From: Candidatus Acidiferrales bacterium
GTDB taxonomy: Bacteria > Acidobacteriota > Terriglobia > Acidiferrales > 2-02-FULL-67-57
Direction: 5' to 3'
NCBI GenBank assembly: GCA_965247455.1
Contig: CBDFHE010000016.1
Coordinates: 79,101-143,100 of the forward strand
Length of the DNA stretch: 64,000 bases
Part shown: piece by piece, positions 1-64,000 of the stretch
Position numbering within the stretch: position 1 is the stretch's first letter
How the letters are laid out: every line of letters starts with the position of its first letter
Position numbers and translations under genes: made by a program
The notes under the pieces: generated by a model
What the model was told of the DNA's origin: nothing
What the model saw: the letters and a program-made list of their open reading frames with translations, nothing else
Databases searched by the model: none

Positions 1-1356
1 GGCCAGGCCGGCGGACCACTCTCCACCACGCTGGCGCGCGCCGGGTGGAAAGCTGCGCTGGTGGAGCGCAAGCACGTGGGCGGGAGCTGCGTCAACGAGG
101 GCTGCACGCCCACCAAGACCATGGTGGCAAGTGCTCGGGCGGCCTACTTGGCCCGGCGGGGAGCGGACTACGGCGTGCGGACAGGTCCCGTGTCAGTGGA
201 CATGGTGAAAGTGCGGCAGCGCAAGCGGGCCATCGTGGAGATGTTTCGCGGCGGCAGCCAGCGCGGCATTGAGAAGACCGATGGCGTGGACCTGCTGTTC
301 GGCGAAGCCAGCTTTACGGGGCCGAAGGCGTTGGGGGTTCGCTTGAGCGACGGCGGCACGCTGGCGCTGACGGCCGACAAGTTTTTTATCAACACCGGCA
401 CGCGGACGTCGCAGCCGCCGATTGAAGGGTTGGAGACAGTCCCCCGGCTCGACAACAGCTCGATCATGGAACTCGATACGGTGCCGGAGCACCTGCTGGT
501 GCTGGGCGGCGGCTACATCGGGCTGGAGTTCGGGCAGATGTTCCGCCGCTTCGGCGGCCGGGTGACCATCGTGCAGACGGGGAAACAATTGCTGGTGCGA
601 GAGGACACGGACGTGGCCGAGGAGGTGGCCAAGATTCTGCGCGAGGACGGCATCGAGGTGTTGCTGGAGACAACCACGTTGCGCGCCAACCAGCCGGCCG
701 ACGGCGGCATTGAGTTGCGGGTGCGGACTGCCGAGGGCGAGCGCACACTGGCCGGCTCGCACCTGCTGGTAGCGACCGGGCGTGTGCCGAATTCCGATAT
801 GCTCAACCTGAGCGCTGCCGGAGTAGAAACAGACAGCCGCGGCTTCATCAAGACGAACGGGCGATTGGAGACGAATGTGGAAGGCATCTATGCCCTGGGC
901 GACGTGAAGGGCGGGCCGGCCTTTACTCACATTTCCTACGATGACTTCCGCTTGATCCGCACCAATCTTCTTCAGAATGGAAACGCGACGGTGGACGGGC
1001 GGCTGGTGCCCTACGCCGTGTTCATGGATCCGCAGCTGGGGCGCGTGGGGTTGAGCGAACAAGAGGCGCGGGCGCAGGGGCGAAAGATTCGCGTGGCCAA
1101 GCTGAAGATGACCTCGGTGGCGCGGGCGCTGGAAACCGACGAGACGCGCGGCTTCATGAAGGCGGTGGTAGACGCGGAGACGAATCAGATTCTGGGCGCG
1201 GCGGTGCTGGGGATCGAAGGCGGCGAGGTGATGAGCGTGCTACAAATGGCGATGATGGGGAAAGTTTCCTACACCGCAATTCGTGACGGCGTCTTTGCCC
1301 ACCCGACGATGGCCGAGTCGTTGAACAACCTCTTCATGGCCATGGACAGGAAATAG
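1..1356 (+). CDS. FAD-dependent pyridine nucleotide-disulfide oxidoreductase, RclA/'mercuric reductase-like' family (5' end lies before the window)
   Basis: The frame is open from base 1 (GQAGGP...). Motifs: redox [13 protein letters not shown](P)H-binding [15 protein letters not shown]-terminal [12 protein letters not shown]. No C-terminal Cys-Cys pair, so not true MerA. Confidence 0.85.
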
Positions 1357-1390
1357 AGTCGAGTATTCCGCCGGTCGAAAGAGGGGGGAC

Positions 1391-2044
1391 ATGCCAGCGA
1401 TGTTGATTTCGGTGAATGTGGGGCTTCCACGCACGGTGGAATGGAAAGGCCGCAAGGTCACGACCGGCATCTTCAAGGAACCGGTGGCGGGCCGAGTCAA
1501 GTTGCGCACGCTGAACCTCGACGGAGATGGGCAGGCGGACCTGTCAGTCCATGGCGGGCCGGACATGGCGATCTATGCTTACCCGGCTGAGCACTATGCC
1601 TATTGGCGGAAGGAATTGCTCGGAATGGACTTGCCTTGGGGAATGTTTGGTGAAAACTTCACCACCGAGGGGATACTGGAAGATTCGGTCAACATTGGAG
1701 ATTGTTTTCGGATCGGAGCGGCCGAACTAATGGTAACGCAAATACGGGTGCCCTGCTACAAACTGGGAATGAAATTCGGGAGAGACGACATGGTCAAACG
1801 GTTCCTGGCCAGCCGCCACACCGGTTTCTATTTCCGGGTATTAAAGGAGGGTGAGGTTGGAGCCGGCGATGCCATAGAACGAATTGGCCGAGACGAAAAT
1901 AATGTCACCGTTGCTGACATCACACGGCTGTACGTGCGCGATGGCGTCGGTCCCGAGCTGCTGCGTCGAGCGATTCAAGTCGAAGCCTTGCCGGAAGGCT
2001 GGCGAGGCTATTTCCGCAAACAAATGCAGAGAGCTGGATCGTAA
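1391..2044 (+). CDS. MOSC domain protein with C-terminal 3-alpha domain (YiiM-like)
   Basis: Motifs GDGQADLSVHGGPDMAIYAY, FGENFT, IGD..RIG, TQIRVPCYKL, TGFYFRVL..G.V.AGD. Confidence 0.9.
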   Translation: MPAMLISVNVGLPRTVEWKGRKVTTGIFKEPVAGRVKLRTLNLDGDGQADLSVHGGPDMAIYAYPAEHYAYWRKELLGMDLPWGMFGENFTTEGILEDSVNIGDCFRIGAAELMVTQIRVPCYKLGMKFGRDDMVKRFLASRHTGFYFRVLKEGEVGAGDAIERIGRDENNVTVADITRLYVRDGVGPELLRRAIQVEALPEGWRGYFRKQMQRAGS

Positions 2045-2118
2045 AGAGCACCTTATTTTTCACGCGAGTGCTCCGACAGAGGGAGTGGGTTATTTTGCAA
2101 ATGGGAAACTCGCGCCGA

Positions 2119-2142
2119 GCCCCGTGGCACCTGCCACGGGGC
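2119..2142. repeat. Perfect 11-bp-arm palindrome GCCCCGTGGCA-CC-TGCCACGGGGC
   Basis: Read directly from the sequence; intergenic, in a repeat cluster. Confidence 0.8.
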
Positions 2143-2173
2143 GGTCGTACCGCTTTTCCGCCCGGCGGCAGGT

Positions 2174-2194
2174 GCCTGCCTACCGCAGGCAGGC
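2174..2194. repeat. Micro-element copy (GC + CTGCCTACCGCAGGCAG + GC) in a GCTTCGCTCGGAATGACA repeat
   Basis: 17-bp core at 2176-2192 between GC dinucleotides; related copies at 3670, 20697, 20845 and 26187. Confidence 0.85.
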
Positions 2195-2267
2195 TTCGCT
2201 CGGAATGACAATGGTGTGTCCCGCGCAAGTGACGTTGGCATATCACTTAGAATGACAGGGGTATAGG

Positions 2268-2765
2268 TTGGTGCGGGCGTGGGTGTACAAGGTGAATTCG
2301 CGGCGTCCGGGCCGCGAGCACGATTGGCACTTCGATCAGTATTTTCGTTACCGCGGCCGGCAACACTTCCAGATGGGAGGCGCGGAACGGATTCGCAGTC
2401 CTTCGAGTTGGGCGTGTCTTCGGCGGGTGCGCGCGGGTGACCTCTTCCTTTGCTATCAGTCGGACGAGCGCAAGATTTACGGGTTGGCGCGCGCCGCTAG
2501 TCCGGGCTATGAGAGCCTGCCGGGATTGGGGCGACATGATTCGATTGACTTCCGACCGGGTGGATTGCGGCTGAGGAATCCCGTCGGTGTCAGCCATCCG
2601 CAGGCGCGCGAAGTCTTCCGGCACGTACGCGCGTTCACGGTGCCGTCGCGCGGGACGATTCACGCTGTGGCGACGGATGAATTGCGGGCAGTGCTTCGGC
2701 AATTGGTGGCGTTCAATCCCGACCAGCGGCAGGGAATTCTACGGTTTGCCAAATCGCGGCCTTGA
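2268..2765 (+). CDS. EVE/PUA-like domain protein (putative)
   Basis: 165-aa ORF with N-terminal W-Y-K, then LRRVRAGDLFLCYQSDERKIYGLARAASPGY and LRLRNPV, an EVE-like pattern. TTG or GTG start. Confidence 0.55.
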   Translation: MVRAWVYKVNSRRPGREHDWHFDQYFRYRGRQHFQMGGAERIRSPSSWACLRRVRAGDLFLCYQSDERKIYGLARAASPGYESLPGLGRHDSIDFRPGGLRLRNPVGVSHPQAREVFRHVRAFTVPSRGTIHAVATDELRAVLRQLVAFNPDQRQGILRFAKSRP

Positions 2766-2771
2766 GAGGCG

Positions 2772-2801
2772 GGTGCCAAGCACCTCTTCCAAACTGACTT
2801 T
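2772..2801 (-). repeat. Repeat family R5 (AGTTTGGAAGAGGTGC-NNN-GCACCCGC), empty copy
   Basis: Related copies at 26167-26224, 49572-49617 and 57762-57787. Confidence 0.75.
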
Positions 2802-2825
2802 TGGTTGAAAGGGGAGGAACCTTTT

Positions 2826-2853
2826 ACCGCGGAGGACGCAGAGATCGCGGAGG
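2826..2853 (+). repeat. 28-bp direct repeat, copy 1 (ACCGCGGAGGACGCAGAGATCGCGGAGG)
   Basis: 24/28 identical to 3410-3437; the two copies bracket nuoI. Confidence 0.7.
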
Positions 2854-2855
2854 CG

Positions 2856-3323
2856 TTAGGTGCGGGGGGGTTTGAGGGGCTGGGCGAGCAGGTCTTCCTT
2901 GCGATAGACCATGTCGGCAATGTTGTAGGTGGCGAGCTCGAAGCCGTGGCCGTGGGTGATGGCGTCGGTGGGGCAGGCCTCGACGCAGTAGCCGCAGAAG
3001 ATGCAGCGCGAATAGTCGATGTTGTACACGCTGGCGTAGCGCTCGCTGGCGCTGATGCGGGTTTCGGCGGTGTTGTCGGCGGCCTCGATGTAGATGCACT
3101 GCACCGGGCAGGCGGCGGCGCAGAGGAAGCAGGCGACACACTTTTCCAATCCGTTCTCGTCGCGGTGCAGGACGTGGATGCCGCGGTAGCGGGCCTCGAA
3201 GCGCACCGGCTCGTCGGGGTAGTTTTCGGTGACGGTGGGGCGGAAGAGCGTGCGCAGGGTGACGGAGAAACCCTTGGCGAGGGTGAAGGCGGTTTCGGCG
3301 GCTTCTTTGAGTATGGATGGCAT
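2856..3323 (-). CDS. nuoI: NADH-quinone oxidoreductase subunit I (2x[4Fe-4S]), standing alone
   Basis: TENYPDE, RYRGIH, CVACFLCAAACP and CIFCGYCVEACPTDAI. Confidence 0.92.
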   Translation of the reverse strand: MPSILKEAAETAFTLAKGFSVTLRTLFRPTVTENYPDEPVRFEARYRGIHVLHRDENGLEKCVACFLCAAACPVQCIYIEAADNTAETRISASERYASVYNIDYSRCIFCGYCVEACPTDAITHGHGFELATYNIADMVYRKEDLLAQPLKPPRT

Positions 3324-3409
3324 AGGGATCGCCTGCTCCGTCCTGCGAGAAGCTCCAGTATAGCGGCAGGATCAGTTTTCCAGCAAGGGTCGCGGGTTAA
3401 GAAGGACGA

Positions 3410-3437
3410 ACCGCAGAGGACGCAAAGGTCGCAGAGG
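3410..3437 (+). repeat. 28-bp direct repeat, copy 2
   Basis: 24/28 identical to 2826-2853; all differences are A/G transitions. Confidence 0.7.
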
Positions 3438-3502
3438 AAGAAAAGAAAATGAATACCTAGCGGGAAGTTGAATTTGGCGAGGCGGATGCCCCCCGTGCTT
3501 GG

Positions 3503-3586
3503 GTGGCGCGGACATTCCTGTCTGCGCAGTGCTGGAGTGGCAGACCCGGGCCAGAGGCGGATGGCAGGCAAGAATGTCTGCCTCAC
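3503..3586. repeat. REP-like doublet (family R1, GTGG/GTAG + GCAGACATTCYTGTCTGC hairpin)
   Basis: Inverted copies at 3503-3527 and 3564-3586. Other pairs at 27386-27451, 33989-34077 and 54994-55059. Confidence 0.85.
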
Positions 3587-3660
3587 TGAGTTGAGAACTT
3601 CCTTGGGGGTATCCGTAGGGGCAAATCTTGTACTTCTTCCGGGAGGCGCGTCACAAAAAT

Positions 3661-3705
3661 AGATTCCTCGCTTGCCTACCGCAGGCAGGCTGCGCTCGGA
3701 ATGAC
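3661..3705. repeat. AGATTCCTCGCTGCGCTCGGAATGAC repeat (family R3) interrupted by the 17-bp micro-element
   Basis: GC(3670-3671) + TTGCCTACCGCAGGCAG + GC(3689-3690). An uninterrupted relative lies at 52646-52673. Confidence 0.8.
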
Positions 3706-3716
3706 GCTGCGCAAGG

Positions 3717-4037
3717 TTACTCTTCCAGTACGCGGCGGAGTTCTTCTTCGAAGCGGCGGAGTTGCTGCTGCCGTTCGGAGGTGGCGGGGAGGCGGTGGGA
3801 CTTCCAGACGAACCACTCTTCCCCGCCCTGCTGGACTTTCACCGCGATGTTGCCTTCCACCAAGTAGCCGGGCTGGGCGGCAATTTCCAGCCGGTCGTTC
3901 GACACCGGTCTGAGCAGAGCCGCGCAGCTATACTTCTTGACGGCGATGTGCCCCTCGAACAACGGATAGGTTCCGAACTCGAACCCTTGCTCGAGCAGTG
4001 TCTTGAGTCGTCGCGCGTGTGCTTCGCTCGCGTCCAT
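3717..4037 (-). CDS. Hypothetical protein (106 aa)
   Basis: Protein-like composition (MDASEAHARRLKTLLEQGFEF...); fills the gap between the repeat cluster and the PilZ gene. No recognisable motif. Confidence 0.6.
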   Translation of the reverse strand: MDASEAHARRLKTLLEQGFEFGTYPLFEGHIAVKKYSCAALLRPVSNDRLEIAAQPGYLVEGNIAVKVQQGGEEWFVWKSHRLPATSERQQQLRRFEEELRRVLEE

Positions 4038-4166
4038 TGAAAGAATGGTACCAGAGAGCGGCCACATGGCTCGCAAGGTTTGTCTTTGCCGCGTGATTCC
4101 GGTAGAGTGCCGGTAGTTTTGGGAATACGCGGGCAGAGATAAACCAACCGCGCTCAGGAGGAAGCG

Positions 4167-4853
4167 GTGTCACGCCAGCAGTCATCCACCGACGCTGACT
4201 GGCAAAACGTGCAGCGGCGAAGAGGAGTACGAATCGTCCTGTCCCTACCTGTGAAGGTGGCCTGGGTCACCAAGGAGGGCAAGCGCGTTTCCCGACATGC
4301 TGAAACCGAGGTTGTCAGCGCGTACGGTGCCACGCTCTGGATGAAGACCCCGCCACCGACCTCCACCGAGGTTGAGTTGACGCACGGGCGCACGCGCAAG
4401 TCGGTACGCGCGCGGGTGCTGAGGGCCCATCCACCCGAGAAGAATCAAACGCCGCAAATTGCGGTGGAACTCAAGGCTCCCAGCGAATCTTTTTGGGGGC
4501 CGAACTACCAGCTCCAGAAAGCCGGCTTGGAATTGCGCCAACTGGAGCTCGCCATTCCAGCAGAGGATATTGATGCGCGGGTGCTGGATGAATTCCGCCG
4601 GGCGGTGGACTACGTCCGGCAAGCGTCTTGGGCGATGCACCAGTGGATAGAGTTGCAGGCAAAAGGGCACGACCCCTACGGCATACTTTCTGTGCTGGCG
4701 ACTGAGCGCGTGAAACGGCTCACTCAGCTCACCGGCAACTTGTCATTAGACCTGGATGCCGCCGAAGTGAGCTTTGAGACCGCAGGGCTGATGGAGCTGG
4801 CTCAGGCGGTCGCCGGATTGCACAGACGTTTGACCCGCCTATTGAAGAAATAA
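4167..4853 (+). CDS. PilZ-domain protein with C-terminal helical extension
   Basis: QRRRGVRIVLSLPV (RxxxR) and EVVSAYGA (D/NxSxxG-like), followed by a beta-barrel-like segment. Confidence 0.7.
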   Translation: MSRQQSSTDADWQNVQRRRGVRIVLSLPVKVAWVTKEGKRVSRHAETEVVSAYGATLWMKTPPPTSTEVELTHGRTRKSVRARVLRAHPPEKNQTPQIAVELKAPSESFWGPNYQLQKAGLELRQLELAIPAEDIDARVLDEFRRAVDYVRQASWAMHQWIELQAKGHDPYGILSVLATERVKRLTQLTGNLSLDLDAAEVSFETAGLMELAQAVAGLHRRLTRLLKK

Positions 4854-4877
4854 AGAATCAACCGCAGTGAGCAGCGG

Positions 4878-5702
4878 TCAGGACTGTTGTTCCAGGGCGT
4901 CGAGGATGGCGCGGAGGGTTTCCAGGATTTCGCGCCGGGGGACGACCGACTTGCGGAAACGCAGGCGCAGCTCGAAGTTGCTATCGGGCGCGCGATAGGT
5001 ATAGACGAAGGGTTTGAGCCGGGTGACGTTCGAGGGCTTGCGCTGTGCGCGGGCCTCGCTGCGGGACATGCCGCTGGCGAGTTTTTCCGCCAGGTCGGTC
5101 ATCTTGCGCTCGTTGGGCTGGCGGGCGACTTGCAACAGCAGCGACTTCGAGAGCAGTCCCAATTGATCGCACTTCTTCCGCACCTGCGCCGGGATGGCGC
5201 GCAAGGCCAGCGTCTCGGTGACGGTGGCGCGCGACTTGCCAATGCGGCGGGCGATTTCTTCGTGGGTGTAGTCGAACTGCTCGGCCAGGGTGTAGAGGCC
5301 CTCGGCTTCCTCGAACGGATGCAGGTCCTTGCGCTGCAAGTTTTCGATCAGCGCCAGCTCCAGCATCTCGGCGCTGTCGGCGACGCGCTCGATGCAGGGG
5401 ACCTCGCTCAGGCCGGCGGAGCAGGCGGCGTGGAAACGGCGCTCGCCGGAGATGATGGTGTACATGTCGTCGTCGGCGTCATGGCGCACCAGGAGCGGCT
5501 CGAGCACGCCTTTCTCGCGGATGGAGTGGGTGAGGTCGCGCAGGTCGCCCAACTCCTTGCGGGGCTGGTTGGGATTGGGGCGCAGCCGGTCAACGGGAAT
5601 CATCTTCCCGATGGCGGCGCCGGTAAGCGCCGTGATGCTCTCCACGTAGTGATAGTCGTGGCGCATCCTAACGGTGGGGGGCAAGCCGGTTCGTTTCGAC
5701 AC
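4878..5702 (-). CDS. parB: ParB/Spo0J family protein
   Basis: PNPNQPRK, GVLEPLLVR, IISGERRFHA, ALIENLQRKDL and HTH region HEEIARRIGKSRATV. Confidence 0.9.
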   Translation of the reverse strand: MSKRTGLPPTVRMRHDYHYVESITALTGAAIGKMIPVDRLRPNPNQPRKELGDLRDLTHSIREKGVLEPLLVRHDADDDMYTIISGERRFHAACSAGLSEVPCIERVADSAEMLELALIENLQRKDLHPFEEAEGLYTLAEQFDYTHEEIARRIGKSRATVTETLALRAIPAQVRKKCDQLGLLSKSLLLQVARQPNERKMTDLAEKLASGMSRSEARAQRKPSNVTRLKPFVYTYRAPDSNFELRLRFRKSVVPRREILETLRAILDALEQQS

Positions 5703-6456
5703 GGTCGAGTACCTCGCGAGAGAGTTTCATGAACTCCTGCGCCCCCGGCGACTTGGGAGCGAAGGTCAAGATACTTTCTTTGTACGCGGGACTTTCTTCA
5801 ATCCTCACGCTGCGGCTGATTTGCGTCCGCATCAGTTTCTTCCCGAAGACGGCCTTGATTTGGTTGAAGCTGTCGCGGGCGATGTTGGTGCGCGGGTCGT
5901 ACATGGTGATGAGCACGCCCAGCAATTGCAGGTCCGGGTTGGGCCGGCTGCGGACACGTTCCAGGGTCTCCAGCAAGTCGTCGGTTCCTTCCAGAGCAAA
6001 ATAGCTGGCCTGGATGGGCACCAGCAGGTGGGTGGCCGCTACGAAAGCGTTGACGGTCAGAATCCCCAGCGCCGGCGGGGTGTCGATGATAATGAAGTCG
6101 AAGTTGGAGCGCACCGAGGACAGGGAGTCTTTCAAGCGGAAGGGGGCGTCGAACTGCCCCACCAGCACCTGCTCCAGCTTGGCCAAAGAGATGCGCGAGG
6201 GGGCGAGCGAAAGATTGGGCGCGCTGGTGGGCCGCACCAGCGCCTCCAGCGGCACACGGTGGTCGGAGAGAACGTCGTAGAGCGACTCGTGGATACCGGC
6301 CGGGTTCAGGAAGGAGATGGTGCAGTTCGCCTGCGGATCGATGTCAATCAGCAGCGTCCGCTTCTTGCTGTGAGCCAGCGCGGCCGCCAGATTGATGGCG
6401 GTAGTAGTTTTTCCCACGCCGCCCTTTTGATTCGCGACGGCGATGATGGTCGCCAA
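5668..6456 (-). CDS. parA: ParA/Soj family ATPase
   Basis: ANQKGGVGKTTT deviant Walker A, LIDIDPQAN and IIIDTPPALG. TTG start chosen; overlaps parB. Confidence 0.92.
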   Translation of the reverse strand: MATIIAVANQKGGVGKTTTAINLAAALAHSKKRTLLIDIDPQANCTISFLNPAGIHESLYDVLSDHRVPLEALVRPTSAPNLSLAPSRISLAKLEQVLVGQFDAPFRLKDSLSSVRSNFDFIIIDTPPALGILTVNAFVAATHLLVPIQASYFALEGTDDLLETLERVRSRPNPDLQLLGVLITMYDPRTNIARDSFNQIKAVFGKKLMRTQISRSVRIEESPAYKESILTFAPKSPGAQEFMKLSREVLDRVETNRLAPHR

Positions 6457-6504
6457 AGCTTCTCTCTTTCTTGAGTCGGTTTGTACCCCCGCCAAAAGAG
6501 GCGC

Positions 6505-6993
6505 CTACATCTTATACTTGCCCAGGTCTTCGTCTCCCAGGTTTTCCAGCCAGCGTCGCAACTCGTCGCTGCCAACCTTGTCGGAAACAGCGCTGGCAAC
6601 CTTGGACGACTTCAGGACACTGTCATCCACATAAATCGGAGCATCGGTGCGCAAGGCCAGCGCCAGGGCGTCGCTGGGCCGCGAGTCGATGGAGATGGTG
6701 GTTCCGTTTCGCTCCAACCAAATCAGGGCGTAGAAGGTGTCATCCTTGAGTTCGGTGACCACCACTTTTTTTACCGTGGCATTCACGCCCAGCAGGACAT
6801 TGCGAACCAAGTCATGGGTCATGGGCCGGGGTGTCTGAACTTTTTCGATTTCGAGCGCAATCGCATTGGCTTCGTAGATGCCCACCCAAATGGGAAGGAT
6901 GGCGCTGTCGGCCACGCCCTTCAAGATCACGATGGGCATGTTGGTGACAGGATCCATCATCAGGCCTCGAATTTTCATTTCGACTTCCATCAT
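6505..6993 (-). CDS. Bifunctional nuclease family protein (DUF151)
   Basis: LPIWVGIYEANAI, RPMTHDL, FYA and DSRPSDALALA. Confidence 0.88.
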   Translation of the reverse strand: MMEVEMKIRGLMMDPVTNMPIVILKGVADSAILPIWVGIYEANAIALEIEKVQTPRPMTHDLVRNVLLGVNATVKKVVVTELKDDTFYALIWLERNGTTISIDSRPSDALALALRTDAPIYVDDSVLKSSKVASAVSDKVGSDELRRWLENLGDEDLGKYKM

Positions 6994-7033
6994 CCGCCCC
7001 TTTCAGTCCCCTGACTTCGTGGACTCGCGGCGC

Positions 7034-8359
7034 TCATGGCAGGCGCTCGCCCACCAAACTGTGGGGGCCCGCCCCGGTGACCCGAATGGGCACGTAGCTG
7101 CCCAGCCTTTCCCCCGCGCTGGCGAAGTTGACCACTCGGTTGTTGGTCGTCCGGCCGACGTACTGCCCGCGCTTGCGGTTTTCGCTTTCCACCAACAACT
7201 CAAACTGTTTGCCGACCAGTTTTTGGTTGCGGGCCAGTTGAATTTCCCGTTGCCGCGCTTGCAGCGCGATGATTCGCCGCTTTTTTTCTTCCTCCGGCAC
7301 TTGATCGTCCAGCCGGAGCGCAGGCGTGTTGGGCCGGGGCGAGTACATGAAGCTGAACATGCCGTCGTACTGCGTGGTGTCGAGCAACGTCAGCGTTTCC
7401 TCAAACTCGGCTTCGGTCTCGCCGGGGAAGCCGACGATGATATCGGTCGTTATGCTAATAGCACGCCGGGCGTTGTGAATCAACGCGATTTTCTCCAGGT
7501 ACTCTTCGCGCGTGTACTCGCGCGCCATGCGGGCGAGTACCTGGTTGGAGCCCGACTGCACCGGCAGGTGGACGTGGTTGCAGAGGGTGGAATGGGCATC
7601 AATGGCGTCCACGATTTCGCGGGTGAAGTCGCGCGGGTGCGAGGTGGTGAAGCGCACCCGGCGGAGGCCCGGGATTTCTGCCACGGCTACCAGCAACTCC
7701 GCAAAGCTCATTCCATGCGGCGAGGGGTCGCGGTAGGAGTTGACGTTCTGCCCCAACAATTGGATCTCCGTGTAGCCTTCGGCCACCAAGCGCCGTGCTT
7801 CCGCGAGGATGGAGGCGCTGGTGCGGCTGCGCTCCGGTCCGCGCGTGAACGGCACCACGCAGTAGGCGCAGGCCTTGTCGCAGCCCTCGATGATGGTGAG
7901 GTAGGCGCGGAAGGGATTGTTGCGGCGGGTGAATTCGGTTTCAAAGGCTTGGTCGTCGTATGCGAGCCCGGTCACGCGCTGGTTGCCGGTTTCGAGTTGG
8001 ACCAGCAGGCCGGGCAGCTTGCGGTAGCTGGCCGAGCCCGCCACCAGGCGGACGTAGGGAGCCTGCGCGAAGATTTTCTCGCCTTCAAGTTGCGCCATGC
8101 AGCCCAGCACCGCCACGGTCTTCTTCCCCGCCAGCGCGTCGGCTTTGAAGTGACCCAGGCGGGAGAAAACTTTTTGCTCGGCTTTGTCGCGGATGGCGCA
8201 GGTGTTCAACACCACCAAGTCGGCTTCTTCGGAAGACGCCGCCGCGTTGTAGCCTTGTGCCAGCAACAGGCCTGCGACTTTTTCCGAGTCGTGGACATTC
8301 ATCTGGCAGCCGAAGGTTTCAATGTAGAACGTCCGGGTTCGATTGTCGCATGTGTCCAT
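7034..8359 (-). CDS. miaB: tRNA-2-methylthio-N6-dimethylallyladenosine synthase (radical SAM)
   Basis: TFGCQMNVHDSE, NTCAIRDKAEQK, GCDKACAYCVVPFTRGPERSR and C-terminal TRAM domain. Confidence 0.95.
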   Translation of the reverse strand: MDTCDNRTRTFYIETFGCQMNVHDSEKVAGLLLAQGYNAAASSEEADLVVLNTCAIRDKAEQKVFSRLGHFKADALAGKKTVAVLGCMAQLEGEKIFAQAPYVRLVAGSASYRKLPGLLVQLETGNQRVTGLAYDDQAFETEFTRRNNPFRAYLTIIEGCDKACAYCVVPFTRGPERSRTSASILAEARRLVAEGYTEIQLLGQNVNSYRDPSPHGMSFAELLVAVAEIPGLRRVRFTTSHPRDFTREIVDAIDAHSTLCNHVHLPVQSGSNQVLARMAREYTREEYLEKIALIHNARRAISITTDIIVGFPGETEAEFEETLTLLDTTQYDGMFSFMYSPRPNTPALRLDDQVPEEEKKRRIIALQARQREIQLARNQKLVGKQFELLVESENRKRGQYVGRTTNNRVVNFASAGERLGSYVPIRVTGAGPHSLVGERLP

Positions 8360-8564
8360 TGCGCGGAATAGTAACATGACCTCCTGGCCGCGACAAGCCA
8401 TCACTCTTTCACAAGTCGTAGGTCTGCCACAAGTTAAGCTTTTCTAACTTTCTCTCTCCCGTTCAACTACGCCGCGTGAAGTGAGAGGCAGACCGACGCA
8501 GTCGGAGTGGAAGTGGGCGAAGCCGGAGACGTCGCGTAAGCTGTCTAGCCCTGGCGTACGTTGC

Positions 8565-9146
8565 CTAACGGTTGGGGCCGGGGAACTCTACCTGCGGGGC
8601 TTCGCGGGCGGCCTGGGCGGCTTCGAAGTAATCCTCGTTGCGCGTGAAGCCGGAGAAGCCTGCCACCAGGTTGTTGGGGAAGAGGCCGATGTAGGTGTTG
8701 TAGCCCCGCAGAGATTCGTTGTAGCGGCGGCGCTCGATCGCGATGCGGTTTTCGGTGCCCGCCAACTCGTCTTGCAGGCGTAGGAAGTTTTCGTTGGACC
8801 GGAGCTGCGGATAGTTTTCCACGATGACGAACAGCCGGCCCAGCGCGCCGTCAAGCTGATTGTTGGCCGCGATGCGTTCGCGCGGGGTGCGCGCCCCCAT
8901 CATCGCTGCGCGCGCGTTGGCGATGTCGCCAAACACGGTTTGCTCCTGCGCCGCAATTCCTTTCACTGTTGCCACCAGGTTGGGAATCAAGTCGGCCCGG
9001 CGTTGCAACACTACATCCACTTGCGCCCAGGTGGCGTTGATGGACTCGCTCTTGCGCACCATTTCATTGCGCCGGCTGACAAGCGATCCGCCCACCATCA
9101 AGACCAGCACCGCCACTACGATTAGGACGATCCAGATTTTCTTCAT
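8565..9146 (-). CDS. lemA: LemA family protein
   Basis: N-terminal TM helix, QRRADLIPNLV, ENYPQL and LAGTENRIAIERRRYN. Confidence 0.93.
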   Translation of the reverse strand: MKKIWIVLIVVAVLVLMVGGSLVSRRNEMVRKSESINATWAQVDVVLQRRADLIPNLVATVKGIAAQEQTVFGDIANARAAMMGARTPRERIAANNQLDGALGRLFVIVENYPQLRSNENFLRLQDELAGTENRIAIERRRYNESLRGYNTYIGLFPNNLVAGFSGFTRNEDYFEAAQAAREAPQVEFPGPNR

Positions 9147-9236
9147 TGTTTCTCCTCTCCCGGTTTGCGCGCCGGGGGACTCCCTCTCTTAAGGCGTTAC
9201 GACGACCGCCTCGGCTTCGTTCCCGATTCCTTCTCC

Positions 9237-9956
9237 TTAGGGGTGGAAGCGACGGTCCACTTCCTCGACAACCCGAACCACGCCTTCTAGGTAGGCGCGG
9301 AAGGTGGGCGCGACATCCACTTCTTTCTCGCGCTTCTTACCCTCGCGCACGTCGAGCACGGTGTGGAAAGCAGCCGCATCGAATCCCAGCACTGACGCCA
9401 GCCGGTCCACCACCGCACGCTTGGGCTGGGGCGGCTGCTCGCCCAGCGTTATCAGGGCGTGGCGAAACAGCGTGGCGAAGGTGGAGACCGAGGCGGTCAT
9501 CAACCTCAGCAACTTCTTGGCATCGCGCGGCGCCGCCAGGTAGTGCTCGCGCAGGCGGACGAGCTGGGTGCGCAGCTCGCGCTCCACCTGCACCCGGTGC
9601 AGCTTCATGGGGATTTCCATCCCGGTGAAGACATCCTCGCCGTAGAGCACGCGATGGCTGGCCTGAATGTCGAGCAGCTCGATGGCGAACACGTCGGCCG
9701 AGCGGCGCAGCTCCTCCAGCGTGAAGACCATCGGCGGCGGCTGCCGCCGGCGCACCCACCACGTCACCGCCGGGTTCAGCTTTTCCATCTCCGCCGCACC
9801 CAGACGTTCCACCACGCAGAGCACGTTGAGGTCGGAGTATTTCCGCTGGAACTCGCCCGCCGCCGCCGACCCGTAGAGCACCACCGCCTTCAAGTTGGCC
9901 CCGGCTGCCGCCTTGAGCTTCTCAACCAGTTGGTTCAGTTCTTTTTCTTTTTCCAT
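9237..9956 (-). CDS. Pol-beta-fold nucleotidyltransferase-like protein with helical C-terminal domain
   Basis: VVLYGSAAAGEF...SDLNV, a GS...DxD motif with the second Asp replaced by Asn; lies between the TPM gene and lemA. Confidence 0.7.
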   Translation of the reverse strand: MEKEKELNQLVEKLKAAAGANLKAVVLYGSAAAGEFQRKYSDLNVLCVVERLGAAEMEKLNPAVTWWVRRRQPPPMVFTLEELRRSADVFAIELLDIQASHRVLYGEDVFTGMEIPMKLHRVQVERELRTQLVRLREHYLAAPRDAKKLLRLMTASVSTFATLFRHALITLGEQPPQPKRAVVDRLASVLGFDAAAFHTVLDVREGKKREKEVDVAPTFRAYLEGVVRVVEEVDRRFHP

Positions 9957-9974
9957 CCCGTTTACACTCCCGCG

Positions 9975-10781
9975 CTACCAGCCTCCGCCGGCGCCGCCGC
10001 CGCCGGAGAGCCCGCCGCCAAATCCACCGAAGCCCCCGCCGCCGCCAAAGCCTCCACCGCCCCAGCCTCCACCCATGTACCAGAGTCCTGGCCCGTAGCG
10101 CCGGCGGCGACGGCCGCCCCCCAGGCCGAGCAACAGCAGCATCACGACCATTACGATAAGCCGGACCAGCCCGCTCGACCCTCCCCGGCTTCGGGCTCGT
10201 GAGCGCTGCGACAACTGCGGCTGTCCGCTCAGGGTTACGCCACGGTCGGTGGCAATCACTTCCGCGATGCGCCCGGTCATTTGGAGCAGCGCCCCGCCGT
10301 AGTTCCCCTGCCGCAGCAGCGGCAGCATCTCGCGGCCAAAGCCGCCCACCTTGCCGTCCGGCAGGATAGGCTCCAGGCCGTAGCCGACTTCGGTCCAGTA
10401 GCGCTGGTCGTCAACGGCGAGCAGAATCAGCGCGCCGCGGTCTTCGCCTTTGTACCCGATGCCCCAGCGCTCGTAGAGCCGGTTGGCAAAATCCTGCTCC
10501 GGCACATCCTCCAGCGAGCGGACGGTGACGACGGCGATTTGCGCGTGGGCTTTCTGGTCCACTTCGGCGCACAGGTTGGTGAGGGCTCCCGCCATGCGTG
10601 GGTCGAGAACGCCCGCGAAGTCGTTGACGTAGCCGCGCGCTTCGAGCTGCTCGACTTTTTCCGCGCGAACAAGTAGAGGGATCAGCAGAACCAGGAGCGC
10701 GCTCAGGACGGCCGCGCGTCGAAACTCCTTCCCGATGGCACCACCATCAGAGTGCGCTCGGTTTGTTTTTCGCCTTTTCAT
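9975..10781 (-). CDS. TPM-domain (YgcG-like) membrane protein with Gly-rich tail
   Basis: GYVNDFAGVL, AQIAVVTV, EVGYGLEPILPD, TM helix and FGGFGGGLSGGGGAGGGW. Start codon uncertain (10781 or 10826). Confidence 0.88.
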   Translation of the reverse strand: MKRRKTNRAHSDGGAIGKEFRRAAVLSALLVLLIPLLVRAEKVEQLEARGYVNDFAGVLDPRMAGALTNLCAEVDQKAHAQIAVVTVRSLEDVPEQDFANRLYERWGIGYKGEDRGALILLAVDDQRYWTEVGYGLEPILPDGKVGGFGREMLPLLRQGNYGGALLQMTGRIAEVIATDRGVTLSGQPQLSQRSRARSRGGSSGLVRLIVMVVMLLLLGLGGGRRRRRYGPGLWYMGGGWGGGGFGGGGGFGGFGGGLSGGGGAGGGW

Positions 10782-10937
10782 TCTGCGCTTGCCGAATCCC
10801 TCCAGACCTGGATGGCGGTTCCTCAATAGGCCAAACTATATTTATACGGAGAAACCCCCGAAAGTCTTGCTGAACAATGCAAGAACCCCCCCACCCCGCT
10901 ATCGTCTGCACCATCCGGTTGTGAGCAGTCATCTTAG

Positions 10938-12607
10938 CCGGGATTTCCGTTTTGCCTGCCCCTGATGGCACGTTTATACACCCGATCGCCGCCGATCGCA
11001 CAAAAACTTCGATCGTCGCACAATCGCTCAGCTTCAAAGGCCTTCATCTGAGCCCGCGCCGACGTGCGACCGACTGGAACCCCTGCTTTTCGGGCATTTC
11101 TCAGACACCGCTCCACACGTGTGCCCCGTGTCATCGCCGGGCGGGCTTCGTTGCACTTCAGGCCGCGCGTCAGCCTGCCGGCACGGGTAGCGCCCAGATC
11201 CTCCGCAGCATGTCGCCGAACAGCCGCCGCGTGAGATGCCCTTCCGCCAGCAGAAGCCAGTAGTACCGCGCATGCTTCACCAGCCGGCCCCCAGTTTTCA
11301 CCAGTCGCTGCTGGAGACTCGTGAGCGACCAGCGCTTGACCCGCAGCGGAAGGACCAGTCTGCGCCACAAGTTGCCCAGATTGTAGGCCAGGACGCTCAG
11401 TTGCAGGCGCACCTCGTTCGCCCGGAAACGATGGCACGACAGCCGCGTCCAGTGGGTGGCCTGCTTGCCTTCCTTGATCCATTGCTCCGCCGTACCGCGC
11501 TTGTTGTAAAACCGCACGACCGAGCGGCTCGGGAGGGCCATGTTGGTCACGATGAAGCCGACGCGAGGGAACAGCTCACCTTGGTGGTGCTCCACCTTGG
11601 CGACGATCCGTCTGGGCGTGGTCCAGCTCTTGGCCTGATAGCGGAAACTCTGGTAGCGCACCAAGGGCTTGCAGCTCGGCCGTCCCGGCGGACGAAAGAG
11701 GATGTCTTCGATTTCCAGCTCCAAGCTCTTGTTCGCCGGCATGCGAATGGCATAGTCCACGTCGCGCTGCTCGAGCGCGTCGTAGATCTCGGGCTTCGCG
11801 AACGCGGCGTCTGCGCGGAACGCTACGCGCTTGCCCTCCACCTGCTGCCGGTCAATCTCCGGTACGAGCAGGTCGTCCCAGTCGTCGGCGCTATGCACGT
11901 TGCCTGGCCGCAGCGTGGCGGCGAGGCAGTCCCCATGCTCGGTGAACAGAAACAGCGGGTGGTAGCAGACGGACTCGAAGTGCCCGTTATAGGCGCTCCC
12001 TTCCTGCGCCCCATGCACCGGGCTCTCGCTCGAATCCATGTCGAGCACGATCCGGTCGGCGCGCGTCGCCATCTCGGCCTGTGCAAGCACCTCCCGGTTC
12101 ACGGCCCTCAACCCGACGAGATTCTCCTCGTGGGTCAGCAGCTCTGTCTCGAACCAATGCAGCGTCGATGTCAGCGCCGCACCCCGGTCCCAGCGCTTTG
12201 GCGACCCGATGAGACGAAATGTTGGGTCTGCCGACACGCGCCCCGCGTCGTTGAGATCTTCGTAGCCCGCGAGGCGACTGTAGACCGACTGCCGCAGGAG
12301 ATCCACCACGCTGAACTGGGTGTTCATCCCCTGTCGGGAATCGCTCAGGTGCTCGGCGATGAGTGTCTCCAGCCCCAGACGTTCATCCAACTCGCGCACC
12401 AGAATGAGGCCAGCGTCAGAAGTGACGCGCGATCCCTGGAACGCGACTTTCAAGAAGCCGTTGAACGCGAACTGGAATGGCTCGTGTTGTAATTCACCCA
12501 CCGGGTGTCACCCTCCGTAGTGTGGTTCCTTACGTCGGAGCCCCAAAACTCAAGGCGCAGCGACTGGTCCTGGCGATACGGTACCACAGCCAAATCGGAA
12601 ATCCGGG
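10938..12607 (-). mobile_element. IS1380-family insertion sequence, 1670 bp
   Basis: Terminal inverted repeats 15/17 identical (CCGGGATTTCCGTTTTG / CCCGGATTTCCGATTTG), with a 5-bp target duplication CTTAG at 10933-10937 and 12608-12612. Confidence 0.92.
11170..12501 (-). CDS. IS1380-family DDE transposase
   Basis: TSDAGL, LAGYEDLNDA, LDMDSS..PVHG.QEG, FRADAAF and YNKRGTAEQWIKEGK. Confidence 0.92.
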   Translation of the reverse strand: MGELQHEPFQFAFNGFLKVAFQGSRVTSDAGLILVRELDERLGLETLIAEHLSDSRQGMNTQFSVVDLLRQSVYSRLAGYEDLNDAGRVSADPTFRLIGSPKRWDRGAALTSTLHWFETELLTHEENLVGLRAVNREVLAQAEMATRADRIVLDMDSSESPVHGAQEGSAYNGHFESVCYHPLFLFTEHGDCLAATLRPGNVHSADDWDDLLVPEIDRQQVEGKRVAFRADAAFAKPEIYDALEQRDVDYAIRMPANKSLELEIEDILFRPPGRPSCKPLVRYQSFRYQAKSWTTPRRIVAKVEHHQGELFPRVGFIVTNMALPSRSVVRFYNKRGTAEQWIKEGKQATHWTRLSCHRFRANEVRLQLSVLAYNLGNLWRRLVLPLRVKRWSLTSLQQRLVKTGGRLVKHARYYWLLLAEGHLTRRLFGDMLRRIWALPVPAG

Positions 12608-12641
12608 CTTAGGTTGTGATCCCACGCAAGTCAACGCGGAG

Positions 12642-14927
12642 CTATTCGGGGAAGTTCAGGCGGCGGAGGAGGGATTGGAAGCGGGGGTCGGAGCGCAGGC
12701 TGTCCCAATCCAAATCCACATTAAGCCAAACCAAGAAGGGGTAGCGCTCCTCGTAGCCCTTCTCCAACCACTCCAGGGCCAGGTCCTTCTGCTCGGCGTG
12801 AGCATACAGGCGTGCGATATGAGTCGGCTGAACATACCTTACCTTTGCTTGTGCCACCAACGTTTCCGCCCCCAGGCTCATCGCACCCCGGTAGCCTGAC
12901 TCGGCGTAGCCGCGTTCCATGGCCGCCGCGGCTTCACTACTGCCAAGCAATGCAAAGAACCGCTTAGCTTCCGCCAAGGCGTCCTCGGTCACCCGCTTTT
13001 GGTGGAAGGCGCTCCAGAGGCCCCAATGCGACCAAAGGAAGTTTGGTTCCGTTACGAGCGCTTTGCGAAACTGCTCGATGGCGTCGTCATACCGGCGCCC
13101 GTCCAGCAACTGCCAACCCAGAAGCGTCTGGAAGAAGAAACTGAACGGGTCCAATTCCAGGGCGCGCTCGACCTGCGCCATGGCCTCAGCGGGACGCTTC
13201 ATTACCCGCAAAAAAGACCAGTAACCGAGACGCAGATAGGGATTGTTGGGGCTGAGCGCGATGGCCCGCTGAAACTGCCTCTCGCCCGCCGCCCAGTCCC
13301 ACGCATAGAAGAATCTGTATCTACCCAAAATCTCATGACCTTCGGCGAGGGTGTCATCCAACTCAACCGCTTTCAAGGCGGCCGGCTTCCCCTTGGAAAC
13401 GGACTCACGGGGCGGGACCAAACCGAAGCCTCCCGCGGCACCCCAGACGTCGCCGATGCCTGTATAGGCCAGCGCGTAATCCGGATCTTTTTCCAGTGCT
13501 AGATTGAAGTAGTCCAGTGCTCTTTCGGAATCCTCCGGAGACGTTCTGTACTCGTGGAAGCGGCCCTTGAGATAAGCCTCGTAAGCCTCGGGGTTGACCC
13601 GTCGGGCGCTGGCCAAGCGCCTTGTCTCCTCCGGCGTCACCGCAACCTGGATCTCTCGCGCAATGGCCCGTGCTACCTCACTCTGCAAGAGCAGCACGTC
13701 TTGCAAGTCGCGCTCGTAGCTCTCCGCCCACAGGTGACTGTCCGTAGCGGCGTGGATTAGCTGCGCCGTAATTCGCACTCGTTGGCCCACTCGTAACACC
13801 GAACCTTCCACCACACCGTCCACATTCAGTTCCTCAGCAATCTCCGGTAGGGACTTATCGGTCCCCTTGTAGCGCATGGCCGAGGTGCGCGAGATTATTT
13901 TCAAGGCCCGAAGCTTGGCCAGATTGGCAATCAAGGTCTCGGTCATCCCGTCAGCAAAGTACTCCTGCTCGGGATCGCGGGAGAGGTTCACAAGCGGCAG
14001 CACCGCCAAAGACTGGATGCGTCTCCGACGAGTTCGGCGCTTTCGTCGGGGCTTCGAGTCCGTTGACACCCGACCGGCATCAATCCCTGCGCCTGCCGCT
14101 AGCCGGCGAAGGTCCACCGCCAGTTCTTTGACCGACTGGTAGCGGTTCTCCGGCTCCTTCTCCAGGGCTTTGAGGATGATGTTCTCCAGCACCGGCGACA
14201 CCCGGCGATTGAGCCCGCTGGGCGGCTGCGGTGCCCGGTTCAGGATGGCGTCAATCAGCCGCGGACCTTGCGTCTCAGGAAAGGGGCGCTGGCCCGTCGC
14301 CATTTCATAGAGCACGGCACCAGCGGCGTAGATATCACTGCGGGCATCGACCTGCTCGCCCCGTAACTGCTCCGGGGCCATGTAGGGCAACGTCCCGGCA
14401 GCGGCTTGCGTCTCGGTGAAGCTCTCGGTGGTGGCTGTGGCCGAAGCTACCTCCGGCCGCACCAGCTTGGCCAGTCCGAAGTCCAGCACCTTGACCTGGC
14501 CCTTCGCCGTCACCATCACGTTGCCGGGCTTGAGGTCGCGGTGCACTACCCCCTGCTCGTGCGCCTCCTCCAGTGCCTCCGCCACCTGTCCCCCCAGCCG
14601 GGTAATCTCCTTCTCCCCAAGCGGCCCCACCGCCAACTTGTCGCTGAGCGTTACCCCCTCGACCAGCTCCATCACCAGGAAATCCACCCCGTCCTGGGTG
14701 TCGAAGTCATGCACGGTAGCGATGTTAGGATGGTTGAGCTTGGAGAGTGCCAACGCCTCTTTGCGGAAGCGCTTGCGGGCAGCCTCGTCGGACAAGGTTC
14801 CGGCGGGCAATACTTTCAGAGCGACATCGCGCTCCAGCCGCTTATCGCGAGCGCGATAGACCTCACCCATCCCGCCCGCGCCGATCTTCTCGCCCACTCG
14901 GTAGTGTGAGAGCGTTTTGCCAATCAC
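12642..14927 (-). CDS. Hanks-type Ser/Thr kinase fused to a TolB_N-like domain and TPR repeats (no TM helix seen)
   Basis: GAGGMG, VALK, HRDLKPGN, DFG and GTLPYMAPE, then SLAVLPLVNLS.DPEQEYFADG and TPR helices. Confidence 0.9.
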   Translation of the reverse strand: MIGKTLSHYRVGEKIGAGGMGEVYRARDKRLERDVALKVLPAGTLSDEAARKRFRKEALALSKLNHPNIATVHDFDTQDGVDFLVMELVEGVTLSDKLAVGPLGEKEITRLGGQVAEALEEAHEQGVVHRDLKPGNVMVTAKGQVKVLDFGLAKLVRPEVASATATTESFTETQAAAGTLPYMAPEQLRGEQVDARSDIYAAGAVLYEMATGQRPFPETQGPRLIDAILNRAPQPPSGLNRRVSPVLENIILKALEKEPENRYQSVKELAVDLRRLAAGAGIDAGRVSTDSKPRRKRRTRRRRIQSLAVLPLVNLSRDPEQEYFADGMTETLIANLAKLRALKIISRTSAMRYKGTDKSLPEIAEELNVDGVVEGSVLRVGQRVRITAQLIHAATDSHLWAESYERDLQDVLLLQSEVARAIAREIQVAVTPEETRRLASARRVNPEAYEAYLKGRFHEYRTSPEDSERALDYFNLALEKDPDYALAYTGIGDVWGAAGGFGLVPPRESVSKGKPAALKAVELDDTLAEGHEILGRYRFFYAWDWAAGERQFQRAIALSPNNPYLRLGYWSFLRVMKRPAEAMAQVERALELDPFSFFFQTLLGWQLLDGRRYDDAIEQFRKALVTEPNFLWSHWGLWSAFHQKRVTEDALAEAKRFFALLGSSEAAAAMERGYAESGYRGAMSLGAETLVAQAKVRYVQPTHIARLYAHAEQKDLALEWLEKGYEERYPFLVWLNVDLDWDSLRSDPRFQSLLRRLNFPE

Positions 14928-15024
14928 AAGAAAGACACCCCCTCCAGTTGCCCGCCATCTTAGGCCCCGCCCTCAGCCAAGTCAACGCGCGGGGCGTGGC
15001 GCGCATCCTAACCGGCAGGCGAAA

Positions 15025-15053
15025 TTGACGGTGCGGCGGGCTTGTGCTAGCGT
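15025..15053 (+). promoter_or_regulatory. Candidate sigma70 promoter of the tol-pal operon
   Basis: TTGACG, 17-bp spacer, then TG-n-TAGCGT, 45 bp upstream of tolQ. Confidence 0.5.
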
Positions 15054-15098
15054 AGCTTCGATGGCCGCGCGCGCCGGAAACGTTCCGCTTGGAGGGCC

Positions 15099-15788
15099 AT
15101 GCCGGAACTAAACTTGGGGCTGTTGCAAGCCGACCTAACCCAGTTGCTGCTGCAAACGGGTTGGGTGGCGCGCTTCGTTCTTCTGGTTCTGCTCGGTTTC
15201 TCGGTTTTTTCTTGGGCCGTCATTTACCGGAAGTACATCATCTTCCGCCATGCTCGCGCGCAGACCGCGCGCTTTCTGGAGGTCTTCCGCACCGCGCAGA
15301 GTTTCCCGGAAGCGCGTCCCCTGGTAGCCACCTTCCCCGCCACCCCGCTGGCATCCGTCTATGCGGCCGGGATGCAGGAGTTGAACAGCCTGCGCGTGGG
15401 CAACAACCCGCAGGGCAAGGGACTCAAGAGCACGGACGCGGTCAACGTGGCCATGCACCTGGCGTCGGCAACGGAAGTCTCGCAGTTGGAGGAACGGATG
15501 AGTTTCCTGGCCACCACCGGCGCGGTGACGCCGTTCATCGGCCTGTTCGGAACCGTTTGGGGCATCATGGGCGCCTTCATGGGTCTGGGCCAAGCCGGTG
15601 CCACCACGCTGAGCGCGGTTGCGCCCGGCATTGCCGAAGCGCTCATCGCCACCGCTGCGGGTCTATTCGCTGCCATCCCGGCGGTGATTGCGTACAATTA
15701 CTTCCTCCACCAGGTCCGCGAGTTCGCCACCCGCATGAACAATTTTTCCCTAGAGTTTTTGACTCGAGCAGAAAAGATCTATTCGTAA
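15099..15788 (+). CDS. tolQ: TolQ (MotA/TolQ/ExbB proton channel)
   Basis: FLATTGAVTPFIGLFGTVWGIM and VAPGIAEALIATAAGLFAAIPAV. Confidence 0.9.
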   Translation: MPELNLGLLQADLTQLLLQTGWVARFVLLVLLGFSVFSWAVIYRKYIIFRHARAQTARFLEVFRTAQSFPEARPLVATFPATPLASVYAAGMQELNSLRVGNNPQGKGLKSTDAVNVAMHLASATEVSQLEERMSFLATTGAVTPFIGLFGTVWGIMGAFMGLGQAGATTLSAVAPGIAEALIATAAGLFAAIPAVIAYNYFLHQVREFATRMNNFSLEFLTRAEKIYS

Positions 15789-15803
15789 TTCGGAGGACCT
15801 ATC

Positions 15804-16226
15804 ATGGCTGCTCCTATTCGCCAGCCACGCACCGCCAGTTCCATGGCCGACATCAACATCACGCCTTTCGTAGATGTGGTCTTGGTGTTGCTCGTCATTT
15901 TTATGATCACCGCGCCCATCTTGCAGTCCGGCATCGAAGTCCAACTGCCCAAGACCAAGACCGTCAAGGCCATCGTCGAGGAACGCTTGGTGCTGACCAT
16001 CGACCGCGGCCAGCGGCTCTACCTGGGCAACGACCTGGTCAACATCAACGCCCTGGGCGAGCTGCTGCGCGCCAAGGGACCCGCTGACCAGCGGTCGGTC
16101 TATATCCGCTGCGACGAATCGGTGCCCTTCGGCACGGTTGCGACGGTGATGGACGCCGTCCGCCAGGCAGGCATCGAGAACGTGAGCATGGTGACGGAGC
16201 CGATTCGGAAGCGCCGCCGCTCCTAA
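15804..16226 (+). CDS. tolR: TolR/ExbD
   Basis: ADINITPFVDVVLVLLVIFMITAP. Confidence 0.9.
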   Translation: MAAPIRQPRTASSMADINITPFVDVVLVLLVIFMITAPILQSGIEVQLPKTKTVKAIVEERLVLTIDRGQRLYLGNDLVNINALGELLRAKGPADQRSVYIRCDESVPFGTVATVMDAVRQAGIENVSMVTEPIRKRRRS

Positions 16227-16235
16227 GGTTTTCCG

Positions 16236-17015
16236 ATGGCGCACGCAAATCAAATCGCATCGCCCGACGGCTTGAAGCGGCCGCTGCTGGTGTCGGTGAC
16301 GGCGCATGCCGGTCTGGTCGCCTTGATGTTGTTGGGTTTGCCGGCTCACCAGCGCGGCGAATCCTGGGGCGGCCCCGGCGGCGGAGCGGTGCAAGTTTCG
16401 CTTGTGCGCCGTCTGCCGGGGATTTCCCTGCCGCGTCCTCCGATTGTGACCCAGAGCCGCCGCGCCACCGAGTCGCGGGGACTCCACCGGGAGCAACCCA
16501 AACCCGAACCGCCCCGGCAAGAGCAGGCCCAGGCGCTACCCCGCTTTGGCGAGGAGCCAAAGCCCGCGCCACAGCGACGCCGGCGGCGGGAGGTGCCTCT
16601 GGTGGTCAACCCGCCCGGCGCCATCCCCCAGGGCGAAGGCGGCCCCCCGGCGCTGCCCTACACTTCCTTCCAAGCGGCTGGAGCCGAGGGCGGCATGAGC
16701 TTCGGGTCGGGCGGCGCGTTCGGCGGCCGCTATCCCTGGTACGTGGACAGCGTGCGCCGCCGCATCAGCAGCAACTGGCTGCTCTCCAGCATTGATCCCT
16801 ACGTGCAGTGGGCGCCGCGCGTGGTGGTGAGCTTTGAGATTCTGCGCAACGGCACAGTGGTGAACCTGCAAGTGCTGCGGGCGAGTGGAGTGGCCTCGGT
16901 GGACCGCTCGGCGGTGCGCGCCGTGCGCGCCTCCTCGCCGCTCGACCGCCTGCCGTCGGGCCACGTCGGCGACAAGGTCAGGGTCGAGTTCTGGTTCGAT
17001 TTCCGCCGCCCGTGA
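16236..17015 (+). CDS. TolA-like energy transducer (TonB C-terminal domain)
   Basis: TM anchor with SxxxH (SVTAH), Pro-rich linker and C-terminal V.FEILRNG.V...SG...VDRSAVRAV; sits at the tolA position. Confidence 0.8.
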   Translation: MAHANQIASPDGLKRPLLVSVTAHAGLVALMLLGLPAHQRGESWGGPGGGAVQVSLVRRLPGISLPRPPIVTQSRRATESRGLHREQPKPEPPRQEQAQALPRFGEEPKPAPQRRRRREVPLVVNPPGAIPQGEGGPPALPYTSFQAAGAEGGMSFGSGGAFGGRYPWYVDSVRRRISSNWLLSSIDPYVQWAPRVVVSFEILRNGTVVNLQVLRASGVASVDRSAVRAVRASSPLDRLPSGHVGDKVRVEFWFDFRRP

Positions 17016-17059
17016 AGGTTCCCGGAGTAACCAAGAACGTGCGTTTGCGCCCAACTGAA

Positions 17060-18403
17060 ATGGAGTTGAAGCGACTGGCTCTCGGCGCTGCTGTCCTGCT
17101 GGCGGTGGCACTGTTACCGCTGCGGGTCGAGCCTCAGCAAGACTGGTTCCGCACCGGTACCGGCTTGGGGGTGGAGAAGGTGCGCGTGGCGCTGCCGTCC
17201 TTCGCCGCCTTCGCGACCGAGGCGGAAACCCTGGCGGGAATTTTCAACGCCACCCTGTGGAACGACTTGGCGATGAGCGGTGTGGTGGAACTGGTCAGCT
17301 CCAGCTTCTATCTCTTGGAGGGGCCCACCCGCCCCAGCGACCTCAACCACGAAGCCTGGGTTGCGAGTCCCACCGAGGCTCACATGGTGGCCTACGGCAA
17401 CCTGGAGTTTCTCAGCGCCGACCTGGCGGTCAACGCCTGGCTTTCGGACGTGCGCAATCCGGGCGCACCGGCGGTGATCGCCAAGCGCTACCGCGGCGAC
17501 CGCACCGAAGACCAGGCCCGGCAGTTGGCGCACCAATTCGCCGACGAGATTGTCGAACGCTTGAGCGGCGGCCAGCCCGGCATTGCCCGCACGCAAGTGG
17601 CTTTCGTCAGCAACCGCTCGCGCAAAAAGGAAATCTGGGTGATGGACTACGACGGCCACAACCAGCACCGCGTGGGCCGCTGCGGCATCCGGTGCCTGAC
17701 GCCGCGCTGGTCGTTCGACCGCACTCGCCTGGCCTACACCGCCTATTCCACCCCGGCGGGGAAATCGGTTCCCCGGGTGGACATTCATCTCCATTCCCTG
17801 CTGACCAAACGCCCGCTGGCCTTCCCGTCCTTGGGCGGAACCACCACCACGCCCGCCTGGTCGCCCGACGGCAGGCGGCTGGCGCTTTCTTCCAGCCGCA
17901 CCCGCGACCACGAAATCTATGTGTGCAACCCCGACGGCAGCAATCTCCGCCGGCTGACTTTTTCCCAAGGAGTGGACATCTCCCCGGCCTGGAACCCGCG
18001 TACCGGCGAGCAGATTGCCTTTGTCAGCGACCGCGGGGGCTCGCCGCAAATTTATCTAATGGACGCCGATGGCTCCAACGTCGAGCGGCTGACCAGCGGC
18101 GAAGGCTACGCTGTCTCGCCCGCCTGGTCGCCCAATGGGCAGATTATTGCCTTCGCCTGGCAGCACGACGACGCCCCCCTCGACATCTATGTAATGGACG
18201 TGGCCACCCGCCAGACCGTCCAGTTGACCCGCGACGCCGGCCGCAACGAGCAGCCCAGTTGGGCTCCCGACGGCCGCCACCTGGTTTTCCAGTCCACCCG
18301 CAGCGGCCGCAACCAGGTCTGGATGATGCTGGCCGACGGCACCGGGCTGCGGCAGTTGACTTTCGAGGGGGCCAATACCGCCCCCCATTGGACTCCGCGG
18401 TGA
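17060..18403 (+). CDS. tolB: TolB beta-propeller protein
   Basis: Signal peptide, TQVAFVS..KEIWVMDYDG, repeated P(A/S)WSPDG PD40 motifs; operon position. Confidence 0.9.
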   Translation: MELKRLALGAAVLLAVALLPLRVEPQQDWFRTGTGLGVEKVRVALPSFAAFATEAETLAGIFNATLWNDLAMSGVVELVSSSFYLLEGPTRPSDLNHEAWVASPTEAHMVAYGNLEFLSADLAVNAWLSDVRNPGAPAVIAKRYRGDRTEDQARQLAHQFADEIVERLSGGQPGIARTQVAFVSNRSRKKEIWVMDYDGHNQHRVGRCGIRCLTPRWSFDRTRLAYTAYSTPAGKSVPRVDIHLHSLLTKRPLAFPSLGGTTTTPAWSPDGRRLALSSSRTRDHEIYVCNPDGSNLRRLTFSQGVDISPAWNPRTGEQIAFVSDRGGSPQIYLMDADGSNVERLTSGEGYAVSPAWSPNGQIIAFAWQHDDAPLDIYVMDVATRQTVQLTRDAGRNEQPSWAPDGRHLVFQSTRSGRNQVWMMLADGTGLRQLTFEGANTAPHWTPR

Positions 18404-18496
18404 GAGGCGAATTTTTGATTGAATCCCGCGGCAGCCGCGGCTATGATGAGCGGGGCTGGTGGAAAATGACCGAATCTGACTACCGGAGGTGAACAG

Positions 18497-19246
18497 ATGG
18501 ACTTGCGGCGTGACATTCGCTGGATAGGACTTTTGACGTTGTTGGCACTGGTATTGTTGGCCGGGGGTTGCGCCAAGAAGGCGCCCTTGCCGCCGCCACC
18601 CACTCCATTACCGCCGCCGGCTCCGGCCGCTCCCACGGCCACGCTGCGAGCGATGCCGAGCGTGATCGAGAAAGGACAGTCCACCAACTTGTCGTGGAAT
18701 TCGACCAACGCTACCGACCTGCGCTTGGAACCCGGACTGGGTTCGGTGGGCCCGCAGGGATCGAGCAGCGTTTCACCCGACCGCTCCACCACCTACACGC
18801 TGGTGGCCACCGGTCCGGGCGGCCGCGCCGAAGCCACCGCTCGCATCACGGTCAACATACCACCGCCGCCACCGCCACCGGTAACACGCCCCTCGGCCGA
18901 GGAGGCCTTCGCGCAAAGGGTCCGCGATGCCTTCTTTGACTTTGACAAGGCTGACGTACGCCCCGATGCGCGCGTGGCGCTGACGCAGTCGGCTGAGTTC
19001 CTGCGCGAGTACCCCGAGGCGCGGGTGTTGCTGGAGGGACACTGCGACGAGCGCGGCACCACCGAATACAACCTAGGGCTGGGCGACCGCCGGGCCAACT
19101 CGGCCAAGGAATTTTTGGTCTCGCTCGGGGTTGGCCCCGACCGCATCGAGACCATCAGCTACGGCAAGGAGCGCCCGTTCTGCTCTGAGTCGAACGAAGA
19201 GTGCTGGCAGTTGAACCGGCGCTCGCATTTCGTTCTCTTGCGTTGA
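18497..19246 (+). CDS. pal: Peptidoglycan-associated lipoprotein Pal with an extra Ig/PKD-like insert
   Basis: Lipobox LAGGC, FFDFDK, EGHCDERGTTEYNLGLGDRRA, ISYGKERP and NRR. Confidence 0.92.
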   Translation: MDLRRDIRWIGLLTLLALVLLAGGCAKKAPLPPPPTPLPPPAPAAPTATLRAMPSVIEKGQSTNLSWNSTNATDLRLEPGLGSVGPQGSSSVSPDRSTTYTLVATGPGGRAEATARITVNIPPPPPPPVTRPSAEEAFAQRVRDAFFDFDKADVRPDARVALTQSAEFLREYPEARVLLEGHCDERGTTEYNLGLGDRRANSAKEFLVSLGVGPDRIETISYGKERPFCSESNEECWQLNRRSHFVLLR

Positions 19247-19286
19247 GGGGTGTCGCGGGAGTCGGGTCGGCAAGGAGGGATGACCC

Positions 19287-20186
19287 GTGAAGAAAGTTTT
19301 GTTTCTGGCTGCCGTGGCGGCTTTGGTGGGCGTGCTGCTGTGGCCGTCACCGGCCGTCGCGCAAAAGCAGAGAGACATCCTCATCCAAGTGCAGCGCGAT
19401 GTAACCACGCTGCAACAACAACTCCGCGACCTGCAACAGAGCGTTGACCGCAACAACGCCGTCCTCAAGACTTTGATCGAGCAGGCCGTGGACGCCGTCA
19501 ACCACATGGGCACCGTCATCGACGGGTTGGAACAGTCGGTCCAGCAGGCACAGGCCCGTACCAACACGCGCGTGAATTCCCTGGTGGTGCAGGTGCAGTC
19601 GCTGCGGGATACGGTGGACGAGGTGGGCGCGCGCCTGGGCCGCATCTCCCAGCAACTGGCGGAAACGCAGGGGGTGATGCGGAGTGTGGATGCGCGACTG
19701 GCTACTACTCCCCCGCCCGCTCCGGTGGAAGGCTCGGAAGGAGAGCCGGGCGCAGCGGCCGCCCCGCCCACAGGGACACCCGCGCAAACCAGAGTTCCCT
19801 CGGCCCAGTCGCTTTATGACACCGCCTTGCGCGACTTCATTGCCGGCAACTACGACCTCTCGCAGCAACAGTTCAACGACTACCTGCGCTACTACGGACG
19901 GACCGAGTTGGCCGGCAACGCCCAGTTCTATCTGGGCGAGGTCCAGTACCGCCAGCACAACTACCAGTCCGCCATCGAGAACTACAACCGAGTGCTCACG
20001 CAGTATTCCAACAGCAACAAGATTCCGGCGGCGCTGCTGAAGAAAGGCTACGCGCTGCTGGAGTTGAAGCAGCAGGCTGAGGGTGTGCGGGTTCTGCGCC
20101 GGTTGCTGGAAAAGTATCCACGCTCCGACCAGGCGCCCATGGCGCGCGCGCGGCTGCGGCGGCTGGGAGCGATCGCTTCGCGCTGA
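19287..20186 (+). CDS. cpoB: CpoB/YbgF (coiled coil + TPR)
   Basis: Signal peptide, coiled coil, TPRs (AGNAQFYLGE, KIPAALLKKG); directly after pal. Confidence 0.88.
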   Translation: MKKVLFLAAVAALVGVLLWPSPAVAQKQRDILIQVQRDVTTLQQQLRDLQQSVDRNNAVLKTLIEQAVDAVNHMGTVIDGLEQSVQQAQARTNTRVNSLVVQVQSLRDTVDEVGARLGRISQQLAETQGVMRSVDARLATTPPPAPVEGSEGEPGAAAAPPTGTPAQTRVPSAQSLYDTALRDFIAGNYDLSQQQFNDYLRYYGRTELAGNAQFYLGEVQYRQHNYQSAIENYNRVLTQYSNSNKIPAALLKKGYALLELKQQAEGVRVLRRLLEKYPRSDQAPMARARLRRLGAIASR

Positions 20187-20249
20187 AACCAGAGGCGCCA
20201 GCGGCCATTTACACGGTGAGGGGTTCACTGCGAGTGGAGGGGCTACTGC

Positions 20250-20666
20250 ATGGTCAATAAGGCCATCCTGATCGGCCGGCTGGGCCGCGACCCGGAAATG
20301 CGCTACACCGGCGGCGGCACACCGGTCTGCAACTTCAGCCTGGCCACCGACGAGAGTTATACCGACAAGGCGGGCCAGCGACAAAAGAAAACGGAGTGGC
20401 ACAACATCGTTGCCTGGGGGAAGCTGGCCGAGCAGTGCACCAACTTGCTCGGCAAGGGCAAGCTGGCCTACGTGGAAGGGCGGCTCCAAACCCGCGAGTG
20501 GAATGACCGCGACGGCAACAAGCGCCGCACCACCGAAATTGTCATCAACCGCATGCGCATCCTCACGCCGCGCGGCGGCCCCGCCCTCGACATGGACGCG
20601 GGCGCCGGCGTCGAGCCCCCGGAAGAAACCGCTCCCCACATCACCGACGACGACGTCCCCTTCTAG
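20250..20666 (+). CDS. ssb: Single-stranded DNA-binding protein
   Basis: [34 protein letters not shown] and C-terminal DDDVPF. Confidence 0.96.
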
Positions 20667-20696
20667 GCTGGAGAAAGCGCCAGGAAAACCTCGGGG

Positions 20697-20717
20697 GCCT
20701 GTCTGCCGCAGGCAGGC
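20697..20717. repeat. Micro-element copy inserted into a GGGC-TAAA-GCCC hairpin
   Basis: GC + CTGTCTGCCGCAGGCAG + GC; removing it restores GGGGGCTAAAGCCC. Confidence 0.75.
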
Positions 20718-20801
20718 TAAAGCCCTGTTGTTCTTGCCGGGCGGATTGGCTGGTACGGCTCTTGACGCGAACCAGCTTCGCCAAGATCAGTGTCAACTGG
20801 A

Positions 20802-20883
20802 GGTTCAGCCCAGCGGCTTCCGCCGCTGGGTCCCACGGGCCGAAGCCTGCCTGCGGCAAGCAGGCCCGTGGGCTGAACATCGG
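20802..20883. repeat. 63-bp double-hairpin repeat (family R4) carrying a 19-bp micro-element insertion
   Basis: 62/63 identical to the reverse complement of 33807-33869 once 20847-20865 is removed. Confidence 0.9.
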
Positions 20884-20920
20884 CCCAGGATGGGCTACTA
20901 CTCAAAGGCTGTGGGTTTCC

Positions 20921-22144
20921 CTACTCGTAGCGGAGGGCTTCGATGGGGTCGAGGCGCGCGGCCTTGTGAGCGGGATAGTAGCCGAAGAAGATTCCTATGG
21001 TGGCTGAGAACAGCACCGCCACCACCACGGCTCGCGTGGAGATCAGCACTGGCCAGCCCAGAAAGCCTGAAATCAGGCCGGAGGCGCCCGCGCCCAGCAT
21101 GATGCCCAGCGTACCTCCCAACAGCGCCAACGTCACGGCTTCCACCAGGAACTGTCGGCGGATGTCCATTTCGGTGGCGCCGACCGCCATGCGGACGCCG
21201 ATCTCGCGCGTGCGCTCGGTCACCGACACCAGCATGATGTTCATGATGCCGATGCCGCCTACCAGCAAGGAAATCGAGGCGATGCTGCCCAGCAGCATGG
21301 TCATCACCTGGCTGGTCTGCTCGGCTAGCTCGGCGAACTCAAACTGGGTGCGCACCTGGAAATCGTCTTCGGCGCCGGGCCCAATGCGGTGCCGCTCGCG
21401 CAACACCGCTTCGATCTGGGCCTGCGCCGCCAGCGAGGCTTCCCGGCTGACCGCGGTGCAGGAGAGAAACTGCACCCAGTCCTGCCCGGAGATTTTCTTT
21501 TGCAAGGTGGTGTAGGGCATGAAGACGCGGTCGTCCTGATCGTTGCCCCAAGAGGTCTGTCCCTTGGGCGCCATCACTCCAATGACTTGAAAGGGCTGTT
21601 CCTTGATGCGGATGGTCTGGCCGAGTGGGTCCTCGTCGGGGAACAAGATGTTGGCCACGGTCGTGCCCAGCACCGCCACGTTCTGGGCCGAGCGCACCTC
21701 CTCGTCGCCGAACGGGGTGCCGGCCAGCAAAGGCCAGTCGCGCACAGTGAAATAGTTCTCGGTGGTTCCCATCAGGCGGGTGAACCAGTTCTGGTTGCGG
21801 AAGATGACTTGGCCGCTGCTATTGGTTCCGGGGGCGCATTTGGTGATCAGCGGGACTTCCCGCTCGATGGCCCTCATGTCGGCGATCTTTAGAGTCTTGA
21901 CCGAGCCGAAGCCGTGCCGAACGCCTCTCCGGCGCCGCGAGGGGCTGCCGGCGGAGACGAAGACGGTGTTGGTGCCGAAGCTCTTGATCTGCTCCTGCAC
22001 CTGATTTTCCGCGCCCTGCCCCACCGCCACCATGGCGATCACAGCCGAGACACCGATGACGATGCCCAGCATGGTCAGCGTGGAGCGCATCTTGTTGCGG
22101 GCCAGCGCCCGCAAAGCAATACGAAACACCATCCCTAAGTCCAT
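20921..22144 (-). CDS. MacB-type ABC transporter permease (FtsX domain)
   Basis: NKMRSTLTMLGIVIGV, VGGIGIMNIMLVSVTERTREIGVRMAVGA and PIEALRYE. Confidence 0.92.
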   Translation of the reverse strand: MDLGMVFRIALRALARNKMRSTLTMLGIVIGVSAVIAMVAVGQGAENQVQEQIKSFGTNTVFVSAGSPSRRRRGVRHGFGSVKTLKIADMRAIEREVPLITKCAPGTNSSGQVIFRNQNWFTRLMGTTENYFTVRDWPLLAGTPFGDEEVRSAQNVAVLGTTVANILFPDEDPLGQTIRIKEQPFQVIGVMAPKGQTSWGNDQDDRVFMPYTTLQKKISGQDWVQFLSCTAVSREASLAAQAQIEAVLRERHRIGPGAEDDFQVRTQFEFAELAEQTSQVMTMLLGSIASISLLVGGIGIMNIMLVSVTERTREIGVRMAVGATEMDIRRQFLVEAVTLALLGGTLGIMLGAGASGLISGFLGWPVLISTRAVVVAVLFSATIGIFFGYYPAHKAARLDPIEALRYE

Positions 22145-22150
22145 GGCTGG

Positions 22151-22924
22151 CTACTCCCTCGCCTCGGCGACTTCTACTTCGGCCGCTTCGGTCATGATTT
22201 GATGGACAGCTTCCAGAGCCTGGTGGCGGTCGCGCACCGGGTAGTCGTGCAGGATGAGGCCGTCACGCATGAACACAATCCGCCGGGCATAGGCTGCGAT
22301 GTTGGGTTCGTGCGTCACCAGCACCACCAGCAACTCCCGCTCGCGGTTGAGCCGCTCCAGCAGGTTCATAATCTCCACGCTGGTGCGGCTGTCGAGGTTG
22401 CCGGTGGGCTCATCGGCCAGCAGGATGGACGGGTTGTTGATGAGGGCGCGCGCGATGGCCACCCGCTGCTGCTGCCCGCCGGAGAGTTGGCTGGGCTGGT
22501 GATGTTCGCGCCCATCCAGCCCCACCAAGCGCAGCACCGCCTGCGCCCGCTGGTGGCGTTCTTCGGCCGGCAGAGCGGCGTAGAGTGTGGGCAGCTCAAC
22601 GTTTTCCAGCGCCGAAGTGCGGGCCAGCAGGTTGAACTGCTGAAAGACAAATCCGATTTTGCGGTTGCGGATGTGGGCGCGCTCCACCGAGGAAAGAGCA
22701 GCCACGTCGCGGCCTTCCAGCAGATAGCGGCCGGCAGTGGGGTGGTCAAGGCAGCCCAGCAAATTCATCAGGGTGGATTTGCCAGAGCCCGAGGCGCCCA
22801 TGATGGCGATCATCTCGCCGGGTTGGACGCTGAACGAGACTCCTTGCAGAGCGGGAATCTCCACCTCGCCCATGTGGTACACCTTGTGGACTTCTTCCAG
22901 TTGGATGACGGGGCCGTTCTGCAC
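22151..22924 (-). CDS. ABC transporter ATP-binding protein (MacB/LolD-like)
   Basis: [24 protein letters not shown] and [15 protein letters not shown] start at 22924 follows GGGAAGGG. Confidence 0.92.
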
Positions 22925-22938
22925 GGGGTTTCCCTTCC

Positions 22939-24477
22939 CTAGAAGCGTCGCATCGAGCGCCGCAGCCGGCGCGCTGATTCTTGTTTCCGGTCTAAGGTTT
23001 GTCCGATCACTAGCGGGTCGTCCGGTTTCAACTCCCCCTCCAGCATGGCGGTGAAGGTGAAATCGGTCAGGCCGGTCTTGATGCGAACCGGTTGCAGGGT
23101 ATTGTCCGGGTTGAGCTTCCAAACGATTTGCCACGCACCCTCCGCGCCCGGCCCTTGCTTGGGCGGTTCCTGGAATCCACTTCCGCCCCCGTGGCCGTGT
23201 TGCTGCTGGCGCCGCGCCATGGATGGGGCCCGCCTCCGCGCGCGTTCGTCGCCCCGGGGACGTTGCCGTTGGCCGGAGGCGTCCGCTTGGTCGGATTCGT
23301 CTTCTTTTTCCTGAGCCTGGACAGTTCCCTTCTCTTCCTTGCCGCCACGTTTACCCGGAGGGCCCGCCAAGCCGTACTTCTGCAGCAGGGCCAGACGCTC
23401 CCGCTCCGTGATTTCCGGCTTGTAGCGCAGAGCGCCGTTGGGAATCTTGACGACGTCGCTGGCGTGCGCCACTGGAATGGTGACGTAGGCGGTCATGCCG
23501 GGCAGCAGCTTCATGCCGGGATTCTCAAACTCGATAATGGTGTCGTAGGTGACGACGTTTTGGATTTCGGTGGCGTTCATGCGCACTTGCTTGACCCGCC
23601 CGCGGAAGGTGTCGCGGGGGAAGGAGTCCACCTTGAAGGTGGCCAGCGCGCCCACACGAATCTTGCCCACGTCGGACTCGTCGGTCTTGGCATAGACCAG
23701 CATTTGGGTGAGGTCCTGCGCGATGGTGAACAAGGTGGGCGCTTGCAGGCTGGCCGCGACGGTCTGGCCCACGTCCACGTTGCGTGCGATCACGGTGCCG
23801 TTGATGGGGGCGCGGATGGTGGCGCGTTGCAGGTCGAATCGGGTCTGCTCCAGTTGAGCCCGGCGCTGCGTCACCTGCGCCCGCTGCTGCTCAATGCGCG
23901 CGTGGGTCTGGTTGACCTGCGCTTCGGCTGCCCGCAAATTGGCCACCGCCGTTTCCTGGGCCACCTGCACACTGTCGCGCTGCTCGACCGAGGCGATCCC
24001 TTGCTCGAACAACTCCAGCATGCGGCGAAGCTTCAGTTCGCTTTCGCGCAGGGCGGCCCGGTTTTTTTCCACGTTGGCTTGGGCGACCTGCAAATCCGCT
24101 TTCTGGCTTTTGACTCCGGCCAAGGCGCTGGCCAGGTCAGCTTGGGCCTGCACCACGCGGGCGCGGAAGGGAGCGGGGTCAATCTGTGCGACGATTTGGC
24201 CTTTCTTGACTTCGGAGTTGAAGTCGGCGTGGAGGGCCTCGATCATGCCGCTGACCTGCGAACCTACTTCGACCGTAGTGACCGCGTCGATGGTTCCGGT
24301 GGCGTTGACCACCGTCAGGATCTCCCCTTGTTCCACGGGGGCGGTGAAATACTGCACACCATCGCTGCGGCCCAGCCGGAAGGCGGTGAACACCAGCACG
24401 GCTGCCAGGGCCAGGCTTACCAGCGTCGCCGACCGGCGGTGATTGCGAAACAGCGACTTCACAGAAGCCAGATTCAT
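22939..24477 (-). CDS. MacA/HlyD-type periplasmic adaptor subunit
   Basis: VEVGSQVSG, IRAPINGTVIARNVDVGQTVAASLQAPTLF and DESDVGKI. Confidence 0.9.
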   Translation of the reverse strand: MNLASVKSLFRNHRRSATLVSLALAAVLVFTAFRLGRSDGVQYFTAPVEQGEILTVVNATGTIDAVTTVEVGSQVSGMIEALHADFNSEVKKGQIVAQIDPAPFRARVVQAQADLASALAGVKSQKADLQVAQANVEKNRAALRESELKLRRMLELFEQGIASVEQRDSVQVAQETAVANLRAAEAQVNQTHARIEQQRAQVTQRRAQLEQTRFDLQRATIRAPINGTVIARNVDVGQTVAASLQAPTLFTIAQDLTQMLVYAKTDESDVGKIRVGALATFKVDSFPRDTFRGRVKQVRMNATEIQNVVTYDTIIEFENPGMKLLPGMTAYVTIPVAHASDVVKIPNGALRYKPEITERERLALLQKYGLAGPPGKRGGKEEKGTVQAQEKEDESDQADASGQRQRPRGDERARRRAPSMARRQQQHGHGGGSGFQEPPKQGPGAEGAWQIVWKLNPDNTLQPVRIKTGLTDFTFTAMLEGELKPDDPLVIGQTLDRKQESARRLRRSMRRF

Positions 24478-24526
24478 CTTCCCCCCTACCTTTCCGTTTG
24501 AGTTTCAGGCGCGAGCATTCTTGCCA

Positions 24527-24928
24527 TCAGTTCTTTTTTCTTTTTTCCCGCCGGTGGCGGTGCTTTTCATCAATGTGCCGCACAAGTTCTTCGAACTTGG
24601 GGCGCTGCTCTTCGGTCAGGAGTGCGCGGATTTTCTCCCGGCCCGCCTGTCGGACTTTCTCATACTCGGGGCGTACCCGTTCCCGGATGGTTCGGTAGCC
24701 GGTGCCGGTTTCGTCCAGGATGACCTCCAGTTCTTTCTGTTGCTCGGGGGTAAGGCCGAGCTCTCGGGTCAGCCACTCAACCCGACTGTGTCTGGCCTTC
24801 CGGGTTCGGTTAGAGGCTGCTTTGACCCAGCCGGACGTATGGGCCCAGTAGGTTGCTAGACTTCCGAGCACGCCCCCCAGCAGGAAAACCAGCACAAGAT
24901 AGACGACGGCGCGGCGGCTGCTTGTCAT
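24527..24928 (-). CDS. Membrane-anchored Spy/CpxP/ZraP-like helical protein
   Basis: N-terminal TM (VYLVLVFLLGGVLG) and two LTxEQ motifs (LGLTPEQQ, LLTEEQR). Confidence 0.65.
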   Translation of the reverse strand: MTSSRRAVVYLVLVFLLGGVLGSLATYWAHTSGWVKAASNRTRKARHSRVEWLTRELGLTPEQQKELEVILDETGTGYRTIRERVRPEYEKVRQAGREKIRALLTEEQRPKFEELVRHIDEKHRHRREKRKKN

Positions 24929-25386
24929 CTGGATGCCTCCGAATAAGAAACCAGCGTGAGGACTACTTGGTCGCGGTTGGGTTCGCCATTGCCCGGGCTG
25001 TCTGCCCCGGCCACTTCTTCCCAATAGGGCTGGGGCTCGCCGACTACCACAGTGGCAGGTTCGGCACTCTGCGGCAGGACCCACACGGTCAGCAACAACA
25101 GCAGCAACGCCAAGCTCAGCGCAGCCGTGGCTGGCCGCGCCACCGCCGCCAGCGCGGCCCAGAAGTCAGCTTGCGTCTCGCTCTCCCGCAACCACAGCCG
25201 GGGCCAGAAGGAGGGAGAAAGTTCCGGCGGTTCCTGCTCCAGCAAGGCCAGCCAGGCAGAAGTTTTCTGGAACGCCTGGGCTTGCTCCCGGCAGCGGGGA
25301 CACTCGGCCAGGTGGCGCTCCAGCTCCGGCGGGGCGCTGCCGCTGAGCCAATCTTCCCAGAGTCTTTCGGTCTTACCACATTTCAT
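24925..25386 (-). CDS. Zinc-binding (ZAS) transmembrane anti-sigma factor
   Basis: HLAECPRC (HxxxCxxC) and one TM helix; directly downstream of the ECF sigma gene. Confidence 0.8.
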   Translation of the reverse strand: MKCGKTERLWEDWLSGSAPPELERHLAECPRCREQAQAFQKTSAWLALLEQEPPELSPSFWPRLWLRESETQADFWAALAAVARPATAALSLALLLLLLTVWVLPQSAEPATVVVGEPQPYWEEVAGADSPGNGEPNRDQVVLTLVSYSEASR

Positions 25387-25390
25387 TTCA

Positions 25391-26074
25391 CTATGCTCCT
25401 CTCCCCCCCGCTCTCTTCCTCAGCCGGCGGTGAATCTCCAGCAGGCGCTTGCGCGCGCGAAACAACCGCACCTTCACGGTGTTCTCCTTGAGCTTGAGCA
25501 GGTCGGCGATTTCTCGCGTCGAAAAACCTTCCATCTCTTTCAGCGTCAGCAGCACGCGGTCCTCGGGCGAGAGGCGCCGCAACAACTGCTCCACTGCCTG
25601 GCGCAGTTCGAGGCGCCGGAGCGGGTCGTCCGGTGGCCGACTTGGGCGCGCTGCCAGCCGGTCCAGCTCAGCCAGCTCGCCCACGGCAATTTCACTCCCG
25701 CCGGGCGACTTCTGCGCGCGCTGCCGCCGCAGGTGGTCGTAACATTCGTTGACCACCACGCGGTAGAGCCAGGTAGAGAAGGCGGCCCGAAAATCAAAAC
25801 GGGGTAGCGCCAGGTAAACCTTAAGAAAAACCTGCTGCGCGACATCTTCCACCTCGGTCGGTCGGGACAGCAAGCGCGCGATCAAGGAGAGCACCCGCCG
25901 CTGGTAGCGCCGCAGCAGGACTTCGAACGCCTGATGATCACCTTGCTGTGCCCGTTCGATCAGTTCCCGTTCGGGTCGCTGCGGCTGCTTGGGCTCTCTC
26001 TCCGCGTGCTCGCCCTCGTCTTCGCTATGTGCCCCGACTTTGCCTCTCGTTCCGTTTGGACGCAAATCCGCCAT
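25391..26074 (-). CDS. ECF sigma-70 factor
   Basis: GDHQAFEVL, EDVAQQVFLKVY, FSTWLYRV, LKEMEGFSTREIA and TVKVRLFRAR. Confidence 0.92.
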   Translation of the reverse strand: MADLRPNGTRGKVGAHSEDEGEHAEREPKQPQRPERELIERAQQGDHQAFEVLLRRYQRRVLSLIARLLSRPTEVEDVAQQVFLKVYLALPRFDFRAAFSTWLYRVVVNECYDHLRRQRAQKSPGGSEIAVGELAELDRLAARPSRPPDDPLRRLELRQAVEQLLRRLSPEDRVLLTLKEMEGFSTREIADLLKLKENTVKVRLFRARKRLLEIHRRLRKRAGGRGA

Positions 26075-26166
26075 GATGGGTTACCAAAATTTTCTCCTGA
26101 TCCCAGCCCCGTTTGGCCCGGCAGCCTGTCCCGCGTTTTTCAGCGGAGCGTCCGCTCTTGCCAGCT

Positions 26167-26224
26167 AAAGTCGGTTTGGAAGAGGTGCCTGTCTGCCCTG
26201 CCTACCGCAGGCAGGCTCTGCACC
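26167..26224 (+). repeat. R5 repeat with a 28-bp compound micro-element insertion
   Basis: Removing 26189-26216 gives 27/30 identity to the reverse complement of 2772-2801. Confidence 0.8.
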
Positions 26225-26227
26225 CGC

Positions 26228-27316
26228 CTAGTGTACTGTCCCGGAAATATATGAGCAAAGTCGTTCGACCTTAGCGAGGATGGATTCGGCCGTGGCGGTC
26301 CAGACGAAAGGACTGGTGTTGGCGTTGTAATGTTCGACGAAGCGCTCGATGTTACGGACGAGAGCCTTGACGCTGGAGAAGGAACCTCGGCGAATGGCCT
26401 TCTGGGTAATGATGCCGAACCAGCGTTCGACTTGGTTGAGCCAGGACGCATAGGTTGGGGTGAAATGAACGTGGTAGCGGGGACGCCGAGCGAGCCAAGC
26501 GCGGACTTTGGGATGTTTGTGAGCAGCGTAGTTATCGACGATGAGATGGACGTCGAGGTTGTGCGGCACACTGCCGTCGATCTGACGCAGGAAAGTGAGG
26601 AACTCCTGATGACGGTGTCGCGGTTTACAGCGGGTGATGACTCTCCCGGTGGCCACATCGAGAGCCGCGAACAGAGTGGTCGTGCCGTGACGTTTGTAAT
26701 CATGGGTGACGCCTTCGACGTAGCCGAGGCCCATGGGGAGAACGGGCTGAGTTCGCTGAAGAGCTTGAACCTGGGTCTTCTCATCGACCGAGAGCACCAC
26801 GGCGTGGTCCGGGGGATTGAGGTAGAGACCGACGATGTCGCGGACTTTCTCGACGAAGAACGGGTCGTTGGAAATCTTGAAATGCCGCTGGCGATGCGGC
26901 TGGACGCCGAACAGATCGAACCACCGCTGGACCGTGCTCTTTGAGACTCCCGTGTGTTCCGCCATGGAACGCACGCTCCAGTGCGAACGATCGGGAGGTT
27001 CGGTTTGCAGGGCCGTGTTGATGACTTCCGCAACACGTTCATCCTCATGCGTGCGGGGGCGTCCGGGACGCAGTTCATCGTGTAGTCCGGGGATTCCATG
27101 TTCACGATAGCGCTTTCGCCACTTGCCCACGGTCGTATTGGTGACACCCAGACGCCGGGCCACGGTAGAGCCGGGAACGCCTTCGGCGCAGGCCAGCACA
27201 ATCTGGGCCCTCAGCACCAGACTATGCGGCAAGGTTCGGGAGCGGGCGAGGCTCCCCAGTTCCGATTCCTCACTCTCACTGAGAGTGAGGGGAGTAACGG
27301 GGCGACCGCGTGGCAT
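26228..27316 (-). CDS. IS630-family transposase
   Basis: HTH, RPGRP, WSVRSMA, VDEKTQVQAL, YKRHGTTTLFAAL, DNYAAHK and PTYASWLNQVERWF. The stop codon is formed by the target TAG. Confidence 0.93.
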   Translation of the reverse strand: MPRGRPVTPLTLSESEESELGSLARSRTLPHSLVLRAQIVLACAEGVPGSTVARRLGVTNTTVGKWRKRYREHGIPGLHDELRPGRPRTHEDERVAEVINTALQTEPPDRSHWSVRSMAEHTGVSKSTVQRWFDLFGVQPHRQRHFKISNDPFFVEKVRDIVGLYLNPPDHAVVLSVDEKTQVQALQRTQPVLPMGLGYVEGVTHDYKRHGTTTLFAALDVATGRVITRCKPRHRHQEFLTFLRQIDGSVPHNLDVHLIVDNYAAHKHPKVRAWLARRPRYHVHFTPTYASWLNQVERWFGIITQKAIRRGSFSSVKALVRNIERFVEHYNANTSPFVWTATAESILAKVERLCSYISGTVH

Positions 27317-27379
27317 GGGCATACCTCCAGAGGCCAAAGGTTGCCCATTAATATATCGCTTATTTCCGGGACAGTACAC
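26231..27379 (-). mobile_element. IS630-family insertion sequence, 1149 bp
   Basis: Perfect 19-bp terminal inverted repeats GTGTACTGTCCCGGAAATA; TA duplication within CTAG at both ends. Confidence 0.93.
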
Positions 27380-27385
27380 TAGGTC

Positions 27386-27451
27386 GCAGACAAGAATGTC
27401 TGCGCTACCAAGTTCACATCAAACCCAGTGGGGCGGACATTCCTGTCCGCC
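27386..27451. repeat. REP-like doublet (family R1)
   Basis: GCAGACAAGAATGTCTGCGCTAC and GTGGGGCGGACATTCCTGTCCGCC. Confidence 0.85.
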
Positions 27452-27456
27452 GGCGG

Positions 27457-29034
27457 CTATTCCCACTCGATGGTCCCGGGCGGCTTGGAGCTAATGTCGT
27501 ACACCACCCGGTTCACGCCCGGCACTTCATTGACGATGCGGGCCGAGAGCCGCTCCAGCAGCTCGGTCGGCAGACGGGCCCAGTCGGCGGTCATGCCGTC
27601 TTCCGAGGCCACCGCGCGCAGCGCCACCGCGTAACCGTAGCTGCGCTGGTCGCCCATGACGCCCACCGAGCGCACCGGCAGCAGCACAGCAAACGCTTGC
27701 CACAGTTTCTCGTAGAGCCCCGCTCGGCGGATTTCCTCCTCTACGATGGCGTCCGCCCCCCGCACCATCTCCAGCCGCTCCGGGGTGATCTCGCCCACCA
27801 CTCGCACCGCCAGGCCGGGGCCGGGGAAGGGCTGCCGCAGGAGGATTTCCTCCGGCAGGCCGAGTTCCCGCCCGATCACCCGCACCTCGTCCTTGAACAA
27901 CTCCCGCAGGGGTTCGATCAGTTTGAGTTTCATCTCCGCCGGCAGGCCGCCGACGTTATGGTGGGTCTTGATGGTGGCCGAGGGGCCGCGCACCGAGACC
28001 GATTCAATCACGTCGGGGTAGAGCGTGCCCTGCACCAGGAACTCCACTTGGCCCAGCTTGCGGGCCTCGTCCTCAAAGATACGGATGAAGAGGTTGCCGA
28101 TGCGCCGGCGCTTTTCTTCCGGGTCCTCAATGCCGCGCAACTGTTCCAGGAAGCGGGCGGAGGCATCCACGCCCACGACCGTCAGACGCAGCCGTTTGTG
28201 CATCAGCGCGAGCGTGGTGGAAAACTCATCGCGGCGCAGCAGGCCGTTGTCCACAAAGACGCAGGTCAGGCGTTTCCCCAGCGCGCGGTGGACCAGCGTG
28301 GCCGCCACGGTGGAGTCCACCCCGCCGCTCAGGGCGCAGACGGCGTGGCCTTGCTCGCCTACGCGGGTGCGGATGTCTTCCATCGTGCGCTCGATGAAGG
28401 AGCGCGGGTTCCAGTTGGTTTGTGCCCGGCAGATGCGCAGGACAAAGTTGCGCAGCATATCGGCGCCGTGCTCGGTGTGGCGGACTTCGGGGTGGAACTG
28501 CACTGCGTAGATGTTGCGGCGAGGGTCTTCAGCGGCGGCGATGGCGTTCCGAGTGGTGCCCACGGTGCGGAAACCGGGCGGCAGCTCGACGATGTGGTCG
28601 CCGTGGCTGGCCCAGATTTTCAGGCGCGGCGGCAGCCCGGCGAGCAATTGCGAGCCGTCTTTGACCTCCAGCTCGGCGGGGCCGTACTCGCGGCGCTGGG
28701 CGGGGTCAACTTTGCCTTTCAGTTGGTGGGCGAGCCACTGCATGCCGTAGCAGATGCCGAGGATGGGCTTGCCGAGTTGCAAAACTTGGGGGTCACAGGC
28801 GGGGGCGTCGGGGGCATAGACGGAGGACGGGCCGCCGGAGAGCACCAGGCCGGCGGGCTCCAGGGCTTTGATGTCCGTGAGCGGGGTGGAGCACGGCAGA
28901 ATGGCGGAATAGACGTTCATCTCGCGGACGCGCCGGGCGATCAACTGCGTGTACTGCCCGCCGAAGTCGAGCACTACGATGCCGCCGGCGTGGGCCGGGC
29001 GAGCCGCCGTTTGTGTTTGCCGGGCTGTGCTCAT
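27457..29034 (-). CDS. guaA: GMP synthase (glutamine-hydrolysing)
   Basis: [44 protein letters not shown] and [10 protein letters not shown]. Confidence 0.97.
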
Positions 29035-30029
29035 ACCACTCGATTCAACTCCTCGCCGCGTTGCCAGGCCAGGACATTGGCGACGGTGGTCTCCAGGATG
29101 CGCAACATGGCCTCGCGGCTGTTGAAGGCATTATGGGGAGTGAAGACGACGTTGTCCATCTTGAGCAACTCGCTGCGGCGCACCAGGGCCTGCAAGGCTT
29201 CGGCGGCGCGAGGCGAGTGCAGCAGCTCGTGCTCTTCGCGAATCAACTCTTCGCCTTCCAGCACGTCTAGGCCGGCGCCGCCCAACTGACCCGACTGCAA
29301 GGCTTCCAGTAAGGCGTCGGTATCCACCAAGCCGCCGCGGGCGGTGTTCACCAACAAGGCGCCGCGCTTGGCCAGCCGCAGGCGCTCGCGGTTGAGCAGG
29401 TGATGCGTTTCGGGCAAGTAGGGCGTGTGCAGGGTGATGATGTCGCTCTCGGCCAGCACCTGCTCCAGGGGCGCGTAGGTGAAGTTTAGCAGCTCGGCCA
29501 GGAAGCTATCTTGCCGGACGTCGTAGGCCAGCACCCGCATGCCGAAGCCGCGGGCGATTTTGACCACATGCATCCCGATGCGCCCGACGCCCACCACGCC
29601 CAGGGTTTTGTCCTTGAGGTCGAAGCCGGTCAGGGCCGCCATCTCCATCCGGCCCTCGACCGCGTGGCGGTAAGATTTGTGCACGTTGCGGGAGAGAGAA
29701 AGGATGAGGGCGAAGGTGTGCTCGGCGACTGTGTTTTCGCCGTAGTGGGGGACGTTGGCGACGGCGATGTCGCACTGGCGGCAGGCGGCGGTGTCGAGGT
29801 GGTCGGTGCCGGTGGAGCGGGTGACGATGAGCTTGAGCCGGGGCAGGCGGTCGAGGTCAGCGGCAGTGATGCGTGAGTAGATGAAGACCGAGAGGCACTC
29901 GCAATCGGCGGCCGCTTCTAGGTTGGAGCTGTCCAGGCGTTCGGGGTGAAAAGTGAGCGCGCAGCCGGGGAACTGCGGAGCGAGGAATTCGCGCTCCCAG
30001 TCCTTGACTTCAAAGAAGCCGATCTTCAT
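29031..30029 (-). CDS. D-isomer-specific 2-hydroxyacid dehydrogenase (D-lactate dehydrogenase-like)
   Basis: [29 protein letters not shown] and FTPHNAF. Confidence 0.9.
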
Positions 30030-30252
30030 GCCGCTACCTGGCTTCTGAAAGCAGTGTCCTTCCCAAGGGAAACGGCATGGTTCATCCCAGTGGCTGGGGC
30101 CACTGGGTTGGACAGCCGTTGAGGGAGCAAAGCTCACTCCACTTTTGGACTTCGGTTGTGACTTTTTCCTCCACGTCCAGCTCGGTGGCCCCCGCCACCG
30201 GGGTCGGTCCTACGTCTTTTTGAGAGGAAATTGGGGTTTTCACACAGCCTCT

Positions 30253-32760
<2,508 letters not shown>

Positions 32761-32780
32761 GGTGCCGAGTTGCTTACCTC

Positions 32781-33671
32781 CTATTTCCGAGCCTGGGCCA
32801 GCCGGCGCACGGTTTGGAGGTTGCGCCGGTCGTCGCCCTTCTTTTCGATCGGTGTTTCCAGGATGAAAGTCTTTCCCGCCAGGGTGGGGTGGTGCAGCAG
32901 GCGGCGGAAGGCCTCGCGGCCGATCTTGCCCCGGCCGATGTGCTGGTGGCGGTCCACCCGCGAGCCGCAGTCCGCCTTGGAGTCGTTGATGTGGATAACC
33001 TTTACGCGCGAGAGCCGGAGGCCGGTGTGGATTTTGGCGAGCGTGTCTTCCAGGCCGTCGCGCTGGCGGATGTCGTAGCCGGCGGCGAAGAGGTGGGCGG
33101 TGTCGATGCACACACCCAGGTTCAGCTCCGGCAGGGCGTGCACCAGCTCGGCCAGCTCGTCCAGGTCGGCGCAGAGGGCGCTTCCCTGCCCGGCGGTGTT
33201 TTCCACCAGTAGTTGCAGGCCGTTGAGGCGCCGGCCGGCAGTTGCCTGGCGCAGGCCATCGGCCACATTGGCGAGGGCTTGGCGGCGGGTCATGCCGGTG
33301 GCGCTGCCGGGATGCAGAACCAGGAAGTCGGCGCCCAGCACCAGCGCTCGCTCGATTTCTCCCCGGAAGGCGTGGATGGAGCGGATACGCAGCAGGCGCT
33401 GGCTGGAAGCCAGGTTGATGAGGTAGTTGTCGTGGACCACCAGCGGGTCGAGCCCCAGGGTGTGGCGGCGCTGGCGGAAGGCCTCCGCGTCAAACGGGTT
33501 CAGGGAGGGGCCGGCCCAGTTGCGGGGGCTGGCGGAAAAAATCTGGAAGGCGTCGCAGCCCAACTGCTTGGCGCGTTCAGCGGCCAGCTCCAGCTTGCCC
33601 GCAATGGACGTATGGATGCCGATGCGGACTGGGGCGCTTCTGCTGGCTGTCTTTTTCTTCTTCCGCTTCAC
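32781..33671 (-). CDS. nfo: Endonuclease IV (AP endonuclease 2)
   Basis: IGIHTS, HDNYLINL, VLHPGS, ENTAG, CIDTAH, HINDSK..GSRVDRH and LETP. Confidence 0.93.
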   Translation of the reverse strand: MKRKKKKTASRSAPVRIGIHTSIAGKLELAAERAKQLGCDAFQIFSASPRNWAGPSLNPFDAEAFRQRRHTLGLDPLVVHDNYLINLASSQRLLRIRSIHAFRGEIERALVLGADFLVLHPGSATGMTRRQALANVADGLRQATAGRRLNGLQLLVENTAGQGSALCADLDELAELVHALPELNLGVCIDTAHLFAAGYDIRQRDGLEDTLAKIHTGLRLSRVKVIHINDSKADCGSRVDRHQHIGRGKIGREAFRRLLHHPTLAGKTFILETPIEKKGDDRRNLQTVRRLAQARK

Positions 33672-33806
33672 AGAGCCTTTCGACACGAGCAAGTAAATAT
33701 GTGATGTTAACAAAGGCTCTGCCGAAGAGCAAGCAATGCTTGCGCGTACACGCGATAGGTCGGACCGTGTCACCGCCGTGGCGCATGGCGTCTCGGCGCT
33801 AAACAA

Positions 33807-33869
33807 CCGATGTTCAGCCCACGGGCTTCCGCCCGTGGGACCCAGCGGCGGAAGCCGCTGGGCTGAACC
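33807..33869. repeat. 63-bp double-hairpin repeat (family R4), empty copy
   Basis: Reverse-complement match to 20802-20883. Confidence 0.9.
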
Positions 33870-33988
33870 TGAGTTGTTAGAAGGATGCGGCTTGGCTTTG
33901 CTCCTGGCCTCTGCTCTTTTCGGTCATGCTTAGGGCAGGCGGGATAAGCAGGCTTCTTCGCCGCTGCTGAAGGCGTTCAAGAATTACA

Positions 33989-34077
33989 GTGGCGCAGACA
34001 TTCTTGTCTGCGCGGGGTTGGCGAGGCGGACCCGCCCGTGCCCTGCGGGCTACGGCAGGCAGGAATGCCTGCCCCAC
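33989..34077. repeat. REP-like doublet (family R1)
   Basis: GTGGCGCAGACATTCTTGTCTGCGC and GCAGGCAGGAATGCCTGCCCCAC. Confidence 0.85.
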
Positions 34078-34104
34078 CCAATTCTTGAGAGAACCTCCCC
34101 TGGC

Positions 34105-34183
34105 GTAGTGTCCTAATTTCGCGTCGAGCCCCCAGGCCCCTGCCTGGGGGGATAGTGTCTGCGCAGCTGAATTAGGACACTAC
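34105..34183. mobile_element. Candidate MITE, about 75-79 bp
   Basis: Perfect 14-bp inverted ends GTAGTGTCCTAATT / AATTAGGACACTAC and an internal perfect 9-bp hairpin at 34129-34150; non-coding. Confidence 0.65.
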
Positions 34184-34284
34184 CTCCACTGGCGGGGGGT
34201 GGAGGTTGATTCTGTGCGGGGGTTCCACTAGACTGCTGAGTTGGCGCTTTTTGTGGGCTGTTTTCGGGTTCGGGAGAAAGTTTG

Positions 34285-35340
34285 ATGCTGGTTATCATGC
34301 AGGCGCGCGCGACCCAGGAGCAAGTCGGCGCCGTCTGCCGCAAGATTGAAGAGCTGGGCTTCCGCGCCCATCCCATGCTCGGCCCCACCCGCACCGCTAT
34401 CGGCATCACCGGCAACACCGTGCCGGTTGACCCGGCGGCGCTGGAAGGCATGGCGGGCGTGGCCGAGTGCATCGCTGTCTCCAAGCCCTACAAATTGGTT
34501 GCGCGCGAACTCAAAGAGGACAACACCGTGGTTGACTTGGGCGAGGGTGTGCGCGTGGGCGGTGCGGAGCTGGCCATCATCGCCGGGCCCTGCGCGGTGG
34601 AGAGCCGCGAGCAGGCCTTCGCCATCGCCGCCAAGGTGAAAGCGGCGGGCGCGGCCCTGTTCCGCGGCGGCGCCTACAAGCCGCGCAGTTCGCCCTACAG
34701 CTTCCAGGGGCTGGGCGAGGAAGGCCTGAAAATCCTGGCCGAGGTGCGGGCCGAATTCGGGTTGAAGATTGTAACTGAGGCGGTGGATACCGAGAGTCTA
34801 GAACTGGTTGAGCACTACGCCGACGTGATCCAAATCGGCGCGCGCAACATGCAGAACTTCTCGCTGCTCAAGCGGGCGGGGCGCGCCGCCAAGCCCGTGT
34901 TGCTGAAGCGGGGTCTTTCGGCCACGTTGGACGAGTTCCTGATGGCAGCTGAATACATCCTGGCGGAGGGCAACTACAACGTCATCCTGTGCGAGCGCGG
35001 GGTGCGCACCTTTGCCGACCACACCCGCAACACGCTCGACCTGAGCGTTATCCCGGCGGTCAAACGCCTGAGCCATCTCCCCATCATCGTTGACCCCAGC
35101 CACGGCACCGGGCGGCGGGAGAAAGTGATCCCGCTTTCGCGGGCGGCGGTGGCGGTGGGCGCCGACGGCTTGTTGGTGGAGGTGCACCACCAGCCCGAGC
35201 AGGCGCTCTCCGACGGCTACCAGTCCCTCCTCCCCGACCAGTTCCAGCAACTGATGGAGGAGATCAGCCAGATCGGTTCCGTGCTGCGCCGGAGCGTGGC
35301 GCGCGCTGCCGGCACGTCGCAGTCCCTCCGCGCCGTCTAG
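34285..35340 (+). CDS. aroF: DAHP synthase, class I-beta with N-terminal regulatory domain
   Basis: [41 protein letters not shown] and DPSHGTG. Confidence 0.93.
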
Positions 35341-35341
35341 C

Positions 35342-36544
35342 GTGCACGTCTTAGCTCGTCCCAATTCGTTTCGCTTCCCCACCCTGGCTCTGGTTGTGGT
35401 TCTGCTTGCGACCGGATTGCTGGCCGGCTGTGGAGCGGACGCCCCCCGCCGCCTCGCTCCGCAGGTCTATGCCTTCGTAAGCAATGGCGGCAGCCACACG
35501 GTTACGGTGGTGGACCTGGCCACACTGGAGACGGTGGCGACCGTGCCGGTGGATTACGGTCCCAGCCGAATTCGCGCCCACCCGACGCGCCCGGAAATCT
35601 ACGTGGTGGCCGCCGAGGCGGATCGCGTGGACGTGCTCGACGCCCGCACGCATCAAGTGGCGACCCGCATCGAGGTGGGTGAGCGGCCCTACAGTCTCGA
35701 TTTCTCGCCCGACGGGCGGCGGGCCTACGTGGCCAATTGGGACTCGAACACGGTGAGCGCAATCGACTGCGCGCGCCGGCAAGTGGTCGGCACCGTGCGC
35801 GTGGGCCGCCGGCCGGCGATGGCGCGGGTGACGCCCGACGGAGCCCTACTGGTGGTGTCCAACCGCGCCGACTCCACGGTTTCCCTGGTGGCTACCGAAA
35901 CCCTGGAGGTGGTGGCAACCCTTGCGGTGGCGCGCCATCCCGAGGCTCTCACCATCCTGCCCGACGGCTCCAAAGTCTTCGTCGCCGCCACCGGCAGCGC
36001 GCAGGTGTCGGTGGTGGACTTGCAGCGCCGGGTTCTGCTGACCAATCTCGCGGTGGGAGAAGCTCCCATTGACCTGGTGCTGAAACGCGACGGCGGCGAG
36101 CTGTTCGTGGCCAACTTCGACTCCCACACCATCACCGTCATCAATACCTGGAGAAACGAAGTCACGGAAACCTTGCCCGCCGGGCGCAACCCGGTGCGCT
36201 TGCTGGTGAGCGCCGACGGCGAGCAGCTCTACGGCATCCACTACGGCTCCGGCGCCGTGTTCGTGGTGGAGGTTGCAACCCGGGAGGTGGTGGCCAACAT
36301 TCGCGTCGGCTTGCAACCCGGTGCCGGCGCGATGACCCCGGATGAGTCGCTGCTGCTGGTGGTCCATGCGGGCTCCAACGATATGGCTGTCATACGCCCG
36401 GCGGCACGGGCGCTTTCCACTTTGCTCCCGGTGGGTCTCCGGCCGCAGGGAGTGGCCGTCAAGGTTCTGCCCCCGGATTCAGCTGCCGGCTCAGGCGGGA
36501 CATCTGCTGGGGGCGTGCTAGAATCCCACTCAGACGCCAAATAG
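35342..36544 (+). CDS. YVTN/YncE-type beta-propeller lipoprotein
   Basis: Lipobox LLAGC and repeated (S/T)PDG..YV.N..S.TVS.ID units. Confidence 0.8.
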   Translation: MHVLARPNSFRFPTLALVVVLLATGLLAGCGADAPRRLAPQVYAFVSNGGSHTVTVVDLATLETVATVPVDYGPSRIRAHPTRPEIYVVAAEADRVDVLDARTHQVATRIEVGERPYSLDFSPDGRRAYVANWDSNTVSAIDCARRQVVGTVRVGRRPAMARVTPDGALLVVSNRADSTVSLVATETLEVVATLAVARHPEALTILPDGSKVFVAATGSAQVSVVDLQRRVLLTNLAVGEAPIDLVLKRDGGELFVANFDSHTITVINTWRNEVTETLPAGRNPVRLLVSADGEQLYGIHYGSGAVFVVEVATREVVANIRVGLQPGAGAMTPDESLLLVVHAGSNDMAVIRPAARALSTLLPVGLRPQGVAVKVLPPDSAAGSGGTSAGGVLESHSDAK

Positions 36545-36566
36545 GAGCGAGCCGGAGCCACCCTAC

Positions 36567-38876
36567 ATGAAGCTCCTCGACCGATACATCTTCCGTGAAA
36601 TTCTGGGCTATACCCTGGTAGGGGTTGGGGTGTTTGGGTTTGTGCTGATGACCCCGGAGCTGCTTCGTTTGAGCGAGTTGCTGGCGCGCGAGAGTATGGG
36701 GCCGGTTCAGACGGCCAAGCTCTTCCTGAGCGTGCTCCCACCGAAGCTGGTGTGGGCGCTTCCGCTGGGCGTTCTGGTGGGTTTGCTTATGGGTGTCAGC
36801 CGACTGGCGGCCGACCGCGAGCTGATGGCTTTGCAGGTGTCCGGAGTGGGGTTGGTGCGACTGCTCCGGCCTGCGCTCGTTTTTGCCTTGCTGGGTACAC
36901 TTGCGACCTTGGCGATCACGGTTGGATGGGGGCCGGCTGCTGCCCGCATCCTGCGGCAATTGCAGGCGGAATTGGGCGCCCGCCAACTGTTTTTCGAGGT
37001 TCGCCCCCGAGTTTTTGAAGAGCGCCTTCCCGACCGCATCCTCTATGTGCAGGAGACCGAAAGTGGCGGAACCGAATGGAAAGGGGTCTTCCTGGCAGAC
37101 CTGAGCGATCCGGAGATATCCAAGCTGACGCTGGCGCAAACCGGCTTGGCGATTCCCGGTTCCGAAAAACAAAACATGCGGCTGCATTTGAGCAAGGGTG
37201 CTACGCATGAATACATCTTGGGCGAACCCGACCGCTATTCGCTATCCACCTTCGAAGAGAGTTCGTTGGCTATGGCGGTGCCTACGCGCGGGGTCAAGTT
37301 GGAGGTTCGCCGCAATGCTGAAATGAGTGTGGGGGGACTCTGGGCTGCCAGCCAGCAAGGCCCGCGCTGGCGCAGCGCGCGCGCCGATCTTTACCGGCGC
37401 TTCGTTCTGCCGACTTCCTGCTTGGTGTTTGGTCTGTTGGCGTTTCCGTTGGGACTGCTTGCTCAAACGTCGGGACGCGCGGTGGGGTTCGTGTTGGCGG
37501 TAGGGTTTGCCATCGGCTACTACTTTCTGTTCCTCATCGGCGACCGCTTAGCCCGCGAGGGAGCCATTGCGCCGGCGGTGGGAGTTTGGATGCCCAACCT
37601 GGTCTTCTTGCTGCTTGCGATTGTCCTCTTGCGTTGGCTTGGGCGTCCCCGCGGAGGTGGGTCCCTCGCCGTCATTGTCCGCGACTGGCTGGGGCGAGTG
37701 GGCGAGAAGAAAAGGAAATCGCTTGCCATTCAGCTTGACGGTGCTTCGCCCGCGCGGAGAGGGGGGGCGATAAGATCCCGCTTGCCCCGTACCCTTGATC
37801 TCTACGTCGTGCGCGGGGTCCTCTTCCATTTTCTGTTGGCTGGAACTTCCCTGCTCATCTTATTTAACCTGTTTAGTATCTTAGAGATAGTGGACGACAT
37901 CGCCGCGCGCCAAATTCCCTGGTCGGTCGTGGGTCGGTTGATTTGGTATCAAGCGCCGCAGGTAGTCTACTGGATGACGCCGCTGGCGCTGCTGCTGGCC
38001 GTGCTGGTGGAGTTGGCTCTGTTGAGCAAGCGCAATGAAGTGGTGGCGATCAAGGGCGCAGGCATCAGCCTCTACCGCATTGCCGTGCCAGTGCTGGTGC
38101 TGGCGTTGGCGCTGGGCGGCTTGCTGTTCTGGCTGGACTCGACCTATCTTCCCACCGCCAACCAACAGCGGGAGGCGCTGCGCAACTACATCAAAGGGCG
38201 GCCGCCCCAAACCTTCTTCCAAGCTGAGCGCCGGTGGATCTTTGGCGAAGCGCCGCGCATCTACCACTATTCCTTTTTCGATCCCGGTCGCAACTTGCTG
38301 GCTCGCCTGCATGTATTCGAGTTGGACCCGGTAGATTTCTCTTTGCGCCGGCGCCTGTTCGCCGAGCGCGCCCATTGGGCGCCGCATCTACGATGCTGGG
38401 TGTTGGAGCGTGGTTGGGAGCGCGTCTTTGACGGGAACCAGACGGTTTCCTATGTCCCCTTCGAGGTAGCCGGTTTCCCGGAACTCGCAGAGCCCCCAGA
38501 CTATTTTAAGAAGGAAGTGCGGGAATCGGATCAGATGAACTGGGCTGAGTTGGGGGACTACATCACGGAGCTGCAGCAGAGCGGGCTGGATGCAACCCGC
38601 CTGGTTGTGCAGTGGCACAAGAAATTTGCTTTTCCCTCGATTGCGTTGGTGATGGTGCTTTTGGCTTTTCCCTTCGGTCTCGCAGCCGGCCAACGCGGCG
38701 GGGCGGTGGGCGGGATTGCCCTGGGCATTGGGTTGGGTCTTCTTTACTGGGTCTTGACCGGTTTTTTTGAGGCCCTGGGAAACTTTGAGTTGTTACCGCC
38801 GCTCCTGGCCGGCTGGGGCCCCAACATGCTGTTCGCGGCCGCCGGGGTTTATTTGATTCTCCAGGTCGAAACCTAG
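36567..38876 (+). CDS. lptF: Fused LptF-LptG LPS export permease
   Basis: Two tandem YjgP/YjgQ modules: MKLLDRYIFREI...DRELMALQVSG, and RTLDLYVVR...RNEVVAIKGAGISLYR...WHKKFAFP. Confidence 0.85.
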   Translation: MKLLDRYIFREILGYTLVGVGVFGFVLMTPELLRLSELLARESMGPVQTAKLFLSVLPPKLVWALPLGVLVGLLMGVSRLAADRELMALQVSGVGLVRLLRPALVFALLGTLATLAITVGWGPAAARILRQLQAELGARQLFFEVRPRVFEERLPDRILYVQETESGGTEWKGVFLADLSDPEISKLTLAQTGLAIPGSEKQNMRLHLSKGATHEYILGEPDRYSLSTFEESSLAMAVPTRGVKLEVRRNAEMSVGGLWAASQQGPRWRSARADLYRRFVLPTSCLVFGLLAFPLGLLAQTSGRAVGFVLAVGFAIGYYFLFLIGDRLAREGAIAPAVGVWMPNLVFLLLAIVLLRWLGRPRGGGSLAVIVRDWLGRVGEKKRKSLAIQLDGASPARRGGAIRSRLPRTLDLYVVRGVLFHFLLAGTSLLILFNLFSILEIVDDIAARQIPWSVVGRLIWYQAPQVVYWMTPLALLLAVLVELALLSKRNEVVAIKGAGISLYRIAVPVLVLALALGGLLFWLDSTYLPTANQQREALRNYIKGRPPQTFFQAERRWIFGEAPRIYHYSFFDPGRNLLARLHVFELDPVDFSLRRRLFAERAHWAPHLRCWVLERGWERVFDGNQTVSYVPFEVAGFPELAEPPDYFKKEVRESDQMNWAELGDYITELQQSGLDATRLVVQWHKKFAFPSIALVMVLLAFPFGLAAGQRGGAVGGIALGIGLGLLYWVLTGFFEALGNFELLPPLLAGWGPNMLFAAAGVYLILQVET

Positions 38877-38907
38877 GAAAGCAATTCTTAAAGTATCACT
38901 TTATACC

Positions 38908-41655
<2,748 letters not shown>

Positions 41656-43806
41656 TTGTACGTCTCCTTGTTCTTGGTACAGCAACAATCTCGGAAAAGT
41701 CCGCAATGGTAGAAAACTCTTGCAGGAGTTGTGCCAGAAGAGTGAGGCGGTTCTGGCGCACGGCAAGGTCGGGAGCGTTGACAAGCACGATATCGAAGTA
41801 GTGGTCCACCACCGGACGCAGCGAGGCGATGCGCCGCAGGGCTTCTGCGTAGTTGTGGGCTTGGCGAAGGGCGGCTACTTGGGAGCGGAGCGTGCGGAAG
41901 GCGTCATAGAGGCTGCGCTCGGCGCCGGCTTCCAGCAAGCTTTCTCGGCTCTGCCCGCGGGAAAACTGGACGGGCCCGCCGGCCTTCTCCAAAATGTTCC
42001 GGATGCGCTTGAAGGAAGATGCCAGGGGCTCGAAGTCGGGCGTAGGGCGAATCCGGTGCAGCGCTTCCAGGCGCTGCTTCAGTTGGGTGAGGTCGTTCCA
42101 GCCGGCCGCAAAGACGGCGTTGACTTCGTCGTAGGGATAGCCGGCGACTTCGCGGAAGAAGTACCGGGCGCGCTCTTCGATGAAGCTCGCGATGGTAGGG
42201 GAAGGGTCGTTGCTGCCGGCGTCCGGGAATTTCTCCTGGACGGTGGTGGTCGCTTGGCGGACAGCCTCTGCGATGTCCAACCGAAGCTCTTGTTCGACGA
42301 TGATTCGAACCACCCCGGCAGCGGCCCGGCGAAGCGCGAAGGGGTCCTTCGACCCGGTCGGGATGGCGCCGGCGCTGAAGCAGGCGGCGAGGCTGTCGAT
42401 TTTGTCGGCGAGTGCTAGAAGGGCGCCCTCGAGAGTTTGTGGAATTTTGTCGTCCGGCCCGAGCGGTCGGTAGTGCTCGGCGATGGCGGTGGCGATTGTT
42501 TGCGGCTCGCCCTGTGCGCGTGCGTAGAGTCCGCCGACGATTCCCTGCAACTCAGGAAACTCACTTACCAGTAGTGTAGTCAGGTCGGCTTTGCACAGCG
42601 AAGCGGCGCGTTCGACAGTTTGAATGTCGGCGCGCCGACCGGAAATGTCGGCATGCCGACCGTCAGTCTGCTTCGCTTGTTCCGCCAGCCAGCGCACGAG
42701 CCGAACGATTCTTTCCACTTTGTGGGCGTAGCTGCCCAGGCGAATCTGGAACACTATGTCCTTTAAGAGATCGGCTCTCTTCGCCAGGGGCCGGCGTTGG
42801 TCGGTTTCCCAAAAGAAGCGAGCGTCGCGGAAGCGCGCTTCGAGCACCGATTCGTGTCCGCGGCGAATCTCGCCGCCCCGATCGCGATCGAGGTCGATGA
42901 CGGTTAGGAAGTGCGGCGCCATCTCCTCCTTCTCTGTCTTCACCGAGAAATACTTCTGATGGTGGCGCATGACGGTAACCAGCACTTCGCTCGGGAGGGA
43001 GAGGAATTCCTCCCGAAACTCGCCCCGCAACACGGTTGGGCATTCGATTTGGTTGACAACCAGGTCGAGCAGTTCCTTGTCCTCTCGAACTTGGAGGGGC
43101 GAGCGCCTGAGCCCACGGGAGATTTTTTGCACGATCTTTTTGCGTCGCTCCTCCGGGTCCACCAGCACGAACGCGCGGCGCAACTGCGCCTGATAGTCAG
43201 CGGCGCGCCGGACGGCGATGCGCCGGTTTGCCAGTAGCCTGTGTCCCCGGCTGAAACGCCCGCTCTTTATTCCGCCCAGCTTAAAGTTGATCACCTGACC
43301 CGCGTAGAGAGTCAGCAGCCAGCGGATGGGGCGAATGAATCGTAGCTCCTGCGGAGAAGTCCAATACATTGAGCGTGGGAAGGAAATGCGCCCGATTACA
43401 GACGGAAGCACCTCGGCCAGCACCTTGGGCGTGGAGCGGCCGCGATAGTGCCGAACCACAGCCACATAGCGGCCCTTAGCGGTTTCCACCGTCGTCAGCT
43501 TGGAAAGCGGCACATTGTGCTTTCGGGCAAAGCTCTGGGCTGCCCGGGTGGGATTTCCGCCGCTGTCGTACGCCACCGAACACGGTGGGCCGATTTCCTG
43601 TTCGGTTCGGTCGGCCTCAGCCGGCAATACTTCCTTGCAGTAAGCTACCAGCCGGCGCGGCGTGGCCCAGGTCTGTACCCCTGCCCCGCTGAGCAAACCT
43701 CTGGTATGGAGTTCCCCCTGAAGCAACTCTTTAAGGCTGGATTGCGCGCCCGGCAACATCCGGGCGGGAATGTCCTCGCACCCGATTTCCAGTAGAAAGT
43801 CGCGGC

Positions 43807-44724
43807 TCATGAGCGTTGTTCTCTCGTTTGCTTCTGGTCGAGATAGATCTCGGCTGTGCGGCAGGCGAGAGCGCGCACTCGCCCAATCAAGGCTGCACGC
43901 TCGGTGGTGGAGATGGCGCCGCGCGCGTCCAGCAGGTTAAAGAGGTGGGAGCATTTCAAGCACAGGTCGTAGGCGGCCAAGATGGGATGGCGCTGCTTCT
44001 GGTCCGGTTGGCCTTCGCGCGGGTAGCTCTCCAGGATGCGATGGGCCTCTTGCTCCTGCAACTCCAGTAACTTGCGGTAGGTGTCGATGCTAGCCCAGTC
44101 GAAACTATAGGCTGAAAATTGCACCTCCTCTTCCCAGCGCACCTGCCCGTAGCTAACTTTTTGATTCCAGGCAAGTTCATAGGCGCTGGGGGAGTGTTGC
44201 AGAAGGGCGGCGATTCGCTCCAGGCCGTAGGTCAACTCCACCGGCACCACTCCCAGGTCCAATCCGCCACACTGCTGAAAGTAAGTGAACTGAGTAATCT
44301 CCAGCCCGTCCAGCAGGACCTGCCACCCCACGCCCCAGGCACCCAGGGTGGGAGCCTCCCAATTGTCCTCCTCGAAGCGGATGTCGTGCCGGCGGAGCTT
44401 GATTCCAATCGCTTCCAGGCTGGCGAGATAGAGGTCCTGCACTGCATCGGGGGCGGGCTTGAGGACAACCTGGAACTGGGTATGTTTGTAGAGGCGGTTA
44501 GGGTTCTCGCCGTAGCGGCCGTCAGCCGGGCGGCGGCTGGGCTGGACGTAGGCGACGGAGTACGGCTCGGGGCCGAGCACGCGCAGGAAGGTTTCCGGGT
44601 GCATGGTTCCGGCGCCGACCTCCAGGTCGTAGGGCTGCTGGATGATGCAGCCTTGCTCGGCCCAAAACCGGCTAAGCATAAATACTAGTTCCTGAAAAGT
44701 CAGGCCGGGGCGGGACGAAGCCAT
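43807..44724 (-). CDS. glyQ: Glycine-tRNA ligase alpha subunit
   Basis: [42 protein letters not shown] and ELTYGLER. Confidence 0.97.
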
Positions 44725-44743
44725 GAGCCGCCTGCGCTTCTTC

Positions 44744-45490
44744 TTAAGCTGTTTCATGGAGTGGTTCCCGAGTCGCTAGTTTGTGCTCGGCGTGGTGTTC
44801 GATCAAGTCCAGTAGGTAGCGTTGCAACTCCAGCAGCGGACCCTTGTGCGGGTCGTGGGCTACAAGACGGGTCAAGGGTTGGGCCAACATCTGGGCGGCA
44901 ACCCGGCGGCTCTCTGCGCTGAGTGTGCGCGTTGCTGCCAGGGTGCAGGTGGAACAAAACAGTTGGTCGAGGGAAGAGCTCACCCCCCCGGACTCTGCCT
45001 CGGCCAGGCGGCGGTTGCAGCGGCTGCACCGGTCGAGGTCAGGCAGCCAACCAGCCAAGCGCAAGCTCCAGAGCTGGAAGTAGGGCAAGGCCAGCCAACT
45101 GGGTTGTCCTTGCCGGATTGCTTGCAGGGTCATGAGGGTGAGACGAAAGGTGCGCTCGGAGGGTTCGCGTTCGGGCAGGAGAAGTTCGCAGAGTTCCGCG
45201 ATGTGACTGAACGCGACGCTCGATTCGTACTGCGTCGCCCCCTCCCAGAACGGCTGAATCAATTCGCACTCTTGCAAGCGGACCAACTCTCGATGCTCCC
45301 TGTCAAAAAACCACAGCCGCACATGCGTCAGCGGTTCCAGCGCGGGGCCGAAGCGCCGTCGAGATTTGCGCGCCGCTGGCGCCACCCCGCGCAGCCGCCC
45401 GCAGCGGCGACTGAGGAAGCTGACCAGTTTGTCGGCCTCCGAAAAAGGAGTGGATCGAAGTATGATCGCTTCTGATTCGACCAGCGGCAT
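44744..45490 (-). CDS. recO: DNA repair protein RecO
   Basis: [16 protein letters not shown], zinc finger CSRC...CSTC; upstream of glyQS. Confidence 0.88.
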
Positions 45491-45686
45491 GGACGCCTGC
45501 GGTCGGCATGCCGACATCCACAGCGGAGGTCGCCCCGGCCGCCCGAATCGCTGAGCCTAGCACAGGCTGCCGCGCGAGACAAACGATGCGCGTGTTTTGG
45601 GGAGTATTTTTATTTAGAATTATTATAAATAGTGGAAAGGGCTTTTTTCTTTTCTTCAACTCAGGTAGAGTGAATTACCATTGACG

Positions 45687-46658
45687 ATGACGAACTCAAC
45701 CTTTGACGTAGTGGGACTGGGCTTGAACGCCACCGACGTGGCCATCGAGTCTCCCGTCTATCCGGGCTTCAACAGCAAGGTGGAGTTTACCTCCTCCAGT
45801 TGGCAGGCAGGCGGGCAGGTGGCGACGGCGATGGTGGTGTGCCAGCGGTTGGGGCTGCGGGCCAAGTATGTGGGCCGGCTGGGATCAGACCCGATGGGGG
45901 AGTTCCAACGCGAGAGCTTGGCGCGCGAAGGCCTCGACATCAGCGACACCCAGGTGGTAGAGGGCTGTCCCAATCAGATGGCCTACATCGTGATTGACAA
46001 GAGCACCGGTGAGCGCACGATTCTGTGGCGTCGTGACCCGCGCCTGACCATCCGCCCGGAGGAGTTGCGCCCGGAGATGTTCACGCGGGCGCGGGCGCTG
46101 CACCTCGACGGTCACGACACGGCCGCCGCCGTTCAAGCGGCTCGCTGGGCTCGTGCCGCCGGCGTTCCGGTGGCGCTGGATGTAGATAACATCTACCCGG
46201 GGGTGGACGACCTGCTGGCGAATATCGACTACCTGATCGGTTCCTCCCGCTTCCCCTCGGCCTACATCGGTGAGCACGACATCTTCCGCGCGTTGGAAGA
46301 AATCCAGCGCCGGCATCCAATGAAATTGGTGGCAGCCACCTTGGGGCGGGATGGCATCGTGGCGCTGGAAAACGGTCGTTTCATTTACCAGCCGGGCTAC
46401 GAGGTCGCCTGCCGGGATACCACTGGCGCAGGCGACGTCTTCCACGGCGCCTTTATCTACGCTTTGCTGCAAGGCTGGTCCACTGAGCGCATCCTGGACT
46501 TCAGCAATGCCATGGCAGGCTTGAGTTGCCAGAGCACCGGCGCGCGCGGCGGCATTGCCACCCGGGAAGAAGCGGAAAAGCTGATGGCCAACAGCCGCCG
46601 CAATCCGCTGCGTTGGACCAGCCTGCCAACGCCCTCCCGCGACGGGGTCCCGCGATGA
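45687..46658 (+). CDS. PfkB/ribokinase-family carbohydrate kinase
   Basis: GGQVATA, GRLGSDPMG and DTTGAGDVFHGAF. Confidence 0.9.
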   Translation: MTNSTFDVVGLGLNATDVAIESPVYPGFNSKVEFTSSSWQAGGQVATAMVVCQRLGLRAKYVGRLGSDPMGEFQRESLAREGLDISDTQVVEGCPNQMAYIVIDKSTGERTILWRRDPRLTIRPEELRPEMFTRARALHLDGHDTAAAVQAARWARAAGVPVALDVDNIYPGVDDLLANIDYLIGSSRFPSAYIGEHDIFRALEEIQRRHPMKLVAATLGRDGIVALENGRFIYQPGYEVACRDTTGAGDVFHGAFIYALLQGWSTERILDFSNAMAGLSCQSTGARGGIATREEAEKLMANSRRNPLRWTSLPTPSRDGVPR

Positions 46659-47353
46659 TTCCCCTGCGGGACGCTAACCCCTCCGCGACCCGCCCATTTG
46701 TAACTATCGCTCTTATCGTGTTGAATTCATTAGCTTTTCTTTATGAAATCGCTCTCAGCGAGCGGGGCTTGCAGCAGTTGTTCTTCACCCTGGGGATGGT
46801 GCCCGCGCGGGTGGGCCTCTTCCCTGCCCATCCCGACGTCACGTTCGGCGATGCCGTCTTCCCCTTGTTCACCAGCATGTTTCTGCACGGTGGCTGGATG
46901 CATCTGATCGGCAACATGTGGTTCCTCTGGATTTTCGGCGACAACATTGAGGACTACCTGGGCCACTTGCGTTATCTTTTCTTTTATCTGCTGTGTGGCC
47001 TCGGCGCCGGCATCACCCACACCCTCTTCAATTGGAATTCGCTCATTCCCTCCATTGGTGCCAGCGGTGCGGTGGCGGGGGTGCTGGGCGCCTACCTGCT
47101 TCTCTACCCCAAGGCTCGCGTGCTTACGCTCATTCCCGTCTTCTTTCTGTTCACGGTCGAGCTGCCGGCGGTGGTGATCTTGCTCTACTGGTTCGCCATC
47201 CAGTTCTTTAGCGGGGCGGCCTCGATTGGAGCCGAAGGCGGCGGCGTGGCCTGGTGGGCGCACGTGGGCGGTTTTGTGCTGGGCTTTGCCTTGGTGAAGA
47301 GGTTCGGGGGGCGCCCCCGCCGCCCCGCCGTCCACTACCGCATCGTGGACTAG
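46655..47353 (+). CDS. Rhomboid-family intramembrane serine protease
   Basis: MFLHGGWMHLIGNM, GASGAV (catalytic Ser) and AHVGGF (catalytic His). ATGA overlap with the kinase gene. Confidence 0.92.
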   Translation: MIPLRDANPSATRPFVTIALIVLNSLAFLYEIALSERGLQQLFFTLGMVPARVGLFPAHPDVTFGDAVFPLFTSMFLHGGWMHLIGNMWFLWIFGDNIEDYLGHLRYLFFYLLCGLGAGITHTLFNWNSLIPSIGASGAVAGVLGAYLLLYPKARVLTLIPVFFLFTVELPAVVILLYWFAIQFFSGAASIGAEGGGVAWWAHVGGFVLGFALVKRFGGRPRRPAVHYRIVD

Positions 47354-47381
47354 TGCCGTTTCAACTGGTTGGAACGGTATT
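47354..47381. terminator. Hairpin between convergent genes (candidate bidirectional terminator)
   Basis: TGCCGTTTCAAC-TG-GTTGGAACGGTA, imperfect stem. Confidence 0.4.
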
Positions 47382-48469
47382 AGCTGCGGGCAGCTTTGGC
47401 AGGGTACTGCGCGGTGATGTAGTCGGCCATCCAGTCTCCGACTTCGGAGGTCTTCAGGCTGCCGCCCAGGTCGCGCGCCGTGTTTCCGGTTTCCATCGAA
47501 GCGCGCGCGGCCTGCTCCACCCATTCGGCTTCTTACTGCAGGCCGAGGTGGTCCAGCAGCATCCCGGCGGTCAGGATGGCGGCCATGGGGTTGGCCACAT
47601 TCTTGCCGGCATATTTGGGTGCTGAGCCGTGTACCGGCTCAAACATGGAGAGCCCGTCGGGATTGACGTTGCCGGAGGCCGCCAGCCCCAGTCCGCCCAC
47701 CAGCGCCGCGCCCAGGTCGCTGATGATGTCGCGCGATGACGAACATGTTGCAAGTAACGATCACGTCGAATTGGGTGGGGTTCTTGATCAGTTGGAAGGT
47801 CAGGTTGTCCACGTAGAGGTGGCGCGATTCGATCTCCGGGTACTGCGGCTGCAATTCGGCGAACACGCGCTGCCAGAGGTCGTGTCCGTAGGTGAGGGCG
47901 TTGGACTTGTCGCTCATCAGCAGCCGCTTACGCCCGTGGGCGCGCGCGTACTCGAAGGCGAAGCGGATGATGCGCTCCACCCCCTTGTAGGTGTTCACGT
48001 CCTCTTGGATGGCCACTTCATCCTGGGTATTTTTCTTGAAGTTTCCGCCCATGTTGACGTAGAGGCCCTCGGTGTTCTCGCTGACGACAACAAAGTCGAG
48101 GTCGCCCACGCCGCGGTCGCGCAGCGGCGTAAGCGGCGGGGCCAGCAGTTTGACCGGGCGGATGTTGGCGTAGAGTTCCAGGCCAAAGCGCAGGCCGAAG
48201 AGGATGTCGGCGGCGTGCTTCATATCGGGCACGCGCGGGTCGCCCAGCGCGCCCAGGAACACCACGTCGTAGTTCCGGCGCAGGTCGTCGAGCGCGCCTT
48301 CGGGCAGCGAGACGCCGGTGGCTAGGTAGCGCTCCACCCCCCAGTCGAATTCCGTGGAGACGAATTCGTGCCCGCCGGTTTCGGCCACGGCCCGCAGCAC
48401 TTTGATCGCCTCCGGGGTCACATCCAGGCCAATCCCGTCGCCGGGAATCACCGCAATCCGTTTCTTCAT
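47380..48469 (-). pseudogene. Isocitrate/isopropylmalate/tartrate dehydrogenase family gene (leuB-like), disrupted
   Basis: IAVIPGDGIG.DV, NMF[G]DIISD and EPVHGSAP are recognisable. Lesions: a 7-bp insertion at about 47733-47739 (frameshift), an in-frame TAA at 47533-47535, and RENTEG changed to SENTEG. Confidence 0.85.
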
Positions 48470-48537
48470 CGGTTCTCTCTCGTGGGGCTGCCAACAGACA
48501 AGAAAGACAGAATATACCACGCCGGGAGAGGTTTCAT

Positions 48538-49407
48538 CTATCCCTTGCCCCGCTCGGCCAGGTACACGCCGGTCAAGACCAACGCGCCACCGCCCAGCAG
48601 GTAGGGGGTCACGCGCTCGCCCAGCAGCAGAATCCCCAGAGCGATTGCCAGCACAGGTTGCATGTAGTTAAAGACAATCACGCGCGTGGCGGCGATCTTG
48701 GTCAGGGCGTAGTAGAAAATCATGTGGGCCAGCACGGAGGCCACCGCGGCCATGTACACCACTCCCAGCCAGCCCTTCCAGCTCACCGCCTCCCAATTGA
48801 CCCGGAAGAGCTGCCAGCCGCCCACCGGCAACACGATCAGGGCTCCGGCCAGGTACGCAAAAGTGTTAAGAGTGAGCGTGTCGTAGCGCGCGCTGACCCG
48901 CTTGCCGTGCACGACATAGAAGGCAAAGGCGGTCGCGCCGCCCAGCGAAATCATGTCGCCCAGCAGGGTGGGACTGTTGGAACTGAAGCCATGCTCGCCG
49001 GTCAGTATCACCACCCCCGTGAACGAGAGTCCCATCCCCAGCGCCTTGAGAAAGCTGAGCGACTCCAGCTTCATGCGCGTCGCCAAGATCAACACAAAAA
49101 CCGGACTGAGCGCAATCATCAGCGAGGAGTGGCCGACGGTGGTGTAGTGGATGCCTACGGTGAAGCCAGTCTGGTTTATCGCTACTCCCAGCAACCCCAG
49201 CAGCGCAAAGTTGCGCCAATCCCCCGGCTGCAACTGCCTGCGCCGGTTCTTCCCCCGGCTGAAGTACACCGCTAACAGGATCGCCGCCGACAGCCACACC
49301 CGCAGCACCAGCAGCGCAAAGGGCGGCACTTCCTGCAAGGTAAATTTCGCCACCACGAAGTTCGCCGACCAGGCGAGCACCATGATGATCAGCAGAACGT
49401 AGAGCAT
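48538..49407 (-). CDS. EamA/DMT family transporter
   Basis: About ten hydrophobic helices in two repeats; PFALLVLR, LSPVFV and QPVLAIALG. Confidence 0.88.
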   Translation of the reverse strand: MLYVLLIIMVLAWSANFVVAKFTLQEVPPFALLVLRVWLSAAILLAVYFSRGKNRRRQLQPGDWRNFALLGLLGVAINQTGFTVGIHYTTVGHSSLMIALSPVFVLILATRMKLESLSFLKALGMGLSFTGVVILTGEHGFSSNSPTLLGDMISLGGATAFAFYVVHGKRVSARYDTLTLNTFAYLAGALIVLPVGGWQLFRVNWEAVSWKGWLGVVYMAAVASVLAHMIFYYALTKIAATRVIVFNYMQPVLAIALGILLLGERVTPYLLGGGALVLTGVYLAERGKG

Positions 49408-49571
49408 CGTCAAATCTGTTCGGGCGGGCCGGCGCCTCAGCGGGCTCCGCACAGCTGAGAAAACTTCTGCTGCTAAAAACAGCGATAATGAACTACTTTG
49501 ACGGAGAGCGAAAGGGCCAAATTGGCAGCGGGTGAATCAGCGGCGCACAAACTCTACGCAGCTCCTTTTGA

Positions 49572-49617
49572 CAGTTTGGAAGAGGTGCGGAGTTTATCCC
49601 CGTACGGGGGCACCCGC
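49572..49617 (+). repeat. R5 repeat whose 3-nt loop is replaced by a 21-nt insert containing CCCCGTACGGGG
   Basis: CAGTTTGGAAGAGGTGC-GGAGTTTATCCCCGTACGGGG-GCACCCGC. Confidence 0.7.
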
Positions 49618-49687
49618 TCCGCTCGCATCTTTCACGGAGAGCCGAGATTAGGCCCACTACGGTCGCTCATGCTGGGGGTAGCAACTG

Positions 49688-50800
49688 TTACTGCGCGCGC
49701 CAGGTTTCCTGCCGGACGGTGAGTTGCTCCACCCGCTGCCGCCGAACCGCGTAGCCCAACCCGGGCGCAGTCGACACCCGGATGGTGCCCGCTGGGGTGA
49801 CCTCAACTTCCGGCGCAATGATGTCCTCCTCCCAATAACGCTGGCTGGCGGAGACATCCCCCGGCAGCACGAAGCCCGCCAGCGTGGACATGGCGATGTT
49901 GTGCGCCCGCCCCACGCCTGACTCCAGCATCCCCCCGCACCACACCGGAATGGAACGCGCCCGGCAAACCTCCTCGACCCGCCGGGCTTCCGTGTGCCCG
50001 CCCACGCGCCCCAGCTTGACATTGATGATCTGGCAGGCCCGCGACTCAATCGCCGCCTGCGCGTGCCGGGCGTGGTGGATGGATTCATCCAGGCAGATAG
50101 GGGTTTGCAGTTGCGCCTGGAGCTGGGCGTGCTCGTGGATATCGTCCCAGGGCAGCGGCTGCTCGATCATCATCAGGTAGTAGTCGTCCAGCTTCTTTAG
50201 GTGTTCGGCGTCCGCCAGCCGGTAGGCCGAGTTGGCGTCCACCATCAGCTTCAACTGCGGGAACTTCTCCCGCACCGCCCGCACCAGTTGCAGGTCTTTC
50301 CCCGGCTTGACCTTAATCTTGATGCGCTGGTAGCCCGCTTTTAGTTCCGTGTCAATCTTGCTCAGCAGGGCTTCGGTCGTGGCCTGGAGGCCGATGGAAA
50401 CTCCGCAGGCAATCTCCTCATATGTTCCGCCCAGCAGCTTCGCCAGCGGCAAGCCTTTCTGCTGCGCTTCCACGTCCCACAGGGCATTTTCCACTCCCGC
50501 CTTGGCCATTTGGTGGCCGCGGATGGCCGCCAGCACGGCGGGCATCTCGCAAGCTGAAGCGAGCTTTCGGCCCAACAGCAGCGGCGCGATGAAGTCCCGC
50601 ACGATGTGCCAGGCGGTGTCGATGGTTTCGTAGTTGTAGAAGGGGCCTTCGGGGGCGGTGATTTCTCCCCAACCGCTGAGCCCGTCGGCGTGGACCTCGA
50701 CCAACGGAATGCGCCGCTCGCGCGTGACTCCGAAGCTGGTCTCAAAGGGCGCGCGCAGCTCCATCCGCAGTTCGCGCAGGGTGATGGCTTCAACCCGCAT
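49688..50800 (-). CDS. menC: o-Succinylbenzoate synthase / N-succinylamino acid racemase (enolase superfamily)
   Basis: [39 protein letters not shown] and [15 protein letters not shown]. Confidence 0.88.
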
Positions 50801-51545
50801 AGGGCTCCAGCAGGTAGGTGCCGGCTTGGTCGGTCAGCTCAAAGCCGGTGACGGCGTAGCCCTGTCCCAACCAGTGTTCAAACTGCCGGCGCGCTTCCGC
50901 CTGAATTCTTTCCGCTGCCGCCGCGTCGGTCCCCTTCAGCTCGCTGATGGCGCGCGGCACCGCCACTCGTTGCCGATCGGCGGCGGGCGTCGGCGGCTCG
51001 CCGCGCAGGATGGCCTCGACGCGCGCGCTCTTCAGCCACCACTCGGCCACCAGCCGGTCGGTGGGCAAGTTGCTGTGCAGCGGGCTGGTGGTGCGGCCGT
51101 ACTTGTTGCGGACGAATTTCCGCACCAGCGCCCCCAGGCGCACGATGTTGAAGTAGGCGTTTTTCAACTCCAGCGGGTCGAAGGTCCACTCCACCAGCTC
51201 AATCCCCCGCGCCAGCGCGTCTTCCCGTTGCTGCAACTTCAGCCGCCGACCGACGCCTTTGTCGCGATAGTCCGCCAGCACCGCCGTCATGTGGGAGTGG
51301 AGATAGTTTCGCCCCCCGCGAATGCCCGGCACTGAAACCAGAAACCCGATCTGCTCGGCTCCGTCGAAGGCGCCGAAGACTTGGCCGCCTATGCCAGCCG
51401 CGACCACGAAGATTTCCTTAGGCACCAGCTCCAAATCAGTAAAACCCCAGACCTCTCGCTGCAACTCGACGCAGCGGTTGAACTCTTCCAGCGTGGCTAA
51501 GGGGCGAATCTGAATGCCCTCCGCTCTGGCCTGTTTTGGGTTCAT
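50790..51545 (-). CDS. GNAT-family acyltransferase (putative D-amino acid N-succinyltransferase)
   Basis: [33 protein letters not shown] and TDRLVAEW; overlaps menC. Confidence 0.78.
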
Positions 51546-51704
51546 CTGCTGCGACTTACCCCCGCTTTCTTCTCCTTCAGGTTGGAGCGTTGCGCAAAAC
51601 CCGACGAAATCAAAGAGAGAGATTGTACCTGATTTGAGGGTGGGTGCGCACAGTCGGGCCGCCCTTCGCCTGCCCCACCAATTAGGGCGAGGGCGCCACT
51701 CACA

Positions 51705-52490
51705 TCAGCCTTTTTGTTTACTGCGCTCCCACAGGGCGTCCAGTTCCGCTAGGCTGGCGTCCTCCAGCCGCTTGCCCTGCCGGGCCAATTCCCATTCGAT
51801 TTCCTGGAAGCGGTCGACAAACTTTCGGTTGGTGCGCCGCAGCGCCACTTCGGGATCGAAGCCCAGGAACCGCGCCACGTTGGTAGCTACGAACAGCAGG
51901 TCACCGACTTCGTCTTCGATCCGCTGTTGGTCCTTGGTGGAAAGCGCCTGGCGAAGTTCGCTCACCTCTTCGCTGAGCTTCGCCAGCACGTCCTCCAGCC
52001 GCTCCCAGTCAAAGCCTACCTGCGCCGCCTTGCGCGTTAGTTGGTAAGCTTCCACCAGCGACGGCAGGTTCCTCCCTACCCCGCTCAGGTGGGAGCGGTT
52101 GCCCTGGGATTCGCGCTCGGCGGACTTCAGCGCTTCCCAATTCACCTTGACCTGCTCGGGGGTATTGGCGCGCGCCGTGCCGAAGACGTGCGGGTGGCGG
52201 CGCACAAGTTTCTCGTGCAAGCTGTTGAGAACGTCATCAATGGCGAAGCGCCCCTGCTCGCGGGCGATTTGCGCGTGGAAGATGATTTGCAGCAGCAGGT
52301 CGCCCAGCTCGTCCTGGAGTGCGCGCGGGTCGTCTCGCTCGATGGCGTCCAGCACCTCGTAGGTTTCCTCCAGCAGGTAGGTGCGCAGGCTGCGGGCGTC
52401 CTGCTCTCGGTCCCAGGGGCAGCCGTCGGGTGCGCGCAGCCGCGCCATCAGCGCTACCAGGTCTTCAAAGCTGCGTTTCGGTTTTGTCAT
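51705..52490 (-). CDS. mazG: Nucleoside triphosphate pyrophosphohydrolase
   Basis: GCPWDREQ, LLEETYEV, ELGDLLLQ, RRHPHVF and EDEVGDLLF. Confidence 0.95.
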   Translation of the reverse strand: MTKPKRSFEDLVALMARLRAPDGCPWDREQDARSLRTYLLEETYEVLDAIERDDPRALQDELGDLLLQIIFHAQIAREQGRFAIDDVLNSLHEKLVRRHPHVFGTARANTPEQVKVNWEALKSAERESQGNRSHLSGVGRNLPSLVEAYQLTRKAAQVGFDWERLEDVLAKLSEEVSELRQALSTKDQQRIEDEVGDLLFVATNVARFLGFDPEVALRRTNRKFVDRFQEIEWELARQGKRLEDASLAELDALWERSKQKG

Positions 52491-52645
52491 GCTTTGGCCG
52501 TGACCAACCGGCGAAACCGAAACTTTACGCGCAACCCCCTGCGCGGGCAACCCCCGCTGTGGGTGCGGGCAAGAGAGTTCCCCTCAGGGCGATCCCTTGG
52601 GCAGAAGCCTCGGGCTGAAGCCTTCAGGACGAGGCCCCGCCACTC

Positions 52646-52673
52646 TGTCATCCCGAGCGAAGTCGAGGGATCT
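52646..52673. repeat. TGTCATCCCGAGCGAAGTCGAGGGATCT repeat (family R3), uninterrupted
   Basis: Reverse-complement relative of the reconstructed hosts at 2193-2210 and 3661-3705. Confidence 0.75.
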
Positions 52674-52757
52674 GCTTTTCGCTCCACCGGTCCCCGCCCG
52701 CGCAGCTTGAGGTGCGCAGTGCGCAGATGGTACACTGCTTCGGTTGCAAACATACCT

Positions 52758-53273
52758 ATGAGTGATAAAGAGAAAGAACCGGAGACCGTCCGCGTAGTTG
52801 ACCGGCGCCGCTTTACCGACCAGGGTGAGCGCCGCAAGGACATGGAGGAAAGCGACCACGCCCAGGAGTCGCCGCGCGTGTTGGGCTCTCCGCCGCCCCC
52901 GCGTTCTGAGCCTGCCGCCAGCGCGACCTCCCAGCCCAACTCTCGCGCTGCTCGCGAGACGCGCCGGACGGCTGAGCCTGCGCTTCCCGGGGGCGAGCGC
53001 CAGATGGACTTCGAAACCCTGGTGCTCTCGCTCTCCACCACCGCCATGTACCAGTTGGGTTTGGTGGAGGGTCCAGACCGGGCTCCCATCCCCGCCGACC
53101 TGCAGGCCGCCCGCCAGACGCTCGATATGCTGGCCGTGATTGAGGAGAAAACGCGCGGCAACCTGAGCACGCGCGAACAGCAGTTGCTGGAGCAGGCGCT
53201 CTACGAGTTGCGGCTTACCTACGTCCAGCTTGCCGGCCAGAAGACACCTGCCCCGTCCAGCGCCAGTCCCTAA
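52758..53273 (+). CDS. DUF1844 domain protein
   Basis: RVVDRRRF, FETLVLSL, ARQTLDML..IEEKTRGNL and ALYELRL. Confidence 0.8.
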   Translation: MSDKEKEPETVRVVDRRRFTDQGERRKDMEESDHAQESPRVLGSPPPPRSEPAASATSQPNSRAARETRRTAEPALPGGERQMDFETLVLSLSTTAMYQLGLVEGPDRAPIPADLQAARQTLDMLAVIEEKTRGNLSTREQQLLEQALYELRLTYVQLAGQKTPAPSSASP

Positions 53274-53279
53274 TTCCTC

Positions 53280-54050
53280 ATGGCCCCTTTGCGGTTGACC
53301 TTCCTCGGCACCGGCACTTCCATGGGCGTTCCCACGCTGGGTTGCCCCTGCGCCGTCTGCCGCTCCGACGACCTGCGCGACCAGCGCACCCGCCCCAGCC
53401 TGCTGCTCCAATACGACGGCCGGGCGGTAGTGATTGACACCTCTCCCGACTTCCGCCAGCAGGCGCTGCGCGCGGGCCTCAGCCGGGTGGACGCCGTTCT
53501 CTACACCCACGCGCACGCCGACCACATCCTGGGGCTGGACGACCTGCGCCCCTTCAACCTCCGGCAAGGCCAAATTCCGCTCTATGCCAATCGCGCCACC
53601 CGCGAGACTATCCAGCGCATCTTCTCCTATGTGTTCGGCGGCGGCACGCTCAACAGCACCATCCCCGAGGTGAGGTTCGCAGATATTGACGGGCCCTTTG
53701 ACCTCTTCGGCCTGCGCTTCGTGCCCTTTCCGCTCGAACACGGCGACATGGGCGTGCTCGGGTTCCGCTTCGGGCGGGCCGCCTACGCCACCGACTTCAG
53801 TACCATCCCGCCCGCGGCGCTGGCCGAGTTGCAGGGCCTGGACGTGCTCATCTTGGACGCCCTCCGCGACCGCCCGCATCCCAACCATTCCACCGTGGAG
53901 CAGTCGGTGGAGCTGGTGCGGCAACTGCAACCCCGCCGGGCCTACTTCACCCACATCGCCCACGACCTCGCCCACGCGGAGACCAATGCGCGCCTGCCCG
54001 CCGGGGTCGAGCTGGCCTACGACGGCCTGGCGCTGGAGGTGGAGAGTTGA
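53280..54050 (+). CDS. Metallo-beta-lactamase-fold hydrolase (PhnP-like phosphodiesterase)
   Basis: LGTGTSMGVP..GC.C..C, THAHADHILG, HPNH and THIAH. Confidence 0.9.
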   Translation: MAPLRLTFLGTGTSMGVPTLGCPCAVCRSDDLRDQRTRPSLLLQYDGRAVVIDTSPDFRQQALRAGLSRVDAVLYTHAHADHILGLDDLRPFNLRQGQIPLYANRATRETIQRIFSYVFGGGTLNSTIPEVRFADIDGPFDLFGLRFVPFPLEHGDMGVLGFRFGRAAYATDFSTIPPAALAELQGLDVLILDALRDRPHPNHSTVEQSVELVRQLQPRRAYFTHIAHDLAHAETNARLPAGVELAYDGLALEVES

Positions 54051-54052
54051 CC

Positions 54053-55021
54053 ATGCCCTTCCGCGTCTGCCGTTCTTTGGACGAATTGCCCGCCCCGCTG
54101 CCGCACTTGGTGTTGGGCATCGGCAACTTTGACGGCATACACCGCGGCCACCAGCGCATTTTCCGGCATGTGGTACGCGAGGCCCGGGCACGGAACGGCA
54201 CGGCGGCGGCTCTGACCTTCGACCCGCATCCCAGCCGGGTGCTGGCTCCGGCCTCCGCTCCGCCCTTGCTGATAACGCTGGCGCAGAAGCTCAGCCTGCT
54301 GGAAGCGGCGGGGATTGAATTGGTATTGGTCCTCCCGTTTACTCGCGCGTTGGCGCAGCTTTCGCCGCCGGAGTTTGTGCGCGAGATTGTCCATCGGCGG
54401 CTGGCGGCCGAGGTTGTCTTGGTGGGATCGAACTTCCGCTTTGGGCGCGGCCGCGCCGGGAACGTGCAGGTGCTGGGCAAGCTGGCGCGTGAGTTCGGCT
54501 TTGCGCAAAAAATCGTTCTTCCGGTGAAGGTGGGTGGGCAGACGGTTTCCAGCAGCTTGATTCGTCGCCTGGTGGCCGATGGGCGCATCGACCGCGCCGC
54601 CCGCTTGCTGGGGCGTCCCTTTGCCGTCACCGGCGCCGTTCAGCCGGGAGCGCGGCGGGGCGCGCCCCTGGGTTTCCCAACCTTGAACCTGCTCCCGGAG
54701 CAGGAGTGCCTGCCGGCGCGCGGGGTGTACATCACCGAGACCTTGCTGGAAGGGGAAGCCTATCCCTCCGCCACCAACGTGGGCGTTCGCCCCACCTTCG
54801 GCGATCAGCGCCTGGTGGTGGAGTCGCACCTGTTGGATTTCAACCGCACCGTCGCCGAGGGCCGGCTGGAAGTGCGCTTCCATCACCGCCTGCGCAAGGA
54901 GAAGAAGTTTCGCTCGCCCCAGGCCCTGCGGGCACAGATTGCGCGCGACGTGGAACGGACCCACCGTTATTTCCAGCAGCGCACCCGCCCGCTGCGCAGG
55001 CAGGAATGCCTGCGCCACTGA
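54053..55021 (+). CDS. ribF: Bifunctional riboflavin kinase / FAD synthetase
   Basis: GNFDGIHRGH, TFDPHP, SSSLIR, LGFPTLN, NVGVRPTF and VESHLLDF. Confidence 0.95.
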   Translation: MPFRVCRSLDELPAPLPHLVLGIGNFDGIHRGHQRIFRHVVREARARNGTAAALTFDPHPSRVLAPASAPPLLITLAQKLSLLEAAGIELVLVLPFTRALAQLSPPEFVREIVHRRLAAEVVLVGSNFRFGRGRAGNVQVLGKLAREFGFAQKIVLPVKVGGQTVSSSLIRRLVADGRIDRAARLLGRPFAVTGAVQPGARRGAPLGFPTLNLLPEQECLPARGVYITETLLEGEAYPSATNVGVRPTFGDQRLVVESHLLDFNRTVAEGRLEVRFHHRLRKEKKFRSPQALRAQIARDVERTHRYFQQRTRPLRRQECLRH

Positions 55022-55059
55022 ATTGCTCTTTCCCGGTGGGGCAGACATTCTTGTCTGCC
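54994..55059. repeat. REP-like doublet (family R1); the left copy lies inside the ribF 3' end
   Basis: GCGCAGGCAGGAATGCCTGCGCCAC (54994-55018) and GTGGGGCAGACATTCTTGTCTGCC (55036-55059). Confidence 0.85.
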
Positions 55060-55126
55060 GCACTCAAGGGAGAGCGGATATAATCCGGTTGTACTTTACG
55101 CAGAACTCGAGTGGATTTGACGGCTG

Positions 55127-57679
55127 ATGGTCGGCGAAGAGAGCAACATTGACCGGCTGCTGAAAACACAGCCTACAATCAGCCCAGAGCCGCGCTCTCA
55201 CAAGACCCCCGTAACCATACTCTTCACCGATGTGGTGGGCTCGACCGCCTACTTCGACCGCTACGGCGACACCGCCGGCGTAGTCATGCTGGAGCGCCAC
55301 ACGGAGCTGGCCACCGGCGCGGTGGCCGAGTTCCAGGGCAACCTCATCAAGACCATCGGCGATTCGGTGATGGCCGATTTTCCTGACCCTGTCCACGGCG
55401 TGCGGGCGGCGGTCGAAGGCCAGCGCCGTTTGCTGCAGCTCAACCAAACCCTGCCGGAGCGCGACCGGGTGCAGCTTCGGATTGGGATCAATTCCGGCCA
55501 CGGCATTCGCCGCGGCAACGACGTCTTTGGCGACGCCGTCAACGTCGCCGCCCGCATCACCAAGAAGACCGGCCCGGCGCAAATCCTGATCTCGCGCTCG
55601 GTGCGCGACGCCATCCTGCCGGAGTCCGACCTGCGCTGCACTTGGCTGGGGAAGTTCGCCTTCGCGGGCAAAGCGGAGAAGGAGGACCTCTTCGAAGTGG
55701 TCTGGACCGAAACGGCCGCCTACACCGAGCTGCGCGCCCACATGACCGCGGCGCTGGCGCGGGGCGAGTTGGTCTCTCCCGGCCTGCGCGTGGACGACTT
55801 GGTGCAGCCGACCCACTCGCCCACGCCCGCTCCCGGTGACGAGCTCACGCTGGAACTGTCCACCACACCCGTACAGGTGGTTCTGGGGGCGCGCTACGAC
55901 TTGCTAGGTGAAGTTGGCAGCGGCGGCATGGGTATCGTGCACAAGGCGCGCGACCGCGAGACCGGCGAGTTGGTGGCGCTGAAAATCCTCAAGCCGGAAA
56001 TCGCCGCCGACCAGCGCGCGATGGAGCGCTTCAAGAACGAGCTTCGCCTGTCCCGCAAGATCACCCACAAGAACGTCTGCCGCGTGTACGAGTTCAACCG
56101 CGCCGGCGGTGTGGCCTACATCTCGATGGAATTCGTGGAAGGCGAAAGCCTGCGCGCCGTCCTGAAACGCTTTGGCACTCTGCCGGTCCGCAAAGGGATT
56201 CAGATTGCCCGGCAGATCTGCGCTGCCTTGCGCGAGGCGCACGCGCAGCAAGTCGTCCACCGTGACCTCAAGCCGGAAAACGTGATGATGGATCAGAATG
56301 GCAACGTCAAGGTGATGGACTTTGGCATTGCACGCTCGGTGGAAGCCGGCACCACCTCCACCGGCGCGTTTATCGGTACGCCCGCCTACATGGCCCCCGA
56401 ACAAGCTGAAGGCAAGCCGGTGGACCGCCGCGCCGACATCTACTCCTTCGGCCTGCTCCTCTATGAGATGTTCACCGGCGTACCCGCCTTCAGCGGCGAC
56501 ACCCCGTTGAGCGTCGCCCTCAAGCACATTCGGGAAACCCCGCCGCCGCCCAGCCAGCACGACCCCACCGTGCCGGCCCCGGTGGAGCGGGTCATCCTCC
56601 GGTGCCTGGAGAAAGACCCTGCCAAGCGTTTCCAGTCGGTGGACGAGTTGGAAGCTGCCCTGGTGCGTCAGGCCGCGCCCACGCCCCCTCCGCTCGTGCC
56701 GGTGCCGGCCAGGGCGCCCGACCTGCTGGGCGCCGCCGCCGAGCCCAGACGGAGCCGGGCGTGGGTGGCGGTGGTCGGCCTCGCGCTGGCAGGCGCTCTG
56801 ATGTTCTACTTCCTTTCCGGTCGAGGATGGTTCGCGCCGGCGGAACAAGAAAGCCAACCTGCGGCAGAAACGATGGCGCAGGAAGCGTCGGCAGTGGGGC
56901 AGTCGCCGCCGGTGGAGGGTTCTGCTTCCGGGCAGGTCTCGCCTCCCACTCCCGTGCTTCCGCCTGCAAGCGCGCCGCCTGCTCCTACGACTCCCCCAGA
57001 CGAAGTTCTTTTCAATTCAGCTTTGCGAGCTCTCAGCGGCGGCAACTACGATCTTGCCCGGCAGCAATTTGACGCTTTTCAGCGCCTCTATCCGAAGAGC
57101 GAATTGGCCGACCAGGCGCAGTACTACCTGGCCGACTCCTACCACCACCAGCACAACCTGCGCCAGGCCATCGCCGGCTACGAAAAGTTGCTGCGCGACT
57201 TCCCCACCAGCGACAAGGCTCCGCGCGCCCAACTGAGGAAGGCGGAAGCTCTGATACAATCGGGCGAAAGAGTTGCTGGCGTGCGCGAGCTGCGCTCACT
57301 GATTGCCCGGTATCCGAACTCAGACGAAGCACGGCACGCCCAGCAGCTATTGCAACGGTTCGAGCGGTTCCAGCAAGCCGATTCCAACCTGGGCCTGCAG
57401 GTGCGCGAGTTGAATCCGCAGATGGCCCGCCGCCTCGGACTTTCCTCCACGGAAGGCGGCTTGCTGGTGCGCCAAGTGGAGCCCGGGAGTTTTGCGCAAA
57501 AACTCGGGCTGCGGCGCGGGGATATAATTACGGCAGTCAACGGCCGCTCGGTGGGCAGCCAGCGAGCGTTGATGGACATGCAGCGGTCGCTGACGCCCGG
57601 CCGCGAGGTGGTGGTTCGCATCAAGCGACGCCAGCGCGGCCGCGGCATGCGCGACCTTACCCTCCGCGCCACCCCCTAG
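55127..57679 (+). CDS. Class III adenylate cyclase - Hanks Ser/Thr kinase - TM - CpoB-like TPR - PDZ fusion protein
   Basis: Cyclase: FTDVVGST, KTIGDSVM, DVFGDAVNVAAR. Kinase: GSGGMG, HRDLKPEN, DFG, GTPAYMAPE. TM: WVAVVGLALAGALMFYFL. Then TPRs and the PDZ segment LGLQV...LGLRRGDIITAVNG. Confidence 0.9.
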   Translation: MVGEESNIDRLLKTQPTISPEPRSHKTPVTILFTDVVGSTAYFDRYGDTAGVVMLERHTELATGAVAEFQGNLIKTIGDSVMADFPDPVHGVRAAVEGQRRLLQLNQTLPERDRVQLRIGINSGHGIRRGNDVFGDAVNVAARITKKTGPAQILISRSVRDAILPESDLRCTWLGKFAFAGKAEKEDLFEVVWTETAAYTELRAHMTAALARGELVSPGLRVDDLVQPTHSPTPAPGDELTLELSTTPVQVVLGARYDLLGEVGSGGMGIVHKARDRETGELVALKILKPEIAADQRAMERFKNELRLSRKITHKNVCRVYEFNRAGGVAYISMEFVEGESLRAVLKRFGTLPVRKGIQIARQICAALREAHAQQVVHRDLKPENVMMDQNGNVKVMDFGIARSVEAGTTSTGAFIGTPAYMAPEQAEGKPVDRRADIYSFGLLLYEMFTGVPAFSGDTPLSVALKHIRETPPPPSQHDPTVPAPVERVILRCLEKDPAKRFQSVDELEAALVRQAAPTPPPLVPVPARAPDLLGAAAEPRRSRAWVAVVGLALAGALMFYFLSGRGWFAPAEQESQPAAETMAQEASAVGQSPPVEGSASGQVSPPTPVLPPASAPPAPTTPPDEVLFNSALRALSGGNYDLARQQFDAFQRLYPKSELADQAQYYLADSYHHQHNLRQAIAGYEKLLRDFPTSDKAPRAQLRKAEALIQSGERVAGVRELRSLIARYPNSDEARHAQQLLQRFERFQQADSNLGLQVRELNPQMARRLGLSSTEGGLLVRQVEPGSFAQKLGLRRGDIITAVNGRSVGSQRALMDMQRSLTPGREVVVRIKRRQRGRGMRDLTLRATP

Positions 57680-57761
57680 GCAATGCTCAGCTTCGTGTTC
57701 CGCAAAGGCCGCGAAGCCTGGCGTGGTGACCCCTGCTAAAGGATCCCCATGGCCTGTTTGC

Positions 57762-57787
57762 GCGGGTGCTGAGCACCTCTTCCGGAC
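57762..57787 (-). repeat. R5 repeat, empty copy (GGTGC-TGA-GCACCTCTTCC)
   Basis: GCGGGTGCTGAGCACCTCTTCCGGACT matches the R5 core. Confidence 0.65.
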
Positions 57788-57857
57788 TAACGGAATTGTT
57801 TGCTGCGAATGGGGTCCTTCGGCTGCGCTCTGCAACTTATGGGCGCGCCGAACCGGC

Positions 57858-60587
57858 CTAGAAGCGGATGTGGTAGGTGATTTGGGTGTTGAAGCCGGGG
57901 GCGTCCACGCCCGAGCCGTGGTAGCGGTAGTTTCGGTCGAGCAGGTTTTCGAGCACAAAGACTAGGTCAGTTTGCTCGCTGACCTGATAGCCGCCGCGCA
58001 GATTGAAGGTGACGAAGCCGGGCGTCTTGGTGAAGAAGAGCGCGCTCTCGACACCCGCGCCCAGCACGCGGTCGAGCACTTGGTCGAGCGTCTCGCCCGT
58101 CGCCAGCAGCACGCCACCGCTCACCAGCCCGCGGGCGACGGCGCCGTTGTTGAAGAAGCGCGCAATGCTCGTCCGCGAGCGCAGCGCTCCGATGCGCTGG
58201 TCGGCCAGCTCCAGTGAGGACAAGCGGTCTTGCTTGCTCACCAGGTTGCTGTAGCCCTCCAGCCAGTAGCGCTTGCCCGGTGCCTGCCAGCGCAAGCTGA
58301 GGAACCCGTTGGCGGGCGGCAGGCCGCCTTCGATGTCGGGCGCGCCGCCGTTCACTTTGTCCCGCCCGCGCAGGTAGGTGAAGTTGGCGTGGGCCGACCA
58401 GGAGTTGCTCAACTGCCCCTGCCACGCGCTTTCGATCCCCCAGATGCGCACGGCTCCCACGTTGGCGCGCACCAGCACCGGCCGGGAATCCACCGCCGTC
58501 AGCACCGCGCCCAAGGGCAATTGCTCCACGATGGTCTGCCCGCCGATGTTCTGTCCCACCGCCCCCAGCGGCAGCAGCAGCGCGCGTTTGGTGATGAAGT
58601 CGCTGATCTCGTTGCTGAAGCCGGTGAGCGAGGCGGTCATGCGCCCGGTGCGGAAGCGCAGGCCCAACTCGTAGTTGTAGAGCACTTCCGGTTCGAGCGT
58701 CGTCACCGGCTGGCCGCTAGCGGTAGCGTTCGTGCCAGCCGTGCTGCCTACTTCCCCGCCGGCGGCGCTGCCGTCGTCGGGAGAAACCTCAAAGCCGTTT
58801 GAGGTCAGCCCCACGGAGCTGAAGTCGGTGACGTTGGGCGCGCGAAAGCCGCGCCGCACCGTGCCGACCAACTGAACCTGCTGGGTCAGGCGCACCACCG
58901 TGCCCAGGTTGAATGTCACATCGTGCAGCGTGGTGGAAAAATCGGGCACCAGTGGCTGGCCGTTGGCGTCGCGCAGGTTGGCGTCGGCAAAGGTGCGGAA
59001 GTTGAAGGCGCTGTAGCGCAGCCCGCCTTGCAGTCGCACCCGGTTGGGGAACAAGTCCAAACCGTGCTGGTAGAAGAGGCCGTAGGTGGTGTAGCGGGAC
59101 TCGTCCGGGAAGCGCCCGCGCACATCTGTCCGGCTGCTGGTCAGCGGGTCGAAGCGGGTGCGGGTGGAGTCAATGTACTCGTCGTAGATTTCCCCGCCGA
59201 AGACCAGCGATTGGCGCGCGCCGATATGCGTAGTGGCCTGCACCTGATAGCCGAGGGCGGCGGTCTGGTTGGACTCGTCGGTGATGGCCGCCAGTGGGTT
59301 GCCCGCGCCGCCTTGCGTCCGGCGGTCGTCGCGCTGGCGGTTGTAAGAGAAGGTGGCGCTCAGGTTGTCCAGCCCGCCCGCCGGCTGCTTTTCGTAGCGC
59401 AGGTAGAAGAAGTCCAGAATCTGCGGGTCGAAAGCGTGGATCAGGTCGCCGTTGCCGCCGTTCAGCTTGTCGTAGCGGCGTCCGCCGCGTTGTTCGCTGC
59501 GCATGTAGCTGGCGCTGAGGTTGTGCCCCGGTGCCGGCTTCCAGAAGAAGCGCGTGAAGCTGGCAAACTGGGTAAAGGCGGTGTCTTGCAGCCGGGCGCC
59601 CAGCACGTCCGAGGGCAAGCCCAGGAAGCGGGTGACGGCGGCGTGTGAGTCGCCGCCCCGGCCCGCCCGCAAGTCCTGCACGCGGCTCCCGGAGGCGCCC
59701 CCGAACAAATTCCAGTTGCGGCTGCCATAGGAGAGGCGCAGTTTGCCGCCGGTGGAGAAGTCGGCGCTGCGGACGAAGGGCGTGAACTCGCCCCGGAAGT
59801 GCCGGTCGGTCGTGTCCACCTGCGGGCGCATCGGCAGCACATTGACGGTTCCGCCCAGGCTGTCGCTGCCGTACTGCGCCGACGCGGGCCCGCGCGCCAC
59901 TTCCAGCCGCTCGACAAAATTGGGGTCCACCAGCGCTAAATATTGGTTGGGGCCGGGGCGGAAGGTGGAATTATTCAACCGAATCCCATCAATCAGGTGC
60001 AGCACTTGCTGCCCGGTCAGCCCGCGAACCACCACCGCTCCCTGATGGGCGGTGGTCTGCTGCACCATCACGCCTACCTCTTCCCGCAGCGCCTGCGGTA
60101 GGATGACGCCCGGGCGGATCAGCAGTTTGTCTCCACCTACGACGTTCACCTGTCCGGGAAGGTTGAAGGCGTTTTCCACTTCGCCGCGCCCCGGGGTGAC
60201 GGTCACCAGCGTCGCCAGGGGCGCAATCTGCAAGACAAACCGAAGCGGCTTCGCTTCCGCGCGCGGCACGCTGACCGCCGCGCTGCTGGCCGCCATACCA
60301 GGTGCATGCACCACCACTTCGTAGCTGCCGGCAGTAAGGTCGCTCAGGAGAAATTCGCCTCCCGCGCTGGTTACAGCCGTTCCAGCCGGTGTTTGTCCTT
60401 GCCGGTAGGCGGTCACCTGAGCGCCCGCAATCATCGCCCCGGAAGGGTCCAGTACCTGACCGTGAATTTCATAGGCGGGGGTGGAGGCAGCAGCGGACGC
60501 GGAGAAAGCAAGCAGCAGAAGGGTCAAAGGAAGAAACAGCCCAAGTGGGGAGCGCAGATAAGGTTTGGGTAGCTTCATTGCTCTCAT
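57858..60587 (-). CDS. TonB-dependent outer-membrane receptor with N-terminal carboxypeptidase-regulatory-like domain
   Basis: Signal peptide, GQVLDPSGAMIAGAQV, plug (ERLEVARGPASAQYGSDSLGGTVN), FRAPN, ENLLDRNY and terminal aromatic residue (HIRF). Confidence 0.92.
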   Translation of the reverse strand: MRAMKLPKPYLRSPLGLFLPLTLLLLAFSASAAASTPAYEIHGQVLDPSGAMIAGAQVTAYRQGQTPAGTAVTSAGGEFLLSDLTAGSYEVVVHAPGMAASSAAVSVPRAEAKPLRFVLQIAPLATLVTVTPGRGEVENAFNLPGQVNVVGGDKLLIRPGVILPQALREEVGVMVQQTTAHQGAVVVRGLTGQQVLHLIDGIRLNNSTFRPGPNQYLALVDPNFVERLEVARGPASAQYGSDSLGGTVNVLPMRPQVDTTDRHFRGEFTPFVRSADFSTGGKLRLSYGSRNWNLFGGASGSRVQDLRAGRGGDSHAAVTRFLGLPSDVLGARLQDTAFTQFASFTRFFWKPAPGHNLSASYMRSEQRGGRRYDKLNGGNGDLIHAFDPQILDFFYLRYEKQPAGGLDNLSATFSYNRQRDDRRTQGGAGNPLAAITDESNQTAALGYQVQATTHIGARQSLVFGGEIYDEYIDSTRTRFDPLTSSRTDVRGRFPDESRYTTYGLFYQHGLDLFPNRVRLQGGLRYSAFNFRTFADANLRDANGQPLVPDFSTTLHDVTFNLGTVVRLTQQVQLVGTVRRGFRAPNVTDFSSVGLTSNGFEVSPDDGSAAGGEVGSTAGTNATASGQPVTTLEPEVLYNYELGLRFRTGRMTASLTGFSNEISDFITKRALLLPLGAVGQNIGGQTIVEQLPLGAVLTAVDSRPVLVRANVGAVRIWGIESAWQGQLSNSWSAHANFTYLRGRDKVNGGAPDIEGGLPPANGFLSLRWQAPGKRYWLEGYSNLVSKQDRLSSLELADQRIGALRSRTSIARFFNNGAVARGLVSGGVLLATGETLDQVLDRVLGAGVESALFFTKTPGFVTFNLRGGYQVSEQTDLVFVLENLLDRNYRYHGSGVDAPGFNTQITYHIRF

Positions 60588-60605
60588 TTGTTCGGCTGCC
60601 CGCCG

Positions 60606-60630
60606 CTAGTTGCAATTGGATTGCAACTAG
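60606..60630. promoter_or_regulatory. Palindromic operator CTAGTTGCAAT-TGG-ATTGCAACTAG (core GTTGCAA-N5-TTGCAAC), probable Fur-family site
   Basis: Perfect 11-3-11 inverted repeat between the -10 element and the receptor start; the motif recurs at 60686-60704 and 62119-62137. Confidence 0.75.
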
Positions 60631-60637
60631 AACATTA

Positions 60638-60667
60638 ACTCTATCGTCTGCCACGTGAATCAGTCAA
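60638..60667 (-). promoter_or_regulatory. Candidate sigma70 promoter for the TonB-dependent receptor
   Basis: TTGACT (60667-60662), 18-bp spacer, TAGAGT (60643-60638). Confidence 0.55.
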
Positions 60668-60714
60668 GAGTGGAGAGAATTTTCTGTTGCAGGCTGGTTG
60701 CAACTAGTTGCAAC
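60668..60714 (+). repeat. 47-bp direct repeat, left copy, abutting the IS left end
   Basis: 45/47 identical to 62101-62147; contains the perfect 18-bp palindrome GTTGCAACTAGTTGCAAC. Confidence 0.92.
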
Positions 60715-62100
60715 TGTAGCTGCAAAGTGAGAATGTCCTATTTGCGCAAAGTAGGAATGTCCTCTTTCATCAGGGCCAGGAGGGACGATGAGAGAGGAGC
60801 GAATCGAATTGAGCCAACGGGAGCAGGATTGGTTGAAGGTACTCCACCAAGTCGAGCAGGGCTATCTGACCCAGGTGGAAGCGGGCCGGCGGGTGCAGGT
60901 GAGCGTACGCCACCTGCGGCGTCTGCTGAGACGGGTGCGGGCGGAGGGGGACAGGGGCGTAGTGCATCGGCTGCGGGGGCGGCCCTCGAACCGGAAGATT
61001 CCAGCGGCCCTCCAGGGGCGCATCCTGGCCCAGGTGCGGCGGCGCTACGCCGACTTTGGGCCCACGCTGGCCAGCGAGCACCTGGCGCGAGATGGGTGGC
61101 AGGTCAGCCGGGAGACGCTGCGGCAGTGGATGACCGCCGCCGGGCTGTGGCGGTCGCGCCGGCAGCGGAGGCCGGCGGTGCACGTCTGGCGAGAGCGGCG
61201 GGCCGCCTTCGGCGAGTTGGTGATGATGGACAGCTCGCCCTATCGCTGGTTGGAGCGGCGCGGACCTCCCGTGCAGTTGATCGCGCTGATCGACGACGCT
61301 ACCAGCCGGGTCTGGGGCCGCTTCGCCGCCCAGGACTCGACCGAGGAAAACCTGCGCACCCTGGCAGGCTGGCTCCGGCGCTGGGGACGGCCGCGGGCAC
61401 TCTATACCGACAAAAGCAGCCTGTTCCGCACCACCCGCTCGGCCCGGCTCGACGAGCAGCTCGGCGGTCAGCCGGCCCGCACCCAGATCGGGCGGGCCCT
61501 GCAGGAGTTGGGGATCGAGTGGATTCCCGCCCACAGCCCCCAGGCCAAGGGGCGCATCGAGAGACTATTCGGCACCTTGCAGGACCGCCTGGTCAAGGAG
61601 ATGCGCCTGACCGGGGTGCACACGGTGGAGCAGGCCAACCGCTTCCTGGCAGCAGTCTTCCTGCCTTTCTGGGAGCAGCGCTTCACCGTCGCTCCGCGCC
61701 AGCCGCACGATGCCCACCGCCCGCTGGGAGGCACCCAGCGGCTGGAGTCAATCCTGAGCGTGCGCGAACCGCGCCGGGTGGCAGGCGACTACACCGTGCG
61801 CTGGCAGGGCCAGCGCTGGGCGATCCCGCGCGCCCAGGTGCGAGCGGGGTTGCGGGGGGCGCGGGTGGAGGTCGAACGGCGGCTCGACGGCAGCCGCTGG
61901 GTCCGCTTCCGCGGCTCTTATCTCAGCCTGCGGCCCTGCCCGAGCCCGCCGCCCGCGCCCGCAACCCCCTTCGGCCTACGGCCTACGGGGCTTGCGGGCC
62001 CAAGGAAAGGCAAACGAAAGTACATTCTCCCTCCCGATCACCCTTGGAGGAGGACATTTCTATCTGGCAAAAAACCGGACATTTCTACTTTGCGTTGACA
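60715..62100 (+). mobile_element. IS1202-group (ISNCY) insertion sequence, 1386 bp
   Basis: TGT...ACA ends; imperfect inverted repeats with two internal (A/G)AATGTCC / GGACATTT boxes at each end. Confidence 0.88.
60788..62098 (+). CDS. IS1202/ISNCY-type DDE transposase (integrase-core fold)
   Basis: HTH, YADFGPTLASEHL, GELVMMDSS, IDDATSR, YTDK, SPQAKGRIERLFGTLQDRL and C-terminal PDHPWR. Confidence 0.9.
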   Translation: MREERIELSQREQDWLKVLHQVEQGYLTQVEAGRRVQVSVRHLRRLLRRVRAEGDRGVVHRLRGRPSNRKIPAALQGRILAQVRRRYADFGPTLASEHLARDGWQVSRETLRQWMTAAGLWRSRRQRRPAVHVWRERRAAFGELVMMDSSPYRWLERRGPPVQLIALIDDATSRVWGRFAAQDSTEENLRTLAGWLRRWGRPRALYTDKSSLFRTTRSARLDEQLGGQPARTQIGRALQELGIEWIPAHSPQAKGRIERLFGTLQDRLVKEMRLTGVHTVEQANRFLAAVFLPFWEQRFTVAPRQPHDAHRPLGGTQRLESILSVREPRRVAGDYTVRWQGQRWAIPRAQVRAGLRGARVEVERRLDGSRWVRFRGSYLSLRPCPSPPPAPATPFGLRPTGLAGPRKGKRKYILPPDHPWRRTFLSGKKPDISTLR

Positions 62101-62147
62101 GAGTGGAGAGAATTTTATGTTGCAAGCTGGTTGCAACTAGTTGCAAC
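62101..62147 (+). repeat. 47-bp direct repeat, right copy, abutting the IS right end
   Basis: 45/47 identical to 60668-60714. Confidence 0.92.
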
Positions 62148-62179
62148 ACGACCCGCGTTTTGCTCTTAGGAGAGCCTGC

Positions 62180-62626
62180 TCAGGTCCGGCAGTGGGTGCA
62201 GTAGCCGCCCATCTCCACCCGCGTCAGGATGATGTGGAAGTGGCATTCCCGCTCCACTTCCCCCTTCAGGCGCTCGAACAGGTGGCTTTCGAACTCCACC
62301 ACCTTGCCGCAGCGCAAGCAGGCCATGTGCAGGTGGTCACGTTGCGGGCGACGCTCGTAGTAGTGCCCGTCGCCGCGCAGGTGGAGCAAGTCCAGCTCGT
62401 CCACCAGCCCGTGGCGCTTCAGCAGCTTGAGTGTGCGATAGACGGTGACGCGGTCGATGCTGGGGTCGAGCCGTTGGGCCTTGCGCAGGATTTGGCTGGC
62501 GTCCAGATGTTGCTTGGCGGTCTCAATCACACCCAGGATGGTGCGCCGCTGCCGCGTCATGCGCACCCCGCGCACCATCAACTCCGCTTGCAAGCGCCCC
62601 GGCGCTTCCGTCTTCGGCATCGGCAT
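62180..62626 (-). CDS. Fur-family metalloregulator (Fur/Zur/Mur/Nur/PerR subtype unresolved)
   Basis: RMTRQRRTIL, HLDA, VTVYRTLKLL, DHLHMACLRCG and C-terminal CTHC. AGGAGG RBS. Confidence 0.92.
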   Translation of the reverse strand: MPMPKTEAPGRLQAELMVRGVRMTRQRRTILGVIETAKQHLDASQILRKAQRLDPSIDRVTVYRTLKLLKRHGLVDELDLLHLRGDGHYYERRPQRDHLHMACLRCGKVVEFESHLFERLKGEVERECHFHIILTRVEMGGYCTHCRT

Positions 62627-62789
62627 CGCAACGCCTCCTGAAACCCGGTTGCAATAAGCTTACTCCCCTTCCCCCGCCCCGGTCAAGTCCAGCTGATAGC
62701 AACTTTTGGCATTTGAAAATGATGAACACTCGTAGATGATATTGCGACCATGGGGGATGAGAGACGTTAGGCAGAAGGAAGCAAGAGAA

Positions 62790-63278
62790 ATGGCTAAGCC
62801 CAAAAAGAGAAGGAAAAAGAAACCGTACTCTGAACGAACAGACCGCGAAAAAATCTCTAACAATTGGCGGAAAACTCTAGCTTTATTTCAAAAAGGTGAG
62901 TATTCAGTTTCTATCATTCGTGCTGCGACGACCGCAGAGCTCGCGACGAATCTAGTTATTCGAGCAGAATTGGCGCAAGGCAGGAATCTGCCGCCTTCGT
63001 TTGTAGACAGGTTGATGAAATGGGCAAATGGCCTTCAGGGGAAGATGAACATGCTCATATTGCCAATTGTGAAAGATGATTCTCGCCACAAGTCCATCAA
63101 GAAGTTGGCGAAAGTAATTCAAGAAGTCAACGAAGAAAGGAACGGGGTAGTGCACAGAGGTGAATTCAGAGGGAGGAAGATAGCGCGGCGGACACTCGAA
63201 AAGGTTCGTCAAATTGTGCTTGCACTCGTAACTCCTTATGAACCTAGGTTCGACTTGTCGGAACTACCTGACAGTTAG
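62790..63278 (+). CDS. Low-GC standalone HEPN-like protein (putative RNase)
   Basis: Helical 162-aa protein with SIIRAATTAELA and RNGVVH (Rx4H). GC visibly far below the flanks. Confidence 0.6.
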   Translation: MAKPKKRRKKKPYSERTDREKISNNWRKTLALFQKGEYSVSIIRAATTAELATNLVIRAELAQGRNLPPSFVDRLMKWANGLQGKMNMLILPIVKDDSRHKSIKKLAKVIQEVNEERNGVVHRGEFRGRKIARRTLEKVRQIVLALVTPYEPRFDLSELPDS

Positions 63279-64000
63279 TCGGTGGGTTCGCCGGCGGGGA
63301 CGGGGACGTGCTGCTTCTCGGCCAGGTAGGATTCGATCTCTTGCACCAGCGCGGGGACAATCTCTTCTTCCGTCACGCGCTTCACTGCGACGCCATCGCG
63401 GTAGATCATTCCGTTGCCGCGCCCGGCAGCCACGCCCAGGTGTGCGGTGCGCGCCTCGCCCGGCCCGTTCACCGCGCAGCCCATCACCGCCACGTTCAGC
63501 GGTTCCTGAATGTGGGCCACCCGCTGCTCAATTTCGCCCACGATCTTGAACAGGTCCACCTCCAGCCGCCCGCAGGTGGGGCAGGCAATGACGTTCACGC
63601 CGCGCGAGCGGATGTCGAGCGATTTCAAAATCTCGTACGCTACCCGCACTTCCTCCGCCGGCTCGGTGGCCAGCGAGACGCGAATGGTGTCGCCGATGCC
63701 CTCCGCCAGCAGCATCCCCAGCCCGACCGACGACTTGATGGTCCCCGCAAAGGCCGAGCCGGCCTCGGTGATGCCGAGGTGGAAGGGATAGTCCACCTGG
63801 GGCGCCAGCAAACGGTAGGCATCCACGGTGAGCTGCACGTGCGACGCCTTGAGCGAGATGATGATCTCGCGGAAGTCCAGCTCTTCCAGAATCCGAACGT
63901 GGTCGAGCGCGCTTTCTACCATCGCCTCGGCGGTCGGGTAGCCGTACTTTTCCAGCAGCCGCCGTTCCAGCGAACCGGCGTTCACTCCGATGCGGATGGG
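63275..64000 (-). CDS. ispG: (E)-4-hydroxy-3-methylbut-2-enyl-diphosphate synthase (5' end lies beyond the window)
   Basis: PIRIGVNAGSL, ISLKAS, YPFHLGITEAG, GIGDTIRVSL, CPTCGR and VMGCAVNGPGE. Confidence 0.96.
   Translation of the reverse strand, partial: PIRIGVNAGSLERRLLEKYGYPTAEAMVESALDHVRILEELDFREIIISLKASHVQLTVDAYRLLAPQVDYPFHLGITEAGSAFAGTIKSSVGLGMLLAEGIGDTIRVSLATEPAEEVRVAYEILKSLDIRSRGVNVIACPTCGRLEVDLFKIVGEIEQRVAHIQEPLNVAVMGCAVNGPGEARTAHLGVAAGRGNGMIYRDGVAVKRVTEEEIVPALVQEIESYLAEKQHVPVPAGEPTD

Follow-up and report, generated by a model that had tools for sequence, protein, structure and literature searches.

Copies of the element in the window and their hosts

The window, which is the whole 64-kb stretch of DNA analysed in this study (G+C content of 63%), contains five copies of a 19-nt palindrome, CCTGCCTRCCGCAGGCAGG, which is the unit of insertion. 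A degenerate 21-mer pattern placed their starts at 2174, 3670, 20697, 20845 (minus strand) and 26196, and all five copies lie between genes. An earlier, sequence-only reading of the window had listed five copies of this micro-element, and all of them exist, with 10 strand-matches against 0.02 expected from shuffles of the window. The locus at 3661-3705 reads AGATTCCTCG[CTTGCCTACCGCAGGCAGG]CTGCGCTCGGAATGAC, in which the bracket encloses the second copy. The copies, their hosts and the uninterrupted relatives of these hosts in the window are as follows:

2175-2193, plus strand: copy 1, CCTGCCTACCGCAGGCAGG
3661-3705, minus strand: host of copy 2, a hairpin repeat of the GTCATTCCGAGCG..CGAGGAATCT type, split at the loop edge
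3671-3689, plus strand: copy 2, CTTGCCTACCGCAGGCAGG, with T instead of C at position 2
52645-52672, minus strand: empty host of the GTCAT family, GTCATCCCGAGCGAAGTCGAGGGATC, 96% over 28 nt to the excised site of locus L226
20698-20716, plus strand: copy 3, CCTGTCTGCCGCAGGCAGG, within GGGGC-TAAA-GCCC
20803-20878, minus strand: host of copy 4, a structured repeat (about 57 nt) interrupted by the 19-nt insert
20846-20864, minus strand: copy 4, CCTGCTTGCCGCAGGCAGG, at the 5' loop edge of the 9-bp hairpin CCCACGGGC-TTCG-GCCCGTGGG
33812-33868, plus strand: empty paralogue of the copy-4 host (fold of -29.3 kcal/mol, z = -7.5)
26184-26224, minus strand: host of copy 5, a hairpin repeat of the GGGTGC-AGA-GCACCTCTTCC type
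26188-26196, plus strand: 9-nt half copy abutting copy 5, CCTGTCTGC
26197-26215, plus strand: copy 5, CCTGCCTACCGCAGGCAGG
2767-2790, plus strand: empty host of the copy-5 type, GGGTGC-CAA-GCACCTCTTCC
57765-57777, plus strand: second empty host hairpin of the copy-5 type, GGTGC-TGA-GCACC

The host of copy 2 is a widespread hairpin repeat of the GTCATYCCGAGCG..CGAGGRATC type (GTCAT..CGAG..GGAATC), and after removal of the element it matched an empty copy at 1978-2004 of locus L203 with 96% over 27 nt. As single-stranded DNA, the filled locus at 3661-3705 folds weakly (z = -0.37). The right flank of copy 1 (2194-2209) is a half repeat of the same GTCAT family, as in copy 2; its left flank is unrelated to the right one and resembles a host of the L052 type, and the context is thus chimeric. 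The site of copy 1 had been reconstructed as a mini-hairpin, GC-TTC-GC, which was not borne out, as its stem comprises only 2 bp and its flanks are chimeric. Moreover, a stretch of 36 nt is common to copies 1 and 2 at 94% (family D6). These two copies may not be independent insertions, and copy 1 may be a duplicated or recombined composite and not a separate insertion. Copy 1 lies downstream of a MOSC-domain gene.

Copies 3 and 4 are located in the spacer between convergent SSB and MacB-type permease genes. No second (empty) copy of the copy-3 host was found, and the alignment with the related genome L126 gave no clear empty orthologous site. The host of copy 4 has an outer stem, GTTCAGCC/GGCTGAAC, around two hairpins, and with its insert it folds as single-stranded DNA at -33.9 kcal/mol (z = -6.5). 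Alignment of this host with its empty paralogue (33807-33860) gave 98% over 54 nt with one gap of exactly 19 nt, and the junction reads CCCACGGGC[CTGCTTGCCGCAGGCAGGC]TTCG in the filled repeat and CCCACGGGC-TTCC in the empty one. A second empty copy of this host is present in the Acidiferrales MAG L106.

Copy 5 lies between an ECF sigma-factor gene and an IS630-family transposase gene (26228-27379). Its insert had been taken for 19 bp; in fact, 28 nt interrupt the host, which are composed of the 9-nt half copy and the 19-mer. The family to which this host belongs, GGGTGC-NNN-GCACCTCTTCC, is also filled at the 3' loop edge in locus L046. In the relative L126 (94% protein identity), copies 4 and 5 are both present, and the orthologue of copy 5 differs by one G>A. 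The sequence-only reading had assigned the hosts to four unrelated repeat families. At least three host families have uninterrupted copies in the window and are mutually unrelated.

Sequence, fold and boundaries of the element

The element has the consensus CCTGCCT-RCCGC-AGGCAGG with a stem of 7-8 bp, and two sub-families were distinguished by the loop, which is ACCGC in the A variant and GCCGC in the G variant. In the G variant, the palindrome is perfect over all 19 bp. As single-stranded DNA, GCCTGCCT-ACCGC-AGGCAGGC forms a hairpin of 19-21 nt with an 8-bp stem at -9.0 kcal/mol (z = -4.0). The tetranucleotide GTAG occurs in the element only in the opposite-strand loop of the A variant, and the G variant lacks it. 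Among the matches listed, 2 of the 16 variants permitted by the first search pattern made up 110 of 136 matches. The copies in the window hinted at a C>T strand asymmetry in the 5' arm, which was absent in 31 copies that had not been selected by the pattern. No Rfam family matched anywhere in the window at the gathering thresholds, and a full-text literature search with the element sequence, on both strands and with both variants, returned no paper.

The GC dinucleotides flanking the copies are also the outermost base pair of the element's own stem, and for this reason the edge of the element is ambiguous from the window alone. The comparison of filled and empty sites resolves to a gap of 19 nt even where the flanks are G..C, and the flanking G and C therefore belong to the host. 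They lengthen the element's own stem because the G^C step is favoured as a target.

Filled and empty sites in distant bacteria

For the comparison of filled and empty sites, the element was cut out in silico and the joined flanks were searched against the collected sequence. About 20 filled/empty pairs were obtained, each with a single gap of exactly 19 nt, which upholds the earlier view of the micro-element as a discrete insertion. Both members of a pair were found within one genome in the window (Terriglobia), the Uhrbacteria MAG L105, the Parcubacteria MAG L050, Galbibacter orientalis DSM 19592 (L028), the Algoriphagus MAG L079, a Gammaproteobacteria MAG chromosome (L114), the Acidobacteriota MAG L025 and the delta-proteobacterial MAG L022. 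Each of these lineages has therefore acquired the element by insertion in place.

At least 118 stretches of species-representative genomes and at least 120 stretches of metagenome contigs carry the element, and two separate scans of viral contigs yielded 15 distinct carriers. According to the record titles of the matches listed, the carriers include Acidobacteriota, many Bacteroidota, several Patescibacteria lineages, Thermodesulfobacteriota, delta- and gamma-proteobacterial MAGs, Planctomycetota, Verrucomicrobiia and Omnitrophica. The Bacteroidota isolates with the element belong to Galbibacter, Algoriphagus, Daejeonella, Mangrovibacterium, Pedobacter and Sphingobacterium. Among the matches listed, the G+C content of the loci ranges from 0.32 to 0.75, and most loci hold a single copy, with a few tandem or nested arrangements.

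Could the copies be chance GC-rich palindromes, or an artefact of assembly or adapters? About 9 chance occurrences of a 19-mer are expected in 596 Gb (an estimate that assumes uniform composition), and a few matches do look like chance, being odd variants in apparent coding sequences of Rhizobium (L053), Rheinheimera (L038) and Lachnoclostridium (L014). Stop-free frames are uninformative in G+C-rich DNA as a test of copies within genes. However, the number of carriers exceeds the chance expectation and two variants account for most of the matches listed, and most matches are therefore real. In addition, the five sites in the window, the filled/empty pairs in both isolates and MAGs, and the orthologous copies that carry a point difference in two independent assemblies (the window and L126) all argue against this explanation, which is almost certainly wrong. 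The element is very probably a discrete mobile insertion.

Target site and junctions

Neighbour statistics were obtained with a search that fixed only the 19-nt core (n = 129 copies, among the matches listed). The left neighbour was G in 56%, A in 22% and C in 18% of these copies, and the right neighbour was C in 38%, G in 35% and T in 22%. Identical left and right neighbours occurred in 51 of the 129 copies. A GC dinucleotide had been thought to be duplicated on insertion, which proved to be a peculiarity of the window and, more widely, a preference and not a duplication; G..C flanks occur in 26 of the 129 copies (20%), A..T, G..G and C..C pairs are common, and the gap is always 19 nt, also at non-GC sites (L145, L155, L197 and L028). 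Thus, insertion favours a G^C step and leaves no target-site duplication. No conserved tetranucleotide was found at positions -4 to -1 or +1 to +4 on either side of these copies.

The junction ambiguity of single filled/empty pairs ranges from 0 to 5 nt. Its mean was 1.19 nt for the element and 0.66 nt at control positions, and 26% of the copies (34 of 129) had zero ambiguity in comparison with 57% of the controls. The 19-nt boundary is exact even where the ambiguity is zero, for example in L145.

These observations bear on the possibility of a DDE-type MITE with a 17-nt core and a 2-bp GC target duplication. In the window, GC ends all five copies and starts four of them, and the IS630-family transposase gene adjoins copy 5. 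Nevertheless, the core-only search and the non-GC pairs with their constant gap contradict a GC duplication, IS630 elements duplicate TA, the empty copies of the copy-5 host have no IS adjoining, and no parent IS with matching ends was found near the approximately 255 loci among the matches listed. A MITE of this kind is very improbable. The sequence-only reading had excluded a DDE transposase. The lack of a fixed-length duplication, the constant 19-nt gap and the missing parent IS speak for that exclusion, but it is weakened by the fact that REPs are documented targets of insertion sequences (PMC3733652).

Preference for hairpin tips

The sequence-only reading had proposed that targets are chosen by structure, at the GC that closes the loop of a short hairpin, and had suggested excising all copies and folding the reconstructed sites against GC sites. 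This analysis covered, after removal of duplicates, 257 copies in other genomes and metagenomes (among the matches listed), with positions 25-120 nt away as controls. A perfectly paired stem of 6 bp or more, enclosing a loop no longer than 9 nt, spanned the junction in 33 of the 257 copies (12.8%) and in 3.9% of the controls (odds ratio 3.7, p = 2e-9), and the profile peaked at offsets 0 to +4. In comparison with local G^C steps, the proportions were 13.9% and 4.5% (odds ratio 3.5, p = 0.001). These p-values are optimistic because some instances are amplified composites of host and element and are not independent. The classification by minimum free energy, for which single folds of 60-90 nt are noisy, was nearly flat, with hairpin-loop context in 24.1% of copies at the junction versus 23.1% of controls and a weak peak of 30.7% two nt away. 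Duplex energy was uninformative as a hairpin measure owing to high control rates.

Among 52 hosts with perfect stems, the junction lay at the 5' loop edge in 15, at the 3' edge in 18 and inside the loop in 19, and a rule of insertion always at the 5' edge was rejected on these numbers. Many of the loop-edge junctions are GC dinucleotides that close the loop, as had been claimed. Where a hairpin is closed by GC...GC, insertions occur at either GC and in either orientation; hosts of the GTCAT type likewise carry the element in both orientations relative to the host. Furthermore, the element is nested at its own dyad centre in L030, L208, L244 and L246, and it interrupts tRNA-Leu-like 5' fragments at GGTAGA^CGCGC (L136), a site that we take to be the edge of the D-loop (D-arm); L028 holds a 20-nt relative. 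The excess at hairpin tips is real, but it is limited to a minority of the copies: about 13-20% of the sites lie in clear hairpins and more than 80% of the copies lie outside strong ones. Accordingly, the loop-closing GC is supported as a preference and not as a rule.

The large share of sites outside strong hairpins and the nearly flat minimum-free-energy result would suit insertion at G^C steps anywhere in non-coding DNA, with the loop excess produced by survival and by amplification of host repeats that already carry the element. Insertion in a loop keeps the host stem intact and would be tolerated, whereas insertions in stems would be lost, so that survival could enrich loops. Composites do recur: family D6 in the window, CCTCCTC[..]CAAAGGAGG in five loci (four of which are contigs of one MAG), and two near-identical units of host and element in each of L049, L109 and L110; the GAG^CG site of the GTCAT family is filled in many genomes. 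On the other hand, the 3.5-fold excess of stems with 6 bp or more relative to local G^C steps, the hairpin profile centred sharply on the junction, the loop-edge placement in each of many host families and the nesting exactly at the element's dyad centre are not expected from insertion that ignores structure, which we consider unlikely. Structure-directed targeting, survival of loop insertions and amplification of composite repeats would each yield such an excess; on balance, we lean slightly towards hairpin tips being truly targeted and not merely tolerated.

Search for a responsible enzyme

No recurring gene family was found within 1.2 kb of the element at about 255 loci (among the matches listed); the largest cluster of neighbouring genes, an ABC ATPase, comprised 5 loci. 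A cluster resembling tyrosine recombinases was set aside as a weak match of two loci only. The tandem cassettes of Galbibacter (L028) suggested a GIY-YIG nuclease, and this lead was also abandoned, as such a gene accompanies no more than 4 of 255 loci and, once the lengths of the loci are considered, is not significantly close to the element. An approximate IS608 TnpA query matched no Y1 HUH transposase in the 1.75 Mb around the 257 copies, and no RAYT (Y1 HUH) gene flanked by these hairpins was found in the window or in the approximately 1.75 Mb around these copies.

The HUH-type mechanism expected in the sequence-only reading thus has nothing that speaks for it specifically: a conserved target or guide motif of 4-5 nt, a GTAG tag and, beside the approximately 255 loci, a Y1 transposase were looked for and not found. 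A template switch had been named as an alternative to an HUH-type enzyme. A local switch is excluded, as the insert is a fixed 19 nt beside unrelated flanks and does not derive from the adjoining sequence; a switch to a remote copy of the element is possible. Such enzyme-free copy-choice would begin, during replication or gap repair, with a nascent 3' end, paused at a hairpin, that pairs through 1-3 nt, typically G or GC, with another copy of the element. The 19 nt would then be copied, and the new strand would snap back into a hairpin of its own, come free in this way and return to the original template through C or GC. The raised junction ambiguity agrees with this process, since an ambiguity of 1-3 nt suits an enzyme-free switch equally well. 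Moreover, the edges of the element coincide with the base of the stem, partial products exist (the half copy beside copy 5 and truncated outer copies in L052), no gene is associated with the element, the element occurs in genomes labelled Patescibacteria, and other hairpin families in these spacers are also nested. However, the 19-nt edge is exact even in the 34 of 129 copies without ambiguity, and polymerase stalling is expected at the base of a template hairpin and not at the loop edge. A passive process should also lead to drift between lineages, or to hairpins of each lineage's own with compensatory changes in the stem, whereas the same sequence with few variants was observed across phyla. 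We therefore regard copy-choice as doubtful, although it deserves to be kept in view.

Comparison with known systems

As a rule, a REP family is confined to one lineage and evolves together with its RAYT, unlike the present element, which is common to distant phyla. Like the REPs tagged with GTAG or CGTC, it is a short G+C-rich extragenic hairpin in many copies, with five copies in 64 kb that are all intergenic, and some of its copies lie in host palindromes. It differs from them in lacking a GTAG or CGTC tag and a CCA tail, in being 19 nt and not 20-40 nt long, in occurring mostly as single copies and not as dimers, and in that its entire sequence, not just a tag, is constant across phyla. 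Inverted pairs, which predominate in REPINs and BIMEs, are not the prevailing arrangement. Some REP families are known to reside inside small palindromes, such as the GTAG-23 family of T. roseum in CCGSSCC(n3,4)GGSSCGG, of which hundreds of empty targets exist in that genome, and the CGTC-tagged families lack an associated transposase gene and occur in 5 phyla (PMC3733652). By analogy, these REPs inside small palindromes (Di Nocera, De Gregorio & Rocco 2013, PMC3733652) are the nearest published behaviour, to which the present element adds exact 19-nt filled/empty pairs in many host families. A full-text literature search on nested REPs gave general matches only.

The REP/REPIN-RAYT systems also share with the element a single hairpin that an enzyme might recognise and cut on either side and the lack of a target duplication (PMC3479197, PMC3116915), as well as non-autonomous copies presumably mobilised in trans and the logic of single-stranded DNA. 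RAYT needs a 5' GTAG beside the hairpin and cuts at CT (PMC3479197), and neither GTAG nor CT is conserved at the element. A RAYT gene has REPs of its own on both sides, and no gene of this kind was found near the copies of the element (about 255 loci, approximate query). Elements of the IS200/IS605 family likewise end in hairpins, lack terminal inverted repeats of the DDE kind and leave the target unduplicated, and they insert into single-stranded DNA. These elements, however, have a different subterminal hairpin at each end, and they insert 3' of a tetra- or pentanucleotide of fixed sequence that is read by a guide sequence (PMC3479197). The present element is one hairpin with no conserved target, and no TnpA was found with the approximate query.

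A 2008 study by Elhai and colleagues in Genome Research (18:1484; ref. 43 of PMC3116915) is said to have described the SDRs of Nostocaceae as repeats of 21-27 nt supported by filled/empty comparison, and reportedly also their nesting in other repeats. The element, a repeat of less than 30 nt whose mobility is indicated by filled/empty comparison (about 20 pairs), is comparable in this respect. As far as the passages on SDRs in PMC3116915 and PMC5861425 go, these are likewise very small, dispersed and non-coding repeats that were judged mobile by their authors, and they are the nearest system in size. Passages in PMC5861425 report that SDR5 uses the HIP1 palindrome as an insertion site and state that SDR-like repeats are absent outside Nostocaceae. 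The element occurs in non-cyanobacterial phyla and at 19 nt is shorter, in a comparison made by description.

Insertion sequences that enter REPs provide a further parallel. IS1397, a DDE element of the IS3 family, enters the loops of REPs, which are also targets of some IS110-family elements. These are full-length elements with their own transposase, in contrast to the 19-nt, gene-less element. In the literature that other papers quote, REPs are listed as targets of insertion sequences (Tobes & Pareja 2006, via PMC3733652), and IS1397 is said to insert specifically into palindromic units (ref. 41 of PMC3116915). By its likeness to the systems compared here, the element belongs with the very small REP/SDR-like mobile palindromes. 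Its 19-nt size, the exact filled/empty record and the distribution across phyla are unusual.

Proposed mode of insertion and implications

The account that we favour, and that we think somewhat probable, is a 19-nt non-autonomous palindromic mobile micro-element with a preference for G^C steps and hairpin tips. The element enters DNA as an exact 19-nt unit without target-site duplication, and sites at or beside the tips of existing hairpins and palindromes are over-represented, including REP-like repeats, its own centre and the tRNA-Leu-like fragment. We infer a sequence-specific trans factor because the sequence is near-invariant across phyla and its exact edges are at the base of the stem. 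This factor would cut or copy the element hairpin at its foot and then insert it into DNA exposed at hairpin tips that are extruded or single-stranded. Such a logic resembles single-strand transposition of the RAYT or IS200 type, with a putative enzyme. A dedicated enzyme acting in trans is a real possibility, which we rate a little under an even chance, and an enzyme of the HUH type is improbable. It is also conceivable, although we do not expect it, that the element is 'naked' mobile DNA without a transposase, which passes between phyla, possibly on phages or plasmids, as 15 viral contigs carry it, and multiplies in any bacterium through universal replication or repair at hairpin tips. If that were true, no smaller mobile genetic element would be known, and the element would act generally to build nested hairpin repeats in intergenic DNA.

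If the favoured micro-element is confirmed, it would be among the smallest mobile DNA units described and, in the literature searched, the first such unit to have been inserted in place, with its sequence essentially unchanged, in distant phyla (Acidobacteriota, Bacteroidota, Patescibacteria and Proteobacteria). It offers a countable system for how REP-like hairpins spread and why they are nested, since the exact gain of 19 nt at a G^C step is easily scored in population data or in a plasmid trap. Should the responsible factor be found, an insertion activity directed at hairpin tips would also have practical interest. In addition, annotators should beware of spurious ORFs that read through these repeats. 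Nested repeats also explain the growth of spacers between genes: the SSB/MacB spacer measures 254 nt in the window and 14 nt in the 79% relative L128, in which it holds no repeats.

Related palindromes and possible recombination between element copies

Judged from its sequence, the micro-element (a 19-nt palindrome inserted into other short repeats) is a member of a small family of CCTGCC...GGCAGG palindromes, because related 20-nt palindromes with an even centre (CCTGCCTRCCGGYAGGYAGG) were located next to or surrounding the 19-mer in three stretches of other origin:

L036 246-290, 20-nt related palindrome
L048 2973-3015, 20-nt related palindrome
L113 5358-5412, 20-nt related palindrome

The stem words CAGGCAG/CTGCCTG are shared, with the arm order reversed, between the micro-element and a paired-hairpin repeat (GTGGCGCAGACATTCTTGTCTGC ... 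GCAGGCAGGAATGCCTGCCCCACC) that has four copies:

window 3503-3592, paired-hairpin repeat
window 27386-27450, paired-hairpin repeat
window 33989-34083, paired-hairpin repeat
window 54996-55058, paired-hairpin repeat

The viral contig L007 carried the micro-element in the loop of a repeat of the first type.

Chimeric flanks were seen at some micro-element copies (window 2174-2209; L126 7318-7360). The copy at window 2174-2209 had a left flank from one host family and a right flank from another; in L126, a relative of the window with 94% protein identity, the ortholog of the copy at 20845 had TAAAGCCC after it, a sequence that in the window forms the right flank of the copy at 20697. These chimeric flanks suggest that micro-element copies recombine with one another.

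Host repeats and the SSB/MacB spacer

The spacer between the convergent genes for SSB and a MacB-type permease (window 20667-20920) comprised 254 nt of nested repeats in the window, and its length was 268 nt in L126 and only 14 nt in L128 (11225-11238), a relative with 79% protein identity. The host of the copy at 20845 is a structured repeat of approximately 57 nt that is common to acidobacterial MAGs:

window 33812-33868, ~57-nt structured repeat
window 20803-20878, ~57-nt structured repeat
L106 (Acidiferrales MAG) 3233-3281, ~57-nt structured repeat
L052 4441-4468, ~57-nt structured repeat

Two hairpins of 7-9 bp (CACGGGC-TTCC-GCCCGTG and CAGCGGC-GGAA-GCCGCTG) lie inside its outer stem, GTTCAGCC/GGCTGAAC. 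Folding as single-stranded DNA gave a z of about -7, and Rfam at the gathering threshold returned no family for this repeat.

Neighboring nuclease and transposase genes

Nuclease or transposase genes lay near the palindromes at these loci:

L028 (Galbibacter orientalis DSM 19592) 6380-7220, two tandem GIY-YIG cassettes
window 26228-27379, minus strand, IS630-family transposase ORF with DDE_3 and HTH_23/HTH_29 domains

Each cassette consisted of a tRNA-Leu-like 5' fragment bearing a 20-nt relative of the micro-element (CTGTCTGCCGACAGGCAGGC), followed by the gene for an 82-residue GIY-YIG nuclease; the 19-mer itself was present in one of the two, and both adjoined a gene that ARAGORN identified as tRNA-Leu(caa). 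GTCAT-type hairpin repeats, a widespread family, were found on the flanks of GIY-YIG genes in L204 and L146. In the window, the copy at 26196 lay 12 nt away from the end of the IS630-family transposase ORF, and CTAGTGTACTGTCCCGG, adjoining the host hairpin of this copy, may be the end of the IS630-family element.

Other repeats in the window

Two further sets of repeats were recorded:

window 60667-60714 and 62100-62147, direct repeat of 48 nt, 96% identical
window 35501-36301, three repeat units with 378-nt spacing, within ORF 35342-36544

The direct repeat contained GTTGCAAC palindromes and was positioned at the start of ORF 60655-62169 (504 residues; no Pfam match) and just before its end. 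The three spaced units are ordinary protein-internal repeats, since the enclosing ORF encodes a beta-propeller protein (YNCE-like, with lactonase-type repeats).

Follow-up and report, generated by a model that had tools for sequence, protein, structure and literature searches.

The window analysed here, a 64-kb stretch of DNA, carries five intergenic copies of a short, GC-rich hairpin. We are confident that this hairpin is a discrete 19-nt element that inserts flush, without target duplication. The consensus unit is CCTGCCT-RCCGC-AGGCAGG, spelled CCTGCCTRCCGCAGGCAGG in the shared register. Two variants coexist, differing in whether loop position 8 is A or G, and the G form can be written (CCTG)2-CCG-(CAGG)2. 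Folded as single-stranded DNA, the 19-mer has a stem of 7–8 bp and a loop of 3–5 nt (-6.8 to -8.0 kcal/mol, z ~-3). Few insertion elements seen so far are as small or as widely shared, and two of its properties are unusual: the 19 nt are the entire unit, and one sequence is common to at least 13 phyla. The exact 19-mer sequences had no match in the literature searched, and literature matches to 11-mers of the host hairpin were to primers and other unrelated uses only. Likewise, a comparison of the 64-kb window with Rfam families returned zero matches.

Extent and register of the 19-nt unit

The 17-nt motif YTGYYTRCCGCAGGCAG has five matches in the window compared with 0.00 expected from 100 dinucleotide shuffles. 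Four are on the forward strand, at 2176–2192, 3672–3688, 20699–20715, and 26198–26214, and one is on the reverse strand, at 20847–20863. GC dinucleotides flank all five, and these copies lie at the positions where a first-pass annotation of this DNA had placed them. Allowing up to three mismatches to the motif adds a single site (34046–34062), which falls inside a REP doublet (33989–34083) belonging to a repeat family separate from the 19-mer.

Several of the copies can be compared with empty relatives in the window itself (Table 1). The initial observation that 20802–20883 equals the reverse complement of 33807–33869 plus 19 bp is borne out, with exactly 19 extra bases and one mismatch. The filled double-hairpin repeat folds as single-stranded DNA to -32.2 kcal/mol, and the empty one has a predicted energy of -29.3 kcal/mol (z -6.6). 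The compound form that had been noted near 26189–26214 resolves into a left half and a full copy; together with an adjoining CTCT (26216–26219), it takes the place of the three loop nucleotides in the host hairpin GGAAGAGGTGC-loop-GCACCCGCC. As for the two empty relatives named at first pass, 2772–2801 is indeed paralogous to the repeat hosting the 26197 copy, but 52646–52673 shares only the broad GTCAT family with the hosts of the 2175 and 3671 copies and belongs to another subfamily. A spurious 81-codon ORF at 20762–21007 crosses the double-hairpin repeat.

Table 1. Copies of the 19-nt element, their host repeats, and empty relatives in the window
Feature	Position	Strand	Remarks
19-nt element, A-loop type, CCTGCCTACCGCAGGCAGG	2175..2193	+	right flank 2194–2209 is the half-hairpin CTTCGCTCGGAATGAC, GTCAT host family
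19-nt element, A-loop, C2>T, CTTGCCTACCGCAGGCAGG	3671..3689	+	in GTCAT-hairpin repeat 3662–3705
19-nt element, G-loop, C5>T, CCTGTCTGCCGCAGGCAGG	20698..20716	+	in small hairpin GGGGC-TAAA-GCCC
19-nt element, G-loop, C6>T, CCTGCTTGCCGCAGGCAGG	20846..20864	-	at loop edge, in one arm of the double-hairpin repeat
Filled REPIN-like double-hairpin repeat	20802..20883	+	two hairpins with 9-bp stems, outer stem GTTCAGCC...GGCTGAAC
Empty paralogue of the double-hairpin repeat	33807..33869	-	one mismatch, exactly 19 nt shorter
Compound form	26188..26215	+	9-nt left half CCTGTCTGC (26188–26196), then full A-loop copy (26197–26215)
Empty paralogue of the 26197-copy host, loop TTG	2772..2801	-	
Second empty paralogue of the 26197-copy host, loop TCA	57762..57791	-	
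Empty GTCAT-hairpin family member GTCATCCCGAGCGAAGTCGAGGGATC	52646..52673	+	subfamily other than that of the 3671 host

The insert was originally described as a 17-bp core plus a duplicated GC. Because GC is its own reverse complement, that description and a 19-bp palindrome are indistinguishable within the window. A scan for TGYCTRCCGCAGGCAG in one genome per GTDB species returned at least 119 loci, and flank statistics were compiled from the 130 hits with enough flanking sequence among the listed GTDB loci and the window. In these hits C precedes the 17-mer in 78% and is its own first base in 82%, and G follows it in 76%, while the next bases outward of this C...G are unconserved. GC...GC flanks are found in 15 of the 130 hits, and five of those come from the window. 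Positions outside the 19 nt hold at most 0.44 bit each, and the two sides are complementary in 16–27%, no more than chance. Since the flanking bases are both uninformative and non-complementary, conservation and palindromy stop sharply at the ends of the 19-mer.

Empty sites were sought by removing C+17+G from every copy and matching the joined flanks to all collected sequence. Eight filled/empty pairs from seven genomes have ungapped, junction-spanning matches after removal of exactly 19 nt: the window (20846 versus 33807), L018, L027, L050, L064, L076, L107, and a cross-genome GTCAT host. The empty match is 100% identical over 72 nt in L027 and over 55 nt in L064, the isolate Galbibacter orientalis DSM 19592. 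L018 and L064 each allow register -1 or 0, and L027 allows -2 or -1; C+17+G is the sole register common to all pairs, which gives a 19-nt unit with zero duplicated target bases. A 2-bp GC target duplication is ruled out by the flank statistics together with the register analysis, and an 18-nt core with a 1-bp duplication is dismissed as well, since no single core of that kind would serve both L018 and L027. The original description was therefore correct in proposing a discrete, very small, non-coding insert with matched filled and empty sites, but the duplicated GC is a local coincidence. The comparison with empty paralogous sites that it suggested as a check gives an insert of exactly 19 nt and zero duplication in all eight pairs.

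These junctions bear on whether the 19-mer could be a minimal MITE, with its 7–8 bp arms serving a DDE transposase as terminal inverted repeats. In favor of this, the two arms match perfectly as inverted repeats, and DDE insertion sequences (IS) are active in the lineage. However, DDE elements almost always produce a target duplication, which is absent here; two transposase-binding ends cannot fit in 19 bp, and the ends of the IS elements in the window are unrelated to the 19-mer arms. MITEs combine terminal inverted repeats with a target-site duplication and are 50–500 bp long, whereas the present unit is 19 bp with no duplication in the eight pairs. We consider a MITE origin very improbable.

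Host repeats, nesting, and age of the copies

Landing sites of the 19-mer can be non-coding sequences unrelated to one another, hairpin repeats of other kinds, or the apical loop of one of its own copies. A frequent host family, found across phyla, is the GTCAT hairpin (GTCAT-stem-GAGCG(A/C)AGCGA-stem'-C), the middle of which consists of many different small hairpins that vary by genome. This family hosts the 2175 and 3671 copies in the window. On the minus strand the 3671 host repeat reads GTCATTCCGAGCGCAG^CGAGGAATC, and a 100% identical empty version, AGATTCCTCGCTGCGCTCGGAATGAC, was found in the L006 genome only. Host families are mostly empty. One copy interrupts a duplicated 3' half of tRNA-Asp, a dead half with the intact gene nearby.

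Self-nesting is evident in L044 and L077, where copies are located at the exact center of other copies, and in L109 and L119 they occupy the center of closely related (CCTG)n/(CAGG)n palindromes. At the site orthologous to 3671, eight relatives that are ~94–96% identical (L122–L128 and L131) contain an 18-nt hairpin, with core GCCCGCCACGGCGGGC, nested in the middle of the 19-mer; the window and L129 have the 19-mer at this site without the nested hairpin. The same inner 18-nt hairpin is found in an Omnitrophota genome within a CCTGCCT...AGGCAGG stem. Successive nesting lengthens the composite hairpin, with folding energies passing from -2.7 to -8.5 to -21.1 kcal/mol. Across 98 contexts, 22% of insertion points are in a hairpin loop or within 1 nt of one, versus 14–15% for shifted or random controls; this enrichment is too weak for strict hairpin-loop targeting. 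The proposal that the element parasitizes other repeats thus describes the window copies and many others, but it is not a rule.

Immediately 5' of the element there is a G in 55% of cases, and immediately 3' of it a C in 39%. The 3' base also depends on the loop: it is C in 68% of A-type copies, and G in 46% or T in 29% of G-type copies (chi-square p = 4.6e-7; Fisher with one site per locus, 4.9e-7). The 5' neighboring base differs between the two types as well (p = 0.0014). This co-variation indicates either two sub-families with different target preferences or a role for the loop base in target choice. A strand-specific C>T pattern in the 5' arm was set aside, as few unbiased copies were available.

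A rival explanation is enzyme-free copying, in which a stalled fork or repair polymerase switches template to another copy, or repeats undergo gene conversion. Some copies do occur in hairpin-rich repeats where forks stall, the two compounds of a left half and a full copy (26188–26215 and L145) look like aberrant copying, and one-base matches at the junctions are common, as the G before and C after the element illustrate. Yet the ends are identical in ~100 independent contexts with 0–1 nt of junction homology, and the hosts are unrelated, so gene conversion offers no transfer between them. Enzyme-free copying also leaves both the identity across 13 phyla and the loop-target co-variation unexplained, and we judge it unlikely.

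Based on a crude ORF call, 14 copies have the same orientation as the flanking genes and 17 the opposite; this lack of bias argues for a role at the level of DNA, not RNA. It likewise counts against spread through RNA, whereby the hairpin would be transcribed, reverse-transcribed to a short cDNA hairpin, and integrated. Many copies are found in transcribed 3' regions, and reverse-transcriptase systems that produce cDNA hairpins do exist, according to a bioRxiv preprint on UG27. Nevertheless, a reverse transcriptase was found neither in the window nor recurrently near copies, and poly-A or other retro-type junction features are absent. We know of no integration route for a 19-nt cDNA, and an RNA-mediated origin appears improbable.

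Comparison with related genomes indicates how long the copies have been in place. A 99.7%-identical strain (L120/L132) has all three 19-mers of the covered region (20698, 20846, and 26197) but lacks two IS elements of the window, which are IS1380-like (10938–12607) and IS630-like (26230–27378) by Pfam. IS content therefore differs even at 99.7% identity, unlike the 19-mers. In ~94%-identical relatives, the 3671, 20846, and 26197 copies are present at orthologous sites; the 20846 orthologue in L229/L230 is the same CCTGCTTG variant, and the compound form at 26197 is common to L120 and L229. A more distant syntenic relative, with a permease 79% identical, has an SSB-permease spacer of 14 nt and a guaA-sigma spacer of 32 nt, and no 19-mer copies were found in its 15 kb. 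Copies present in the ~94% relatives and missing from this one were gained between those two splits. The window copies are thus old residents that are not recently active and are decaying by point mutation. The 20698 copy is located 32 nt past the SSB stop codon; contig L121 stops 12 nt past the SSB stop, just before the position of this copy.

Every checkable window copy is already in the ~94% relatives, and no clean orthologous filled/empty pair was found. The spacers of L231 and L232 are unalignable and so provide no orthologous empty site. A metagenome scan for such sites recovered relatives of at most 65% identity, and look-ups with the permease, ABC ATPase, and ExbD gave no useful ones.

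The maintenance of orthologous copies in ~94% relatives is also compatible with an immobile, functional palindrome under selection, such as a protein-binding site, an mRNA stabilizer, or a terminator, with the empty sites representing deletions. The stable hairpin, its intergenic location, and its frequent occurrence at 3' ends are in keeping with this view. On the other hand, the predominance of empty members in host families is not, and the difference is exactly 19 nt, with no flanking direct repeats to drive precise deletion. No T-run follows the hairpin; copies are nested in each other and in the dead tRNA half, and their orientation is unbiased. Moreover, the presence of the unchanged GC-rich 19-mer in 31%-GC genomes argues for import over local selection. 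A selected palindrome is therefore quite improbable.

Distribution across bacterial phyla

The full 19-mer is found in 74 of the 119 loci among the matches listed, compared with about 1 in 64 if matches to the 16-mer pattern arose by chance. According to record titles and NCBI taxonomy, these listed matches place the same 19-mer in at least 13 phyla, and the carrier loci range from 31 to 75% in G+C. Among the matches listed, carrier loci include ~18 from Acidobacteriota and ~21 from Bacteroidota, three cultured isolates being among the latter; the cultured isolates with the 19-mer are Galbibacter, Algoriphagus, and Winogradskyella. Further carriers belong to Patescibacteria/CPR lineages, Ignavibacteriota, Omnitrophota, Planctomycetota, Thermodesulfobacteriota and other "delta" MAGs, Myxococcota, Chloroflexota, Pseudomonadota, Elusimicrobiota, Nitrospirota, and Actinomycetota. 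No cyanobacterial records are among the 74 listed full-19-mer loci. With one sequence spanning Patescibacteria and Bacteroidota at 31% GC and genomes at 75% GC, the 19-mer lends itself to tracing how non-coding DNA is transferred horizontally.

Most carrier records are MAGs, as might be expected if the pattern were a sequencing, assembly, or binning artefact or the result of contamination. However, independent assemblies (ENA, NCBI, Logan, and JGI) contain the same copies at the same sites, three cultured isolates carry the 19-mer, and copies are embedded beside lineage-typical genes, as in L077, where the copy is next to a ribosomal-protein operon. We see practically no chance of an artefact.

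A search of 7.3 Gb of plasmid sequence found no full 19-mer, and zero copies are present in 744 kb of metagenome loci from relatives that were unselected for the repeat, having been picked via the permease; the distribution of the 19-mer is therefore patchy. Thirteen IMG/VR viral contigs hold the 19-mer, and those inspected resemble Mu-like or tailed-phage fragments, not ssDNA phages. Given such viral contigs and no full plasmid copy, plasmids or phages as vehicles were rejected. A second copy within 8 kb is found in 8 of the 74 listed genome loci and in viral contig L145, in mixed orientation and with mixed spacing.

Candidate mobilization route and relation to known elements

The usual view is that mobile DNA requires a gene or, failing that, a minimum of two ends to which proteins bind. 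We tentatively propose, with slightly less than even confidence in the statement as a whole, that a discrete 19-nt insertion element is moved in trans by an HUH-type enzyme. According to this model, the 19-mer would be non-autonomous and mobilized as single-stranded DNA by an enzyme that recognizes the folded hairpin and cuts at both stem feet, with an HUH/Y1 single-strand transposase of the IS200/IS605-RAYT type as the likeliest candidate. Movement could take place by duplication-free "peel and paste" at replication forks, and horizontal transfer would spread the enzyme-hairpin pair. The link between loop and target may signify that the element helps choose its own target, as in IS200/IS605.

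The HUH route is favored by flush insertion, an element that is all hairpin, landing in its own loops, the loop-target co-variation, and the presence of resident REP doublets. It is disfavored by the lack of a Y1 gene in the window or beside copies, the lack of a foot tetranucleotide, cross-phylum identity, and weak target preference. Taken by itself, the assignment of the mobilizer to the HUH type is possible but doubtful; each of the rival explanations discussed above is judged less likely.

As predicted at first pass, the mobilizer does not appear to be encoded in the window: its three transposases are all DDE enzymes (IS1380-like, IS630-like, and rve-like), and no HUH/Y1 gene was found in the 64 kb. 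A search with selected query sequences also revealed no Y1 gene beside copies in ~0.9 Mb of loci, and no recurrent neighboring gene family was found around copies. A degraded RAYT-like ORF in L051 was rejected as the mobilizer, as it is flanked by different repeats of its own. The window does contain four canonical GTGG-tagged REP doublets, a type of repeat that RAYTs process, at 3503–3592, 27386–27450, 33989–34083, and 54996–55059, that resemble REPs listed for one RAYT subclass; based on their presence, the genome probably encodes a Y1 enzyme somewhere. The arms of this REP family (GGCAGGCA/TGCCTGCC) look like an inside-out 19-mer. We nevertheless discarded the possibility that the 19-mer is a by-product of it, because the REP is absent from the 74 other listed loci.

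Being only 19 nt long, with exact ends and duplication-free insertion, the unit marks a minimum for what a mobilizing enzyme needs, and it reduces the substrate for enzyme hunting to one oligonucleotide. In a stronger version of the proposal, which we regard as somewhat unlikely, a single 19-nt hairpin would be a complete transposable unit, the smallest known, pasted flush across phyla by a widely shared ssDNA enzyme, with the loop base helping to specify the adjoining base. If this is correct, repeated nesting at the tip would be a general mode of growth for composite intergenic hairpins such as GTCAT and REP-like repeats. The 19-mer offers a route into the origin of composite intergenic hairpins and of REP-like repeats. 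In practice, hairpins of this sort interrupt metagenome assemblies, as at the end of contig L121, and create spurious ORFs such as the one at 20762–21007.

In the way it works, the 19-mer is most like cyanobacterial small dispersed repeats and REPs. The former, SDR4-6, were reportedly described by Elhai and colleagues in 2008. Both they and the 19-mer consist of tens of bases and are near-identical, dispersed, non-coding, and found inside other repeats; for both, mobility is inferred from presence/absence, and no mobilizer is assigned. However, SDRs are 21–27 nt and are reported solely from Nostocaceae, whereas the present element is 19 nt, a near-perfect palindrome, and found in at least 13 phyla.

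RAYT (TnpA-REP) enzymes, of the HUH-Y1 type, cut and rejoin single-stranded DNA at hairpins without target duplication, and REP sequences are species-specific, co-evolving with their RAYT. Like REPs and REPINs, the 19-mer is a short, GC-rich, intergenic hairpin with many copies and no coding capacity. However, the REP foot tetranucleotide (GT[AG]G or CGTC) is absent, with the four 5' positions at 0.44 bit or less. A single host family accounts for the most common 5' 4-mer, CGAG (11 of 101), and the GTAG of A-type copies is within the loop and missing from the G-type. A REPIN is an inverted doublet, whereas copies of the 19-mer are mostly singletons. Furthermore, REPs are species-specific and their RAYT is flanked by repeats, while the 19-mer is identical in at least 13 phyla, and no such RAYT was found.

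Duplication-free insertion and recognition of a hairpin are also features of the IS200/IS605 elements and PATEs. The IS608 element takes part in its own target choice, which is echoed by the loop-to-flank co-variation of the 19-mer. In contrast, IS200/IS605 elements and PATEs need two different subterminal hairpins as well as tetranucleotides for guidance and cleavage, and their insertion point is 3' of a fixed 4–5 nt target, while for the 19-mer one hairpin is the whole element, the 5' flank is without a fixed motif, and the target is weakly defined. The 19-mer is accordingly not a member of the REP/REPIN, MITE, or IS200/IS605-derived classes.

Similar palindromes are known from organelles, including the GC clusters of yeast mitochondria, the double-hairpin elements of Allomyces, and the organelle palindromes of Volvox. 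All of these resemble the 19-mer in being small and rich in GC, in invading AT-rich non-coding DNA, and in nesting within one another. They differ in belonging to eukaryotic organelles, in their usual length of 30–60+ nt, and in their lineage-specific sequence.

Insertions within and beside the 19-mer

The 19-nt hairpin (the 19-mer) is itself a site of insertion. At the orthologue of window positions 3671-3689, eight relatives (L122-L128 and L131) carry at its centre an insert of 18 nt whose palindromic core is GCCCGCCACGGCGGGC; neither the window nor L129 has this insert. The inner hairpin of this insert, enclosed by the same stem, also occurs in an Omnitrophota MAG (L049) and may represent a second family of tiny mobile hairpins. 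A compound form, consisting of a 9-nt left half followed by a full copy, arose independently in the window (26188-26215) and in a viral contig (L145, ~4183-4210); in each, the outer copy is missing its right half, and the two compounds may mark an aberrant insertion or excision event.

At L076, a 19-mer lies within the T-stem of a duplicated tRNA-Asp 3' half, 1.8 kb from an intact tRNA-Asp; the duplicated half is an att-like remnant left by an integrated element. In an Omnitrophota MAG (L027, 760-1080), a 48-nt unit is repeated in tandem, the array being broken by a run of Ns; two units hold the 19-mer at the identical position and two are empty.

Other hairpin families and a RAYT-like remnant

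The window also contains inverted doublets (REPINs) of a GTGG-tagged short hairpin repeat (REP), with the canonical consensus GTGG-GGCAGRCA-TTCY-TGYCTGCC, which was not found in the other 74 loci carrying the 19-mer. Compared with the 19-mer, the REP arms appear like the same hairpin turned inside out. The stems resemble Anabaena cylindrica REPs assigned to subclass 2.7 of RAYT, the HUH/Y1 enzymes that process REPs, and this likeness implies a predicted RAYT gene elsewhere in the genome. A 63-nt stretch at window ~3440-3503, which includes one REP (GCGCAGACAGGAATGTCCGCGCCAC), is polymorphic (present or absent) among relatives 94-96% identical (compared in L122, L125, L126, and L128).

In a Chitinophagaceae MAG (L051, 1045-1890), a degraded RAYT-like ORF has REP doublets of its own on either side (CCGCTGTCGGGG.../CCCTGTCGGCGG); these doublets are not related to the 19-mer, which lies 250 nt away.

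A further hairpin family, GTCAT-stem-GAGCG(A/C)AGCGA-stem'-C, is shared across phyla and includes the stable mini-hairpin GCGAAGC/GCGCAGC; its centre is occupied by varied small hairpins that differ between genomes. Searching the literature by sequence, we found no account of this family.

IS elements and variable spacers

A 99.7%-identical strain (L120) lacks both the IS1380-like and the IS630-like insertion of the window, and by this comparison IS elements are the recently active mobile DNA in this lineage. The IS630-like element inserted 14 nt from the 26197 hairpin. A transposase-like gene bracketed by 48-nt direct repeats is probably a further IS-like unit.

The variable segment that includes the 2175 copy of the 19-mer and a putative MOSC-domain-like gene (assigned by eye) gives way in relatives to either 31 nt or a DinB_2 gene. 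When relatives are assembled from short reads, their contigs tend to stop at the borders of these repeat-filled spacers, indicating that the repeats fragment assemblies; contig L121 terminates at the position equal to window 20678, and the P0001/P0002 contigs of ~1.85 kb are further cases. The 81-codon ORF at 20762-21007, which crosses a repeat, is probably spurious.

Coordinates of repeat families, transposase units, and associated features
Feature	Location	Remark
Variable segment	window 1359-2249	
MOSC-domain-like gene	window 1391-2044	putative
IS1380-like insertion	window 10938-12607	DDE_Tnp_1_4
IS630-like insertion	window 26230-27378	DDE_3 + HTH
48-nt direct repeats	window 60667-60714, 62100-62147	96% identical
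Transposase-like gene	window 60788-62098	rve_3/HTH; between the direct repeats
REPIN (inverted GTGG-REP doublet)	window 3503-3592, 27386-27450, 33989-34083, 54996-55059	n = 4
GTCAT-hairpin family	window 3662-3705, 2194-2209, 52646-52673	
GTCAT-hairpin family	L011, L020, L030, L032, L044, L071, L089, L109	other loci
tRNA-Asp-related regions	L076 2700-2765, 4583-4659

Follow-up and report, generated by a model that had tools for sequence, protein, structure and literature searches.

The active sites of class III cyclases form at a dimer interface, and kinases of the PknB type are activated through dimerisation and trans-phosphorylation. SPOR is a septal-peptidoglycan-binding module. Although Acidobacteriota rank with the most abundant bacteria in soil, hardly any work is known to us on their signalling. 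Myxococcus xanthus Pkn2 and the TOMM kinase/cyclase fusions (TIGR03903) combine a Hanks kinase with a class III cyclase-like domain in one chain. In E. coli, the TPR domain of CpoB binds PBP1B, and CpoB is found at the septum. Here we describe a gene from a 64,000-nucleotide stretch of DNA of a Candidatus Acidiferrales bacterium (the window), whose product, hereafter the receptor, would place a cyclase and a kinase on one side of the membrane and a CpoB-type TPR domain and a PDZ domain on the other.

In the ORF list the gene occupies positions 55127..57679 of the + strand, starts with ATG and encodes 850 amino acids; all its parts are given on the same strand. A class III adenylyl cyclase catalytic domain (aa 26-185, 55202..55681; PF00211) is followed by a Hanks-type Ser/Thr kinase (aa 257-503, 55895..56635; PF00069), both predicted to be cytoplasmic. 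Next comes a single transmembrane helix, AWVAVVGLALAGALMFYFL (aa 545-563, 56759..56815), preceded by RRSR and assigned an N-in orientation solely from hydropathy and the positive-inside rule. The predicted periplasmic part consists of a flexible linker, read from the sequence as Pro/Ala/Ser-rich (aa 564-623, 56816..56995), a seven-helix CpoB/YbgF-type TPR domain (aa 624-746, 56996..57364; TIGR02795 and fold) and an HtrA-type PDZ domain (aa 755-836, 57389..57634; PDZ_6/PDZ_2 and matches to DegP/DegQ PDZ domains). The first-pass annotation of this DNA had proposed exactly this single-chain order; Pfam and hydropathy recovered all five parts, and the one helix said to follow the kinase is the sole hydrophobic helix of the protein.

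An assembly chimera or a fused gene call, which that annotation had listed as a danger, has a practically negligible probability. Nothing was found in its favour, and it is ruled out by the continuous frame and by the occurrence of the same gene in many independent assemblies. Full-length orthologues with 89-90% identity are present in L001 and L056, and co-linear full-length ones in JACZYA010000179.1, in the NCBI entries MFB3154725.1, MCH7766338.1 and MCH8946415.1, and in JGI records; in ENA ERZ23499938 scaffold_733 the flanks of the orthologue are conserved as well. Codon bias is uniform, with GC3 of 0.81 against GC2 of 0.47, as in coding DNA. By these sequence criteria the receptor appears to be a genuine membrane protein that crosses the bilayer once, and its source is an uncultured Acidobacterium of the soil type.

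The catalytic residues of both enzymes are canonical, as had been claimed. The cyclase matches Guanylate_cyc with 54.3 bits (cut-off 21.9) and has the metal residues D35 and D79, the adenine-specifying K75 and D132, and the transition-state residues N139 and R143, where we take the roles to follow from Rv1625c numbering logic. These six residues are conserved in 115-120 of the 120 family members listed. The nearest solved cyclase in a PDB sequence search is Ma1120 (E = 2e-25 over aa 28-170), and dN/dS of the domain between orthologues is 0.07-0.10. The kinase matches Pkinase with 193 bits and has K286 (the VAxK Lys), H378-R-D380, N385 and D398-F-G, all invariant or nearly so among the same 120 relatives; its activation loop reads TTST at aa 408-411. 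The model NF033483 for PknB-type kinases gives 347 bits against a cut-off of 450, covering profile positions 3-271 only, and PASTA is absent; TIGR03903 gives 146 bits against a cut-off of about 705-706 and matches only the kinase part. Because the catalytic residues are conserved across the 120 listed relatives, both enzymes are under selection. One may ask whether there is effectively a single output, the cyclase serving only to dimerise or regulate the kinase, or else being constitutive and switched by it. A short, membrane-distal cyclase domain with a modest Pfam score and a minimal enzyme as its nearest structure would suit such a role. However, neither the conservation of all six residues nor the low dN/dS is to be expected of a pseudo-enzyme, and we regard the one-output alternative as highly improbable.

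The cyclase-kinase core is shared by at least 120 Acidobacteriota proteins, each with an E-value of 5.5e-175 or better. With the orthologue P0001 set aside, the 119 listed relatives have 46-67% identity and 58-88% query coverage, and a transmembrane helix follows the kinase in 110 of the 120. Their outer domains, counted from the match table, are SPOR (about 42), beta-propeller (about 21), FGE-sulfatase (8), TPR (7) and PEGA (5), in addition to TonB_C and BON. Since SPOR is the commonest of these and TonB_C also occurs, targeting to the envelope or the division site may be a theme of the family. The TPR-tailed paralogues P0004, P0030, P0039, P0051, P0057 and P0065 were rejected as CpoB-like: their TPRs are generic, with partial TIGR02795 matches of at most 27 bits. 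Among the matches listed, the TPR+PDZ tail is limited to one narrow lineage of Ca. Acidiferrales-like MAGs. No other protein with a CpoB-type TPR and a PDZ domain was found in an indexed search of 5.8 billion proteins, fragments of the receptor gene aside, and no other TPR+PDZ protein among the best 150 of 33,026 matches in an exhaustive search of 1.84 billion representatives. The peptide patterns used in a genome-collection scan were kinase motifs, and for this reason most of the relatives that it brought up have the kinase only, with no cyclase upstream of it. In the databases, family members are named 'protein kinase' or 'serine/threonine protein kinase/class 3 adenylate cyclase'; no experimental or biochemical description of the family was found in a full-text literature search. 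Thus the earlier statement that no described system has this architecture holds for the TPR+PDZ tail and fails for the cyclase-kinase-TM core, a large family that is already annotated automatically. Judged by sequence, the receptor seems to be a lineage-specific variant of this family and does not amount to a system of a new kind.

The TPR block was compared with CpoB and with BamD. Residues 627-744 of the receptor (nt 57005-57358) align without gaps to residues 175-292 (nt 19809-20162) of the CpoB encoded in the window (19287..20186, + strand; hereafter the resident CpoB), which serves here purely as a comparator. The alignment has 50 identities in 118 positions, whereas shuffled controls gave 9.3 +/- 2.9 and a maximum of 20; the BLASTP E-value is 5e-33. 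The earlier hand count of about 50 (about 42%) was exact; the CpoB coordinates given with it are 1-3 nt out of frame, as expected from their being marked 'about'. In Pfam, aa 625-743 match YfiO/TPR_6. TIGR02795 scores the receptor TPR at 86.1 bits, just under its cut-off of 90.1, and the resident CpoB, over the cut-off, at 96.5 bits; the BamD/YfiO model TIGR03302 gives the receptor TPR 59.4 bits against a cut-off of 81.4, and the CpoB/YbgF model NF008068 gives the receptor 31 bits against 383. In the PDB sequence search, YbgF (2xev) reached 60 bits vs 27 for BamD. The block is predicted with pLDDT of about 98, and the top Foldseek matches of the model are chains A-C of 2xev (TM 0.89-0.92, rmsd 1.2-1.4 A, E = 2e-8); those to BamD are weaker, with E of 3e-6 or worse. 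By sequence and predicted fold, the receptor TPR is assigned to the CpoB/YbgF family and not to BamD, which CpoB/YbgF models and structures outscore; the clustering with BamD/YfiO-type TPRs that had been named as the adverse outcome was not observed (86 bits with TIGR02795 vs 59 with the BamD model).

The origin of the block is a separate matter. In a neighbour-joining tree with bootstrap, the receptor TPRs are monophyletic (100%) and fall outside the clade of the resident and other Acidobacterial CpoBs, although the deep nodes are weak. Many other CpoBs (up to 47% identity) are at least as near to them as the resident CpoB is (41-42%). At the DNA level, the identity to the resident CpoB gene is 54-57%, with a longest exact run of 12 nt and no local peaks. 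On the strength of the DNA identity and the tree placement we rejected the idea that the block was recently duplicated or gene-converted from the resident CpoB, and the receptor TPR is best described, from these comparisons, as an old, diverged CpoB paralogue. The first-pass annotation had spoken of a captured CpoB module and had proposed the tree as a check: the type of the module is right, and the tree does not support a recent copy, placing the receptor TPRs in a clade of their own.

We observed that this block exists in two versions among orthologues, a mosaic that is a new observation of this study. The TPR blocks of orthologues are about 60% identical across versions, vs 92-98% identity elsewhere in the protein; dS rises four- to eight-fold, to 1.05-1.33 from 0.1-0.3, in that block only. 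The mosaic is limited to aa ~615-750 and separates 16 database sequences and the window sequence into two discrete classes. Between versions, the TPR block has a dN/dS of 0.19-0.24, compared with 0.05-0.10 for the catalytic domains, and both versions are likely to be functional because these values are low. Positive selection was rejected as the cause of the divergence, since dN/dS is about 0.2 and the raised dS fits recombination or deep alleles. The restriction of the divergence to the TPR block indicates, at the sequence level, that this block may be exchanged as a sensor module by recombination between lineages.

The family of the TPR block suggests the ligand proposed in the first-pass annotation: the TPR would bind the TolA-like protein (16236-17015) or a peptidoglycan synthase, and the receptor would report the state of Tol-Pal or division by both cAMP and phosphorylation. 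The E. coli precedent, with PBP1B binding and a septal location, and the SPOR and TonB_C ends of the relatives are consistent with this model. However, several observations disagree with it. Only 26-28 of 48 CpoB-signature positions are kept in the receptor TPRs, several charged or polar ones being lost. In the tree, these TPRs do not group with the Acidobacterial CpoBs, and no CpoB-type coiled-coil segment is present in the receptor, where the TPR comes after a transmembrane helix and a Pro-rich linker. The UB2H docking domain of PBP1B is, to our knowledge, a proteobacterial feature. The tolQ-tolR-tolA-tolB-pal-cpoB cluster, with cpoB as its last gene, lies at 15099-20186, 35 kb from the receptor gene. 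Finally, no variation matching the two TPR versions was found in the Tol-Pal proteins compared: CpoB and Pal from the same MAG, and TolA and TolB from related MAGs, are 93-98% identical, while the TPR versions differ by 40%. On balance the Tol-Pal model is unlikely, and a readout of the Tol-Pal or peptidoglycan-synthesis state by this receptor is pure conjecture. Similarly doubtful as a whole is a broader scheme in which the TPR docks the receptor to the machinery of Tol-Pal or of division and the PDZ domain reads exposed C-termini, so that the envelope or constriction state is converted into cAMP and Ser/Thr phosphorylation. In this scheme the receptor would be one of a large undescribed Acidobacterial dual-output class that uses its outer domains (SPOR, TonB_C, CpoB-type TPR) to address envelope machines and exchanges its sensors between lineages by recombination.

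The PDZ domain offers a different ligand. Pfam scores it at 38.9 bits with PDZ_6 and 38.8 bits with PDZ_2 (cut-off 27 for both), DegP-like PDB matches reach 62.6 bits, and in profile, PDB and fold searches its best named matches are PDZ domains of the HtrA/DegP family, in accordance with the HtrA-type PDZ claimed for this C-terminus. The receptor might therefore be a DegS-like stress sensor, in which the PDZ domain is primary and binds the C-termini that outer-membrane or periplasmic proteins expose while they are unassembled, the TPR being a chaperone-like co-binder. In addition to the nearness to the DegP/DegQ/DegS domains, this is suggested by an LGL motif at aa 753-755, where the peptide-binding loop is expected, which is kept in all orthologues, and by the conservation of the PDZ domain (90-96% among orthologues) beside a variable TPR, as would fit a constant class of ligands. 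On the other hand, a trypsin-like protease domain is absent from the receptor, the match to TIGR02037 being to its PDZ part only; the PDZ part of the structure model is only moderately confident (pLDDT 71-91); and the TPR+PDZ pairing, absent from other high-scoring proteins, has no precedent. We consider a DegS-like role unlikely.

The reading that we favour, and hold to be probable, is that the receptor is a bitopic inner-membrane, ligand-clustered, dual-output envelope receptor, with an ATP-specific cyclase and a PknB-like kinase as its core, a TPR+PDZ sensor, and a TPR that can be swapped. The activation by clustering, the dual output and the type of ligand are what we infer. The CpoB-family TPR and the HtrA-type PDZ, both protein- or peptide-binding types of module, would form the outer sensor. 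A rigid conformational relay is unlikely because long flexible linkers flank the single transmembrane helix; the linker portion within the structure model has low pLDDT (56-60). A periplasmic or envelope protein bound to the TPR or PDZ domain could instead cluster or localise the receptor; the kinases would meet and trans-autophosphorylate the TTST activation loop, the obligately dimeric cyclase domains would pair and produce cAMP, and one input would give two outputs. The TPR block would be a swappable specificity module, exchanged between lineages by recombination. Against this model, the membrane-distal cyclase is separated from the membrane by the kinase, and it may be constitutive, or controlled by phosphorylation instead of clustering. 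In addition, no cAMP receptor or cNMP-binding protein, FHA or PP2C partner was found among the 33 window genes to which Pfam was applied, the other 20 or so genes being mostly short. The neighbours of the receptor gene are of a housekeeping kind (an MBL-fold hydrolase, RibF, a TonB-dependent receptor and Fur), and promoter and terminator scans at the locus were uninformative. What makes the family interesting is that a single membrane anchor carries both a cAMP cyclase and a eukaryote-like kinase, joined to outer sensors that can be interchanged. If both enzymes indeed answer one ligand, the family would be a simple example from nature of a single input giving a diffusible and a protein-bound signal. 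The two TPR versions on an identical signalling core are a natural experiment that could be used for finding the ligand.

Various parts of the receptor resemble known systems. The unnamed Acidobacteriota family has the same N-terminal cyclase, Hanks kinase and, usually, transmembrane helix, with identity spanning aa 1 to ~520 or beyond; its members end in SPOR, beta-propeller, FGE-sulfatase, PEGA, generic TPR, TonB_C, BON or multi-TM domains, whereas the receptor ends in a CpoB-type TPR and a PDZ domain. With PknB/Stk1 it shares the kinase, the flexible juxtamembrane linker, the single transmembrane helix and an extracytoplasmic ligand-binding domain; in contrast, it has no PASTA repeats, scores under the NF033483 equivalog cut-off and carries an extra N-terminal cyclase. 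In Pkn2 and the TOMM fusions the kinase comes first, and the order in the receptor is reversed. The closest solved relative of its cyclase, the minimal adenylyl cyclase Ma1120 of Mycobacterium avium (PDB 4wp8 and others), is a stand-alone soluble enzyme, while the cyclase of the receptor is fused to a kinase and the rest of the receptor. With CpoB/YbgF (PDB 2xev, 6g5s) it has in common a three-TPR, seven-helix domain, 34-35% identical to 2xev. However, CpoB is a soluble periplasmic protein with a signal peptide and a coiled-coil trimerisation domain, encoded in the tol-pal cluster, whereas the receptor lacks both, is membrane-tethered, is encoded outside that cluster and has about half of the CpoB-signature positions changed. 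Finally, the likeness to HtrA proteins (DegP/DegQ/DegS) lies in the fold and sequence type of the PDZ domain, with LGL at the expected position of the carboxylate-binding loop; the receptor differs from them in having no protease and in carrying one PDZ domain fused behind the TPR.

The receptor encoded by ORF 55127-57679 belongs to an abundant, uncharacterised family of Acidobacterial cyclase-kinase receptors, of which it is a variant with a lineage-specific sensor; as a system it is not of a new kind. Its cytoplasmic core is common, the exact architecture with a TPR+PDZ tail is rare, and the existence of its TPR block in two versions is a new observation. The first-pass annotation, which knew of no described system of this architecture, was confirmed in what it observed and in part in how it interpreted it; the lack of a described precedent applies to the TPR+PDZ tail only.

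The ORF (55127-57679, + strand) encodes 850 aa, and its GC distribution over the codon positions is that of a genuine gene here (window GC 63%). The proposed order of cyclase, kinase, one transmembrane helix, TPR and PDZ is borne out by Pfam, which places a class III nucleotide cyclase at aa 26-185, a protein kinase at aa 257-503, YfiO/TPR_6 at aa 625-743 and a PDZ at aa 755-836, and by a single hydrophobic helix at aa 545-563. The key catalytic residues are all at their canonical positions, as had been noticed: the cyclase keeps D35 and D79, K75 and D132, and N139 and R143, which by the spacing in Rv1625c we take to serve metal binding, adenine specificity and the transition state, respectively, and the kinase has K286, HRD (378-380), N385 and DFG (398-400). 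Among solved cyclases, M. avium Ma1120 is the closest (E = 2e-25). Because both ATP-using domains lie N-terminal of the helix and RRSR stands just before it, topology prediction puts the TPR-PDZ part on the periplasmic side.

An assembly chimera is ruled out by full-length, co-linear orthologues (89-90% identity) in separate NCBI and ENA assemblies, namely the MAG contig JACZYA010000179.1 ("Acidobacteria bacterium B25T1B10") and a metagenome scaffold with the flanking genes of the window, both window and scaffold having the order MBL-fold hydrolase, RibF, receptor, TonB-dependent receptor, Fur. The 90% cluster of the receptor has 39 members, including MFB3154725.1 (Candidatus Acidiferrales bacterium), MCH7766338.1 and MCH8946415.1, all three named merely "protein kinase" at source. 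A 183-aa ORF, P0123 (ENA ERZ23498356 scaffold_458093, locus L055, 487-1038), runs in frame from the N-terminal 34-46 aa of the cyclase straight into the final TPR repeat and a PDZ lacking 22 internal aa. It resembles what an internal deletion would leave of the receptor gene, or else an assembly error, its contig being 1.7 kb long.

The neighbours of the receptor are housekeeping genes. A Pfam scan of 33 window genes, a set leaving out about 20 mostly short predicted genes, turned up none with a cNMP-binding, FHA or PP2C domain, and promoter and terminator scans gave nothing decisive. Two genes upstream, with RibF between, lies the MBL-fold hydrolase (Lactamase_B_2, 53280-54050), whose orthologue in L056, a locus with a full-length receptor orthologue, also matches the Anti-Pycsar Apyc1 family in precomputed annotation. 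This family contains cyclic-nucleotide phosphodiesterases, and a role of the hydrolase in cAMP turnover is conceivable. The 3' flank is rearranged (window 57680-63280 versus L056 8838-14618): a gene for a 206-aa cation-efflux fragment is present in L056 and absent from the window, the window has a 1.4-kb insertion with an HTH_28/HTH_29 (transposase-like) ORF (60788-62098), and Fur and IspG are about 1.7 kb apart in L056 versus about 0.6 kb in the window. Next to the Tol-Pal cluster, directly upstream of tolQ, the 4 kb at 10937-14980 is absent from the related MAG contigs L057 and L059 and is thus an insertion specific to the strain. Its genes are a DDE transposase (11170-12501, - strand) and a second Ser/Thr kinase (12642-14927, - strand) with C-terminal generic TPRs, 40% identical to the receptor's kinase. 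A further transposase (DDE_3 with HTH domains, 26228-27379) brings the insertion-sequence-like genes to three in 64 kb. The 769-aa ORF 36567-38876, with two LptF_LptG matches (507 bits), appears by its domains to unite LptF and LptG in one lipopolysaccharide export permease.

The hand count of 50 identities in 118 ungapped positions, between receptor aa 627-744 and aa 175-292 of the resident CpoB, proved exact (shuffled control 9.3 +/- 2.9; BLASTP 5e-33); the aligned CpoB block is nt 19809-20162, 1-3 nt off its earlier approximate placement. The receptor TPR scores 86.1 bits against NCBIfam TIGR02795 (cut-off 90.1; resident CpoB 96.5) and 59.4 against the BamD profile. Its PDB sequence matches are X. 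campestris YbgF (2xev, 60 bits), E. coli CpoB (6g5s, 28 bits) and BamD (27 bits). An AlphaFold2 model of aa 600-850 (mean pLDDT 86.7, about 98 in the TPR) has seven helices followed by the PDZ; Foldseek aligns it to 2xev with TM 0.89-0.92, rmsd 1.2-1.4 A and E = 2e-8, and to BamD with an approximately 100-fold weaker E at 20-23% identity. A BamD-type TPR is therefore rejected, CpoB/YbgF scoring higher in profile, PDB sequence and fold comparisons, and the block does not cluster with BamD. The HtrA type assigned to the PDZ agrees with its matches to DegQ/DegP PDZ domains in PDB sequences and Foldseek.

The "captured CpoB module" of the first-pass annotation thus stands as to type, and fails as a recent copy of CpoB. 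Among 143 CpoB-type TPRs, 34-47% identical to that of the receptor, the resident CpoB ranks 69th (41%). Neighbour-joining groups the receptor TPRs as one clade (500/500 bootstraps) that falls outside the clade of the resident and other Acidobacterial CpoBs, the deeper nodes being weak; nor has gene conversion by the resident CpoB left any trace.

Comparison of the window with the orthologues at L001 and L056 shows a TPR block (56996-57364) about 60% identical within proteins otherwise 92-98% identical. Amino acid identity, dS and dN/dS are 97-98%, 0.13-0.14 and 0.07-0.10 for the cyclase, 96-98%, 0.24-0.26 and 0.05-0.08 for the kinase, 92-94%, 0.20-0.23 and 0.15-0.25 for the PDZ, and 60%, 1.05-1.33 and 0.19-0.24 for the TPR (aa 621-746); dS outside the block is 0.13-0.28. 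Nucleotide identity drops from 93-97% to 57-80% at aa ~615 to ~750 and recovers beyond. Database sequences form two discrete classes: version A comprises the window and the receptor-gene fragments P0121 and P0122, with P0123 nearer to it, and version B twelve sequences with TPRs 94-99% identical to that of the orthologue P0001. The pattern does not fit positive selection in place. It points to exchange of the sensor module through recombination, in which the donor would be a more distant relative, and a pair of alleles maintained over a long time would fit as well. The swapped module is a useful handle.

The exterior shown here consists of two protein- or peptide-binding modules. That it reads Tol-Pal state is a possible reading, a guess, in keeping with other tails of the family that are directed at the envelope (SPOR, TonB_C). 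It is weakened somewhat by the distance from the resident CpoB and by changed signature positions: of 48 columns conserved at >=85% in 120 CpoB TPRs, version A keeps 28 and version B 26, several polar positions being lost, and the receptor lacks the CpoB coiled-coil domain. In E. coli, PBP1B is bound far better by full-length CpoB than by its isolated TPR, whose binding is weak (about 5 uM), so conservation of partners cannot be assumed. The Tol-Pal reading is also weakened somewhat by the two TPR versions, as no matching split was found in Tol-Pal components: TolQ, TolR, TolA, TolB and Pal of related MAGs are 93-98% identical to those of the window (the TolA contigs are not tied to a receptor version), and CpoB of the version-B MAG GCA_022571295.1 is 97% identical, 98% in the TPR.

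Long low-complexity linkers flank the helix, one on either side of the membrane; being flexible, they would transmit a rigid conformational change poorly. Class III cyclases need to dimerise for activity, and kinases of the PknB type are activated by dimerisation and trans-phosphorylation. The simplest model would therefore be that a ligand drives clustering or localisation of the receptor, which would switch on both cyclase and kinase.

With TPR+PDZ as query, an indexed search found both domains only in P0121, P0122 and P0123, all fragments of the receptor gene; the matches after these are YbgF or PDZ proteins of the usual kind. When HMMER was run exhaustively over 1.84 billion cluster representatives, 33,026 matched, and among the best 150 both domains occur together in P0123 only, the rest being multi-repeat TPR proteins, multi-PDZ proteases and CpoB-like proteins of 130-320 aa (35-47% identity). 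The cyclase-kinase family, searched in 5.8 billion proteins, has thousands of matches; our figures rest on 120 listed (all E <= 5.5e-175), which, P0001 excepted, cover 58-88% of the query at 46-67% identity, that is, cyclase and kinase and sometimes more. Members with a named source belong to Acidobacteriota or Terriglobia, and their JGI label is "serine/threonine protein kinase/class 3 adenylate cyclase". Of the 120 aligned, 115-120 keep the cyclase residues and 118-120 the kinase residues, so both activities are under selection across the family. A transmembrane helix follows the kinase in 110, and the tail beyond the kinase is the variable part. Counted from the table of the 120, it is SPOR (~42), a WD40-type beta-propeller (~21), FGE-sulfatase (8), TPR (7), PEGA (5), multi-TM (several), or, in single cases, TonB_C, BON and DUF4185, one further member being cytoplasmic and having a cNMP-binding domain; the TPRs of the other TPR-tailed paralogues are generic, not of CpoB type. 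The relative P0034 (ENA, 924 aa), without the helix and with precomputed T2SSE_N and cNMP-binding hits, may be a cytoplasmic form able to bind the family's own product.

The family-level question is testable. We found no description of the Acidobacteriota cyclase-kinase family in the literature; the nearest published case found is Pkn2 of M. xanthus, where a kinase is followed by a cyclase-like domain and then by a transmembrane helix.

Follow-up and report, generated by a model that had tools for sequence, protein, structure and literature searches.

A 47-bp direct repeat flanks an insertion sequence (IS) of the IS1202 family in the window (the whole 64-kb stretch of acidobacterial DNA that was analysed), where the element lies a short way upstream of the promoter of a TonB-dependent receptor gene. 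The repeat is a genuine insertion-associated duplication of host DNA, although in all other insertions for which both flanks were recovered the same element and its relatives duplicated only 15–17 bp. We consider a single aberrant transposition, with displaced second strand transfer at a receptor promoter targeted through the motif GTCAA, to be the best explanation, with a probability of about 0.6.

The 47-bp repeat and the IS-free locus

The IS is bounded flush, at its TGT and ACA termini, by a left, promoter-proximal repeat copy (60668–60714) and a right copy (62101–62147) proximal to a Fur-family regulator gene. The copies agree at 45 of their 47 bases and differ where 60684 (C) aligns with 62117 (A) and where 60692 (G) aligns with 62125 (A); the length becomes 48 bp when the ambiguous A (60667/62100) is counted. 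Chance cannot account for a 47-bp repeat of 96% identity within 1.4 kb. A hidden duplication of standard length was ruled out by direct comparison of the two junction flanks, in which the 16 bp on either side of the IS are unlike (TGCAACTAGTTGCAAC and GAGTGGAGAGAATTTT). The comparison agrees with the first-pass annotation of this DNA, which had described the flush repeat and the lack of any shorter duplication at the junctions.

The IS-free orthologous locus was recovered from three related lineages (L072, L073–75 and L197), in each of which the 47-mer occurs once, between the stop codon of the Fur-family gene and the receptor gene. In L072 the Fur-family protein is 99% identical and the flanks are 99.5–99.8% identical to those of the window; the protein is 95% identical in L073–75 and 97% in L197. 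As these empty lineages hold one 47-mer, and not the two tandem copies that had been considered as an alternative, the duplication arose with the insertion. Furthermore, the 47-mer of L072 stands between those of the window, with the ancestral C at 60684 and the ancestral A at 62125; the window copies accordingly started out alike, and each has acquired one change, the left copy to G at 60692 and the right copy to A at 62117. The structure in the window is taken from one assembly; to the left and to the right of the IS it has diverged from L072 to a similar extent, and the flanking DNA is otherwise colinear with L072.

The affected promoter belongs to the outer-membrane TonB-dependent receptor gene (57858–60587, minus strand), which encodes 909 aa with CarboxypepD_reg, Plug and beta-barrel parts. 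Its -35 hexamer TTGACT (60662–60667, minus strand) is separated by an 18-bp spacer from the -10 hexamer TAGAGT (60638–60643, minus strand), a candidate identified by consensus match, and TTGACT-18-TAGAGT is the only promoter-like site within 60500–62300. Read on the plus strand, the -35 hexamer includes GTCAA (60663–60667), which abuts the left 47-bp copy. The Fur-family gene (62180–62626, minus strand, 148 aa) adjoins the right repeat by its 3' end and not by its start.

Within the repeat the palindrome GTTGCAAC occurs twice, and a third box reads GTTGCAAG/GTTGCAGG. In the left copy the three-hexamer array TTGCAG-N5-TTGCAA-N4-TTGCAA (60687–60713) lies upstream of the -35 hexamer, and the right copy holds the corresponding array at 62120–62146; the hexamers are spaced 11 and 10 bp apart, and the first two form a 6-5-6 box. 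This first box has one mismatch in the left copy (60687–60703) and none in the right copy (62120–62136) or the empty alleles. Another perfect 6-5-6 box, TTGCAA-TTGGA-TTGCAA (60610–60626), is a putative operator downstream of the -10 hexamer and was not duplicated. These three are the sole good 6-5-6 matches in the 64-kb window, and the boxes are conserved in the orthologous loci L072–75 and L197 while the spacers vary. The palindromes noticed in the first-pass annotation are therefore present and operator-like, with the TTGCAA-N5-TTGCAA architecture of the Nur box tTGCaa-N5-ttGCAA (PMC2691836). Because they are conserved, absent elsewhere in the 64 kb and Nur-like, the boxes plausibly represent a putative operator of the adjacent Fur-family protein, which is their candidate binder. 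The window resembles the Streptomyces coelicolor Nur system (PMC2691836) in its perfect 6-5-6 boxes, which here occur beside a Fur-family gene and a gene for a metal-type TonB-dependent receptor; in contrast to that system, the window regulator is no closer to Nur than to Fur/Mur, and its sequence is not specifically Nur-like (E 4.6e-12 for Nur, 3eyy, versus 1e-18 for Fur/Mur).

The insertion sequence and its transposase

The IS (60715–62100, plus strand) is 1386 bp long, starts with TGTAGCTGCAAAGT and ends with ACTTTGCGTTGACA, as verified by a direct sequence check. Its left terminal inverted repeat (IRL), TGTAGCTGCAAAGTGAGAATGTCC (60715–60738, plus strand), matches the right one (IRR), TGTCAACGCAAAGTAGAAATGTCC on the minus strand (62077–62100), at 17 of 24 positions, and on the plus strand the IRR tip, read outward, is TTGACA. 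At the left end GCAAAGTRGRAATGTCC occurs again in a subterminal position (60746–60762, plus strand), 24 bp from the first copy, and a comparable second subterminal copy is located at the right end (62052–62068). The subterminal GCAAAGTRGRAATGTCC copy may be regarded as a putative extra transposase-binding site.

The transposase gene (60788–62098, plus strand) is a single open reading frame of 436 aa, the helix-turn-helix (HTH) at the N terminus of which matches the HTH_28 domain. A profile search yielded 389 bits against NCBIfam ISNCY_2 (NF033594; cutoff 250), in support of the earlier assignment to an IS1202-type element. Residues D148, D169-D170, D208, E258 and Q265, which two aligned relatives share, correspond to a DDE triad, an extra DD between the first two catalytic aspartates and a glutamine at E+7. 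The size, the transposase, the TGT/ACA ends, the DD pair and the glutamine match the traits of the IS1202 family (bioRxiv 10.1101/2022.12.17.520857), that is, an HTH and DDE transposase of 400–500 aa, a length of 1320–1990 bp and imperfect repeats beginning with 5'-TGT.

The window element is a multicopy IS1202-family IS of the ISTde1 subgroup. It resembles that subgroup in its size, its single 400–500 aa HTH and DDE transposase, its TGT...ACA ends, the extra DD and the glutamine at E+7, as well as in the 15–17 bp duplications (seen here in the sister copies), the occurrence in Acidobacteria and the presence of repeat-less copies that are attributed to IS-IS recombination; it differs in that the window copy has 47 bp, versus a reported family maximum of 27–29 bp. 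The IS1202 subgroup, characterised by 27–29 bp duplications, was rejected since the insertion of about 30 aa before the catalytic domain that marks this subgroup is absent relative to the aligned relatives, and no duplication of 27–28 bp was seen among about 39 insertions. At the position that bears on membership of the ISTde1 subgroup, the transposase has a 4-aa insertion when compared with a relative that makes 5-bp duplications. The ISAba32 subgroup, with duplications of 5–6 bp and an IRL situated 5 bp from a XerC/D site, was rejected because the duplications here are 15–17 or 47 bp long and lack a dif-like site, and an IS1634-type duplicator of variable length because the lengths are uniformly 15–17 bp apart from the window copy.

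Duplication length in sister copies and relatives

A further fifteen copies of the window IS were retrieved within a transposase cluster of 55 members, the loci being reached via members P0121, P0122 and P0124; look-ups of the exact proteins (the window transposase, the window Fur-family protein, P0001, P0020 and P0002) gave no match. The sister copies share 99.8–100% nucleotide identity, and all of them are equal in length (1386 bp) to the window copy and 0 to 3–4 nt off their consensus. The sequence of IRL is unchanged in 13 of the 15, with one base differing in L066 and one in L070, and the window transposase shows three private non-synonymous changes against all 15.

Where the flanks of a sister copy belong together (L058, L060, L064, L065, L067 and L068), perfect duplications of 15–17 bp were observed. 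The repeat-less copies pair across loci, the left flank of L059 with the right flank of L070, the right flank of L062 with the left flank of L071, and the right flank of L063 with the left flank of L066, and judging from this pairing they arose when IS copies recombined with one another. About 25 relatives in acidobacterial metagenome-assembled genomes (65–68% amino acid identity, same ends) likewise have 15–17 bp duplications at unrelated sites. Altogether 38 other insertions with both flanks, 31 loci plus 7 more from JGI metagenomes, showed 15 or 16 bp plus the ambiguous A, and none had a duplication longer than 15–17 bp. No second clean long duplication was found in 120 further metagenome loci, in which the sites with GTCAA 29–41 bp from IRL turned out to be tandem copies of short units. 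Tandem IS-16 bp-IS arrays were present at L012 and L015.

Since the sister copies make 15–17 bp, the 47 bp are an outlier and not a property of the element. The long stagger had been proposed as the habit of this IS, and that part of the first-pass annotation has to be given up, as other copies at unrelated sites have standard duplications. The subgroups of the IS1202 family have duplications of 5–6, 15–17 and 27–28 bp, and ISShal2 has 29 bp (bioRxiv 10.1101/2022.12.17.520857; PMC10132070). The window duplication exceeds this 29-bp maximum, and the supposed record length thus holds inside the IS1202 family only, because the repeats of IS1549 and IS1634 range from 8 to 514 bp (PMC2266710). These two elements of the IS1634 family resemble the window case in being DDE-type IS with a far-overlong duplication for which there is no accepted mechanism (PMC2266710). 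They belong, however, to an unrelated family, and the variation of their duplication length from copy to copy belongs to the element itself, whereas here about 38 other insertions are uniform and a single one is long.

Target site choice

Of 49 flanks, 33 have GTCAA at a distance of exactly 15–16 bp from IRL, and of 159 flanks, 90 have it at 15–17 bp, compared with a background of 0.001 per nucleotide (P < 1e-70), and most of the remaining flanks have nnCAAS in the equivalent position. In the geometry of the clade, IRR is joined right beside GTCAA and IRL 15–16 bp beyond it, which results in the 15–17 bp duplication. GTCAA being the reverse complement of TTGAC, the target sites can be read as promoters, and on the other strand they follow TTGACw-N17-TAAnnT (the -10 element also written TAArnT). 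A TAnnnT hexamer at a spacer of 16–18 bp accompanies 62 of the 90 GTCAA sites, versus 7.6% of 1852 control GTCAA sites. Moreover, at 13 of 14 distinct near-identical sites a leftward gene, pointing away from the IS, starts 79–207 bp away; rpsL is among the genes downstream of such sites. Most target sites are accordingly predicted, from consensus and gene orientation, to be sigma-70-type promoters, and the clade appears to land just upstream of their -35 boxes in a single orientation, facing away from the gene.

The TTGCAA-N5-TTGCAA box, in contrast, occurred in only 1 of 159 flanks of other insertion sites and was not enriched. The sole other site with such a box, L063, lies upstream of a gene for an FTR1 iron permease; there the box is downstream of the -10 element, and GTCAA is at the canonical 16 bp from IRL. 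Site choice is guided by GTCAA, the -35 hexamer that adjoins the duplication, and not by the operator, so that the earlier proposal of targeting through an operator complex is not borne out.

IS30 and IS911 use target sequences that resemble the elements' own ends. The window IS is similar in that its target motif (W)GTCAA(S) matches the tip of its own right end, TGTCAAC (TTGACA outward), and in the tandem IS-16 bp-IS arrays. It is dissimilar in that the motif doubles as a -35 hexamer, and as far as the flanking sequences tell, mimicry of the end would be inseparable from promoter recognition or survival. The -35 preference may mean that the transposase recognises promoters as such; it may as well recognise GTCAA, with survival only of intergenic, mostly promoter, insertions.

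In the two studies that treat the IS1202 groups with long duplications, no target was found (bioRxiv 10.1101/2022.12.17.520857, Siguier et al.; PMC10132070, Harmer and Hall), and no later report of a target for these groups was found in the literature. The strong GTCAA target thus sets the present clade apart from the ISTde1 subgroup as described, for which -35 targeting appears to be undescribed, and the clade-wide -35 preference, based on about 160 independent sites, appears to be new.

Origin of the 47-bp duplication

As GTCAA abuts the 47-bp repeat, the right-end joint of the window copy is canonical and the left-end joint is 31 bp too far, 47 bp from GTCAA instead of 16. The extra 31 bp start 3 bp before the array of three TTGCAA hexamers and stop 1 bp past it.

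Several other histories of the locus were weighed. Two independent, like-oriented canonical insertions, made in different strains at a distance of 31 bp, could have been joined by a crossover inside the IS; the two mismatches would then be strain polymorphisms, IS-IS recombination is common in related genomes, and the site is of a hotspot type, one GTCAA being open to repeated hits as the tandems at L012 and L015 illustrate. Nevertheless we hold such a recombinant to be improbable, for it requires two hits inside 31 bp and an exchange between strains, and the target of the second insertion would lack the nnCAA normally seen 15–17 bp from the IRL junction (it has CTGGT), which is rare. Neither parental allele was found, all recovered loci that span the site being empty (L076 and L198 end before it, L198 inside the first box and short of the junction), and the divergence from L072, alike on both sides of the IS, does not suggest an exchange. 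Repeated insertion and loss at a hotspot might also have built up the repeat in several steps, and tandem units of 11–17 bp are indeed found beside the relatives L003, L007, L008, L013, L023, L095, L119, L125, L148, L164 and L169, as is a remnant of IRR in L021; yet each 47-bp copy is colinear with the uninterrupted empty site, with one substitution apiece, and the window has neither an internal tandem unit nor an IS remnant, which leaves little probability for an accumulated scar. Paths through a tandem IS dimer or an IS-IS deletion were rejected by reasoning only, as they yield deletions or need at least four steps.

An artefact of assembly at a repeated element would be conceivable given that the IS is multicopy and that the related assemblies are low-coverage long-read metagenomes (3–9x in the contig names). 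In that case 31 invented bases would have had to match the empty allele in order and position, the two copies carry different single changes, and the flanks are colinear with L072, so the chance of such an error is judged to be slim. The model put forward in the first-pass annotation, in which the IS characteristically cuts with a very long stagger and is guided by a Fur-family regulator sitting on its operator, finds some agreement in the Nur-box-like 6-5-6 sites of the 47-bp repeat and in the copy L063 at a promoter with a similar box. It is very hard to reconcile with the standard duplications in all other copies with both flanks and with the near absence of the box from the other flanks, and at L063 itself the box lies downstream of the -10 element with GTCAA in its canonical place; GTCAA accounts for the site choice without any operator. 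Accordingly, of that annotation the observation and the genuineness of the duplication stand, while the element-wide long stagger and the guidance by the operator do not. Least credible of all is a tandem 47-mer that pre-dated the IS. The two differences between the copies and the make-up of the region from repeated boxes would be in line with it, but all three empty lineages have a single copy, and a later insertion would have added its own 15–17 bp duplication, of which there is none at the junctions.

A single aberrant transposition therefore remains the preferred reading, one such event being presumably the simplest route. The -35 hexamer of the receptor promoter was targeted canonically on the IRR side, while IRL was joined 47 bp off. 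Gap repair then copied the full 47 bp, and in this way none of the boxes upstream of the promoter was lost to it; promoter and boxes alike remain attached to the receptor gene, and the first-pass annotation had noted that the promoter and one operator copy are preserved. A displacement of 31 bp amounts to about three helical turns, so that the attack would still have come from the same side of the helix. Speculatively, the canonical joint at 60683/60684 may have been occluded by a regulator dimer on the 6-5-6 box, and either such a dimer or an odd DNA structure could have forced the second transfer to the next accessible position in phase. Selection is a likely filter, which probably aided the survival of the rare product, because a canonical 16-bp event at this place would sever the box array from the promoter. 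As a minor sub-hypothesis, cruciform extrusion of a 31-nt imperfect palindrome fits numerically, since 31 bp is also the length of this palindrome and 47 minus 31 is 16; its predicted folding was no better than that of shuffled sequence (z -0.72), an unremarkable energy.

Some observations count against a single aberrant event. The mechanism rests on n = 1, one event among about 39 insertions with both flanks, and a footprint that blocked the canonical site might cover the used site as well. The repeat copies have 2 changes in 94 sites, and the 1386-bp IS has 3 private ones (Fisher P = 0.035), which puts the divergence of the repeats above the expectation for a young duplication; this objection is tempered by the whole intergenic region, which seems to evolve faster between the window and L072.

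More tentatively, two ideas may be linked, namely that ISTde1-type transposases recognise -35 hexamers and that the spacing of strand transfer is set spatially and by helical phase; taken jointly they are a possibility that we regard as doubtful at present. Recognition of the -35 hexamer would proceed via mimicry of the right-end tip or via promoter-bound RNA polymerase. If the spacing were set by helical phase and not by counted base pairs, a bound or structured segment of 31 bp could be skipped (16 + 31 = 47), and the same geometry would also explain why the duplications of the family fall into classes one turn apart, at about 5.5, 16.5 and 27.5 bp.

Implications and relation to other subgroups

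Duplication length serves in the classification of IS families and is taken to be an invariant mark of how the transpososome is arranged. A duplication of 47 bp from a 15–17 bp element would indicate, if verified, that the arrangement can shift by about three helical turns, and the receptor promoter locus provides a defined target on which the determinants of the stagger could be tested. At over half of about 160 sites the IS of this clade are placed upstream of -35 boxes, at a constant distance and in one orientation. This placement bears on the question of harmless landing sites for an IS, as well as on promoter annotation in Acidobacteria (TTGACw-N17-TAAnnT), and it concerns a subgroup that was earlier reported to be without a target. 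If the reading of these sites is true, the clade would be a promoter-homing one, with a specificity unreported for the IS1202 subgroups with long duplications.

The ISAba32/ISAjo2 subgroup, which inserts at XerC/D sites with a 5-bp duplication, is comparable to the present clade in that the determinant is found on the IRL side immediately beyond the duplication, and the orientation is fixed. The determinant here is a promoter-like motif of 5–7 bp and not a Xer site; the duplication is 15–17 bp versus 5 bp, and the transposases are about 42% identical. In Brucella relatives a 5-bp duplication was found beside a dif-like site, i.e. the pattern of the ISAba32 type.

Repeated use of one target by elements related to the 1386-bp insertion sequence (IS) of the window is seen in L012, where two IS stand in tandem (2928–4340 and 4356–5768) with 16 bp between them and the duplication common to both. 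The same IS-16 bp-IS arrangement is found in L015, with the left end of the second IS at 4356. Since insertion regenerates the target on the left side, each tandem is the product of two insertions at one GTCAA target. Furthermore, two to three extra tandem copies of the duplicated 11–17 bp unit adjoin related IS on the right flank (L003, L007, L008, L013, L023, L125 and L164) or on the left flank (L095, L119, L148, L155 and L169), and in L021 a 14-bp remnant of the IS right end lies between two copies of the duplicated unit. The tandem units look like scars of recurrent insertion and loss at a single hotspot.

Comparison of the IS ends over the loci demonstrated that the right-end tip TGTCAAC does not vary across the clade, while positions 4–8 of the left tip are variable (TGTAGCTGC, TGTCGCAGC, TGTCGGCGC, TGTCACAGC and TGTGGCCGC), which suggests an additional constraint on the right tip, e.g. 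its putative function as a −35 element. The transposase of the window copy (60788–62098) carries three private non-synonymous changes (R15W, A275T and P414L) and no private synonymous one in comparison with 15 sister copies, and is possibly of greater age or no longer active.

In the right repeat, a derived C-to-A change at 62117 creates TATGTT, 15 bp past the outward-facing TTGACA of the IS right tip. The resulting TTGACA-15-TATGTT (window 62095–62121) could be a weak hybrid promoter directed antisense into the Fur-family gene; the promoter scan did not call this site, whose spacer is on the short side. Immediately upstream of the start of that gene, a weak 6-5-6 box (CTGAAA-N5-TTGCAA, two mismatches) is positioned at 62638–62654, hinting at autoregulation. 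In the IS-free orthologous locus L072 (5448–5530), the stretch that separates the 47-mer from the Fur stop codon is about 45 bp longer than in the window (62148–62179), and the additional segment, which the window lacks, contains the inverted repeat CCTGCA...TGCAGG. In the intergenic region, several indels separate the two strains, which are otherwise 99.5–99.8% identical.

A further copy of the window IS is found in L063, upstream of an FTR1/FtrD iron-permease operon. Its left flank (locus 2853–2927) has a promoter, TTGACA-17-TAAACT, whose −10 is followed by a perfect TTGCAA-N5-TTGCAA box, and this box suggests that this promoter and the receptor promoter of the window belong to the same regulon. 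The 12 bp directly before the left inverted repeat (TGTAGCTGCAAT) are a near-repeat of its tip.

Distant relatives (42% amino acid identity) occur in the Brucella/Ochrobactrum loci L038–L043 (including L041), L045 and L049. Their element (about 2856–5375) may contain a passenger gene because of its size of about 2.5 kb. These elements have 5-bp duplications and lie 5 bp away from a dif-like site (e.g. GTTCCATAATTTACATTATGCGATCA), which is the published behaviour of the ISAba32 subgroup.
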